A stretch of 64,000 nt of DNA. Source: Phoronis australis (Eukaryota > Animalia > Phoronida). The stretch covers positions 62,001-126,000 of the forward strand of contig NMRA01000725.1 of the NCBI GenBank assembly GCA_002633005.1. The letters run 5' to 3'. A program made the translations under genes and the position numbers. Under the pieces are notes generated by a model. It searched no databases. It worked only from the letters and a program-made list of their open reading frames with translations, and had not been told where the DNA came from. Positions 1-64,000 of the stretch are shown piece after piece; the stretch's first letter is position 1, and every line of letters starts with the position of its first letter.

Positions 1-1731
1 CTCTTTCTCCAGTTCTCCGGGAATTTTCCTGTCGCCAGTACCTTGTTGAATAGTTTGCATAATACTTCAAGGATGTCACCAGTCAGTGCTTTGAAGAGTT
101 CGTTTGGAATACCATCTTCTCCAGGAGTTTTGTTACTTTTAAGTTTACTTATTTCCTGATTGATTTCGGACATGTCAATTTCTATATTAAGTTGTACCAG
201 GATTTCATCACCAGGTGTATTGGCACATCCATTGCAGCTTTCGTCGTGCTCTCGTGTTTCGTCCAGCAAATTATTAAGGAATTCCTTGTTTTCCCGTACA
301 GGCTCAGTGTTCAAGAGTTTTTCAAAATAGTTATACCATTCGTTCGACGAAATATCCGCTTGTTGAATATTGTTCGGATTTATGATTGTCTTCACGTTTG
401 CCCAGAATATTCTTGGATCAATCACTAATTAGGTTCTTTACCATTTGTTCGTTATAATTCTTCTTTTTTTCACGACAGGTTTCCTTAAATTGACTTTTCG
501 TATCAATATAATTACGTAGTGTATCCACACACTTTGTGGATCTGAAAAGTTTCAATAAATTGTGTTTTTCTATTTTCTTTTGCTCGCAAACGTTGTCGAA
601 CCACCTTGGCTGCTGCCAGTTCACTGCGGGTTTATTGCTTATTTTCATTTCATGGCCGCAAGCGTGGAATAATTCATTTATTAATTTAACTGCTTTGTTA
701 ATATCCATATCGATGGCTGAAGATATTTGGGATAATTTCTCGGTGGTGTCAACGCTAGCTGCCCACTCTTTCTTAAAACTTGAAGATTTGTGTGGCTGCC
801 ACTTGAGTCGGTGCAATGGGGTTGTTCTGACACTAGTGTTCGATCCGTCTGTATCAGCTTCCGTATGTTCTAGATAACGTAGAGTACACATGATAGGGAA
901 ATGGTCTGACTGGTCGTAGTTTAATACTTCAAAGTCATTAATATATTCGAACAGAGATGCCTCGGCAATAACATAGTCAATAGTGCTGCATCCTCGAGTG
1001 CAGACGAACGAATAGTTTCCTTCTCTGTCTGAGGGGTATCTACCGTTAACTATGTGCGTACCATATACTGCCCAAAATTTGGCAAGTTCTTTGCCAAAGT
1101 AGTTAGATTTCGCATCTTGGTTGTTTCTTGGTTTTTCAAAATTATTTTGAACATATCAACAGTCGCTATTGGCAAGGACACTGATATTCGTGATATCGTC
1201 ATCTGGGATGTAGTCTCTGAGTGTAGCTGTCCTTGAATTAAAGTCACCTGTCAAAATAACGCGTGACTGGTTAAATTTCCCATTACTCTTTAAGCAGGTA
1301 AAGTCATCCTCGAGACGATCAACACTGCAGTCAGAAATGTCGTGGCTGTAGTATGCTGACTCTTCGGGAGGGAGATAAATAAAACCTATTATTACATCTG
1401 GCTTGTCTGAGCCTGCAAAGAAATCTTTGAGATGCAAATATACTCTGTCTTCCAAATTCTCACAGATGCGAGTTATTTTGGTTCCTAAATTGTTCTTTAC
1501 CATTACTGTCACTCCACCAGATACTTTGCCGTTATATATGTTTCGTACTGATGTGAACGTGGAATAATTTTCTAAGATATCGCCAAATTCATGCTCTGCT
1601 CTTGCGTGTGATTCAATGAATCCTATGAGGTCGTAGTTTCTAATTATTTTTTTAATTTCTCCTTTGTTTTGTCGTAGCTTACTTTCTAGCCCCCCTATGT
1701 TCCATGATCCTATTTTCATTTCTCTTGTCAT
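1..1731 (-). pseudogene. LINE ORF2 N-terminus (APE endonuclease + linker, start of RT region), frameshifts near 1160 and 420
   Basis: SWNI, GFIES, SGGV, GFIYLPP, GDFNSR; in shifted frame IVNGR, STIDY, SDHFP; then PRWFD and KTPGEDGIPNE. Confidence 0.88.
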
Positions 1732-1737
1732 TGTTTG

Positions 1738-2495
1738 CTATTGACTGTCGTCCTCTTCATTTGTATCCGTTCTATCTCTGAAGATGTATCTATCCTCGTT
1801 GCAGACAACTTTGTCTATATGATCGTCATACAGGTACATTTTCCTGTTGTGATAATGCTTATCAAATTTTATTGTGGCTTCTATAAAATTATTGTCTCTT
1901 GAGAACTGCCATAACTTTGATCTAGCGATACGAACGTTCTTGCTGAAGTCTTCAGCCACCGAGTATTGAGTTTCACTCCTTAATTTTCTTTTGCCTTTTA
2001 AGATCTGCAACTTGTCCTTGAACGAACTCAACTTTGCGATGATATTGGTCGAAGTTTGCTACGGTTCTTACGACCAATCCTATGGGCCCGCTCAATCTTA
2101 ACCTCTGATATGTCGAGGTGGTTATCGACTAGTTCCTTTACTGCAGTTTCCGCTTCTTCCCATGTTTCCGAATTCCCCTTGGGAATGCCGTGAAAAATTA
2201 GGTTGTCCCGTCTATACCTGTTCTCTAAATCAACCACCTTGCTTTCCAAGTGCGCCACCTGTTGTCTCAAACCGACATTTTCCTGCTTCATTTCCTTGCA
2301 TTGGCGACTTAAGGATTCTATTTTACCAGACAAATCTTCTCTCATTTTCTCAAATTTTGTATTCATTTGCTCTAGTAGTTCTGTATTCGATATATCAGGT
2401 GGATTACTTTCAGGTTGAGTCATATACGAAGGTAAGGTCCGGTTGCGCAATCCTTTCGCAGGTCCTGCATTAGGTGTGCCTTTACCTCCTGGCAT
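1738..2495 (-). pseudogene. LINE ORF1 (coiled coil + L1-type RRM), one frameshift near 2040
   Basis: Coiled coil LRQQVAHLESKVVDLEN then RRDNLIFHGIP and IERAHRIG...RPI; continues in second ORF SSFKDK...VAEDFS. Confidence 0.85.
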
Positions 2496-4135
2496 GATTT
2501 GCTATTGTTACGTAACCTGTATATACACTGTAAACTGAAACAGCTCTGACACCTCAGTGTAGGTAACCCTATAGCAGGTTATGGAACTGTCTCAAAGTCG
2601 GTTTTCACTCAGTCTAATGAAGTTTGACCAACCTTCAATCGTTCTGTAGATGTTGAGTATCACTTTCTTCTGACTGCAGTCCACACTTTTGCGTATTACC
2701 GTAGTAATTTCTGGTTTTAGTATGAGCGATGTAGAAATGCGTTCACAAAAATAGTGCCACCTATCTGAGTCCGGAAACTGCATGTAATGTTTTAGTAAAA
2801 AGTCAGTTTCTTGAACTTGTGTGTATTAAGTCGAAGTTAATACTATCAGTTACCAGGAAAATATTCGGAATGAAAGGATAATGCTGCTAAAATCATTCAT
2901 AATGCCTAAATGTTGTTGTAGAAATTAAGAGTTTGAGAAAATACTGATTACTAATGATATGACTAAATAATAAATGGTAAAATCTGTTTTATTTTTGTGG
3001 CAGAGATGTACTTAGACCTTCATAAGTGGTAAAGTTTTGTGAGTTCCCTTTGCTATGATTTGTTCACCTATTAAATGAAAACATGAGATTGGAGCAACAG
3101 AGTGATGTGTTGTGTATTTATCAAATAATGCCAAGTGAAATATCAATATACTCCTAATCTGTGACCAGAGCTTGAAACTCCAAGATTTTGGCATTAATGG
3201 TTTTCATAAGGCATTGGTAGAAAAGTCTTGATATCTGTAGGCTAAGTCTTCTCATTTCCATACTACAATTTTTACTGTTATCCGCTTTGGAAAGCAATTT
3301 TCGACAGTTACACAAATGATTGGGCCTCAACTAAAGTAACTATATGCCATGATGTCGTACTTTTGCTCCTAATACAGGCTCCGCCTTCTATCATGTGATA
3401 TATTATGTTAATGCATTTTTTGCAAAATTATATCTCGGTTTGGCTTGATCTCTCTCGTGATCACAAGGTTTTATCTCAATCATAAACTGTTTTTCTCATA
3501 TGACCTGGAATGTGTTGACACACGACTGGTTAATGACACCGAGTACGTATTTTTGATATTACTTGGGCGAATTACAAAGTAGTGCAAAGTAAAAATCCAT
3601 ACGCCTTACATTTTATCGTCTGCAAAACACTGATACCAACAATCAAATAGTGCTGAAATTCCGTGAAGGTGCCGGGTTGTGATTGACAAATCGCAACTGT
3701 ACATACTCCCAGTCGGCAGGACGTGCAATCAATTTCTTAAACGGATCGATCAACAGCGGCGAATTCCATATCCACCTTCATTCAAACGGAGACGAACCCC
3801 AGCTCAAAAATCGCGAAGAGACTCTTTAGCTGTGCTGTCTCAAGATCAATTCAGTGCTCACGCGTGGGGAAAACCTTGCTGACTGTTATTTATAAACATT
3901 TGCTAAGTTTTAGTATTACAACTTCAAAGACTATTTATTAGATTATATCTTGAACATTTGTTACGAAAACAAACTTTGTCATTTTGACAAAATTTCCAAG
4001 AAGCTTTGATCATGTTATCAATCTGAGACTCGTGTAGGATTCTATGTCCGATCATAAACTTTAGTACATGGACCGCCTACTCCGTATATTTTCAATGGAC
4101 GAAATCTGTTATAATACACAAACCTCATACATGTA

Positions 4136-6354
4136 TTAATACTCCAGAAATAACCTCTATGTTCACTCAAAAACCAATCTCGCACTTCAACAGCAGTTTA
4201 TATGTACTCCACCGGGACGTTTCATTTTAACTAAGCTCGAACGAACTCCAGTGCCTGATGGGAGATCTTGAACAGCGTTTCAATGCCGAAAAAAAGTTTT
4301 TTCTTTGTACTAGACAGTAAAATTTATGGAAAAATTCCCCGTCACATTACATATTTAACCGGAAGCCGAATTTGTAATGAGCAGAGGTTGGCGCCTCCTC
4401 TAGGATATTTCGCAAGAAAATGTAGGAATTGCGTCTGTTGTCTATAATCTATGGTCTAATGTAGGTAGCACGCGCATGCATCTCCAAAGATGTTGCAAAT
4501 ATCTGTATTGTTGATAAGAACTACAGTCACGTGGCTAACGATTCCAGTTGAGACAGATATTAATCTTGATTATATCTGCGCAATATCACATGAGAAAAAA
4601 TAACGAATTTTATTTCAACATTGGCAACTTCTTCTTTGTCCGCTGACGAATATTTGTAGAGTTTTTCTAATTAAATGTGGAATTTGCGCCGCGTTTTCTA
4701 CGGTTAGGGAATTTTTTAGTGATTATCCGCCATCACTGTAGGCAAAAGCGGTTGCCACTATCTCACGTGCATCGGTCGAATCAAGAAAATTTCCTTACTT
4801 GGTTGGGCATTATAATAGACAAACATTAGGTGCAAAATTTAGATGTCCATCGCAATGAAATGACTTAATTGCTTGACAAGGGGAATTTTCAGCCTCATTG
4901 GGGAATTTTTGGTATATGTAAGGGGAATTTTGTCCGATTTAGGGAGTGAAATAAGGCCATTATTCGGAATCAGAATTAAGGGATCGGTTGCCCTCCAGAA
5001 AAAAACATCCTTTAGTGGAAACGAAGTTGTTACGGTATAGGTAATCGTTACGCCGCCGGTAACTCTCTCCTCTCCTATGTCGAAAGATAACGTGTTCATT
5101 GTTCGTTTTTTTGAGGAACTCGTTTTTTGCAAAAAGAAACTGTTGTTCAATCTTTATCCTGTGGATAGTGACGCATATTTTTGTATATCTTCCAACACCT
5201 AAAAATCCTGCCGTTAGAGAGATAATGTCAATTTCACAGTAGAAAGGTAGAGATACATGTAGGTTGAAAAATAGTATGAAAAGGAAACGAATTCCGGATT
5301 ACTTTTTAGTGTCGAATTTTACTCAGATACTCGCCCAAAATTGCAACCAAGTCATACAGCAGGGCCAGAGAAAGGTGCTAGTTCAACCCAAAGTCCAACC
5401 TCATCAAACGCAGGCCCAGATTGCACCCCGTCAACTTCCTCTCCTCGCCTACTACGGGGCATTTCCTCATCGAAGTAAATATATATCAGATGTCACAAAA
5501 ACTAAGCCACTTTTTCACAGATAATTTCTCAGCAATTGAGAGACCGAATTCGTTTAAATTTTTCACAATGTATCTTCAGGGTGCTACTGCAAATAGACTT
5601 TTTCCTAAAGTACACAACGTAGGGTCTGTTGCGCGTAAAAGTGGCAGTGTGATACCCAAGACTGCATGTTTGAAATAAAACGAGGATCTTGTTGAGGAAT
5701 TCATTCAATCCAAGCAGGACAACCCGGGGAATCACAAATCTCTGAGGGAAGTCAAAAGAGATCAAAATGTTAGAAGGAAAAGACAAACACGATGCCGCTA
5801 CTTGCACCTATGTGAAAAGAATCATTTTCACTGATGAAAAACACTTTACGCTAGAAATTGCTGAAAATCAGCAAAACTATGGTGTTCATGGGAAACAAAA
5901 ACGAGAAATTCAGTCATCTCGACTCTATCATGAGACTTTCAGATTTTTCCAAAAAAGTAATTGTTTCCAATGGAGTATTTTGGGAATGAAAAACAATTAT
6001 TTGCTTTATTTGCACTGATACACACAAAGTTAACAGTCAATGCTGCATGCAGTCATTGGACGAAAATCTCCTTGATTTTAGGCGTTTTTATACTGGAAAA
6101 AATACGTATTTCAGCAAGATGGAACCCTTCACTAGATCAAGATAACCCAGTCTCATCTGTAGGAAGCCACATCAGAATTCAACAAAAACCTGAGTGGCCT
6201 CCGCAGAGTTCTGACTTCAATCCATTGGACTATGCCATATGGGACTCTCTGAAGGAGAAAGTTTACCAGGGAATGGGAAGCAAATTGACTAACCTAAAGC
6301 AAGATTTAAAAGACAGGAAAATTGTGTCATGGGGGAAATATGGATGGAAGAAAT
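4136..6354 (+). repeat. Copy 1 of a 2.2-kb direct duplication (copy 2 at 6736-8953), probably two haplotypes
   Basis: Sequences align end to end with scattered SNPs and small indels; copy 1 stops at single N 6355. Confidence 0.9.
5486..6354 (+). mobile_element. Tc1/mariner transposon, decayed, truncated by assembly junction
   Basis: Left TIR at about 5487; IIFTDEK and WPPQSSDFNPLDYAIW motifs. Confidence 0.85.
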
Positions 6355-6355
6355 N

Positions 6356-6735
6356 CACTCACACTACTGTCACTGTGATACGGGTTACCGACTCCAGCCA
6401 TTTTCATCTTGCAACACACTAAACAATCCCTAAATCCAACGTAGTTGAGTTCTCTACTAACCTATCTTGCCGCAGAATACTCGCCGATGGAAAGTGGTGG
6501 CGACAATTGTTGAAAAACAGCACAAAACAAAAGTAGAATAGAACAGATTCGCACGGTAAAGTCAACGCAAAACCAAATGGCGGGAAACGCTTGCCTCCTA
6601 AAACGCCACTTCCGGAGTAGCGGACGAGTAATTTATGAAATTACGAAAAGATGTAATTAAGTGGAAAATATGTCTAGGATAACCAACCAACCTTGTTTTA
6701 GCTCAAAATGACATGGAAAAGGATTGCCTTCGCCT
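6356..6735. mobile_element. Terminus of a TTAA-targeting (Kolobok-like) DNA element
   Basis: Ends ...TTCGCCT|TTAA exactly where homology with the empty TTAA site at 4136 begins; other end lost at N 6355; family assignment is inference from terminus pattern. Confidence 0.5.
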
Positions 6736-8953
6736 TTAATACTCCAGAAATAACCACTAGGTTCACTCAAAAACCAATCTCGCACTTCAACAGCAGTTTA
6801 TATATACTCCACCGGGACGTTTCATTTTAACTAAGCTCGAACGAACTCCAGTGCCTGATGGAAGACCTTGAACAGCGTTTCAATGCCGAAAAAAAATTTT
6901 CTTTGTACTAGACAGTAAAATTTATGGAAAAATTCCCCGTCACATTACATATTTAACCGGAAGCCGAGTTTGTAATGAGCAGAGGTTGGCGCGTCCTCTA
7001 GGATATTTCGCAAGAAAATGTAGGAGTTGCGTCTGTTTATAATCTATGGTCTAATGTAGGTAGCACGCGCATGCATCTCCAAAGATGTTGCAAATATCTG
7101 TATTGTTGATAAGAACTACAGTCATGTGGCTAACGATTCCACTTGTGACAGATATTAATCTTGATTATATCTGCGCAATATCACATGAGAAAAAATAACG
7201 AATTTTATTTCAACATTGGCAACTTCTTCTTTGTCCGCTGACGAATATTTGTAGCGTTTTTCTAATTAAATGTGGAATTTGCGCCGCGTTTTCTACGGTT
7301 AGGGATTTTTTTTAGTGATTATCCGCCATCACTGTAGGCTAAAGCGGTTGCCACTATCTCACGTGCATCGGTCGAATAAAGAAAATTTCCTTACTTGGTT
7401 GGGCATTATAATAGACAAACATTAGGTGCAAATTTTAGATGTCCATCGCAATGAAATGACTTAATTGCTTGACAAGGGGAATTTTCAGCCTCATTGGGGA
7501 ATTTTTGGTATATGTAAGGGGAATTTTGTCCGATTTAGGGAGTGAAATCAGGCCATTATTCGGAATCAGAATTAAGGGATCGGTTGCCCTCCAGAAAAAA
7601 CATCCTTTAGTGGAAACGAAGTTGTTACGGTATAGGTAATCGTTACGCCGCCGGTAACTCTCTCCTCTCCTATGTCGAAAGATAACGTGTTTATTGTTCG
7701 TTTTTTTGAGGAACTCGCTTTTTTGCAAAAAAAAACTGTTGTTCAATCTTTATCCTGCGGATAGTGACGCATATTTTTGTATGTCTTCCAACACCTAAAA
7801 ATCCTGGCGTTAGAGAGATAATGTCAGTTTCACAGTAGAAAGGTAGAGATACCTGTAGGTTGAAAAATAGTATGAAAAGGAAACGAATTCCGGATTACTT
7901 TTTAGTGTCGAATTTTACTCAGATACTCGCCCAAAATTCCAACCAAGTCATACAGCAGGGCCAGGGAAAGGTGGTAGTTCAACCCAAAATCCATCCTCAT
8001 CAAACGCAGGCCCAGATTGCACCCCGTCAACTTCCTCCCCTCGCCTACTACGGGGCATTTCCTCATCGAAGTAAATATATATCAGGTGTCACAAAAACTA
8101 AGCTACTTTTTCACAGATGATTTCTCAGCAATTGAGCGACCGGATTCGTTTAAATTTTTCACAATGTATCTTCAGGGTGCTACTGCAAATAGACTTTTTC
8201 CTAAAGTACACAACGCAGGGTCTGCTGCGCGTAAAAGTGGCAGTGGGATACCCAAGACTGCATGTTTGAAATAAAACGAGGATCTTGTTGAGGAATTCAT
8301 TCAATCCAAGCAGGGCAACCCGGGGAATCACAAACCTCTGAGGGAAGTCAAAAGAGATCAAAATGTTAGAAGGAAAAGACAAACACGATGCCGCTACTTG
8401 CACCTATGTGAAAAGAATCATTTTCACCGATGAAAAAGACTTTAAGCTAGAAATTGCTGAAAATCAGCAAAACTATGGTGTTCATGGGAAACAAAAACGA
8501 GAAATTCAGTCATCTCGACTCTATCATGAGACTTCCAGATTTTTCCAAAAAAAAGTAATTGTTTCCAATGGAGTATTTTGGGAATGAAAAACATATATTT
8601 GCTTTATTTGCACTGATACAGACAAAGTTAACAGTCAATGCTGCATGCAGTCATTGGACGAAAATCTCCTTGATTTTAGGCGTTTTTATACTGGAAAAAA
8701 ATACGTATTTCAGCAAGATGGGACCCTTCACTCGATCAAGATAACCCAGTCTCATCTGGAGGAAGCCACATCAGAATTCATCAAAAGGATGAGTGGCCTC
8801 CGCAGAGTTCTGACTTCAATCCATTGGACTATGCCATATGGGACTCTCTGAAGGAGAAAGTTTACCAGGGAATGGGAAACAAATTGACTAACCTAAAGCA
8901 AGATTTAAAAGACAGAAAAATTGTGTCATGGGGGAAATATGGATGGAAGAAAT
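6736..8953 (+). repeat. Copy 2 of the 2.2-kb direct duplication
   Basis: TTAATACTCCAGAAATAACC start matches 4136; paired ORFs (103, 86, 85, 92 aa) at about 2.6-kb offset. Confidence 0.9.
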
Positions 8954-9242
8954 ACGGAAAAGCATCTCTGGGTGGAAGAAACGTCTCCGTTTAGTCGTCC
9001 AGGAAGATGGAGGCCACATTAAGCAAGGACTGAAATAAGCGACCTTCCCTTTGATATTTTATTTTTTGACCTGATATTTTTAATTTAACTGTACTCGCAC
9101 AATTGGACACAGATTTCTTTGATATTTTGTGCATTTTTTGATGATGTCCTAAGATTCAAAGGTAAGAAATTTGAAATAAATCGGTATATTCTTTGCTGAG
9201 AAATTACTTGTCAAAAAGTAGCTCACTTTTTGGGACACCTGC
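8082..9242 (+). mobile_element. Tc1/mariner transposon (DD37D/maT-like), both TIRs present, transposase decayed
   Basis: About 49-bp TIRs CAGGTGTCACAAAAACTAAGCTACTTTTT... (8083) and ...AAAAAGTAGCTCACTTTTTGGGACACCTG (9241), TA flanks; IIFTDEK, FQQDG, SSDFNPLDYAIW with about 36-37 residues between second and third Asp across a frameshift. Confidence 0.92.
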
Positions 9243-9889
9243 TATAATCCTCAGTAACATTATTGTAATAATTCGGACGAGCTCCCTAAAAGTACATAGA
9301 GATTTGATTCAGGTCTCTCTTATGTTACAAGCCACCAACACGTCAACTAGAAAATCTTTAAAGCCTTGTCATCTCATCTGGACTCCTAACGTCACATTTG
9401 TTTTGGAATAATAGTATGTAAACCACAAGGTAAATGCAAACATCCAGGAATCGCAGTTACCACAATCACGTTACCTGTGCACAAGGACTCAAAATGGCAC
9501 TGCCTTACAATACACGTCGTTTCAGCGTGCGAACTCTTTGGTCTGCGAGTTAACGCTTCCGTAAGTCACATGTGCTCTTCCCTACAAATGGTTCCACATT
9601 TCATCGTTAATGCTATTCATTTGAAAGAAAAGGAAATAAGTTCAAAATGTTATGAATGGAGATTTATTCGCTAAGGGCCGGTTTAGTCTGACGCATTTTC
9701 AGCTTATTCTGAGGTCTATCCCGTTTTATGCCCTGCAAACCTTTTTCTAGTTCGTTTCCTCTATCGTTGGTCTTACTAGCAAAGATCCCGAATGTATAGT
9801 TAAGCTATCTTTATGCTTTATGTTCGTTCTGATATCTGTGTAACAAAGAAGGCGGACTGGCGTTGTGTACGCCTGTTCTCAGCAGCTCC

Positions 9890-9990
9890 GTGATTGGCTG
9901 AACTCGTTAGTCTGATTGACATGTGCAAACGAACCATAGCCGATGTGTCTTACTTGACGAAATCACCCCTTCGAACAGTATATAAAACGG
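9890..9990 (+). promoter_or_regulatory. Candidate Pol II core promoter: inverted CCAAT (GATTGG about 9892) and TATA box TATATAAAA (9979-9987)
   Basis: Motifs lie 70-165 nt upstream of a signal-peptide ATG at 10057. Confidence 0.6.
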
Positions 9991-10056
9991 CCCTCACACC
10001 AAATCGACATTGCTAACGTAAGTGATCTCTGCTTATCTTTGATCGAACCACAAGTT

Positions 10057-10129
10057 ATGAAGACGTCACTGTTGTGCTTTTTAGCCGGTATTGCATTATT
10101 GGCGATGCTGGGTCTCGCTACCGGCGAAG
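10057..10129 (+). CDS. First coding exon of an unidentified secreted protein (signal peptide MKTSLLCFLAGIALLAMLGLATGE)
   Basis: MK + hydrophobic core + A-T-G cleavage pattern; perfect donor AAG|GTAAGT in phase 1; TATA upstream. Confidence 0.72.
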
Positions 10130-10904
10130 GTAAGTACAGAGGAAGATTGTCACAGGATGCCATTTGTGAGAGATTGGCGAATTAGAACATTGCACCTACA
10201 TGTGCACAGGGTGAGTGAATGATACCAGTATAAACAGACTTTAAATTCCTCGCTGTAGTATATTGGTTGACTATTGTTATTGTCATATGGTGTTGACTGA
10301 AATTCTACTCGAATCCATTTATTTGGGCGAAAATTTCAACTGTTTTAGTAGTGCCACTGAGTAAAGGCAGAGTCCTTTCTCAGGAGTGGAAACCAATAAT
10401 ATTCTTCATGCTGTAGAGTTTCTGTGGGGAACCGTCTAAGATACATATTAATGAGGGCGATCTGATCAAGAAAATGACTTGGTAAAATACAATTATGCAG
10501 GGAAAACGCAATTAATCATGTGATTTCTTCCAAATACCCATTGTTGATGTAAGTGAATTGAGGTTATAATAGTTTTATAGTTTAAATTTTGGCTAAAATG
10601 AATTTTAAATTGCTACGCTGAACTGGATAAATAGTAGCCAAACTCAAAACCGATATTAACTGGTGTGACATTTATCGAAATCGTGAGATTCGTGAGATGT
10701 GATTTACTACTGCAGACAGATTCCTCTGAAATAAACCACTAAAATGTATATGCTGCAACCACATAGTGGTTACAGTTCGCTAATGGGAGACCGAGTTTTT
10801 CATTGATAATTCCTTTGGCAATACCTAGGTGGCTGCAAGAGAGAATATTTCCTTATTTACACATTTTAATTACATTTAGAATTTAACCGTGTTCTTCTCT
10901 TCAG

Positions 10905-10942
10905 TATTCGTTCCTAAAACAAAAGCGGTTTTGAAACATCAG
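10905..10942 (+). CDS. Candidate exon 2 of the secreted protein (VFVPKTKAVLKHQ)
   Basis: Branch-like TTTAAC + GTTCTTCTCTTCAG acceptor; open in phase 1; ends at weak donor CAG|GTCTGA or reads to TGA at 10946-10948. Confidence 0.35.
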
Positions 10943-11172
10943 GTCTGAGTAAATATAATTACTTTCAAATCCTTGTCCTATGTAGGAGTCATGGGCTTTG
11001 AACACACGGGATAGTCGGATATGGTACGTTGAATGCATATTGTCAAACCGACAAGGCCGGTTTCACTGAAACAAATATAATGGAATAAAAAGTCTCGGGA
11101 AATACGTTCACGTTACAATAAAATAAAGATACATATAGGTTATACAACGTACGTGTTTGTACCAGTGGCACA

Positions 11173-11232
11173 GTGTATGCAAAAGTATTTGAACTCGGGC
11201 ATCGCCTTCGTTCAAATACTTTTGCATATCAC
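11173..11232. repeat. Near-perfect hairpin, probable core of a non-autonomous DNA element
   Basis: TATGCAAAAGTATTTGAAC...GTTCAAATACTTTTGCATA arms around TCGGGCATCGCCTTC. Confidence 0.75.
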
Positions 11233-12246
11233 GAATTGGAATCTTTAAAGAAGCAGGTTTACACAGATTGATCCGCTTGTTTTGGTGTCGTTTGTCATCT
11301 TTTCTCAATGATGGTCGCAGATCGCGTGACACTTATACGTGCACGCAATATTTTTATGAATGAAATTTTTGCAGCCTGCATGACACGGCAGTCAAGTTGT
11401 ATTTTACGGCAGCTATACAGGCTTGGGGTGCATATCTGCTATTTTCAGTATTTTTCTCAGAGAATGAGCTAAATCTACTTCTAAATTAAAATTTACTTTC
11501 GTTTCTGACGCTGTTTCTTGACTTCGTTGAGTAATATCTGTGCAGGACACCCAGACGTTGTGACTGATGCACGTTCTGACGCTTCTTCAAATGCTCCTTG
11601 CGCGCGGATCTTATCATTTTTAGGTTGAAAGTATTCCGAAATTTATTTTAAAATTGACAAAAATACGATATTTACTGCAGTTGCAGTTTTGCTTTTGTGC
11701 TCGATGTATTTTGATTGTTTTGAGAACGAATTTAAAAATTGACTCATATTTGACCCTAAAGAACCTCAACTGGTTTAGTGCAATAGTTGACCAAAGGGAG
11801 GCATGCATTGGTAATGCATATTGCTTTCCTAATCCCAAATGTATTGTGGCAAGTTCGAGATTTTTTGTGATTTTTAATTTTTAATTTTGCCCCTGAGCAG
11901 AACACTTAAAAGTGTTCTGCTCAGGGACAAAATTTCAAGTGATATTGTCAACAACATTTTTATTTTACTTTTTTGTTTAGTTTTGAAAACGCACATCGTA
12001 GTATTGGCATGTGAAAATATTGCGCACGGAGCTGAACCCAAAGTGATGCTATATATACAATCATATTTTATAAATTGTTGTGTTGTGTGCTCAGGAGGGA
12101 ATTTTGGCGAGAAAAGAAACATCCGTATTCAACGTGCGTTGAATACGGAAAAGTAGTTCTTCCATATCAAACATCACAATACGACCCGTATTTCATTGCC
12201 ATATAATATAAATATAGGTTATCTCACATACAGGAATACTATTACG

Positions 12247-12345
12247 ATATCCTATCGAGAATACTTTTCATCTGGGAATGTCCCAACGAGAACGAGACCG
12301 AGATGGGACAATCTTTCCAGATGAAATGAATTCGAGATAGGATAT
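12247..12345. repeat. Imperfect 100-bp palindrome
   Basis: ATATCCTATC...TTTCATCTGG...TGTCCCA pairs with TGGGACA...CCAGATGAAA...GATAGGATAT. Confidence 0.7.
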
Positions 12346-12399
12346 TCCAATATGTTCTTCACACGAAGTGGTTCAGCATGTTATTGTGATGTAATGCAA

Positions 12400-13700
12400 G
12401 GTCTATGCATGGTAGGGAAACTGTGTAACATTTAGACAGTGGTATATACAATGTGTTACATCTTTATCTAATGAGTTCCTTACAAGCAGCATCTGGTAGC
12501 AGAGACCCTAGTGACGTCCACCGACCCATTCTCTCTCTCTCTTGCGCAGCTCCAGTCATCAAGTTTTGGAAGTTGTTATTGTGCAAAGAGGGCTTGCTTC
12601 CAAACATATCCTGCCCGGTTAATAGCCCTGTTCACGTGTTCTCTTCAGGCTGCCTCAGTACGTTAATGGAATTGAATCTATTTGTCGTTCTTTTGCAAAC
12701 ATAATCTTCCGAAAGGTGTTAACCTGGCAACAGTTGTCCTGTCATATAAAATTTATCCAACAAATCGATAGAGAATCTGAAAATCTTCACCAGAAACTGC
12801 GATTGGCTTGCTTGACAGATTGTGTAATGTTGCTGTTGCTTCACAGAACGTCTGCCAAGTGTCCCATGTTTTATTCTTTCCAATGAAACCGAATGACGAT
12901 GCAGCCAGATGTCGCGTGGAAGAAAAGAAGCGACTTTGACTTCATGTGTCCAAGAAGTGATGCAATATCGTGAGCTGGGACAATTTTGTATCTTTTTAAA
13001 ACTCTTCAAGCGGAGTGTCAAAAAGCGAGAAATTGCTTGCTAGCACCACCGCATCAGTGTCCACTGTTCGGATCAGCAATTTTCAGCATCTGCTACTTGA
13101 ACAGAAGAGTGCGTGCACGAACAGTCTGGTTTTGTATTCTTCGTGGTTACACCGAACGATCATGTTGACAGTATTGGGGGCCTCATTGGAAACAAGTCTG
13201 TTCCCTTGAGTGGATACTACAATCTTCCCTACGGTATCAAGCGTCTGGTGGAATTAGTGTTGAGCTTCTCACCTTCACACGACTTCCGGACCCACCATTT
13301 TCGTCGATTTGTGGACTTTCCAATCCACGTCTAATCGCTCAACGTTTTCAAGACTTCTCACGATGTAGGGCAAGAACACACTTTCAACATGTTCACGCAT
13401 GGGTTTGCAATCTTAACGTTGCAACATATTAACAACCACCGACCCGTCAAAGATTTTGCCATCAATACCAACTGATTCGTGACAGACGAAGTTGACATCT
13501 TTTCCAATACAGACGATTAGGTCTGTTTTAACACATTGACTTATCTCAGCTATTTCTGGCAGTGAACGCGGCGATGGCTGGTTCTCGTATTTGAAAAACT
13601 CTTCAAGGCCTCCTTCTCTGGACTGCCAAGAATCGTACATCCTGGAGAGAGGACTGCAGTCGTTTTAACCCCTTCGCCCTAAAGGCTGTCTTTGAGTGAT
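12400..13700 (-). mobile_element. AcademX-type transposon coding remnant (XPG-like region), heavily decayed
   Basis: QSREGGLEEFFKYENQPSPRSL, IFDGSVVVNML, FFHATSGC, LPDAACKELIR; same motif order as element at 44.9-49.9 kb; boundaries approximate. Confidence 0.65.
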
Positions 13701-14802
13701 TTGGTTGGAGTCGCGTTTGTTCTCAGGAATTATGTCCGACACCCGTTCAGATGCTGTTTCAATTCGTTCGTTGACGTAATTGTTTTACTAGGTATTTCCT
13801 ACGGTAGCGGCTAATGCGTGCATGCCACAGGGAAAACACTCTTTTTCGTTCAAACAAAGTCTACTGTAAAAGAAAAACACAACGCTTTACGGTAATATAT
13901 AACACTAAAAGGCTTGAAACAAATAGCCCCAAAATTTTCCCACTTTTTAAAAACGTGAAAGATTCGCCTAAAAATTGGCCTTAAGTGTCTAGACTATAAG
14001 GAGTTTTCTTGTACTGGCATTTCGCTGCAGTTGCGTAAAACAACTCGCTTCTGGTGTTTTGGCTTTGGTAGAACGTGGCAACACCCAAGGAATGTCTCAC
14101 ACCTTCACGCTAATGCACGTTAACGCATTGTTTCAAACGTTTAAGAGACTACAGCAGCGATTTGCACCAAAGAAATGTTCCAATCTGCTTAAGCTGAAAA
14201 AAGTACAGATCTTTTTCTTGAATATCACCTTTCCAAGACGACAAAACTTCAGGTATACGTTTCGCCGGAGTCGAAGTATCGTGCTCAGATTACACCTACA
14301 TTTATGCAGAGCATTGCAAGCGAGATGACATCCTCCGCAAGAAATGCTGTGCTTCGTGTCGAAAGCGGGTGAAGTACTTTGACTTAAAATTACAAAAACC
14401 CGTCTCATTCAGAAAGACTTTTAAAGACCTTTTGAAAATATTTCGGTCTTTAATTACCAATTTTAGGAAGTTTGTCTCAAATTTAAAGGCATGTAATGTA
14501 AGTTTAATTGCTAATGTTCATGGATACTTTAAACCTTTTTTGATAAGTCGATCTGGTTTGTTTCAGTTGGGGTAACCAAGATGCACCCTGCGAATTCGTC
14601 ATCGAAGAAACTAGAAATGTGGCTCCACGTGTTACATGAAGTACTCGTGTACAGTTTACCGCGCGTCATTAAACTTAAAAACGGGGAAATAAATTAAATT
14701 CTTCACCAGACTGGTCGTTTTACATTTTGTCTACTCATCCGTGTAACCAATGACACGCACCCACACTCATCCAACCGCTGGGAGACATATTCAGTAAAAA
14801 CT

Positions 14803-15640
14803 TAGCTAGTTGCACTTCCCAGAACACGACTGGTTGTAACAATTACTAGAAGGCAGTCGAGTCTCCCAAAAATATCCCGTTGCAGCTACGCCAATGTGGA
14901 CTGGTGGTACAGAATTTGACTTCTTTAAACGTCAAGGCTCCGACTTGTCAACGAGAATCATTTGGTCGTTCCAACATCCATATGTGGGCACGAACGATTA
15001 TTTCGACTTTGGAACTCTTCCACTGTTATGAACGTTGCTGTTGGGTATTGAATAACCTATATTTCCAAATGTTTTTTTGGTAATAATCACAAACTGTGAT
15101 TGTTCGTGTAACTTATATGTTGCCAGTAGACTCTCTAATTTCGTACTTACTCAGCGTAATGCATACTTACACTTAATTATAACCTTAAGCATCGATTTCT
15201 TAGAAAAATACCCAATGTTTGGTAAAGATGGCTTGACAATTTCACGTGCTTTTCCTAGTCTAGTATCCGTTTATTTATATCAAGTAGAGACAACACACCA
15301 CGGCAAAGTACTGAGAGTTTTGCTTATCTCAGAGCCTTTATATAATCCTTTCCAAACGGGTATTTTTGAAAAAGCATGACAGTGAGGAAAATGAATCATT
15401 TCTCCATCACAACAAAATCACAGTTTCGAATTTTTGCAATCCAAGAAAATGCCAGCAAATTTCAAAATCAATCATCGGACAAGTGAGTGAACTACATGAA
15501 CCAGTAAAACTGTGAATACATCTGCATTCAAAAGTAAAGCATAAATTCATTATGTTCACTCAAGCATTTCCAATAATGGCGTAGAGTCAAGTGTGTATCA
15601 CTTCTCCTAACGTGTTTATAGGTATGTTAAAGCCCTTTTT
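14803..15640. repeat. Interspersed repeat, diverged relative of 28968-29720 and 30376-30980
   Basis: Shared blocks e.g. CGACTTGTCAACGAGA, CCTAGTCTAGTATCC, AAAATGAATCATTTCTCCATCACAACA. Confidence 0.8.
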
Positions 15641-16900
15641 GAACTGCTGAGGTGCGCATGTGTGAATTAATGGGTGTACTTGTTTGTTTGTTTTTGTACT
15701 TGTTTATCAATGATGATTAATATCTGAAAAGAAAGAAAAGAGGATCCCATATCAGACCAGCAAAATTCCCTACCAAAAAGCCATTTCTCTTTTCTACAAC
15801 AGGTTTCACTCTGGGAGTTAAAAACTCGTCAAAAGGTACATTATTCCTACTGCACAAGGGTTTTCAATACGATATTTGTAGTTTTAAATCTTGGGTAGCT
15901 AGATATTGGTTTTTGACATCATAATATCACCGGGCACTTCTGTAAGTTGAAGGGGTTAAAACCATATGTCCAGGAATTACTACAAAAAGGTTACTTTTGT
16001 GGAAGTAAATCTCATAAAGCAGTTGTGGTGTTGGAGCAAAACTCCACGAAAAGTCTACCGATTCAATGAATTCCCAACCTCGGACCACAAACATTGGTTA
16101 ATTTGGGATCTAACCAATCGGAAAATTTTTGACTTCAATGTCTAGCTATGGATTTCGTTTGATTAAATCTTTAAACCAAAAACCTCCAGCTAAAGACATC
16201 AGTTTCTCCTGTACCAAACGCTGAGTTTCAATTAAATTGTAAAATGTTCAAACAGTGAAATTGAAAAATGACGGGTGAAAACTATAAGAATTATTGTCAC
16301 ACCGTGTGAAAATAATAGACTGCGCGTGCATTTTACTGGAATTAGTATGGTGAGTTATTGACAACAACCCGTTTACCAAGATTAATAAAGAATTGTTTAA
16401 AACTACGAGAAATTACATTTCGATAATTGGTTGACCTTTGCAGTAAATTGACCGTTTCCGGTGCATTTTGAGCCCTGGTGAAGGAATAGGCCTAAGTGTA
16501 AACGCTAAGAATCAGAGATGTCTTACTATAAGCGACTTAGAATACAAGTTGGATAAAAAATTCAACCTTTCAAAAATGCACCTAATGATTCCAGGGTGAG
16601 ATCAAGTGACCTGAAACCTCAGAGTTGGAATTCAGTTACATATTCCAAGCAGATGTGACCTATTATTTCTGACTGGATAGCCCGGTTGCTTAGTAATATA
16701 GTGTATTCGACTGGCACGTACACTTACACCTGTGACCTGAAATTGAAGAGAATTCCTTGCAAAATGTAGGAGAAATAACATTTTATTTTAACATTAGATG
16801 ACATTAGCACTATTTAACCATTTCCGTTGCATTTTAAGCCTCTTGAGTAGAATTACTGCAAAAATGACTTTCTAAAACTGCTCTGAGTTGGTGTCCTGTT

Positions 16901-17208
16901 ACAACTATTATTAAAATTTCTTGGTCTATTTACATCGATCTCTTGTATATTTACATTGTCACGACGTTTTGGTATGGTGGTTAAGGTAATGGACACAAAT
17001 ATATCTGTACTTTCAGAGGTCGCGGGTTCAAATCACTCCTCGGAATATATATAATCAAAAAGATCACACCATGATGAGTATATCTCATAACCGTGCTCGT
17101 TCTCCTAAGAACGCAGGAACACCTGTCGATGGCCGGAGAACAGACCGACCGAATGTAAATAGTTAAGAGGTCGGTGCGAATAGACCAAGAAATTTTAAAA
17201 ACAGTTGT
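16901..17208. mobile_element. MITE-like element with about 45-58-bp TIRs enclosing a tRNA-like A/B-box segment
   Basis: ACAACTATTATTAAAATTTCTTGGTCTATT vs AATAGACCAAGAAATTTTAAAAACAGTTGT; internal TGGTATGGTGGTTAAGG...GGGTTCAAATC. Confidence 0.7.
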
Positions 17209-19876
17209 GCTACAAAAACGTGTTTAATGCTAAGAATCACAGTAGTTTAACGAAATTTTATACAGCGATATCAGTTGCTCTTAATGGAACACTTTTCGCG
17301 AGCTTAGAAGTAGGTACATCTATGTTTGCAAGCAAAATTGTATAAGTTATCGGTTCCAATTGAGGTTTAAAGCTTGGTTCTTTAATTAGATACGCTTCGT
17401 CCTACCGCTATTTGTCTAATTTCAGTTTTAATTTAACAACCCATATGAAGTCATCGACACTCACAAAGTAAATATAAAACACAATTGCAATAACAAGTCT
17501 CCCTACCAAGTTGTTAGCAGACAACCTTGCCATTTGTCATTGTAAATATGTGAGTAAACATAGATCCCCAAGTCAGGTTGTGCAAAACTTCCACCCCACT
17601 TTCAATAGAGGACGTCCCGGCCATCAGGTGCAGTGTTCTGGTAGAAGGCACTGAAAAGGGATTTCAAACTCATATCATTACTAGCAGGCACATCCCGGAC
17701 TAAAGCAAATTAACTCAAATAAGTACTTAAAATTTATCCCCAAAATATATACGCAACAACAGTCAAATGATAGGATACAAAGTCGTTACAGGTTTGTTAA
17801 GGTACACCTCTTCTTGAGCGATGAAGTTTTGATGGTGAGGGTCCTGTTTCCTTTTGAAACTCGAGGTGGATTGTGACATCTTTATCTTATTAGATAGAGT
17901 ATTACGGATAGTTATAGCTGCTAGTAATTTTGAATTCGAGATCAAACATGTGCTATTGTATACATTCAATTGACATGTAGGTGTAAACATTACATGAAGT
18001 GCTAACAATAGTCTGTATTTCGGAGTCAATAATTTTCCATATTATCAGGAAGAGATAACCAGGAAGGGATAACTGTTTTAGCGCATTTTAACGTGTTTTC
18101 AAAAGTGATTTCAAAAGTAAATGTTAAAGTCTTCTAGAATCCAAGCATTGTGTTTGAAAGCTTAACTCTTTAGCTATAAAATAACACCACTTTGGTCCCC
18201 AAAGACTGCATATTAATGGCACTAGGATGCTTTGAACATGACATGCTTTACCCTTCCAAAAGAGGCCTCTTCCCAGGCATGTACTCGGGCATGGTTCTCT
18301 TTTTTGAACCAACAGATGTCACTAATATATGCAAATGAGGCTCGCATCTCCTACGTCATATGACGTCATACGACGTCATACGACGCGAACTTCCAATTTG
18401 AACCCTCAGGTGCCTATAGCATAGCGAACAACTTGAAACGCAGTTCTACCTGATTGGGCAGATCTAAGAAAATAAAGAACTCACAAAGTCAACGTTTAAA
18501 GAACATTGAATGGTTTCACATGAAAATACATTTAATTGTATTTGGATACGCGTGCATGTGTGTAAGCGTGTACTTTGTCATTTTGCTTAAAGTGTAATTT
18601 GCAAGGTCCAAGTATGTTAAATTGCAATAATATCTTCAAGGTATTGCTATTTGGATGTATTTTATTCAAATCATCGTATTATTGTATCTTAAGTTATTTA
18701 AAAAAAGCGAAAATAAGAAAATGCGCGAAAAGTTGCCCTTTGACACCGTGACATGGTGTTGGGGAACACAAACCAGATCATAGCCCACAATGCAGTTCAC
18801 TGCTATTATATCACAGTACACGAAGAACAAAGACCGTTCAACCTTGGCGTGTTTTAGCCACGGTGCATCGGTGTGTGTGTGTGCCAACTATTTTAACGCC
18901 ACCCAGGTGGAAGGCATGAGACCATTTAAATTCTAAAAAGACAAGCATCTGGCTGCGTAATGGCAGGTTTTCGTGTGCTCTGCTCGTCTTTTGAAAATGA
19001 CTGTCGAGTCAGCCAACTGTCGGAGCCGAAATATGCTCCGACCATTTTGAGGACGGCTGCTTTGACGACAAACACGTCATGAAGGTTGAAGCTGGTCTTA
19101 TTAAAAAGGTAAGTTACCTTGAGAATTTTGATGTCTAATAATTCATGACGCTTTCGCAATGCCTGAACAATAACAATCTTTTTTCCGTGAAAGATTTATT
19201 TATAAATGGATCAGTAAAACTAAAAGCCACAACAAATAAAGCTGATCTCAAAAGATGCATGTATTTTGAAAAGAATGCAGACTATGAATAACGTAAAACA
19301 GGATGGTAACTCAATTCCAAGGTTTTGATTATTAAAGTAGTCTGTTTCAAAAAAAACAGGATTAAAATCTAGTTTTGGCATTTGCTTGAAGGTTATAAAA
19401 GAAGGCGAAAACTTGCAATTTTGTTTTACTTTAATCATGGACAACTCTGGATTCAAAATGTTTTTTTACTTTTGAATTGCCGCTGTTGTGCTTTTCAGAG
19501 TATGTAAATGAAAGGAGAACACCTCCCACTTAGTGCGGAACAAAAGAGAAGCTGGAGATCTTGAAATTCGCTTAGAAATTGATGCCCCTCCTATGCCGAC
19601 TGCTGGTGCTCCAGATGTGTCCAAGGAGGATGCCGTGGCACGCATAAATTCAGACTTGGTGCTTTGTCAATGGACAGCACTGGAATTTCTTTTCCGTCAC
19701 ATATTTAACAGTCACTACCAATGTTTGAGATCAAATTTTTGATAGTGGTACAGATAGCAATGCCAGAGTGTTTATAGTACCAGTAGTGGACATTGTGAAA
19801 AGCTTTTGTGTGTGGTATTTGGCTGTCCCATTTCTATAGATAAACCCAGTGATATACTATGTTCTTATATTGAAAC

Positions 19877-20024
19877 TAGTGGCAGATTTAGAGGGGGGCC
19901 ATGCCCCCCCTAAAATTCTCCCAGATTCCATTTGACTGTTTGGGGGTGCGAATGTCTGACGGGCAAAATCCTGGCTAATACCGTGCCCTGGCCCCCCTAA
20001 CTCAAAATCCTGGATTCGCACCTG
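19877..20024. mobile_element. Short hAT-like non-autonomous element
   Basis: TAGTGGCAGATTT...GGATTCGCACCTG termini with G/C-run interior; no clear TSD. Confidence 0.45.
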
Positions 20025-22289
20025 GAAATATTTCAATGGTTCTTCAATACAATGACTATAAATATTGCGGCATAGCTTTTTTAAGTCATGATATTTGATT
20101 TGCACTAAACTGTTGCTGTCCCATACAGTGGGTCGGTAAAGGAAGACTTTCTTAAGTGGGGGTGAAAAGGTACATGTACTTGTTTGGGTGGTCAGTCTTT
20201 TCGTGCGACAATCTCATCTAAATTGTACACAGAATAATCACTTGCACAGAATTCGAACATTGTCTTGGGAATTTTTGAGTGAGTGGTATAAGCACTCCCT
20301 CCAGATTTCCCAATTCCTACTCATGTGCATACTTTTTGTGTTTTCACACCATGTCATAGACATCTAAAGCTATTGCATACTGGAGCTTTTGGGTTGAGAT
20401 TCAGTGGTTGCTGTGTCGTGTTATTTGATTTCTCATTGAATTACAGTAGAACTCGCTAAGTTGTATCCAGTGAGACTGAGATATTTCACCAAAGTTAGAG
20501 TTATTTGGAGGCGTTACTGCGGAATTAATGCTAACCTTTCTAAAGTTCTACTGTATAAGAAGAGGGCAGAAGATTCAGTCTCGACTTCAGACTATGGCCC
20601 AGATTCAAAACTTTTAATTTTTTATGTGACAGCCATACTGTTCAATGTGTTCGCTTCAAGCACACAAACTGGGCTCCAATGAGACAAATTCCTCTGTTTT
20701 CCTAGGTAAACCATAAGTTCAACTGATGTTGAGTTTAGAGGTTTATATAGTAGTCCTAGTTAAATTACACTTGTCGTGACCATGTTATTATAACTAACCA
20801 GATTGATAAGCATCAATAAATGCTGCTCGCTGTGTCAATTATTTACCATTCTGAAACCACAGAAGTCTATTCATGGAATGCCTACTTCAATTTCATGACG
20901 CTGAGGTTGCACTGCGATTGCATTCGTTTATTACGATGTTTGATCTTTCTATGGAATTTGTCACTACAACTTTTTGCAACTCGTTTGAATTACATAAAAC
21001 TAGTCCCCGAGTCACAAGTTTTTATAACAGAATACATAGGTCATGTGGAGGAGTTGGCTTTTATCCAAGGGTCTGTCATAGCCATCAGGATATTGGCTTT
21101 TGTACTGCAACCATGAAGTCTCCAAAACACCACAATTGATGTATACAGGTTTAAACCCCCATGCTCCACAATACATTTTTTCTTCTGTGTTAGTTGCCAC
21201 ACTTCATTTCTTCATCAAGTTTTGCAACAACCTAATCAATCTCTTGGCAACATACTCTTTCTTCAACAACTGAGGTTGTCTGACAGTTGCCCCAGGTGCA
21301 CCTGCAAGATATGTCAACAATAATACATTATTTCAGTAAACATCAAAATTTCGAATTGAAAAATTTACCAAGAGTGCCTCTACCAAATTGAGGGGTCTGC
21401 ATACGACTTCAGTTTTCAGGAAAATTGGTTGGAACATCACAACCTATTCATTTTTTGTACAGATTGATCATAGTAAAGATATTTACTTTTCATACAAATG
21501 AATAGTGCTACACCCAAGGCAGTAGTAGATCATGCCCAGGGGGATATAGTAATGGACATTAGTTGTTTGATTTTTAGCTGACCCTAAGACAAAAGGTAGT
21601 TGCCCTGATTCATTGACGGAGGGGACTGTTTTGTATGTAGTCGTGAGACCTGTTCTCCAAATCTGAATCCTATCGGCACCCACATACCATTAATCAAACT
21701 AGACAATGACAATGGGGCAAACCAACTTGAAAAGCAGTGTTGCCACTCAAAGGGTCGCCCATATTTTAAATATTACAGTATACGTTAAAACTTCTTGATA
21801 TGCTATATGAGCAATCACCAATCCAATGGTATGCTCTCTTTACTCTATAGAAACTTTACCAGGCGGTTCCTACCCAAGTCGACTCGTAACCAAGCCATGT
21901 ACCATATTTCATTTATAAATAATGGCAACATTGGGTCAATGTACATCGACATGAAATGGTTGTTTCCATTTCAAGCATCGCCTTACAAAATAAAACTGTT
22001 ATTGGAACACATGTGTAGATTGATATAGGTCCGAGTTGACTTGAGTACGGAAATGAAATGACTTGTTCTATAACCTACAGAATTATGCCCTCCCCCAGCA
22101 CCAAGGTTAGAAAGTCTAAATTATAAAATTGCAGTTCTTTCATCCTCTTCTTTACAATTCACAGTCGATTATTCCAAAGTGGTTCTCATTCATTCCCTTG
22201 CATACATTTATTCACTCACTAGTAACACCCCGCTCAGTCTCGGGAAGTAAGAGACAATTTTGTTCAATGCTCAATTGCATGCAAATGAA

Positions 22290-22343
22290 ACCCAGGATTC
22301 GAACCTGAGTCTCACGAGCTCAAACCACTGAGCCACACTGCCT
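22290..22343 (-). mobile_element. tRNA-derived SINE head fragment
   Basis: Minus-strand A box TGGCTCAGTGG and B box GGTTCGAATCC, spacing too short for a tRNA. Confidence 0.5.
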
Positions 22344-22599
22344 ACAAATAATCAGAGACCTAACACTTTTTGAGTGATTTGCTATAAAAAAATCCCAGTT
22401 TTATCACTGAAACTGGTATTTATCAACGGCTGAAACACGATTCACCAATGGGGATATGGGCGCCTGGGACTGACTGGTAAAGCACCTACTTTTGAATTAA
22501 AAAAGACCAAGTTATAATTCGCTGTTGTAGGATACATATTGATAATATTCTTATCAATCACTAACATCTAATCGCAACTCCTGCGCACCTTCAGCCTGT

Positions 22600-23058
22600 T
22601 GACGTTCACAGGACGAACCCGCTGGGAGTGAGTCTTCGGCGACCAGAGAAAGGGCCGTGGAAGGGATCGAGGGAGAACGGCTCCACTACAGAAAAGCTGT
22701 GAACACATATTGTTCTTCTGGGATCTGTCACCTCCACCTCAGAATCATCTGAAAAGTCCACCTGTCCGTCCCTGTATCGTTCAAAGTTTTACTCATTTAC
22801 GCTGCTGTACTCACTTGGACACACTTGCTTCCTTTGTGTTCCCCAACACCACGTCACATATGTGTAACGAACGAAAATGGCGCCGTTTCTATTCTCCGTT
22901 ACAACGATGCCGTTACAACACCACGGCACTAAATATGTAAATAACTTTGTATAGCGGCGTACAATTCAGTTAATGTTAAGAATATAGCAATGATAAATAT
23001 AAACTAGAATTTAGACCATATTGTTGTTCAGATTGGTTTGGACCTTGCAATTTCCTCT
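22600..23058 (-). mobile_element. Possible Kolobok-like remnant with degenerate THAP-like sequence
   Basis: Terminus TTAA|AGAGGAAATTGC on minus strand; ICVHSF...RRRLTPSGFV resembles THAP C-terminus. Confidence 0.3.
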
Positions 23059-24162
23059 TTAAATCCAGATTTAGAAGCAGGTGTTAGTCAAGAAATTAGC
23101 TGCTCCCGCCACGGTGGCCGGTGTCGTGGCGTCCGAGTCACCGGGAAGTCTGATCCATGCATGCACAATTCGACGAACTAATGCTAGTGGCTGGTCAGCT
23201 CCGCTATGATTCATGCGCAATTCGGCGAACTAATGGTCAGCTCCGCTATGATTCATTTGAGACGTGCGGCTTAACTCCAACCTATACCCTTGTTCTGGCT
23301 CCAAGGTCGTTTTGTTTGACCCAGTTTCGGGAAAAGTTCAATTTAATACGGTCATTTCCTGAAGATTTTTTTGAAAGATAAGATCCCGAAATCCTTGGCC
23401 TATAGAGCTGTATCAAAATTCCTTGTTGAAACACGGCCACTGGTCCAGCTTCTGCCGGGCGGCTGGGGAAAATGCTATGGAATGCGTGTCCCAAAAATGC
23501 ACACACTTCAACCCCTGCCGGTCAAGTTCTTTTGCCGTCAATCATTGGGCGCGGATTCTACTCGGGCAGCCTACTGCATGACTACACCTTATTTTTAACG
23601 TGGGTGCGTCACTGAGTCACGACGTATCCAGCCTTTGTAGTATGCACGGGAATGTCAAGCAAACGATTCGGTTTAGAAGAACCTAAATTCATTGCAATGG
23701 GAACTACAAGCATCAAGGAAATGCAAAGACAATCTTTCCAAATTTATGAGCAATGACTTGAACTTCTTTTTCGATCCGATCTACGGTTTGTAAATTTTTG
23801 AATTTCTTTAGTCTAGTTTTTAATTCAATACATTCATGAATATCACCGTGACTGTTATCGTTTAGTGTCCTTCTTTGCGTTATGGTGGTCTGATGATGGA
23901 TCGAATTTTTGGAAGTCAGCCTTCAGCCTTGAACTAAGTTCAGTGACGCATCGCCATTTCTTACAAGACAGCTTCTGTGCTGTGCACGAATGTTTTGTGT
24001 TTTTGATGAATTTGGAATCTCAACTTCCCCTCGTGAGTAGTTGGCAGTGTCATGCCGGAGGTGTATAGAGGGTGCAGCACTGAAAAAAGTGGGACCTAAA
24101 ACCCCCTAAGCCCCCCTGTAGTGCACTGCCTATGGACCACTGAAAAACTTGGACTGAATTAA

Positions 24163-24530
24163 AGGAGAATGCCACCCGATTTGATTAGTCTGTTTTTGCC
24201 TTATTAATCGGTCTATATCCACATCGCCTCGCACATGGTCGACCTTACCTTGCCAAGAGGTGTCGCGTTAACTTGTGAGGAAGGTGAGAAACGACGCTAG
24301 CGACGTCAGTGGTTCATCTACAAACTACGTTGCGATGCATCGTTCCCGCTTGTGCGAACTATGCAGCTGCAAGGAAAGCTGGTATATCGTTTTTTCGACT
24401 TCCTCGAGAGTCCGATATGTTTAGAAAGTGGATCGTAGTAGTGAAGAATGAAAAGTACGCTGTAAATAGCAAGTATGAGGCCGTAAAGCATCTCCTTGTC
24501 TGTGGCCTGCAGTCGTCGACAGCCGCGTGA
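24163..24530 (+). mobile_element. THAP zinc-finger remnant in a TTAA-flanked (Kolobok-like) element
   Basis: CIVPACAN...ISFFRLP...RKW...LVCGLQ matches THAP C2CH with His lost; TTAA|AGGAGAA start at 24159-24163; right end not found. Confidence 0.65.
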
Positions 24531-26146
24531 GTGCTTGACGAATGCCAGCTTGCCAAATAACTATCCCTACGTTCCGTTGTCTGAGCTTTTTCACGGCGCC
24601 TCTTTAGTATTTCTTCATCACTGTATTCCTGTTCGAACTGATAGCCTGTGAAACCTAACGATTCACCTGCGAAGTCTTCGTCGGCCGGGGACTGATGAGC
24701 TCTCGTCTAAGTCGCGGGGGATTGCGAGTTGCCATGTTGACGTTTATTACTGAGCGTTCTGTTTCAAAATGAATTACTCTCACCATAACCAATACTTATA
24801 TAAAACTGAAACAAAGTCTGTCTCATTAGATGCAATTTGTAATGCCTTTGGAATGTTCCTCAGTGCAAATGATTTGAGAAGCCAGCAATGAATAAATCAC
24901 TGCGTTACCGGTTTTAGGTGCAATAAAACTAATTCACGGGACACCGAGGCCGTGTGAGCCCATGCTAAATTAGTGTTTGATGGTAGAAACTGTTGTGAAA
25001 CAACTCGATTTCCATCTCACGGCCAGGTGTTAGGGGAATCTTTATTTACATTTACATTATTCAAATAATGATTGTCAATGTACAACTTCTGCCCTGANCA
25101 GAAAGTTCGATGTTGACCTCATTCTAATCTTCTCTGCAATCTACAGTCTGGGGACGAAAACAATTCAATCCGCTCCTCAAAATAGGGCTTGCTTAGCTGG
25201 AATTCAGAACTGCGGTCATGAGAGTGTTTTCACCTCCTGATTGCGAAGCGATCGAGTTAGCTGTGGTATCTTCATCAGCGCGTGCTCTCAGCGGAAGGTC
25301 ACCGCTTTATCCACTCAAGCACTCGACAACAACTAAATTGACGAGAGTCAAAGAACTCTCACATGCAAATTTGATATGCAAATGAGGGAGTACTTGACTA
25401 CTGCGCCATCTATACATCGACGGAAAAGCTTTTAAAAATACCCGTCACTGCGTGTGGGAAGTTGCGATTGCGTGCGCTGAAGTCGATATTTTCAAAGTAC
25501 AATTACACCACTGTTTAAGGTTGCAAAGTGAGTTTTTTGATATCCTTCTATAGAAAAAGCTTTAATCTCTCTGATAAAATCATCTGTTTCCTTTTAAACG
25601 AAACTTAAGTCCTGAAATTAGTCCGGGGAAGGAGGCCAAAAACGGCGGTTTAGCTAGTTGTCCCTTCCTGGTTATCTCTTCCTGATATTATCCATAATGG
25701 CTTTATATTGACCGCTATGGCAACGTCATTTAAATTTCTTTTAGGGAAGCGTAGCGAGATACTGGATCGTGATTCAATCTCTAGTGATATTCATGACTTA
25801 CTACTACACCCCCAGCACGCCACGAAATTGAAAGTCTTTTAAGCCATTCTATGTTATCCGGATTGTGACATTGCGCTTGTATTGAAATAACCTCAAAATA
25901 CAAAGCACTCCGTGAATGCAAACCTCTATTAAGGCACCACAGTTCCCTGTTCACGCAACTGTACAAAAGGTGTGGTTCAAAGGCTAAACTTCACCGAATC
26001 ATGAATCACATCTTAGTTTTTATTTTGAACTTTCTCCTGTTGATATGGCATGAACGAGAATTATAAGTCTGTCACCTGATTTGGCGATACCTTAATGTCT
26101 AATGAATATATGAGTGTTGAACTACTGGTTAATACCGTAGAGATAA

Positions 26147-26352
26147 AGGAACACATCACGAATTTTTGTCCCACCGGTTGAAAATTGGTCGACAACCGGT
26201 CGACGACCAGTCGACGACCAGCCGTCTAGCCCACCAGCAGCCGACCAAGAACGGTCGGCTAGGAGCCGTCTGCTGAGACGCCTCTGCGGTCTGCACTGGT
26301 GTCGGCAAAGTGGTCGCCTAGCATAGACGACCAATTCGGATCATGCGTGTCC
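26147..26352. mobile_element. MITE with internal GTCGAC/CGACC repeats
   Basis: Imperfect TIR AAGGAACACATCACGAATT / AATTCGGATCATGCGTGTCCTT. Confidence 0.45.
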
Positions 26353-27761
26353 TTGGTAGGCAATTACCATTTTATGAGCGGGTGAGCTTTGGCCAAACAA
26401 ACATTTAACTGTTCGCTGTTCGTTCACCAGTGGCAACTTTGCAGGTCTTGACGTCGGCAACGTTTGTTCAACTATTGAAAGGTGGTAAAATCGAATCAAC
26501 CTACAAATACAAATTGCGTGAAATTAAACCAACGTAAACTTTATGTTAAATTGCTGACGGCGTGGTAAAATCAAACGTAAAATCATATCGCGGAAACATA
26601 ATTTCGAACTCTAGATATGTGACTTCTTATAACTTATGCAACACTATGCTTGGCATTTCTGATAAAGAGCGCTGTCGTGTTAGAAGTTTTTTTTTAGATT
26701 GAGCACCTTTTCAAAAAATTGTAAGTCTTGATAGAGCTGAGCACAGCAGAATTATTCAGCGACTTTAGGACTGAAACTGGACCAAATCTCGCATGGTGAC
26801 TCATTGGAAGGTGCAGAACTCGGGGAGAAGGGCGGGGGCATACAAGCTTGATATTTTTTATTTTGGCGCCATAGTTGCCAGATGTCACTCAGCGTCACGC
26901 ACTACCTTAAGTGGCCAGATAATGCGCTATAAACATCTTTAAACGCTTTGCGCCTTAAAAAGTGCACCTTGGTGTATTTACTTTTAGTTTTTTCGACATT
27001 GCAACCGCTTCACCAAAGATTCAAGCACAAATGCCGCGTAGAGACAAATATCTTTTCACCAAATACTCACATCTTCCCGTTCAAAATTGTTTTATTTGTC
27101 AATATCTTGTTGTCAGAAAATATTTATTTTGAAACGTAAACGACCAAGTGATACTTGTAATTAGCGCAGATTTTAATGTCACCGATGCACTGAAACGAAA
27201 TGCTCAAAGCTAGAATAAAAAATCTCTACGTGGTGCAGCATACATTATATTCATCTGAAACAAGACAACCGCTGTCAAATTCTTGCCAAATTCCATATTT
27301 CAAGATACTTGGTTGCTACAGAACCGCTAGAGGACGCCACAGCACTCAGACATACCCTAAAATTTATGCCAGGCATACTCTTCTCAATAATGTAACACAT
27401 ACATCAAATTGCACCCAGATTCACCAACAGAACTTTGTAAATATTGCGGCGTATATAAACAAACAAATTGCCACTCCGGACGCCTCGGTGATTGCATCCA
27501 TCAGAAAATCTCTCAGTCGTGATCATGTCAATAAGAACACATGACCAAAATTTCAGAACTATCCTCCAAGCAATTTCAAGGACAGAGAGGTGCTGCCAGA
27601 AATAATAATCTTTAGTGGCACAGAATATTTTAAATCTAGCCGAAAATAGCAGTTTATTCTTGTTTCATCAACAGAAACAAATATACACTATTGCACGAAA
27701 ATACATCAAGAAACTTGGTAGATATAGGGGCATACATTTTTGTTTAAATTTTCAATTGGTT

Positions 27762-28090
27762 TTGAGTAAAAGCATTATTTGACAAAAATAGCTCACCTTT
27801 TCTTAAAAGGTCACGACCTCCGACCCCGGGCCTCTGACATAGAAAGTAGTTACAAAACCGAGGCGAGGCGAGAAAGGTAGATCGATACGTTGTAATGTTT
27901 CTCGCTCAGTATGTGGTATATAAATAGATAACTACATGTTCTCAGTCGTTATTCCCCTTATCTAGAGCCCCGTGGATTTTGCAGAATTATCACCCTCGGG
28001 GCTAACTCCCCTCGGGCGATAATTCTCCAAAATCCACTCGGGCGCTAGATAACGGGGGATAATGACTTCGCCATGTAATAGTCTATATTT
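27762..28090 (+). repeat. Interspersed hairpin-containing repeat, copy 1 (copy 2 at 62446-62765)
   Basis: About 320-bp direct match between copies; contains about 120-bp palindrome centred on GGGGCTAACTCCCC. Confidence 0.85.
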
Positions 28091-28539
28091 ATTACGATTT
28101 AGGCCCACATGTTTTGTCGCCTTGTGTGGAATTTTATCATCACAGGCAGGGGTCTGGCTGGAAAAGCACATTGAGCTCTCATAATAGCTAACACTTGAAG
28201 TAGATAAAATTCACAAACTTGGGTTTGAGATTTTTATTAAAGCTCACGGTCCATTGTGAGGTGATGGAAAGTCTTATTTGACTTGGCTATGATTTACGTG
28301 CCGATTCATGTTCTGTCATGTGACTTGAGGGGCCCATTCCGAAGGCGACTGAAGAACAGAGATGTTTGTATCATGATAGGGCGCCTCATCTAAAGCCAGT
28401 CTAAAAGCGGGCTAATTATTCAATTTTACAGGGCCCCACGAGAAGATGGATGAACATTGGGACCTCCGTCAGGGGCAGTGACCAAAGGTAGACAAACAGA
28501 GGCGCACCCTGTACTAATGATGTACTAACAATGTGACAC

Positions 28540-28880
28540 ACTTCGCTCTTCGGCGGCCTTAAAGCAGAGCTTACTATAGACTCTGTACCCCCTTCAAGTG
28601 GGCTGCCTATATTAAAATTGACAGCCTCGCTCTTCGGGTGGGGTCACTCATATTAATATAGGGAGCCTCACCTGAAGGCGGACGGAGAGCGGGCTCATTA
28701 TGTTAATATAGAAAGGCCCCGGTCTCCGGCCGCCTTCCGGCGGGGCCTCCTGTATTAATATTGGCGGCCCTGCTTTTCGACCGCCTTTCGGCGAGGCCCT
28801 TTATAATAATATAGTAACACAGGAGCCTTGCCAAAAAGCGGCCGGAGAGTGGGGCTCACTATGAAAATAAAGGGGGGCCT
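28540..28880. repeat. Array of GC-rich 33-35-bp hairpin units in mixed orientation separated by TATTAATAT
   Basis: Units GAGCC...GGCTC and GGCC...GGCC; unit at 28662 is the approximate reverse complement of unit at 28715. Confidence 0.7.
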
Positions 28881-29100
28881 AGCTTTTAACGCCCGAAATT
28901 CAATTTTTGCCTACGTCATTTTAATAAGAATAAGTCATTTTAAATAGTAAGCTGTTAGTAACAACGTAGCTAGTGGAGATTCCCATTCACGACTGATTGT
29001 AACAATGGAAGCCAGTTGAGTCTCCAAAAAATTTCCGGTTGCAGCTAGCTCAATGTTTTCTGGTGGCACAAAATTTGGCTTCTTTATACTTCAACGCCCC

Positions 29101-31271
29101 GACTTGTCAACGAGACTCATTCTGTTTTCCGAATGTTATTTTTTGGCAATAATCACACGTAGCCCATGTAATCTCAGTAGACATCTCTACTTACGTTCTT
29201 AATCCAAGGAGTGTAGTATATACACTCCTTGCGTATTCGAAGTAATGAATACTTATACTTAAGTATAACGTTTAGCGTAGATTTCTCACAAAATTATCCT
29301 ATATTCAGTAAAGATCTTTTGATAATTTCAGTTTCTTTACCTAGTCTAGTATCCATTTAATGACAACTAGTAGAGAAAGACAACACACTACGGCAAAGCA
29401 CTGAGTAGTTTGCTTATCTGAGAGCCATTCTATATTCCCTTGTAAATGGGTGTTTTTGAGAAAAACATGGTGGTGAGAAAAATGAATCATTTCTCCATCA
29501 CAACATCACAATTTCGAAGTTTTGCAGTCCTAAAAAATGCCAACAAATTTCCATATCAATCATCGGACAAGTGAGAGATCCACATGTACCAAACTGGGAA
29601 AAATGTGAAGACATCTGCAATAAAAACAAAGCACATATTAATAATCATTCATATAACTCCAATAATGGTGTAGAGTCGAGTGCGTATGTTGGCACGTTAA
29701 AGCTCTTTCTGGACCGCTCAGAAATATACATTTTCTTCTTTCATAGAACATGAAATATATGAATATGCTACGTGTTATGGTTCCGATGGCTCAGTGGACT
29801 ATAATATCCACACGCTATTGTAACCTCAAAAATGAAAGCCACATTGGTAGAGCGCTTAATTTCAGTCGCAGTTAGCACTTGAAAAATATCCATGTTTACA
29901 GAATACATCATTGAAAAGGTGGATAAAAGAAGACAGTACTTAGCAACAATTTCAACTTTATTAACACGAAAATCTTTATCAACATTTTGCATTGTNNNNN
30001 NNNNNNNNNNNNNNNNNNNNNNNNNNNNNNNNNNNNNNNNNNNNNNNNNNNNNNNNNNNNNNNNNNNNNNNNNNNNNNNNNNNNNNNNNNNNNNNNNNNN
30101 NNNNNNNNNNNNNNNNNNNNNNNNNNNNNNNNNNNNNNNNNNNNNNNNNNNNNNNNNNNNNNNNNNNNNNNNNNNNNNNNNNNNNNNNNNNNNNNNNNNN
30201 NNNNNNNNNNNNNNNNNNNNNNNNNNNNNNNNNNNNNNNNNNNNNNNNNNNNNNNNNNNNNNNNNNNNNNNNNNNNNNNNNNNNNNNNNNNNNNNNNNNN
30301 NNNNNNNNNNNNNNNNNNNNNNNNNNNNNNNNNNNNNNNNNNNNNNNNNNNNNNNNNNNNNNNNNNNNNNNNNNNGACTTGTCAACGAGACTCATTCTGT
30401 TTTCCGAATGTTATTTTTTGGCAATAATCACACGTAGCCCATGTAATCTCAGTAGACATCTCTACTTACGTTCTTAATCCAAGGAGTGTAGTATATACAC
30501 TCCTTGCGTATTCGAAGTAATGAATACTTATACTTAAGTATAACGTTAAGCGTAGATTTCTCACAAAATTATCCTATATTCAGTAAAGATCTTTTGATAA
30601 TTTCAGTTTCTTTACCTAGTCTAGTATCCATTTAATGACAACTAGTAGAGAAAGACAATACACTACGGCAAAGCACTGAGTAGTTTGCTTATCTGAGAGC
30701 CATTCTATATTCCCTTGTAAATGGGTGTTTTTGAGAAAAACATAGTGGTGAGAAAAATGAATCATTTCTCCATCACAACATCACAATTTCGAAGTTTTGC
30801 AGTCCTAAAAAACGCCAACAAATTTCCATATCAATCATAGGACAAGTGAGAGATCCACATGTACCAAACTGGGAAAAATGTGAAGACATCTGCAATAAAA
30901 AACAAAGCATATATTAATAATCATTCATATATCTCCAATAATGGTGTAGAGTCGAGTGCGTATGTGGGCACGTTAAAGCTTTTTCTAGACCGCTCAGAAA
31001 TATACATTTTCTTCTTTCATAGAACATGAAATATATGAATATGCTACGTGTTATGGTTCCGATGGCTCAGTGAACTATAATATCCACACGCTATTGTCAC
31101 CTCAAAAATGAAAGCCACATTGGTAGAGCGCTTAATTTCAGTCGCAGATAGGACTTGAAAAATATCCATGTTTACAGAATACATCATTGAAAAGGTGGAT
31201 AAAAGAAGACAGTACTTAGCAACAATTTCAACTTTATTAACACGAAAATCTTTATCAACATTTTGCATTGT
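29101..31271. repeat. 895-bp duplication flanking assembly gap (29101-29995 = 30376-31271; N run 29996-30375)
   Basis: Both copies start GACTTGTCAACGAGACTC and end TTTTGCATTGT exactly at the gap edges. Confidence 0.92.
31233..31238 (-). terminator. Candidate polyadenylation signal AATAAA of the LLTP gene
   Basis: About 400 nt after stop, followed by GT/T-rich sequence on minus strand. Confidence 0.5.
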
Positions 31272-31634
31272 TTTACGTTTGATCATGACTGGCAGAGACT
31301 AAGCCAACACGAACGCAATTCATAGATCTTGGATGGAAACATTAAATTCGGTGGTAAAAATGTGCTGCGCAAAGATGGTAACAAAACTAACCAGCGTATG
31401 TGTGCTCCGCTACATCAAAGTAACATGGAAAAACATAAAATCTCGACAACTAACACAAATTTTGAAAAAATAGTCAAGTTTTGGTAATCAAATGTAAGAC
31501 AACTGCATTTTACTATTGCATATCTTGGACATATCAAACTGTACACAATTAAATCTAAGGTTTTCAGTAAAAAGAGATTGTAGAAACATCCGTTTACGAT
31601 CGTTTTGCAGAAATAAATGCACATGTCAGACTGT

Positions 31635-31676
31635 CTAACCCCTTGACTTTCTCGGCTTCTTCTTCACCTTGGCGTC
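31635..31676 (-). CDS. LLTP terminal coding exon DAKVKKKPRKSRG*
   Basis: TTATTTTAG acceptor, phase 0, TAG stop. Confidence 0.65.
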   Translation of the reverse strand, partial: DAKVKKKPRKSRG

Positions 31677-34600
31677 CTAAAATAAGTGAAGACGATGAAG
31701 AAAAGAATACATGGGAAGTTCGAACTTGATGATACAGTATTAATTTTAAGTGTCGTCCATACACAAACTTACCCTTGAACAAGTTACTCCAAGGCTAGGG
31801 GGCTATGTGGACGCTATTTAAACTAGTGCAACTTACACCACTTATGACAACTTACTCCACCTTATCGAGATAGGCTAACTTATTCTACGGTAACTTGCGT
31901 CACTTCTAATAGCCATGTAGCCGCAAACTTGGGGTACGGCAGAAGTAATTAGCACCTGAGGTTACATACAGCCGGGTTTTCTTTTGTGAGCCATACTCTC
32001 ATTAGGTGTTCATTGTAACGTGCAGACCGACAACTTCGGCCTTAGTTTTCGGATATTTGTGTGTGAACGCTCCACTTAAAGCAGGGCAACTCGAACTAGT
32101 GCTAGTTGCTCTTGTGGGGTAGGCTGTGTGTGAACGGGGCATAATAGCGGTTGCTTTTGATACCAATGTTGCTTCAGTCACGTGAATACTGTCTAAGAAT
32201 TGTACGAGACGTCTCCGGCATCAACACGAGTCCATCCAAATTTGTCTCAGAGGCTACCACAGTAGTACCGTAACTCTTGACTTATATAATACACAATATG
32301 GATGTCAAATGTGATTCTTTTTTTGGAGAACATTTTCACAAAAATCAAGACAAGACACTTGTCTGGTATGCTTTGTAGTGTAGAAAGGTCGAAAACAGCG
32401 TTTGATGAATATTATATCATTTGTAGCATTAGGCAACCAGCTTATGAAACATGAAAACTGATAATTTTATCGATTGTTTTTGTGCAAAATAAGTGGAGAA
32501 TTCCTGTTACATACAGTATATTTAAAATATAACACATTGGGTCAGGATTACATGGAAAATAATTGAAACAGTATGTTCAATGTCTTGCAAAATCATGGCA
32601 ATAATTAGGTTACTTATTTAAGTGACAATTCGTTGAACAATTGGTATTGAGTGAGATTCGTTGGTAAGATAGGTCAACTTTTACTTACTGAAGCTGAAAT
32701 CCTATGGGGCTGGGGTTTGTCAGTGCCGCTGTCATCTCCACCTTCTTCAAGTTTGCTCCTCGTGATTTTCTACAGAATGACACATGGTATGATAACAAGC
32801 AAACGGTATTAAATATTTCAGCAGACGCGACATAACTTCAAAACTGATGGAACGCACATTGATTCCATTCCACGAAGTGGCAAACTCTAGAGATAAGTGT
32901 TGTGTGCGTCTGAACTGTCATCATGACTAATGTTTGGACAAATACTAAAGAACAGGCCTTCGACCAATATTCAAGAGTATAAACCACACACTACAGGTAT
33001 ACAACAAACATGTGTAATATCTTAGTACAATTGAAAAAAAAGGTAACTGAATACGACCACCGTCCACTTACAAAGGAATAGTCTTTGAAGATGCTCATCT
33101 CGCAACTGCGGCAGATGGACTTTCCAACACCGAGCTCATCGGCAACACAGTGACAGATCTGGCGTTCAGCTGGTTTGGCTGTGGCGGCAACGCGCTTCGC
33201 GAAGACGGAAATTATTTTCTTTGCGAATATGGAGCTTTTCTTGGCGATCGCGTTGAGGTTGAACATGGAGCCATTGGTCTCGTGAGCGAGTGCCACACAT
33301 AGGTCCTTAGGCACACTGATGTGCTTTCGGAGGCTGGACTCGTCAATAATCTTCTTGTAGGTGTAGATTTTGTTGGTATCAATACCTGCAATATAGAAAG
33401 AGGCAAACATAAATAACACATGCTTAAGAAGAACAGGTAATCAAGCGAGTCTGGACATACTTGATCCTAAAGCTATAGCAACTGTAAGGTAAGGTTTCCA
33501 ACTACCTGTGACTCTATGTCATGTGGCGCTCAAGAGACAAGGTTGGCCTCGAAAGAGAAGACAATTTTTGTCGACATTAACCAACAACAAATTTCTTATT
33601 TCAAAGTTTCTCAAATGTAAAACTGACCATAGTAGTTGTAGCTCTTATTGCCCTTGATGGCGAAGTCATACCCAGCGATCACGTGCAGTTGGATGAGGTT
33701 CTCAATGAGGAGCTGTCGGATCTCACTGTAGCTGACGGAGGCCTCGCCACAGGCGGAGCACGGCAATGTCACGATTACCTTGGCGACACCGGCGCGGAAT
33801 GGGTACATGCTGGCCATGCGAATGGCGCGGATCACGTCATTGTTGGAGCCCCCGCTGCCTATGTCTAGCGTGTTGACACCCTTCTTGAAAAGACGGTACG
33901 TGTTGAACAGCTGACCGTCCATGGTGTGGCTCTGTTCAAAGTCGTGCACTCCCTCACCACCGAAGCCAACTAAGCCGAAATGGTTGTTTATTATTCCTGT
34001 AAATGACAGCATCTTTGCTGAATTTGTCCATAACGTCAATCAAGCACAAATGACGACAGAGGCACTAGTTGTGACCTGAGGGTATTACCTACTATTTCAT
34101 GTGATACCTGATATCTGTCATTCCACGGGTAATGGAAACCTGGTCGCGAAACAGTTGGTTGATTCAAAATGCCGATTAATAAACTTAGAACACCATTTTG
34201 TGCGAGAAAGTAACAACTCAGGTACAGAATTAAATTTGAAAAGTATATAAACGTTGCTTTTCAGACCGGTTTAGTCACAACGTGAAGGGTTTTTGCATTA
34301 AAAATACTGTTATTAACTACTCAAGCAACACTTGTATCTAACCTTGCTTCCTCAGGGCGATGCCAATGTTCTTGACTATGTCCTGCAGTCTCTTGACAGT
34401 CTTTTTGTTGCAAGGCTTCTCTTCAACGACAAGAACAACGTCGGCCGACTTGGGTGACTTGATGGCATCCTTGGAGATGGTGAAGTCTTCGCCTTCGATT
34501 ACAAACTCCTTTTTCTTGTCACCAGTCTCGCACTTGACGCAGTGGCGTGGGTGACGGACATACACATCATATACCGAGCACTCCACGATGTAGTTAGCAG

Positions 34601-37600
34601 CCACATTGCACGCCAGTGTCTCGTCATCAGAGTTCTTCTTGGATGAAGACATATCGTTGCAACACATGGTGTAGTACTTGGATGGGTCGACGACCTTGAA
34701 GCAAGGGCGGAGCGACGATGACTCTTCCTCAAAGAGCGCAGCACATGTGGAGTGAATTTTGCCGCTTCTCATGGGTGTATTGATATTGGCATTGTTCTGG
34801 TGTCTCCTACAACGTAACGCCCAGCTCCTGGTGAATTCTAGTGTGTTCTCTGCCTCACGGTTTTGCACCGTGGTGAAGTCGTTGCTGGGCTCGTTGTCAT
34901 ATGTGCCAAACAGACCAGCTGTTTTGCCGTAGTACCAACCTGTCACGTTGGTAGTGCAGACATCGTGCACGTTGTCGCATGTGACCGTCACACCATTAGT
35001 GTTGTGTACACGAATGGCGTTGCCAATGCGCATGATAGTAGTGTTACCGAACTGCACTGGCATGTCTGTCTTCTTGCCATTGAGGCGAACCTACAGGATG
35101 GAATGAAATTTCAAACAGCGTTGTTTCCTTGTCCACAGATGATATACAAGAGAAACTTTAGAAATGGTGGAACGTGGGACTCCGATCATCCAAGGATGTT
35201 TTGTCATATCATTGAAAAACTTGATCGTTGATAGAAGTTACTGAAAACAACGTATTGATAACACTCAAAAACATTTACACTTCATAAGTTATTCAAAATA
35301 AACTAGCCACCTTGAACACCTAAATATTATTTCACGACACTCACAGTGAAGTATGGCCGCAACTGTACTTCCTTGTCGTCGGTGAGAATGACCAGGGACT
35401 TGCCTCTCTTGGCGTGGTAGTTCACCAAGATAGTGAAGTTGCCATCAATGAAGTCATGGGCCAGGATATAGCTGCACGTTCCCTTAAACTCATAATGGCG
35501 ATGGTCGAAGGTGGTGATGTGCTGTCCAGCAATGGTGGCGTGAGCTGTTGATGTAACGACGAGATGAGGTTTGTTGAGCAGCTAATTGAGTTCGAGAATA
35601 ACATGAACAATACTCTTGCTCTTGAACTGTTCCACTTAAGAGTTGAAACGTTGTTGGTAAATTGGGAATTCGCACCACTGACTGGACTTTACTGTAGTAC
35701 AAAGGCGTGCTCAAAGTATTGGAATTATAAAACTGCTATACTGGGATTGCATTGAAAACTTCAAATTGTTACCATGAGTTGGGCGAGGAAATCTACACCA
35801 GCTCGCAATGCATAGAAACGCCATTGTCACGGTAAACTACATACCCTTGAATGGAGGGATCCAATTCATGTAGTCTCTGGTTGGCTTGTACTGGTACACG
35901 TAATCCATGACGGTGTTCTTGTCGAGGTACATCATGTCCATATTAGGCAGTCTCATTGTCTTCTTCAGCCTCGACGTCTCGACGAGAAAGTTTTCATACT
36001 TGGGCACCGTGACGAACGACTCCCAGGTGAAAGGAAGGCCAACCTCCATTTGGATTTCACCTTGTTTGGGGTTCCAGACGGTGAATCGGGTATCGTCGAA
36101 GCGTAGGTACTCATTGGCAACATCCCTGGCTGTATCCAAGACGTAGCCTTGAACGTCTTTGCAAAGGCTCACTGCAATATCTTGAGCGTGCCGCTCGAGC
36201 TCGTAGTTGTCATAAACCCACTTGCCCTGTAGGTATTGGACAAAGAGCGAACACAACAGTGACTGTCGTAGTGATCATAATACTTGAGAAGTGGCTCGGT
36301 CAAATAATGAAATAAACTGCTATTTGCAATATTGATCACAGCACGAAGTCAACAGTATTGCTCATCATTTTTTACTGTTAAGTTGTTTGAGTCGTGCAAA
36401 TTTGGGACAATCCTACTGATGGCTGAGACCACATTTAAGAATCAACGGCACAAAGTAAGCGTGATCTAAGTCAAAAACACATTCGCTTACAAGTTCGACA
36501 ACGATGATGACAGCCTTCCTCAGAGCTTGGGTATTCATCTTTTGCTGAGCCTTCTGGCGAACGTGGTTGTAGTAGCGTCTGTAGTCAATCTCTGGCATCT
36601 CAGGCAGATACTCTGCGTAGAGATGGTTCAAAATGGCGTGATATTTCTCCAGCAGCTGTTCAACCTTGGCCATGACCTCCTGGTAGTAAGCCGTGGAACG
36701 CAGCTTGGTCATCATATCCTGGAACTTGATATTGGTCTTCTGCATCAGCTTGATTATTTTTTCTGAAGCGATGTTGGGGTATTTCTTACAGGTAATGACA
36801 TAGGGCTTAAGAGCCACAGACGCTTTGATCAAGGCTTCATCCATCATCTCAGCTGCCTTCGCCTTCAGCACCTTAAAACAACAGTGGAAACAGTTCACGA
36901 AAAGCAAGGTTGGATGATGACAGTAGTTGGAGTGGCGGTTACGGCATTTTGAGAGTAAGAGATGGAACTAAAATATTTTCATTATACATACCTTTCAGTT
37001 ATACTGGATACAAATCTTACTATGTTTTAAAAGAAACTGTTCAGTATACTATCCATACAAATATACAAGAACAGAATTTCAGAACCATTTAACATTAGAC
37101 AGGCCTACTGGAAAAGGATAGAGTAAACAATTTTAAAATAAGAATAAGGAGATCTTTTAGTATTTCAAAAAATATTTAAAATCTCTGTATTCTTGGGACA
37201 TTACTTTAAGACACAAAACCTGTACACAGTTACAAGGATTGTGTATCAGGATAATTGAGTGCAGTAGACATACTCGCATAACTTCAGTCATCTGTTCATT
37301 CATTTCCTTGTACAATGTCTCATACAAGGCGACTAATTCCGTAGCCACGTCTTGATGATACTTCTCCAACCTGACTTGACAATGGGCAATGTAATTTCCA
37401 ATAAGTTTTTGCATTTGTCTCGGTATCCTGTGAAATCTTATTCTGAAATCAATTGTAAAGACTTTCACTATAACTTGTGGCGGAAATTGACTAAAAAATT
37501 GAAAATCCTGTAGTTGCACACCTTAAACTACTTTAAACTAAATCCAGAGGTTAGCATTCATCAGTTTTACAGTGCAAAAAACACTGATGCAAGTATCGTT

Positions 37601-40600
37601 ATCAATGTTATCACCATATTTGTATCATAACAGTGAAGTCAAATTTACTTACACGAAAAGACTGCGTTCATACACGACCAAATCGTGGACGTACGCGACA
37701 TAGTCGAGTATGTCGCGAGAGAAGAAGTCGTTGCGCCTGATCATGTGGAAAATCTCGCCAGAAAACTGATTGAAGTCGTCCTCCAAATCTCGCATCTCAC
37801 GGTCCATATCTAACTGTTTGGCGATCTTCTCCACGTCCACAGTGATCTGGTATTGCGTGCGGCGCATTTTTTCACTAGCTTCTTCGGCTACGACGGCGAA
37901 CATGCTTCCTTGGGAAAAGTATACTTTCTCATTCACGGCGTGGTAAGCATCCTGAAGTTAGGAAGTTATAATTACTGCTGCCATCGAAAATGTTTTAGTT
38001 GATATCGGTTTCCCAACCACATAATTATGGTACCGACAGTCTCAGAAAAGTTCTTGCCCAAATTTGTGTTCTAGAGCCAAATATGATGGCTAAAAATAGC
38101 GGAAAGTTTCCTTGATGAATTTCATTCAACATTAAGGCACAATGATTTATTTTACCTTTCGAGGCTAAAAAGAGACCAATTTCCACCACGGCTTCATCAG
38201 CGACAGATAAAAACAAATTTATCCTGTTCCATCCCTAACAGGAATAAATGAAATGGCAATTTGTCAAATCTATCATGACATGGGCTCAATTACCTCGATG
38301 TCAAAGAAAGCGGAAGGTCTCCAGTGTACACGAGTGTGCATCAGTCGACTGTTGTTGAGTCGAGCTGTGAACAGACCTTCAGTCACCTTGTTGCTGTTGT
38401 GTATGCGGTAGACTTCAGCAGTGACAGCAGAGTCATTGTTGAACTTGGCATAGGCATGCAACTGGTTCACTGGGTTTTCTGTATCAATTAGAAAAAGCAA
38501 ATGCAAGTTAAACACAAGCATCATCGTTCCCGTTACATTTACAAGTGAAATGGGTGTCATGGCCCCCTTGGCTCCCCTCAATGACGGCGTTCTGTCGTTC
38601 AGTAACTTTTCCAGACGTGAGGGGTTCTGAACGTGCAATAACATATGACCCCTTTGTTAACTGCCCAGCACATGTCCCGTATGACAAGAAGCACGCCAAT
38701 TATCTCCCAGGCTTCAACGGGTTACTGAAACCTGGCAGAATGGATTTTCTTAACTTCTGTTGCAGTTGGGCGATTTTGATGATTCAAAAACTAAACATGA
38801 TCAGCATTTGACAAGCAAATCGGAAATGCTATTGGTTTATGTTCAAATATACTATAACTTAACTTTCATTTTTAGCAGCACAACCCAGTCAGGCTAGATA
38901 CGATCTGATCGGAGATTAGAGCAATTTTCGAACAAAAGAGAGCCGGCTCTCCAACCATAAATGCCAGAATGGAGTGAATCAGTCGTGTAAGATATTGGGT
39001 ACAAGGGTGATCTTCCCAACTTTGTGTTGGGCTATAGAATCGTACAAGTTGAGAGCAACAGGAAAACGCCGTAATATCTCAATCCAGTGAAGATAGCATC
39101 ACATACTCCAAAAGAAGCTTCAAAAGTTCATATTGGATTAATACGTCGAATCCAGTTTAGAAGATTCATAGTTCATGTTACGTAAATAGATTCGATTAGA
39201 AGGTGATATAGCACTGCGTATCCCAAAAGAAGCTTTAAAAAATCCCTGCAACGCGATACCGAAGCTAGTTTACAATGAAACAACTCGAGTAGGAGAGATA
39301 AAAGGTTATATATATTATGACAAACTAGATTACTACAGATATCGATAAATACAAACGTTACATAATATGTTGAGCTTTAAAGGTGGGAGACAATCTGCCG
39401 GACAAACAGCACTATTGGATCAGGTACAAGGAAGCAATGAAGGTATACAGAAGTGTTGAACCAGAAAAATCAGTAACAATATGCGGAAGCAACGAAGCAA
39501 CACCAGGACAGCGACATGGGAAAATTAAGTAGAAATGAAAGGGAAAAAATTGGTTTGAGGGATGAAGGGAAATAGAAATTGACTGAAAACTCGAAACTAG
39601 AGGAGAATTATGGACGATGGCCCAGTGTTGCGACAAAGCACAGTGATCACGTCGTACAATTAAACCAATAATCATAGAACAAAGAGGGTCACTGACCCGA
39701 GAATCCAAACAATATGATAATGAGGACGAAGCAGTATAGCTTACATAAAATAATTCAATACTTAAAAAGTATTTATATGTGCTAAGTGCAAAGCGATACC
39801 GAAGCTAGTTTAGAGTGAAACAACACGACTAGGCGAGATAAAAGGTCATATATATTATGACAAACTAAACTACAACAGATATCGATAAATACAAAAGTTA
39901 TATAATATGTTGAGCTGTAAAGGTGGGTGAAATCTGCCACAAATGCAACAGAACGATGCATCCACCCACCCAAGGGAAAGCGAGCGACGCTGACAAAAGC
40001 AGCATTGAGTAAAAGGGGCCAAAAGTTAGTGACGAAAATAAGAACAATACTGCCCATGCACTGTCTAATCCATTATCCGGTAACAGCTAACAATTGCCAA
40101 TCTAATTCAAGTTTTTAAATCATGACCTGAAAGATGAAAAAGCCCAATACTCACCAGGATCATAGTTAACCTTCAGGTCAACCAGTCTCTTTTGCAGGTC
40201 AATGTCAAAGGATGATGAGAGAGTCTTTTCATTATAGGTGTTTCTCATCTCCATGTGTATGTTCTTGTACTTCTCTTTGGACAGATCTTTCATCTTAGCC
40301 CAGCTGTACCAATTTGACTGAGGAGTCAATACCTGAAATTTCAAAATCAATTACTTCGTTTTTTCCAAGCTCATGAAAGGCAATTTTCCTGATTAAGGTC
40401 TTACGCAAAACCATCCAATGAAAACGTCAAATTTCCAAAAGACTAAACGAATTTTTACCAACCCGAAGTTCAACTTCATTGCGGAGCTTGTTGATCTTAG
40501 TGTTGAGGAGGAATGACTTTCTCAGGTGAGACCTAGACATAGTGTACCCTATTCCAATGCCAGAAGTCCAGAATCTGTCAGAGGTACCAAGCTGGGTGGT

Positions 40601-43600
40601 GCCAGAAATGTCAAGAGAGGAAGCAGGATGCCTGATCTTTAGCGACATGGTATAGTTGGTGCCACTGAAACGAATAGCCTCTTTACGGATATTGGTGGAG
40701 ACGGCGATTTTCTTGCGATGGTCGCCGGAATATTTAATCTCAGTGTTGGTCCTGCAAATGGTGTTCGCTTCGCCAGTGTTCACCTCATTTTGGACAGTGA
40801 TATCGTGCCCCAGTTTGGGATGCTGGATAACTAGCTCTTGTTTCATAGTATTGCCAAAACGTTCATGCTTGCCCTTAAACTTGACTGTTTTGCTCTCATC
40901 TTTGTCAGCATTCCAGAAGAAGCTTGAATCCATCTCGTATGCGCGCCCGCTGATGGCGAACGAAACGGTGTGCTTAAACGATCGCCAAGGTGATACCAGC
41001 TTATTGGACATTTTCAAGTTATGCTGGTCTCTGATGATTGTCAGTTCGTGTGCGACCTTCTTCTCACGTTTAGGATCCCAACAATAGACAATGTTGTGCT
41101 GAATGAACTCTGAACAAAGGATAATTTTGTGCTCAAAGATTGCAGTGCGATATGGTGTGACCATTTTCAAAACTGTGTCTTGCTTGAACTGGCCTCCTTT
41201 ATCTTGATTGTTCACATCTAATGTGAAACGGACTCTGTTCATGCGATACCCCTTTCCCTCACTATAGATTGCCTCTGCAGCAACGTTGCCATCATCAAGT
41301 TTTCTCCAGAATTCAACTTTTCTTGTCAGAGGCTTAGTCATCTCAATAAAGACACTATCTTCATTCCCAATACTTTCAGAATTTACAGTGATATCAAGGA
41401 ATTCACCTCCATCACCGCCCCATCTGATTCTCGTGTTCGCTGAGCCATTCCACACACGGGTTTGGTCCACTTCCCAAAACATGTTCCAATCAGGATTGAC
41501 TGTGTTGCTGGCAATAACGTAGAACTTGGTATCGTTGCGTTTGTAGAGCTCGACTCTTTTCTGAAAGGTAGTTTGGATGCTCAGAGTCTTTCCATGGGCC
41601 CAAGTGAAATCTAACGAAGATTGGCACTCTTCACCCTTTCGATGATTCTTGAGGATTACCTGCAGGTTTTCGAACTTGTCGAACGGGATCTTCACTGTGA
41701 AATTTCCTTCCGATTCAACTCTCGATGCACTGTTCTTCACAGCAGCTGATACACTAATGGTCTTCCCACGTGCATAAGAAACTTCTCCAGTTGTCTCAAA
41801 TGCACAGAGATCACCATCGTGGTTAACCTCAGCGCTCAACTGTTCGAAATGCTTGAATGGGCTTGAGAAGTGGATGTTGGCCAGTAGGCGTGTCTTGGCC
41901 AGCCTGAATGTAGTTGAGGCACTAACGGTGTCCCGTGGAGAGTATTTGACTACAGCCCTGGTGGAGATTGATCTCCACGAATGTCCTTTGTGGACAACGT
42001 TGACTGAAATGTCCTTAAAATTTTTGAATGGCGTACTCACATTCAAAGATGCTATAATGTCTTTCTTTAAGTCAAAAGAAAAACCACACTCTAATTTACC
42101 ATTCGGAGCATAGATCACTTCGGCATGGGAACTGAAATTCTTCGGTTCGCCGCTGAGACTGAAAGATGCATCGATGCTTTGAAGGTTTTTAAATGGACTC
42201 TTGAAGTGCAGCTTGGCTACAAACTTTCCATTGAAGTTGACATCAGATCTGAAATGAAACCTCTTACCAGAAGTGTACTTGAAGGTTGCTCTTGTTTTGT
42301 AAACCCCGTCTTCATAATTTGTTGTAAGTAGGAATTTCTCGGATGGTGTCACGAGGCTCAGATGACCACTGAAACCATTGCTTATATTCAGACAGCCGTC
42401 GAGTGCAGCAATACTTCGTAGGTGGCGGCCAAAATTTGCGTTGATAGTCATTGATTGAGACTGAATATTGACTTTCGAGCTAATGTATTTGGCAAATGGA
42501 GTCTTCAGCATGAAATTGCCTGTTATGTTTTTGTTATTGTTGTCCTTTAAGTCTGCGGTCAAGACAATTGTCTTTCTATCAGAGAGCTGCACAGTGGAGT
42601 TAAGTTTGAAGTCGCGTTCACCGTTCTGATGATACAAGGAGAAGGCAACATCTTCAACTGGCTGAAATGGGGTCTTCAGAGCTACGTTGGCAGTGATGGT
42701 ACGTCGGTCACCTACAATGTGCTGTCCGTTAACAGTCAGGGTAATGTTTTCCATGTGGGGGGACTGTACGCTGAACTCAGAGTCAACCATGGAGTCGGTA
42801 GAACGATGTCTCCATTTGCAGTAAAAGTCAAGGGGGGCAAACCTGAAGAAGATCGGTAAAGGGACGGCGATGTCGAGCTTGCCGGTGTTGCTGATACGCC
42901 ATTTGCGAGCATGGTGTGTCATGTCAAACTTGAAGCCGGCTCGTTTACGTCCTTCTCTCCTATATGCCATGCCGGTTTCAAACTGCCGGAGATCGTCCTT
43001 ATGAGCAGCCGTCAGTGACACTTCATAAAATCCTTTGAAAGGTGTCTTGATTGTAATGGAACCGTCAAGATCTCTTGTGGACTTTCCTCGGTTCTGAAAG
43101 TTAATTGTAACGTTGACTTGGTCCCACTTGACCACAATTTCAGTGTTCAACATAGCTAAAGCACGATCGCTGTGTTTTAATGAAACGCAAATGTCTTTTA
43201 ATTCCTCCCACGGTGTCTCAAGGGTCACCTTGCCTCGAATATCGTGTCCATCCTGACTTCTGCCCTCACCGGTAAAGGAAACGGTGATGACTTCTTTTGG
43301 TTCCAGAGTTATTTCCAAGCTTGAGTTTATCTGTCGAGAATCGTGTATGTGTGTGAACTTCGCCGTGACATCTTTCACGTGCTTGTGTGGAGTTTTCAGG
43401 TTCACCTGGCCTTCGAAGCATGGACGACGTGGTGAGCTCTTGTCGGTACCGAAAACGGTGATTTTGTAGTCGACAGCGTCAACCTTGACCTGGGTATGTG
43501 CCTTAATAGATTTGGCTTCGATTTTGTGGTCCCATACAAATTTGAGAGTGTTCGCGTCATTGAATGGGGTGTTGACTATCAGGTGACATTGGAAGTTTGA

Positions 43601-46600
43601 TTTTGAAGAATATTGCACATCCAGGTTACCACCGACTTTCTTGTCCTTGACCCAGGCGAAAGAACCACCAACTGAATAGTTTGTGGCCCTTATTCCGTAC
43701 TTAAATTTCAGAGAGATGTCTTCAAGATTTTCGATGGTACTTGCCAGGCTTAGCTCACTGTTGACAAAAGGACCAGAAGAGTATTGCCTTATTTTGAATT
43801 CCCCAGTAACAGAGATCTTTTCGCGATTCCACTGAGCGGACACGGTGGACTTTTCACCCGAGTTAAAATCGAGGTCAAAATGGCCAACATGAATTGGGTG
43901 AATGAGTCGAAGATTAACGAGGTGCTTATAAGACGACCTGTTACTGTTATTCTTGTAGCTACCAGTGAGGGTTACATTCTTTCTCTCATCTCGTCCAGCA
44001 TCCCAATTCACGGACATCTGGCCGTGAACAGCTAAGGGGAAATCGCTACTAAGCTTGTAGTAGCTTTTAATTTGCCTTGTTGGAAAGACCAAGTCAAGTA
44101 TGCCAGACATTTCTTCACTGTTCATGTTCATCTTCGCTTCAGCCGAGTACACATTTCCCAGCAAGTTGGTGGAAAGGAGTACTTCCTTGCTTCTATTTTT
44201 GTTAACAAGACGAGCCTCAATAGAATACTCATCTCCTTNGCCAATTATCTCCCAGGCTTCAAAGGGTTACTGAAACCTGGCAGAATGGATTGTCTTAACT
44301 TCTGTTGAAGTTGTGCGATTTTGGTGATTCAAGACTAAACAGGATCAGCATTTGACAAGGAATTCAGAAATGCTATTGGTTTATGTTCAAATATACTATA
44401 ACTTAACTTTCATTTTTAGCAGCATAACCCAGTCAGGCTAGATACTATCTGATCGGAGATTAGAGCAATTATCGAGCAAAAGAGAGCCGACCCTCCAACC
44501 ATAAATGCCAGAATGGAGCGAATCAGTATTGTAAGATATTGGCTACAGGGGTGATCTTCCCAACTTGTTGTTGGGATATAGAATCGAACTAGTTGGGAGC
44601 AACGAGAAAACGCCGTAGTATCGAAATCCAGTGAAGATAGCATCTCATACTCCAAAACAAGCTTAAAAAGTTCATATTGGATTAATACGTCGAATCCAGT
44701 TTAGAAGATTCATAGTTCATGTTACGTAAATAGATTCGATTAGACGGTGATATAGCACTGCGTATTCCAAAAGAAGCTTTAAAAATTCCTGCTTAGCGAT
44801 ACCGAAGCTAGTTTACAGTGAAACAACACGAGTAGGTGAGATAAAAGGTCATAGATATTATAACAAACTAAACTACAAATCCAGTCATTCTGGGACTCAA
44901 GAGGGCCCAACCTAGAAAAAATTGCAACAGAAGATTTTTTTGCATGAATGGAATCTTCAAACATCCCTTGGTGCCAGAAAAAAGTTTACCGAAATCGGAG
45001 TGGAGGAAGTCGGTTTTTCAAGACGGCGGAAAAATGGCCGCCTAAGCCGGTATTTACTACTTTCTGGCATGTTACTCATATGTAAAAGCTGGAAATAAAA
45101 CAATAAAGTTCGTCACTGATTTTATACTGTTCGTAATAGGCATACTAATAAAAAATGCCAATTTTCCGTGAAAGAAAACCACTATGGCAGATAAAATGGC
45201 GGCCGAAACGGCAATTTGGTACATGCTGTAAGATTTCTTTTTATATTTTGCCCTGAAAATGGCCAAATTTTTATTCTTTTGTAAGTTAGACAGTTGAAAA
45301 TATCTGGACCTTACAATTTGTCATTGGTTGGAGAGAAAAAAATCAAGATGGCTGACAAAATGGCCACCAAAATGGCCACAATTAACGTTCCGCAAACTTC
45401 GTTTGTAACCTGATAGGCATTTACACAAAAACATTTTACAATCTACAGTCAGGGTTAATGACTCGATTGTTTCTATAATTTATTGTTCAGATTTAGATAC
45501 TAAGTGTGGAATTTTAATCACATTTTAGATTACATAACATAAAGTTTGGTGCGTTTTTCAGAAAAGGCTTTGGTTAAATTTTCGTAATAAATTTCACACA
45601 CTCAATTATTTTTCTGTAAAATATATTCATCAGGTATCAAAAATAATATTTCTTAGAAAACTACGAAATTCTGGTGCTGGCATGTGTTGAGAATTTGGCT
45701 GTTGATTTCGTCTGAATTTGATAAAAAGCAAATAAAATTGTGTAACAAAAAGTTGATAATTGAAGTTTAATATTTAGTACTCACAATTTGTTTAATGTGC
45801 ATGCTTTTTTTGAACAAAAGTAACTGATTTTAGAGGAAATTAGTGCCATCAAACAAAAGGCCAGTGGTCTGCAGTCACTTGTTCTTATCCAGGCTTGGCA
45901 GATTTCATACTGAGATGAGCTGTCTGGGATGTATTGGGTACGTAATGTCAGGCACAGGGCTTCAAGAAGTTCTTGAGATGGTGCATGCATCAAACAGTGT
46001 GATCCTTATGTGCCACTTCCAAATATTGACAGATCAAGTAACGTCAATCCAGAACCAATAAAGAAATTCCGGTTCTTCAGAAATCCCAAGAGTCCCGAAT
46101 GTCACCAACGCAGAACACACAGATTCCGTGCCAAGAGGTGGAGCAATTCAATGCTTGTACACCAATGTTGGCTCGTTAGAATATGGAGACAGACGTCCCA
46201 ACTGATCACATAACTAGATTTATACGCTGGGGCATGCAATGCACAGCCAGTGTCTTCCGATTCTGAACCTTGAATTACAGTGGAATACCCTCATGAGAGT
46301 TCACTTCTGGCTTCCGGCCTACTGCCACTGGTTTTCTAAAAAACGACTGAATCAGAGTACAGGTCTTCAGAATTCGCAGTGCCAGAGAATAGTTCGTCAG
46401 AAGAATCAATGGCCAATGATATTCTTCATGATGATTTGAGAGGTGGTCTGAAGCTGTATGGTGAACTTATTGATGGCATGACGACTGTGTGCGGCGATGT
46501 ATGCTCGTCTTGTAGGTATCCATAAAAATCGAAGCACATAAATTAGACTTGTCCTTGCAAAGTCGAATCATTAGTCTTTGGCTACAGTATATGAAGATGA

Positions 46601-49600
46601 TTGACATCCTTCGACATTTTTAAAAGCAGAAATAACGTCAGATTGGGGGCTTCACTTAAAAGCAGTTTCTGAAATGCTGCCTTACTTTGCAGCTGCTGGT
46701 CACATCCCTTATGCAAAATCTGCATACGTATACTTGCAGCACACGCAGCAACTCAAAGACACCCGTCCAGATATCATAAGACAAAGTGACAGATTTGGGG
46801 CAGGCTTGTCATATGATCTTGAACAAACGCTCATGAAATGCATTGAAGCACCAGGAGGTTTAATTAGAGGTTGCAAAATGGGAGATACGCAGAGTGCACC
46901 GTGGCTGCTTTCCTTGCAGGCATGCTCAAGTATAAATTGTGCCATGTAGACTGTGACAAACTTGAGTTGTGAAACATGTCAGCAACATAAAGAATGTACC
47001 CAGGCAAGACAGTCACGCGACGACAAAGACATCCGCAGCCTTGTTGAATTCCTCCACAACAGAGACCCATTTTAAAGAGAAACATTACAAAACATCGCCA
47101 TTGGTGTGACTGCAGGTACGCGCGTCAATGCCGAAAATGGCAGAGAAGTGGGGATGACAATTCGCTTGTCCATGGAGGGGTCAAGTGTGAAAGACTTCAC
47201 ATTCAGAAAGAAAGACAAGGTTGTGGCAATGACAAGTCAATCACTTCATGTTGCTAATAGTGATTTTACACAAGTGGATCAACGACTGCTACTGCAGCGA
47301 ATCCTGACAGCTGCAAAAACAATAGTGAAAGTTCCTGAAGACTTTTGAAGTTTGACTGTTGCTGGTTCCACTGCTCTTTTTGATACAACGGGTCTTCCCA
47401 GAGTCTCTAATAAATAAATATTAGTTGATGCAATCTGGTCCAGCGGAGGACTACCTTAGGATTTCAGTTTCCACAAAACACGGTGATGCACGTAATCGAC
47501 GGCGGTTCTCTCCTTCACTGTATTCCATGGCCTAGAGATGCAACGTTTCAGTCGATTGCACCCAGACTACTGTTGTTTTTTATGGTTATGGAGGTGGCCC
47601 ATCAACTAAAGATGTCTTCCATGTTTGAGGACTGGGTGGGGTGGTTGGAACTGAAGTTCACTTCAATGGTGACATGGTGATCAAGTCAAGGAAGGAACAT
47701 TTTTGGCAAAGAGCAAAAACAAACAATGATTCATTCACTTCTTGTCAAGTTTGCTAGGAAATACTGATTGCACAGTGGTACCAAGTCAAGGTGACGCAGA
47801 TGTTTTAATTGTAGAAACAGCAGTAGAGAACGCAGCATAACGTCCAACTACCCTTATTGTAGACGATACAGACTTGTTGGTTCTTTTGTGTTACCATGCT
47901 ACTTCACAACAATTTCCAATGTTCAAGAAATTTGACAAGAGCCACCAAAGCAAGAGGAGAGTGTGGGACATCAAGAAACAACAGTTGTCTCTTGGAGCCG
48001 AAACTTGCGCAGTTTTGCCATTTGTACATGCAATAGGTGGCTGCAATACAACAATACGGCTGTTCGGTATTAGCTCTCCCATTCAAGAAACTGCATGATT
48101 GAGAATTTTGCGAATACGCCAGAGTATTCACTAGACCCATGCAGCTGAAGCAACACATATTTGAAGCTGGTAAGAGTTGTGTCTATGCTTTATGGCGGTA
48201 GTGGCTCTAAAAATTGGATGACTTGCGGTGCAGGCGATTTGTAGATGAGGTGCCAGACTAGCCCCAGTCCAAATACAATCATTACCACCAACTTTTTTCA
48301 GTAGCTAAAGTCCATCAATTAAGAACACGAGTGGTAAAGTTTCCGTGGCAGTGGCCTGGACTCACTGTAGTGGGGACAGATGCTGGCAGGTGGAATATTC
48401 ATTCCCACGACGACAGACTAGTCAGCAGCACCAGAGAACCTGCTGAAAGTAGTAAGATGCTCGTGTAATACCAACTGTAGTTCCAAGAGATGTTCTTGCA
48501 AGAAATTAGGATTGCCGTGCTCTGTTACATGTAGAGAATGCCGTGGCTTAAGCTGCTACAATTCATTCCCAGTTGACAGAGATTAGTTGTGTAAATACTG
48601 GTTGATTGTGTATAGATTTTGACCACAGACTGAGAATGACTGCTTCAGACAGACTTGTAACATCACTAAGAGAAGCCTAGTGGGAGCTGTACAAGCACTT
48701 ATATTATAAACTGTTTAACTTTCTAAACACACAATTGTAAACCTTTCTCCTGTCTCAACTGTTGCTGTATTCACTAGCATCTACAACTAACTGGAGATGA
48801 CACAGACGGTGTGCATAGTAGATCACAATCGCAGAAAGTTATTTTCGATACAGCACCTTTTTCAGGAGGAGAATGAACCTTAAGTCCAGGCGAACCTGAT
48901 GTTCTTCACCCAAATAAGTTATCGTTAAACAACCTTGAAAATGGTAGTCGTAATCATCACAGTCAGACAAAAATTATTGTAATGGTCGTGCAGACCTAAG
49001 AAACGCAGGATATGAAATGTGTGAAGATGGCGTGTCTCTGGAATCTGAAGTTCTTACATGAAGCAACTATGTGGTAGCTATCTTAGAAAATGGTGGAAGT
49101 AATCCTTAGAGCCAAATGCAATTAGTCTCAATGGATTAGTCGACCAAGAAAACTTATGAAGCGATGTTTGAAGCAAGGCGACGTACTAATCTGTTCACGC
49201 GAAGTTGTGCGACTCGAAATAGTTTTGGAGGCCATCTTGGAAAACGGCTGATGGTGTCACCACAGCCATGCAAAACTATTTCCAATAAATTTTTTGACCC
49301 ACAAAAGATAGGTAAACCTTTTTGAATTTTTACTCTATCACATTCCACTCTCGAGTTATAATGGTCATCTGCAAATCTGGGGGCCATTTTGTCCGCCATC
49401 TTGCAAATGGTGGAAATAATAATTAGAGCCAAATGCAATGAGTCCCAATGGATAAGTTGACCCAGAAAACCTATGATGCAGTGTTTGAAGCAAGACGACA
49501 CACTAATCTGTTCGCGCAAAGTTGTACGACTCGAAGTAGTTTTGGCGGACATCTTGGAAAATGGTGGACGGTGTCACAACAACCATGCAAAACTATTTCC

Positions 49601-52600
49601 AATGGATTTGTTGACCCATGAAAGATGGGTAAACCTTTTTGAATTTTTACTCTATCACATGACACTCTTGAGTTATAATGGTCATCTGCAATGCGGCTGG
49701 CGGCCATTTCGTCCGCCATCTTGAAAAACCAACTTCTGCCACTCCGATTCCGGTAGACTTTTTTCTCACACTAAGGGGTGTGAGAGAATACGATTTATGC
49801 AATAAAACCTTCAGTTGCATTTTTTCCGCGTCATCCGTAGAAGGACTGGACTATACTACAGATATCGATAAATACAAAAGTTACCTAATATGTTGAGCTG
49901 TAAGGGTGGGTGACAATCTGCTGTACAAACAACATTATTGGAGGTACAAGGAAGCAATAAAGTTATACAGAAGTGTTGAACCAGAAAGAAAAGTAACAAT
50001 ATGCGGAAGCAACAAAGCAACACCAGGACAGCGACATGGGAAAATTAAGTGTAAACAGGGAAGGAAAAATGGTTTGAGAGAGGAAGGGAAATAGAAATTG
50101 ACTGAAAACTCGAAACTAGAAGAGAATTATGGACGATGGCCAGTGTTGCGCCAAGACAAAGAGATCACGTGGTACAATTAAACCAATAATCGTTGAACAG
50201 AGAGGGTCACTGACACGAGAATCCAAACAATATGATAATGAGGACGAAGCAGTAGAGCTTACATAAAATAATTTAATACTGAAATAGTATTTATATGCGC
50301 TAACTGCAAAGCGATACCGAAGCTAGTTTACAGTGAAACAACACGAGTAGGTGAGATAAAAGGTCATATATATTATAACAAGCTAAACTACTACAGATAT
50401 CGATAAATACAAAAGTTATATAATATGCTGAGCTGTAAAGGTGGGTCAAATCTGCCACAGACGCAGCAGAACGATGCAAGGGAGAGCGAGCGAGGCTGAC
50501 AAAAGTAGCATGATTAAAAGGGGCCAAAAGTTAGTGACGAAAATAAGAAAAATACTGCCCATGCACTGTCTAATCCATTATCCGGTAACAACTAACAATT
50601 GCCAATCTATTTCAAGTTTTTAAATCACGACCTGAAAGTTGAAAGAGACCAATACTCACCAAGATCATAGTTAATCTTCAGGTCAACCAGTCTCTTTTGC
50701 AGGTCAATGTCAAAGGATGATGAGACAGTCTTATGATTATAGGTGTTTCTCATCTCCATGTGTATGTTCTTGTACTTTTTGTTGGACAGATCTTTCATCT
50801 TAGCCCAGTTGTACCAATTTGCCCGAGGACTCAATATCTGAAATTTCAAAAACAATGGCTTGGTTTTTTCCAAGCTCATGAAAGGCAATTTTCGTGATTA
50901 AGGTCGTACACAAAATCTTCCAATGAAAATGTCAAATTTCCAAAAGGCTGAACGAATTTTTACCAACCTGAAGTTCAACTTCATTGCGGAGCTTGTTGAT
51001 CTTAGTGTTGAGGAGGAATGACTTTCTCAGGTGAGACCTAGACATGGAGTACCATATTCCAATGCCAGCAGTCCAGAATCTGTCAGAGTTACCAAGCTGT
51101 GTGGTGCCAGAAATGTCAAGAGAGGAGGCAGGATGCCTGATCTCTAGCAACATGGTATAGTTGGTGCCACTGAAACGAATGGCCTCTTTACGGATATTGG
51201 TGGAGACTGTGAATTTCTTTTGATGGTCGCCGGAGTATTTAATCTCAGTGTTGGTCCTACAGATGGAGTTCGCTTCGCCAGTGTTCACCTCATTTTGGAT
51301 AGTGATATCGTGCCTCAGTTTGGGATGCCTGATACCTAGCTCTTGTTTTATGGTATTGCCAAAACGTTCGTGTTTGCCCTTAAGCTTGACTTTTTTGCTC
51401 TCATCTTTGTCAGCATTCCAGAAGAAGATTGAATCCATCTCGTATACGCGCCCTCTGACGGTGAACGAGGCGGTGTGCTTAAGCGATCGCCAAGGTGATA
51501 TCAGCTTATTAGACATTTCCCAGTTATGCCGGCCTCTGATGATTGTCAGTTCGTGTGCAACCTGCTTTTCACGTTTAGGGTCCCAACAATAAACAGTGTT
51601 GTGCTGAATGAGCTCTGAAGAAAGGACAATTTTGTGCTCAAAGATTGCAGTGCGATATGGTGTGAGCATTTTCAAAACTGTGTCATGCGTGAACTGGCCT
51701 TCTTTATCTTGATTCTTAACATCTAATGTGAAACGGAATCTCTTCATGCGATATCCCTTTCCCTCACTATAGATTGCTTCTGCAGCAACGTTGCCAACAT
51801 CAATCTTTCTCCAGAATTCAACTTTTCTTGTCAGAGGCTTAGTCATCTCAATGAAGCCACGATCTTCATTTCCAATACTTTCGGAGTTCACAGTGACATC
51901 ATGGAATATACGTCCATCACCGCCCCATCTGATTCTGGTGTTGGCTGAGCCATTCCACACACGGGTTTGGTCCATTTTCCAAAACATATTCCAAGTAGGA
52001 TTGACTGTGTTGTTGCCAAAAACGTAGAACTTGGTATCGTTGCGTTTGTAGAGCTCGACTCTTTTTTGAAAGGTAGTTTGGATGCTCACAGTCTTTCCAT
52101 GGGCCCAAGTGAAATCAAACGAAGATTGGTACTGTTCACCCTTTCGATGGTTCCTGAGGATTACCTGCAGGTTTTCGAACTTGTCAAACGGGGTTTTTAG
52201 TGTGAAATTTCCTTCCGATTCAACTCTCGATTCACTGTTCTTCACAGCAGCTGATACACTAATGGTCTTCCCATGTGCATAAGAAACTTCCCCAGTTGTC
52301 TCAAATGCAGAGAGACCGCCATTGTGGTTAACTTCAGCGCTCAACTGTTCGAAATACTTGAATGGGCTTGAGAACTTAATGTTGGCCAGTAGGCTTGTCT
52401 TGGCCAGCCTGAATGTAGTTGAGACACTGATGGTGTTCCGTGGAGAGTACTTGACTACAGCCATGGTGGAGATTGATCTCCACGAAAATCCCTTGTGGAC
52501 AACGTTGACTGAAATGTCTTCAAAGTTTTTGAATGGCGTACTCATATTCAAAGATGCTAAAATGTCTTTTTTTATGTCAAAAGAAACACCACACCCTAAC

Positions 52601-55600
52601 TTACCATTCGGAGCATAGATCACTTCGGCATGGGAACTGAAATTCTTCGGTTCGCCGCTGTAACTGAAAGATACCTCGATACTTTCAAAGTTTTCAAATG
52701 GACTCTTGAAGCGCAGGTTCGCTACAAACTTTCCATTGAAGTTGACATCAGATCTCAGGTAAAGCCGCCTACCAGAAGCGTACTTGAAAGTTGCTCTTGT
52801 ACTGTAAATACCGTCTTCATGGTTTGCTGTCAGTAGGAATTTCTCGGATGGTGTCATGAGGCTCAGATGACCATTGAAACCATTGCTTATATTTAGAGAG
52901 CCGTCGAGTGCAGCAATACTTAGTAGGTGGGGGCCAAAATTTGCGTTGATAGTCATTGATTGAGACTGAATATTGACTTTCGAGCTAAAGTATTCGGCAA
53001 ATGGAGTCTTCAGCATGAAATTGCTTGTTATGTTTTTGTTGTTTTCCTGTAAGTCTGCGGTCAAGACAATTGTCTTTCTATCAGAGAGCTGCACAGTGGA
53101 GTTAAGTTTGAAGTCGCGTTCACCGTTCTGATGATACAAGGAGAAGGCAACATCTTCAACTGGCTGAAATGGGGTCTTCAGAGCTACGTTGGCAGTGATG
53201 GTACGTCGGTCACCTACAATGTGCTGTCCGTTAACAGTCAGGGTAATGTTTTCCATGTGGGGGGACTGTACGCTGAACTCAGAGTCAACCATGGAGTCGG
53301 TAGAACGATGTCTCCATTTGCAGTAAAAGTCAAGGGGGGCAAACCTGAAGAAGATCGGTAAAGGGACGGCGATGTCGAGCTTGCCGGTGTTGCTGATACG
53401 CCATTTGCGAGCATGGTGTGTCATGTCAAACTTGAAGCCGGCTCGTTTACGTCCTTCTCTCCTATATGCCATGCCGGTTTCAAACTGCCGGAGATCGTCC
53501 TTATGAGCAGCCGTCAGTGACACTTCATAAAATCCTTTGAAAGGTGTCTTGATTGTAATGGAACCGTCAAGATCTCTTGTGGACTTTCCTCGGTTCTGAA
53601 AGTTAATTGTAACGTTGACTTGGTCCCACTTGACCACAATTTCAGTGTTCAACATAGCTAAAGCACGATCGCTGTGTTTTAATGAAACGCAAATGTCTTT
53701 TAATTCCTTCCACGGTGTCTCAAGGGTCACCTTGCCTCGAATATCGTGTCCATCCTGACTTCTGCCCTCACCGGTAAAGGAAACGGTGATGACTTCTTTT
53801 GGTTCCAGAGTTATTTCCAAGCTTGAGTTTATCTGTCGAGAATCGTGTATGTGTGTGAACTTCGCCGTGACATCTTTCACGTGCTTGTGTGGAGTTTTCA
53901 GGTTCACCTGGCCTTCGAAGCATGGACGACGTGGTGAGCTCTTGTCGGTACCGAAAACGGTGATTTTGTAGTCGACAGCGTCAACCTTGACCTGGGTATG
54001 TGCCTTAATAGATTTGGCTTCGATTTTGTGGCCCCATACAAATTTGAGAGTGTTCGCGTCATTGAATGGGGTGTTGACTATCAGGTGACATTGGATGTTT
54101 GATTTTGAAGAATATTGCACATCCAGGTTACCACCGACTTTCTTGTCCTTGACCCAGGCGAAAGAACCACCAACTGAATAGTTTGTGGCCCTTATTCCGT
54201 ACTTAAATTTCAGAGAGATGTCTTCAAGATTTTCGATGGTACTTGCCAGGCTTAGCTCACTGTTGACAAAAGGACCAGAAGAGTATTGCCTTATTTTGAA
54301 TTCCCCAGTAACAGAGATCTTTTCGCGATTCCACTGAGCGGACACGGTGGACTTTTCACCCGAGTTAAAATCGAGGTCAAAATGGCCAACATGAATTGGG
54401 TGAATGAGTCGAAGATTAACGAGGTGCTTATAAGACGACCTGTTACTGTTATTCTTGTAGCTACCAGTGAGGGTTACATTCTTTCTCTCATCTCGTCCAG
54501 CATCCCAATTCACGGACATCTGGCCGTGAACAGCTAAGGGGAAATCGCTACTAAGCTTGTAGTAGCTTTTAATTTGCCTTGTTGGAAAGACCAAGTCAAG
54601 TATGCCAGACATTTCTTCACTGTTCATGTTCATCTTCGCTTCAGCCGAGTACACATTTCCCAGCAAGTTGGTGGAAAGGAGTACTTCCTTGCTTCTATTT
54701 TTGTTAACAAGACGAGCCTCAATAGAATACTCATCTCCTTGGACATTGAGAGAGACAGTAGTTGTGACTACACGAGGGTTGAAGGTGTATAGGTCAACAA
54801 TGGAATACCTCTTTCCAGGTAGTTTGAGTTTACTGGTGGCTGAACATCCCTCGGGCTGCTTCATCAGTTTGAATTGGGTAGAATAGGCCTTGTCGCGGAG
54901 TTGGGCTGAGGTTGAGGCATCAAAATCCTTCCAGCCTAGTGTGGCGGTTCCATTTATGGAAATCTGTTCCTCGTTTGCCATCTGAACACTCGTGGAGAAA
55001 GTGTGTTTCCCCACCTGGGGCTGACAGTACCTCGTTTGCATGACGAAATTGTTGCCCTGGTGGTCAAGTGTCAAGTCGTTAGTGAAAGCATTGGTGGTAG
55101 TTTGTTCAAACTTGTCATAAAAGCTGAGCCTGAGCGTGTCAGCTTCCAGGTTGCCGTTGGCTGTGAACTTCTTCAGTCGATGAGAGCTCTCATCCTTCAA
55201 GTAAAAGCTGCTGTTCAATTTCTTATTGTTCCAGTGTCCAATGAATTTCATCTCATGGTCCATCAGGGTCTCGACGTTGTACGACATGTCGTAGGTAGTG
55301 AGCAGGTCCTAAAATAACGAAAATTAGATATTGTTATGTAGTACTAAAAGAATTTGGTGTGTTCTTGGAAAACATGTTTTCACTGGCGATATTTGGAAAT
55401 GTCTGCTTTCATGGTGTCAAAATGTTTGAGAGGAAAGAAAAACAAACGTAGGTTATCCAGTTCTAGTTCAGCCAATGTCCCCTCCCCCTCAAAACACAGC
55501 AAACATAAGAACAAACATTCGTGGCCCCAAAATTACTACAACCAATGCTTGCTCTTTTAAGGTAACAGTTTATTGACTTTGCTTCAAATTATTGTCTATT

Positions 55601-58600
55601 TAGGTGACGAAACTTCGAACTCAAACTCCCAAGAAGAATAAGAAGTGCCAACTGAATCAAGCTGACATTGCAAATTTCAAACTCGAAGTAACCAACTCAG
55701 TGGGAATAAATCGTGCTAAAGCCTTCAATAAACTACATTCTGCCTATGACGTTATCGCGTGTTGTTAGGAACAATGGGTTCCACCCACGAGCATGAGCCA
55801 AAACAATGCAAAGCTGGCGCTTTTACAAAATGGTAAAAACAGCAAAGTGAAACCCTACCAAGCCTGGAAACTTCAGTTGGCTCCTAGACTCCAGTTTCAT
55901 TGGCAACTGAGTGCCAAAGTCGGTGTCGTGCGAAATGAAGATATTTTTTCTCTTGTCCCTGAAGTCCTCACCGTAGTTCAAGTCAATCTCAAAATCGACG
56001 TGCTTTTTGTTGAAGTTCAACTCCACGGCCAGCTGGTGATTGTAGTCTGTGTAGGCGTCGCTGCTCACCAGGCTTTTACAAAAAGAGAGAACAGTTATAG
56101 ATATAGCTGAAAATAAAAAATCCATTGGTTCCAATTTGCTTAGAAACAATTGTCCTCAAGGTACATGTAAGACAATATTTGTAAATTGAGAGAGACATCT
56201 TCGTACTTTAAGACATCATGAATGGTATCCGCGTTTCGCCCTTGCTATTATCTTGCCAAAATCAAAGGCAAAATCTCACAGTATTGAAACCACGATTTTA
56301 TAAGGTGAAACATTTTAAACCAAATACATGAGAATATTAAACAATGTCAACTGTTCGGCTTTTTATTAAAAAATACGGTTTAGACCCATCAACAGATATT
56401 AAGGACGACATTTCCCATCCAGGTTTGTGATACAAAATATTGTTCTGAAAAACTCGTCAGCTCTCAAAAGTATGGATTAAGCTTGAAAACAAAGCCTGTA
56501 AAACCAACAAACGTGACTAACACTTTAAGCGAGTTACAAGATACATGTGTGGAATGACTACAAACCAGAAACCAGGGGACCCAGCTTATGGCATGGAACA
56601 AATGGTTTAGTTGAATTCTAGTTTTTCAGTCAATTGTATTACCAAAGGGCAGAAACACATTTGATGAAATTACCAAAACAGGGTTTGGTATTGTATAAAC
56701 CCTCATTCCATCCAAGCAGCGAGCTTTAGATTTTGACGTCTTACTACAATAAAATAAATCTTAAATGTTTCCTTTCACAGAGTTTCTACAGTGATTTCTG
56801 GTCTCCAAACAAACCTGACAGTTCGTTATTCGTTAACTTGCTTTATTAATTACAAAGCAGATAAGCCTGTAATATCGCGTTTGTCGAACTTATCAACTTC
56901 AAACCAGGGCCCGATCTCTAATTTTTTTACTCGAAATGGAACTCGAAATTATGGTTGGTATTTTTCTACTCTACTTTTGTAGGAACTCAAAATATGTGTC
57001 TATCATTCTATGCTCGAGTACATAATGACTTACGAGAATAGATAGTTTGCAGTTGAGAAGTCAACATTAAGGCTAAAAGTTCGAGTTTGAACTCGAAATT
57101 TCGAATTTTGCTCGAGTTAGTAGCACGAATATAAAGGTCTTCAAGTGCAAACTTGGACTAGAAATTCATAGGCATAAACTACATGTATAATGTAATCGAG
57201 CACAGTCTGATAACCACTTATCTCGAGTTCGCACAAAAGGAGCAGAGAAATTGTAAAAAATATTCGAGATCGATTGGGTACAAAGATTAGAGACCGGGCC
57301 CAGGTGTATTCTTTTGATAAATAATTTCAATCGGTCTACTTTGATGGAGACTCACGTGTTGAGAGAATATGATCCCGGCTTTAGATTCCTGATTTTCTCG
57401 CTAAAGACGAAGCTTTTCTTGGGTTTGCCAGCACTGTTGTACTCGATCTCAATACGAGTGGCTATAGCCTTGCCCTTGAAGTTGAGTAGACCCGAGACCT
57501 TGGAGTCAAACAGTTCGCTGCGCAGCTGCACAGATCCAATCAACTTTTTCTGGCTGGAGCTTATAGACTGTTCAAGATTCACTGTTTGAAAATTAAAAAA
57601 GACATGTTGAAAACTGTAACCTGCAGCCTGGATGCGCAAAACAAGAATTCACAGGGGCTGTGTAGTTGTCAAAGTTTTATGTTGAACCAAGCTAAAGTTC
57701 ATCCTGTTCTCAATTTCATTAGTATTACTTTACAATACATGTATTCAGGCTTCGTGTCTGCTAATATATGCATGACTTAAAAGTGAGAATTCACGTATCG
57801 CACCACCGTGGTATACTGGCTCCCATTTCATTATTAGATATGAATGAAACATGCAACCTGGTTGTCATTGAAATTTCGAATCTGCCGTGCTAACCTTTGA
57901 ACATGACGGGTACTTTGAACATCTTGTTGAGTGTGAGATCGCCAGAGTATTTCTTGTTTTTCTGGTACTTCACGGAGCCAGACAGTGTGATTGGCTTACG
58001 TTCTGGAATGCGCACCTCAAGGTTGGGCGTGTACGTGAACACTTTGTTCTCCTGATCTGTCCGCAGCTGGGCTGAGAAGTAGTACTCTTTCTCTTCATCC
58101 ACTATCATGGTGAGAGTGGCACGCTTCAGGTCGTCGCGGATTGTGTAGGCACCTGCAGAAAGGGAGAAAACATTGTAAAAGTTCTAACAGAATTGACCGT
58201 TCATAAAAAAACAAGAGGCGTGCAGAAGCGATGCATCTGAGATGGACGAGACCTAGATCTTTAAATGCATCAACTTGCTACAGATGTCTTTAAAACAACA
58301 AATAAAAATCAAAACAGAACAAATGTTTTTGATCAAATTCTTAGTTTAATACAAGAATTTTGGTGTATTCTTATAACTTTTTCGCAAAATGCCATGTCCT
58401 GGAATTGGTGGGTAAAACATTCAGAGCATGTTCCCTCGCTAACAAACAAGACTCACCGTTCAAATTGACCTGCTTCCAGGGTGAGACAAACTCAAGCTTT
58501 GATGACCAATCAGCCGTGTTCAACTCGTACTCGACGGCGATGTTGCGATCAATGCTGGATCCTGGGGTGTTGAAACCCATGCTGGTCATGTACTTCATGT

Positions 58601-61600
58601 AGGTCTCACCGCCACGGCGCACCTTCTCTGTCTTGTACTTGGCCTGGAAGTTGTAGCCTTCCATTGAGTCAGGCTTATGTAGCACAACGCTGACTTTGCT
58701 GGGGCCGGTTAGTGGGAAAAATGGGGCACCACTCTTGCTCAAGGCGTTGGGGAACTGCAACTCGCCACACAGCCTGATACCTAGCGCCCTCTCCAGGTAA
58801 GAACCAGTGCATCGCTTCTTCTCAACGCGTGTGCCGGTGATCATCTTCTGTTCACGGTCCTCTTCTTTGTGAATGATGAAGAACTTGCTCCTGGAAAAGA
58901 AAAGGAAATTGGAATTCATAAGAACAAAGACAAACGCCTATAAAATCCTAGGTCAGAAAGGTGAGGCAAAAACAATTTTTACTTTTGTAGCTGTACTCTG
59001 TATGGATATAAAAAAGTAAAACAAAAGAAGACAGTATGCGGCTATTTTACATGAAACTTGGACAAGATTGTATTTGGTAGCAGATAAATGTTCTTGAATC
59101 ACCAGTGGTATAGTACAAAACTAGACTATAGTCATCAGTTGATAGGTGGCGCTGTGCGAGTTGATAGGTGGTGCTGTGCAAACACACGCTTGGTACCAGA
59201 TACATCTTCTTGAATCACCAGTTGTAATATACAAAACTAGACTACAGTCATGGGTTGATAGGTGGCGCTGTACGAGTTGATAGTCGCTAACATACAAAAC
59301 TAGACTACAGTCATTACTATCATAGCTTCTTAGAGTAAAAATACAATTCATTATTGCTGTGGGACACTTACTGGATGTCGAAGACTTCCATCTTGTCCTT
59401 GGGCGTGTTCAAGTTGAAGGTGAACTCTCCATTCTTCATCGACAGTTTGCCATCCATGAAGGTACTGGAGTGGACGGTGGTCACCATCTTGATACCTGAC
59501 CTGGCCACGAATGCGTCCACTGTCATCACACTGGACACTTCAACAGCACCACTGAAAGCAGGACAATGTAACAACATCAAACTAAGTCAATTACACATGG
59601 TCAACAGTTGCAACATCAACATAAAAAAACCCATTCTACAAGAAGAAACCATAATTGGAATTGAACATTGACTGCAATTGCGACATTAGAACATGGTCCA
59701 ATGAAACAGCTTCATACCTTGGCTTAATGTGCCCGTCAATGTCGAACTCGTGTGGAGAAGTCATCAGCTTGCGCACATCAACATGGCCGCCGAGTTTCAG
59801 GTTGATGGAGGCGGTTCCATTGACAGTCAGGTTGAGAGGCAGACCAATCATTGTTGGTACAATCAAACTGGTGTCAAGGAACATGACGCTCTTGGAGTAG
59901 TCAATATCTTGGTCAGATGCCAACTGGAAAAACATATGAAAGATGGTCATAATGACTCCGCCTGCAATCTTGTGGTTATAACACAAACAGATTTGATACT
60001 TATAATGCAAAGTGAACATCTTAATCAATTCAGTCTATTGATGACAAAACACCCAATTGGCAGATTACTGCAAACACATATTTTGTGGATTTAACATGCA
60101 TTTTCAATTGCAAATGAAAGTTTGATATGACGACTTGATATCAATTGCACTCATTGATAATGTGCGGTGGTATTTACCTTGATGAGGATATCAAGAGGAT
60201 TGAAAGTGTCTTTGTTGTTGAGTGGGTCAAAGCCAGCGAACTCGCCAAAGGCAATCTCATTTCCAAACACTTTGACAGAAGCAGAGCCCCTCGTCATGTC
60301 ATCCATATGGGCACCAAACTAAAAAATGTAAAAACGCACATGAGAAAGAGGCAGAAATATAACCTGCAACAATTTTGTTTGCGTATGACTTAACCTTTGG
60401 TTGTACATTGCATCTATTGAAACATATAAGACACATGCCACCGGAGCAACAGATGAATTAATGAATAAAGTTTTGACTCTATAATCAGCATCAGTGGAAA
60501 TGCATCTGTAATAAAAACCATACTCTACACAGAGGTCTTTAAAGTGATGTACGTATACAAGAAGGCAGACCATTTCATACACACATTAAGGTCAACCTAA
60601 ACACTATATCTTGAGTAAGCTACAGACTTTGATACATACCTTACTATGTACCTTCTGGACATCATCGTTTTTGATAACATTGCGTCTCTTGCGGTTGAGC
60701 ATGTTGCTCATCTCATTCTGTTGGAAGTAGCCATTGGGGCCGAAGAATGACTCGACGAGGTATTCGAATCCCTCGATGCGTCCCTCCAGCTCTAGAAAGT
60801 TCAGTGACTCTCCGAACACATCCAGGGTAAGGTTGACCGTGGCTGAACGAGGCACGTACGACTTTGTGGAGAAGAGAACATTGCTCTCAACCTTGCCTCC
60901 GACGTTGAGGATCTGGGAGAAGAATGACTTCTCGTAGTTACGTGAGAACTTCCTAGCATCATTGTTGTATTCTTTTGACAGCTCCTCCTCTTCAAGGATC
61001 TCACGCACGGTCCACTTGAATGGGTCCGAGGTCTCCATCAAGTTGGTCAAGTGGGTCCACACGAATGTGCCAATCTGGTTCGACTTCTCCGACTCAAGGA
61101 CGGCTTTGACATTATCAATGATGTTCTTATCGGCGCAGCGCATCACGGCCAAGTAAGCATGGGCGCGGATCTCAGTGTCCTCCTCAGCATCTCTGAACAC
61201 AGACATCATCTTGGAGTACTGCAAGCAAATGAAAGAAATGGGTCACGTAGAAGCACATGTGATCAAATAGGTTAATGTATGCTCAACAAATTAAGGTTTA
61301 CAAAATTTCAGAGAAACTTTCATAAATTATGGTCTTCCAAATCGTAATCTGTTAATATCTTGGGTGTTAAAAACACCAAATTCTTCATAACCATCTAAGA
61401 ATATTTTCAAAATGGAATCTGAAAAGTAAAATTTCATGAATGTCAATTACGGAAATAACTCACGTCGAAGGGGCACTGAAGACGACGGAAAGCTTGGATG
61501 GCAGCGACACGAATATCAGTGGCCTCCTTCTTGTTGGTGATGCATCGGCCGAGAGTGTCGACGGCCTTCATAGCATGTCCAGTGTTGCCGAGTGCCTTGA

Positions 61601-64000
61601 GGGACATAAGCACCTTCTCGCGCTGGTCCTTGTTGGTGTTCTTGCAGTCATAACCAAGGTTGTCTTCGAAGACCTTAAAGAGGTCCATCACCTCTGAGTC
61701 ATCATTGCACTCAGCGTTTTCGCGGCAGTAGCTGTTGACCATGGCAGAGACGGCCAGGACGGCTTGACGAGATGGCTTGGCCACAGTGACAAGAGGCTGC
61801 AAGAGATGTATATTTTTTCTGGAGATGCCCAAGTGTTCCAGGAAATTCGACTTTTATTGTAAACTGGCTGAAAGTCCATTCAAAACAAAAGCAAGTTGAG
61901 CAGATATTTTATACCACAATATTAGCCTCAAATGGCAGATACATGTACAAACATAAAGTTATCTCACTAGTGAGATAACATTTTGGCTGTAAACTGAAGA
62001 CGGATTCGAACCCGGGCCTCAAGAGTTTCGAGTCGCCGACTTTACCACTACACCACTCAGCGGCTGACTTCATCGAACATGAAAATAGAATACTTAAATG
62101 AGCACGCGCAACAATCGCATGTTCAGCAAAGGGCATTGCACCGATATTTATAAGCTATGAAAAATAAGACGCATAATATCCATAAAAACGATATTATTAA
62201 TTCAGTGAAATTTTTCTCTCGTGTTCTCTCACGTGTAAATCATCGATCTCCAATTTGAATGCGGGTAAAGTATCGTCGAGATCCTTTGACTTGAGTATTA
62301 TAGTCAAGTTACTAGTGGTAACCTATTTTAGCAGATGATATTTTTCCCGGTCGAAGCATATCGTGATAAAATGTGTAGTAAGCTATAATAGTTGCTAAAC
62401 CTTAATTTATGGATTCACTTTCTTTCTATTTTGTTTTTCACTTGGTTTAGAGTAAAAGCATTATTTGACAAAAATAGCTCGGCTTTACTTGAAAGGTCAA
62501 GACCTCCGACCCCGGGCGTCTGACATCGAAAGTAGTTACAAAGCCGCGGCGAGTCGAGAAAGGTAGATCGATTCAATGCAATGTTTCTCGTTCAGTATGT
62601 GGTATAAATAGATTATTACATGTTCTCAGTCGTTATCCCCCTTATCGTGGATTTTATAGAATTATCACCCACGGGGCTAACTCCCCTCTGCCGATAATTC
62701 TCCAAAATCCACTCGGGCTCTAGGTAACGGGGGATAACGACTTCGCCATGTAATAATCTATATTTTTATTGCACGAACATCTTAACAGAGTTCTGGTTGT
62801 TGAAAGTGAAGTTTACAGCGACATCTAGAGCCACTAGCAGCAGTAACTCATAAACTCATTGCATTTGACCTCTTGCAGAAATTCGTTAAGTAAAGCACAC
62901 TCTTAGGGAAATGTTGATAATATTGCACTTTGATTAAATTTGATTAATCACATATCAATTAAAAATCTTAGAATAGTATTTTGTCAAGACATTAAAAACA
63001 AATTTTACAGAATACTAAGCAGCGAGGAATTTTAACTAGAGAAGTAAAAAAACAGCTTATGTGCTCACAAATTCCTCTTCTCACATACCTTAACCTCAGC
63101 AAGCATCAGTTTGCTTGGTCGACTGACGAATGCGAGAGAATTGAGCCACTGAACGGCCATGGGGGCTGGCAGATCATCGCGGCTGATTATTTTCTGGATC
63201 AAGGACACAGAGGCAATGGTGCCGCAGCTGGGAACGGCATCCAAGAAGTATTTCCTGAAAACGCAGTCGAGAGTAATTAAACAAATTAATTTCAGCTTGC
63301 ACAATACTTTCAACAGTTTGGCTGGTAATTTTTATACTTATTAAATTTTCATGTTGAATCTTTCTTTAACTTAAAATTCCATAAAATTTTGGCTTTAATG
63401 AAACAAAGTCTTTGTTCCCAAAGGGCTATACATCGTCACGTGTCACATTATAATTGCTAAACTGCCTAAAAATGAATTTCAATGAACAAAAAAAAAAATT
63501 ATTGAGGTTGGCCTCCCCTACAGTTAGGAATTCCAAAAGGTTCGGCCTGTGACTCAAGTTCGTAACTAAAATGGAATCCTACCACGGTATGGAAATTATG
63601 AAAGTCAAAGGTCTAATTCGATTCTTGTTTTAACTGATGAACAGGGCGAAATGCAGCGGTAAACTGACAAATTTTATGGAAACAAGTTTCTTAAAAAGTA
63701 CGACGTGTAAAGACACGAGGACAGTTGAACAATTCATTACCTTGCAACTTGTGACTTTGCACAAAACGGGCGGCGGTTGTCATCAACTATGCGCCAAACA
63801 TTGCCGAGAGCTTCCGTGTTGAGACGACGCATTTTGTAGACGAGGTTGGCAAACATGCGAGGCACCTCAGGGCGAACATCATCCTTAGCAACTGAGCAGA
63901 TCTCCCGAAGCTGATTGATGACATCACGATAGTCTCTTTCCAAGCGTTCACCTTCATAAGCGTGTTCGAAGCGCAGATCCGTGCGATGTTCGACATTCCC
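31635..64000 (-). CDS. Large lipid transfer protein gene (apolipophorin/apoLTP/ApoB-like), 24 coding exons visible, 5'-partial
   Basis: Vitellogenin-N helical motifs (LKALGNTG, IRVAAIQAFRR, NQIGTFVWTHL, FSRNYE, SYVPRS), RKRR site, VWD (HITTFD...CSYILA; TAGLFGTYDNEPSNDF), C8; all GT-AG junction phases consistent; 10,671 coding nt by my count. Confidence 0.93.
32689..32769 (-). CDS. LLTP penultimate exon
   Basis: KITRSKLEEGGDD...ISAS; TAG/GTAAGT, 81 nt. Confidence 0.72.
33072..33385 (-). CDS. LLTP exon
   Basis: DLCVALAHETNGSMF...CHC...C..C; phases 1/0. Confidence 0.88.
33628..33996 (-). CDS. LLTP exon, vWA-like domain
   Basis: FGLVGFGG, YPFRAGVAKVIV; phases 1/1. Confidence 0.88.
34343..35090 (-). 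CDS. LLTP exon, VWD end + C8 + start of vWA-like domain
   Basis: GWYYGKTAGLFGTYDNEPSNDF, CFKVVDPSKYYTMC, ADVVLVVEE; phases 0/1. Confidence 0.92.
35345..35544 (-). CDS. LLTP exon, start of VWD domain
   Basis: HATIAGQHITTFDHRHYEFKGTCSYILAHDF; phases 1/0; not in ORF track in this frame. Confidence 0.9.
35845..36226 (-). CDS. LLTP exon
   Basis: GKWVYDNY...NWIPPFK; phases 0/1. Confidence 0.86.
36491..36871 (-). CDS. LLTP exon
   Basis: VLKAKAAE...VVEL; phases 0/0. Confidence 0.84.
37274..37427 (-). CDS. LLTP exon
   Basis: IPRQMQK...EVMR; phases 2/0. Confidence 0.8.
37653..37951 (-). CDS. LLTP exon, helical region
   Basis: DAYHAVNEK...; CAG/GTAAGT, phases 0/2. Confidence 0.84.
38294..38478 (-). 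CDS. LLTP exon
   Basis: ENPVNQ...HTRVHWRP; phases 1/0. Confidence 0.86.
40155..40332 (-). CDS. LLTP 178-nt exon, copy B
   Basis: VLTPQSNWY...VNYDP; intact splice sites, phases 0/1. Confidence 0.85.
40463..44238 (-). CDS. LLTP giant exon, second copy, 5'-truncated at N 44239
   Basis: 1245-aa ORF colinear with 50968-54740; same donor context. Confidence 0.85.
44877..49853 (+). mobile_element. AcademX-type DNA transposon, decayed, intronic, with long imperfect TIRs and 3-bp TSD (TAC)
   Basis: LGRFHTEMSCLGCIG, PYFAAAGHIPYAKS, VIDGGSLLH, GDADVLIV, DDTD-like, HAIGGCNTT, C-terminal Cys cluster (CSC..C...CSC....PC...C..C); about 160-bp TIRs; TAC at 44874-76 and 49854-56; empty site near 39330. Confidence 0.85.
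49080..49722. repeat. Two about 318-bp subterminal tandem repeats of the Academ element
   Basis: AAATGGTGGAA...TTAGAGCCAAATGCAAT block at about 49088 and 49405. Confidence 0.8.
50660..50837 (-). CDS. LLTP 178-nt exon, copy A
   Basis: ILSPRANWY...INYDL; CAG/GTGAGT, phases 0/1. Confidence 0.85.
50968..55308 (-). CDS. LLTP giant exon (1,447 codons), beta-strand repeat region, complete copy
   Basis: 1451-aa ORF; TAG acceptor, GTTGGT donor, phases 0/0; recurring [TS]PF motif. Confidence 0.92.
55859..56072 (-). CDS. LLTP exon
   Basis: LVSSDAYTDY...LKFPGL; AAG acceptor, phases 2/0. Confidence 0.8.
56908..57300. mobile_element. PIF/Harbinger-type MITE in LLTP intron
   Basis: TIR GGCCCGATCTCTAAT / ATTAGAGACCGGGCC, 3-bp TSD CAG both sides, internal ACTCGA/TCGAGT repeats. 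Confidence 0.8.
57356..57581 (-). CDS. LLTP exon
   Basis: VNLEQSIS...SYSLNT; phases 1/2. Confidence 0.82.
57895..58152 (-). CDS. LLTP exon
   Basis: GAYTIRDD...VPVMFK; phases 1/1. Confidence 0.85.
58457..58890 (-). CDS. LLTP exon
   Basis: LGIRLCGEL, PFFPLTGP, FNTPGS; phases 2/1. Confidence 0.88.
59080..59315. repeat. Intronic tandem repeat (about 118-bp unit, nested subrepeats)
   Basis: TTCTTGAATCACCAGT twice, ACAAAACTAGACTA three times, GTTGATAGGTGG three times. Confidence 0.8.
59372..59551 (-). CDS. LLTP exon
   Basis: SGAVEVSSVMTVDAF; phases 2/2. Confidence 0.88.
59718..59923 (-). CDS. LLTP exon
   Basis: MFLDTSLIVPTMIGLPL; phases 0/2. Confidence 0.88.
60178..60318 (-). CDS. LLTP exon
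   Basis: SVKVFGNEIAF; TAG/GTAAAT; 141 nt phases 0/0; not in ORF track. Confidence 0.85.
60640..61218 (-). CDS. LLTP exon with furin-type RKRR site
   Basis: IRAHAYLAVM, FSRNYE, SYVPRS, NRKRR; phases 0/0. Confidence 0.9.
61464..61796 (-). CDS. LLTP exon, helical domain
   Basis: LKALGNTG, IRVAAIQAFRR; CAG/GTGAGT, phases 0/0. Confidence 0.9.
62000..62064 (-). mobile_element. tRNA-derived SINE head
   Basis: TGGTGTAGTGGTAAAG A box, GGGTTCGAATCC B box; acceptor and anticodon stems do not pair. Confidence 0.6.
62446..62765 (+). repeat. Interspersed hairpin-containing repeat, copy 2
   Basis: Matches 27762-28090. Confidence 0.85.
63089..63254 (-). CDS. LLTP exon
   Basis: KYFLDAVPSCGT...WLNSLAF; CAG/GTATG, phases 2/0. 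Confidence 0.88.
63741..64000 (-). CDS. LLTP exon (partial), vitellogenin-N region
   Basis: ...RPEVPRMFANLVYKMRRL...; donor GTAATG phase 2. Confidence 0.85.

What the first reader, a model, noticed from the sequence alone, without database searches (positions are those of the whole stretch)
40155..54740. Two open-frame versions of the giant lipoprotein exon with an abrupt identical-to-hyperdivergent switch
Seen: copies are near-identical from 42548-44238 vs 53050-54740 (3 amino-acid differences in about 560 codons), then differ at roughly 110 of about 695 residues (manual count, about 16%) plus one in-frame codon indel, with no stops and intact splice sites, including the next 178-nt exon. 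Inference: far above the few percent seen in the other duplications here. Options are ancient balanced alleles with a recombination breakpoint, two paralogs partly homogenised by gene conversion or collapsed by the assembler, or a real alternative exon-pair cassette. Many changes are radical, suggesting diversifying selection on a lipid/yolk carrier.
Basis: partly seen in the sequence, partly recalled or inferred. Interest (0 to 1): 0.8.

Follow-up and report, generated by a model that had tools for sequence, protein, structure and literature searches.

The report
Two alleles assembled as a duplication
The two side-by-side versions of this giant lipid-carrier exon are most likely the two parental alleles of one apolipophorin-type gene, placed in tandem by the genome assembler; both are transcribed and differ by 8% of bases, with no sign of selection for new amino acids, so this is likely an ordinary assembly artefact over an unusually old allele pair.

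Summary
The repeat is larger than stated: A=38695-44238, single N, B=44240-54740. B also holds a 5-kb transposon remnant, and A stops mid-exon without an acceptor. In DNA contigs of one sample, A and B each carry about half depth (24.4, 18.4) of the shared part (39) and upstream flank (46-49). Contigs break exactly at the switch (53050) but run unbroken past 54740 into upstream exons. The tandem layout is therefore likely a false heterotype duplication, not an exon cassette. Introns and exon differ equally (8.1% vs 8.2%); dN/dS is 0.78, radical changes are depleted and stops absent: weak purifying, not diversifying, selection. What remains real: two intact, transcribed versions 3-5 times more divergent than local background, seen in 4 of 5 samples. 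That, and the lack of a depth baseline outside the gene, leaves collapsed paralogs open (about 14%). A third, far more expressed paralog exists elsewhere. Five look-ups found no earlier scan note of this.

The parts
38695..44238 (-). Copy A (likely haplotype 1): intron, 178-nt exon, 130-nt intron and the 3' part of the giant exon, cut off at the N
   Evidence: A-type contig at depth 24.4 in X1
44239..44239 (.). Single-N scaffold joint between the two copies
   Evidence: copy A's frame runs into it without an acceptor
44240..54740 (-). Copy B (likely haplotype 2), collinear with A apart from the insertion
   Evidence: B-type contig at depth 18.4 in X1 and 3.7-4.9 in X2
40463..42547 (-). Divergent part of giant exon, version A (695 codons; 172 of 2082 bases differ from B)
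50968..53049 (-). Divergent part of giant exon, version B (694 codons)
42548..44238 (-). Near-identical overhang of A (matches 53050-54740; 3 differences)
50968..55308 (-). Complete giant exon (4,341 nt, phase 0-0): beta-rich linker with a TPF-type motif recurring about every 55 residues; no Pfam hit
   Evidence: donor position read from a spliced joint of the paralog and from frame
40155..40332 (-). 178-nt exon, version A
50660..50837 (-). 178-nt exon, version B
44877..49853 (.). Decayed multicopy DNA-transposon remnant present only in B; 3-bp direct repeat (TAC) at both ends and once at the empty site in A (39331-39333); inverted ends
   Evidence: summed depth 3,400-8,800 vs 39 in X1; no Pfam hit below E 0.04 in 5 frame fragments
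55859..64000 (-). Single-copy upstream exons: Vitellogenin_N, open beta-sheet (with an RKRR dibasic site), DUF1081
   Evidence: splices seen
33054..38521 (-). Single-copy downstream exons: helical region, VWD, C8 and tail

Best explanation
Copies A and B are likely the two alleles of one apolipophorin-type lipid-transfer gene in a heterozygous diploid invertebrate, which the assembler likely failed to merge and joined in tandem with a single N. Shown: each version has about half the depth of the shared and upstream sequence; the shared sequence has one continuation upstream; both versions are open and transcribed. Inferred: the left contig followed allele A and ran 1.7 kb into sequence common to both; the right contig followed allele B with its 5-kb insertion. 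The 8% difference reflects an old split of this block of at least 3.85 kb. The sharp edge likely marks a recombination or conversion event that gave both chromosomes the same 5' part. The repeat linker tolerates conservative substitutions, so amino-acid differences built up at close to the neutral rate while stops, frameshifts and radical changes were removed. One gene makes one protein per allele, each with a single giant exon; by family, it is predicted to be a secreted lipid carrier.
For:: X1 bubble at 52244-52630 has B at 18.4 (0 other letters) and A at 24.4 (31 other letters, exactly the A/B count); shared contig 39; upstream contigs 49.4 and 46.3. X1's 3,895-nt contig starts at the real branch 53050 and runs to 56944 with no break at 54740. 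X2's 4,227-nt contig is A-type over 52721-53049 (28 differences plus the 3-nt gap) and runs to 56944 at 7.89, with B pieces at 3.7-4.9. X3 also crosses 54740. Three of four N sites in the window are flanked by such repeats. Homologs P0004 and P0011 are collinear with one copy of the exon. This meets two of the four criteria in Ko et al. 2022 directly (PMC9516828, passages). Selection: dN/dS 0.78; 0 stops vs 5.6 expected (P=0.003); radical changes depleted. Long contigs of other transposon copies sit at 26.4 and 47.5 (X1) and 6.7 and 7.1 (X2), which fits a diploid depth near 40-48 and 7-8 (indirect).
Against: Both versions appear in all 4 samples that had any reads (S1-S4; S5 had none), as fixed paralogs would give; single outbred animals would all be A/B with chance of about 1 in 8 or less for the three non-ascertained samples, and whether they are pools is unknown. 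Read counts in X5 and X6 are 1-3 per site, and X6 shows A and B letters at different sites only. No depth was measured at an unrelated locus. 8.2% is 3-5 times the other local values (1.4-2.6%). DNA runs are contigs, not reads, and only 24 of about 15,450 pieces and 15 of 289 joints were displayed. X1 and X2 are one sample, possibly the assembly's source.
Confidence: 0.72

Rival explanations
1. A and B belong to two complete paralogous genes whose 5' part (53050 upward) and 3' part are nearly identical through recent conversion or unequal crossing-over, and were collapsed by the assembler.
For: Both versions in 4 of 4 samples with reads. The family does have paralogs here: a third, more distant and highly expressed copy. 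Uniform 8% divergence and an old B-only insertion suit separate loci. Half depth relative to the 5' part is predicted by this model too.
Against: Needs four chromosomal copies identical to 4 bases in 3,895, across two introns. Contigs of unrelated repeat copies mostly sit at the A+B depth, not at half of it (indirect). Other gap-flanking repeats in the window show the same pattern at 1.6-2.6%.
Confidence: 0.14
2. They are alleles, but two ancient haplotype classes kept by balancing selection or brought in from a sister species, with functionally different linkers.
For: Exact or near-exact A and B recur in a second sample that differs from the first at 17 of 1248 bases in the shared part, so both classes are common. 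Divergence is 3-5 times local background; dN/dS of 0.78 is high; both frames intact.
Against: No excess of non-synonymous or radical change and no clustering (variance/mean 0.57 over 15 windows). The gene is weakly expressed beside its paralog in the samples seen. Allele pairs 2-11% apart are reported in a barnacle (PMC8270832, passages), and 4.39% mean SNP rate with a geometric local spread in lancelet (PMC4284660, passages), although there with low dN/dS. Assemblers split exactly the most divergent tail, so this locus is a selected extreme.
Confidence: 0.12
3. A real tandem, mutually exclusive exon-pair cassette on one chromosome, as assembled.
For: Both versions are open, have donors and the 178-nt exon, and are transcribed.
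Against: Each version has half, not full, flank depth; the shared part is not doubled; contigs from three runs cross 54740 with no branch. A has no acceptor and abuts an N.
Confidence: 0.02

Closest known systems
False heterotype duplication (Ko et al. 2022, PMC9516828; passages read)
   Same: Half depth on each copy, assembly gap between the copies on one scaffold, located at a boundary of heterozygous and homozygous sequence, appears as a false exon gain.
   Different: Allelic divergence of 8.2% is far above the 0.2-1% heterozygosity of the vertebrates in that study; read-pair discordance could not be examined here.
APO family of large lipid transfer proteins: apolipophorin II/I, apolipocrustacein, apoB (Avarre et al. 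2007, PMC1783640; passages read)
   Same: Vitellogenin_N, DUF1081 and C-terminal VWD in order, plus an RX(R/K)R site in the N-terminal module.
   Different: Carries a long beta-repeat linker with at most 33% identity to any of 150 listed relatives; nearest named hits are uncharacterised mollusc and nemertean proteins; yolk versus lipid-transport role not tested.
Hyper-divergent haplotypes of Heligmosomoides (PMC10682056; passages read) and Caenorhabditis (10.1101/2020.07.23.218420; search listing only)
   Same: Punctate block of high allelic divergence next to near-homozygous sequence, shared between samples.
   Different: Only kilobases known, still fully alignable, same gene content, lipid carrier rather than host-interaction gene; no evidence of sharing between species.
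High allelic polymorphism of marine invertebrates: Balanus improvisus (PMC8270832) and lancelet (PMC4284660); passages read
   Same: Alleles several percent apart that assemblers separate onto different contigs.
   Different: There amino-acid change is strongly suppressed (dN/dS 0.04-0.11 for the barnacle OctA gene); here it is 0.78 in a fast-evolving linker.

Membership tests
False heterotype duplication | Half read depth on each copy | tested here: met
   24.4 and 18.4 vs 39-49 in X1; 3.7-4.9 vs 7.89 in X2; relative to the gene's own 5' part only
False heterotype duplication | Gap between the copies on the same scaffold | tested here: met
   Single N at 44239
False heterotype duplication | Discordant or spanning read pairs | not testable with these tools
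   DNA runs are held as contigs only; contigs cross 54740 unbroken
False heterotype duplication | One-copy (haploid-peak) k-mers against the genome-wide peak | tested here: inconclusive
   No genome held; baseline only indirect from other repeat copies
APO family of large lipid transfer proteins | N-terminal Vitellogenin_N / LLT module | tested here: met
   PF01347 E 6e-17 and PF09172 E 2e-28
APO family of large lipid transfer proteins | DUF1081 domain | tested here: met
   PF06448 E 1.6e-12
APO family of large lipid transfer proteins | C-terminal VWD (absent in apoB by recall) | tested here: met
   PF00094 E 6.7e-08 and C8 E 2.2e-07
APO family of large lipid transfer proteins | RX(R/K)R cleavage site between motifs N19 and N20 | tested here: inconclusive
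   RKRR present in the open beta-sheet exon; motifs N19/N20 not mapped, cleavage not shown
APO family of large lipid transfer proteins | Phylogenetic grouping with apoLp/apoCr/apoB | not tested
   No tree built
Mutually exclusive exon cassette | Both copies in cis at full depth | tested here: not met
   Half depth each; no branch at 54740
Mutually exclusive exon cassette | Each copy has its own acceptor and donor | tested here: not met
   A ends at the N, 568 bases short of the acceptor
Diversifying selection | dN/dS above 1 or clustered radical change | tested here: not met
   0.78, interval about 0.56 to above 1.05; radical changes depleted; no clustering. A two-sequence test cannot exclude a few selected sites
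Balanced hyper-divergent haplotype | Divergence well above background | tested here: inconclusive
   8.2% vs 1.4-2.6% from three local comparisons; no genome-wide distribution
Balanced hyper-divergent haplotype | Both classes at intermediate frequency or shared with a sister species | not testable with these tools
   Both classes in 4 of 5 samples, nature of samples unknown; no close relative in databases
AcademX transposon (for the B-only insertion) | 3-4 bp target-site duplication | tested here: met
   TAC at both ends and once at the empty site; length rule from PMC10045372 passage
AcademX transposon (for the B-only insertion) | Transposase with XPG-like nuclease and Cys-rich finger | tested here: inconclusive
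   Resemblance is recalled; Pfam found no such domain in 5 decayed fragments

The most novel reading that the evidence does not exclude
An invertebrate apolipophorin-type gene carries an ancient two-allele polymorphism: two intact, expressed linkers 16% apart in amino acids, common in the population, held together by a hemizygous 5-kb transposon that limits recombination, and maintained by balancing selection or introgression. This would be a balanced protein dimorphism in a lipid carrier, testable with one diagnostic PCR.
Probability: 0.12. Interest if true: 0.5.

Novelty: new member of a known kind. Interest (0 to 1): 0.2.

Why it matters
Mainly as a caution: an annotation of this scaffold would give a false duplicated or alternative exon, and other repeats beside N in this assembly should be checked for depth first. 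The residual biology is modest: a deeply split allele pair (or cryptic paralog pair) in a fast-evolving lipoprotein linker, with easy markers for a population test. If balancing selection were shown, it would extend hyper-divergent haplotypes to a lipid-transport gene.

Tried and rejected
No whole genome is held, so no search for B's continuation or the paralog. No RNA holder was listed by the index (no evidence either way); RNA came from added runs. X7 held only 7 reads, all paralog-like. Nei-Gojobori dN/dS of 0.56 (0.41-0.78) was set aside because transitions outnumber transversions 107:66; the codon model gives 0.78-0.80. Single-sequence fold had pLDDT 34.7 and was not used or searched. No close protein relative to polarise A against B: none at near length, best 21-33% among 150 listed of 152. 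Atlas hits were unnamed clusters and one with LOC400499 in 17% of members, a lead only. Conserved columns differ somewhat less between A and B (5 of 66 vs 103 of 627, P=0.07): not significant. The N at 25098 has no flanking repeat. Earlier scan notes: none relevant. Literature: a search for vitellogenin with divergent haplotypes and balancing selection returned 6 papers, the 5 listed all on C. elegans; one search gave 2 unrelated papers. The species was not identified, so no species-specific search was made; supplements were not read.
Full report
Observation. Self-alignment shows that the repeat is A=38695-44238, a single N at 44239, and B=44240-54740; B aligns to A in two pieces (44240-44876 and 49854-54740) around an insertion. 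The last 1,691 bases of each differ at 3 sites, and everything 3' of 42548/53050 on the gene's (minus) strand differs at about 8%. In protein terms: 3 of 563 codons, then 109 of 694 plus one in-frame codon indel, and 11 of 59 in the 178-nt exon. Copy A, however, ends at the N, 568 bases before the acceptor that B's exon has at 55308. Introns differ as much as the exon (127/1571 vs 185/2260, P=0.95). Two other gaps are flanked by similar repeats, at 2.6% and 1.6%; the N at 25098 is not.

The gene. Exons on the minus strand give Vitellogenin_N, the open beta-sheet, DUF1081, then the giant exon (no Pfam hit), then VWD and C8. Two full-length homologs align collinearly, with one giant-exon region. 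DUF1081 with this architecture marks the APO family of large lipid transfer proteins (PMC1783640, passages). The giant exon is a beta-rich repeat linker with at most 33% identity to the 150 relatives listed; the nearest named hits are from a clam and a nemertean. A lipid-carrier role follows from family only.

Test of the layout. Four runs were laid on 44240-60000, which holds one copy. In DNA run X1 the stretch 52244-52630 is covered by two contigs: B exactly, depth 18.4, and one with 31 other letters, depth 24.4; A differs from B at exactly 31 sites there. So contigs in this run break at a true branch, yet do not break at 54740, where a real tandem junction would branch. In X2 (same sample) a contig is A-type over 52721-53049 and runs to 56944 at 7.89, with B pieces at 3.7-4.9. 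A tandem cassette predicts full depth on each version, double depth on the shared part and a branch at 54740; none is seen. Half depth plus a gap between copies are two of four hallmarks of false heterotype duplication (PMC9516828, passages). Limits: these are contigs, only 24 pieces and 15 joints of many were displayed, and X1/X2 may be the assembly's own sample.

Expression and other samples. On 40940-42540, X3 (labelled DNA? but spliced, so treated as RNA) has A contigs at 4.8-14.7 and B-type contigs at 15.8-24.6 over the same sites. All 40 displayed other letters (of 155 rows) equal B's letter, although five of these rows are dominated by paralog reads. X5 has both types at one site (2 of 3 reads B). 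X6 has B letters at 41470-41695 and A letters at 42251-42284. X7 has none. Depth is 1-4 reads. A third, more distant version reaches about 1,000 reads in X5 and 5,310 in X3 where it aligns: a separate, much more expressed paralog (inferred). That both versions occur in 4 of 4 covered samples is the main result against the allele reading; it is expected of paralogs, and of alleles only if samples are pools or both alleles are common. X3 differs from the window at 17 of 1248 bases in the shared part, against 3 of 1691 between A and B (P=1e-4), so the near-identity in the window is lower than ordinary polymorphism, as a recent recombination or conversion would give (inferred).

Alleles or collapsed paralogs. 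I have no depth from an unrelated locus. Indirectly, the long contigs of other transposon copies lie at 26.4 and 47.5 in X1 and 6.7 and 7.1 in X2, which fits a diploid level equal to A+B. The paralog model also needs four copies identical to 4 bases in 3,895 across two introns. I put alleles at about 84% (72% ordinary old alleles, 12% balanced or introgressed), collapsed paralogs at 14%, cassette at 2%.

Selection. A codon model gives dN/dS 0.78 (F3x4) or 0.80 (equal frequencies), not different from 1 (P=0.16-0.18), interval about 0.56 to above 1.05; the simpler count gave 0.56. Against 3,000 neutral simulations, the number of changed residues is unremarkable (120 vs 124), but changes are more conservative (31% vs 46% negative BLOSUM62; hydrophobic-polar swaps 23% vs 34%, P=0.003) and stops are absent (0 vs 5.6, P=0.003). 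Differences are evenly spread. Both versions are thus kept as working proteins under weak constraint; there is no sign of diversifying selection, though two sequences cannot exclude a few selected sites.

The insertion. B alone carries 4,977 bp (44877-49853) with inverted ends and a 3-bp direct repeat found once at A's empty site. It is multicopy, and the longest other copies differ by 11-14%, so it is old, in keeping with a long separate history of B. A 3-4 bp duplication fits AcademX (PMC10045372, passage); the protein resemblance is recalled and Pfam did not confirm it. That it dampens recombination is speculation: divergence shows no gradient around it.

Comparison and verdict. The layout works like, and meets the testable criteria of, a false heterotype duplication. 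Allele pairs this far apart are within ranges reported for marine invertebrates (PMC8270832; PMC4284660; passages), though usually with far lower dN/dS. It resembles hyper-divergent haplotypes (PMC10682056, passages), but balancing selection was not testable. Verdict: the tandem arrangement is an assembly artefact; the two versions and the sharp switch are real, most likely as alleles. Interest 0.2.

Noticed in passing
RNA reads aligning patchily to window 40940-42540 and 50552-60000: A more distant paralog of this gene (mostly under 90% alike) is expressed several hundred times more strongly than A or B in X3, X5 and X6; likely the main lipid or yolk carrier. It is not in the window.
   Followed up: partly
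window 44877-49853: Decayed 5-kb DNA transposon in B only, with 3-bp target duplication, internal inverted repeat at 49077-49727 and a Cys-rich fragment near 48425-48571; AcademX-like by recall. RNA reads show a 153-nt skip at 48615-48769 in other copies.
   Followed up: partly
window 4136-8953 and 29101-31271: Two more gap-flanking repeats (2.6% and 1.6% different), probably false allelic duplications too; depth not tested.
   Followed up: partly
window 40463-55308: The giant exon encodes a repeat of about 55 residues with a TPF-type motif, shared with 3,000-7,000-residue animal proteins with variable repeat number (152 hits); it has no Pfam family.
   Followed up: partly
window 41688 and 42274: A-like RNA reads in X5 and X6 carry B's letter at single sites (1 and 2 reads), hinting at further haplotypes or exchange between A and B.
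   Followed up: no
window 418-2501: Broken non-LTR retrotransposon-like frames (endonuclease PF03372).
   Followed up: no
window 44240-44765 and 56864-57389: Very high-copy short repeats (summed depth above 100,000 in X1 vs 39).
   Followed up: no
window 14793-15598 vs 28957-29687; 27749-28090 vs 62435-62765: Dispersed repeats at 79-88% identity with no clear coding frame in the first.
   Followed up: no
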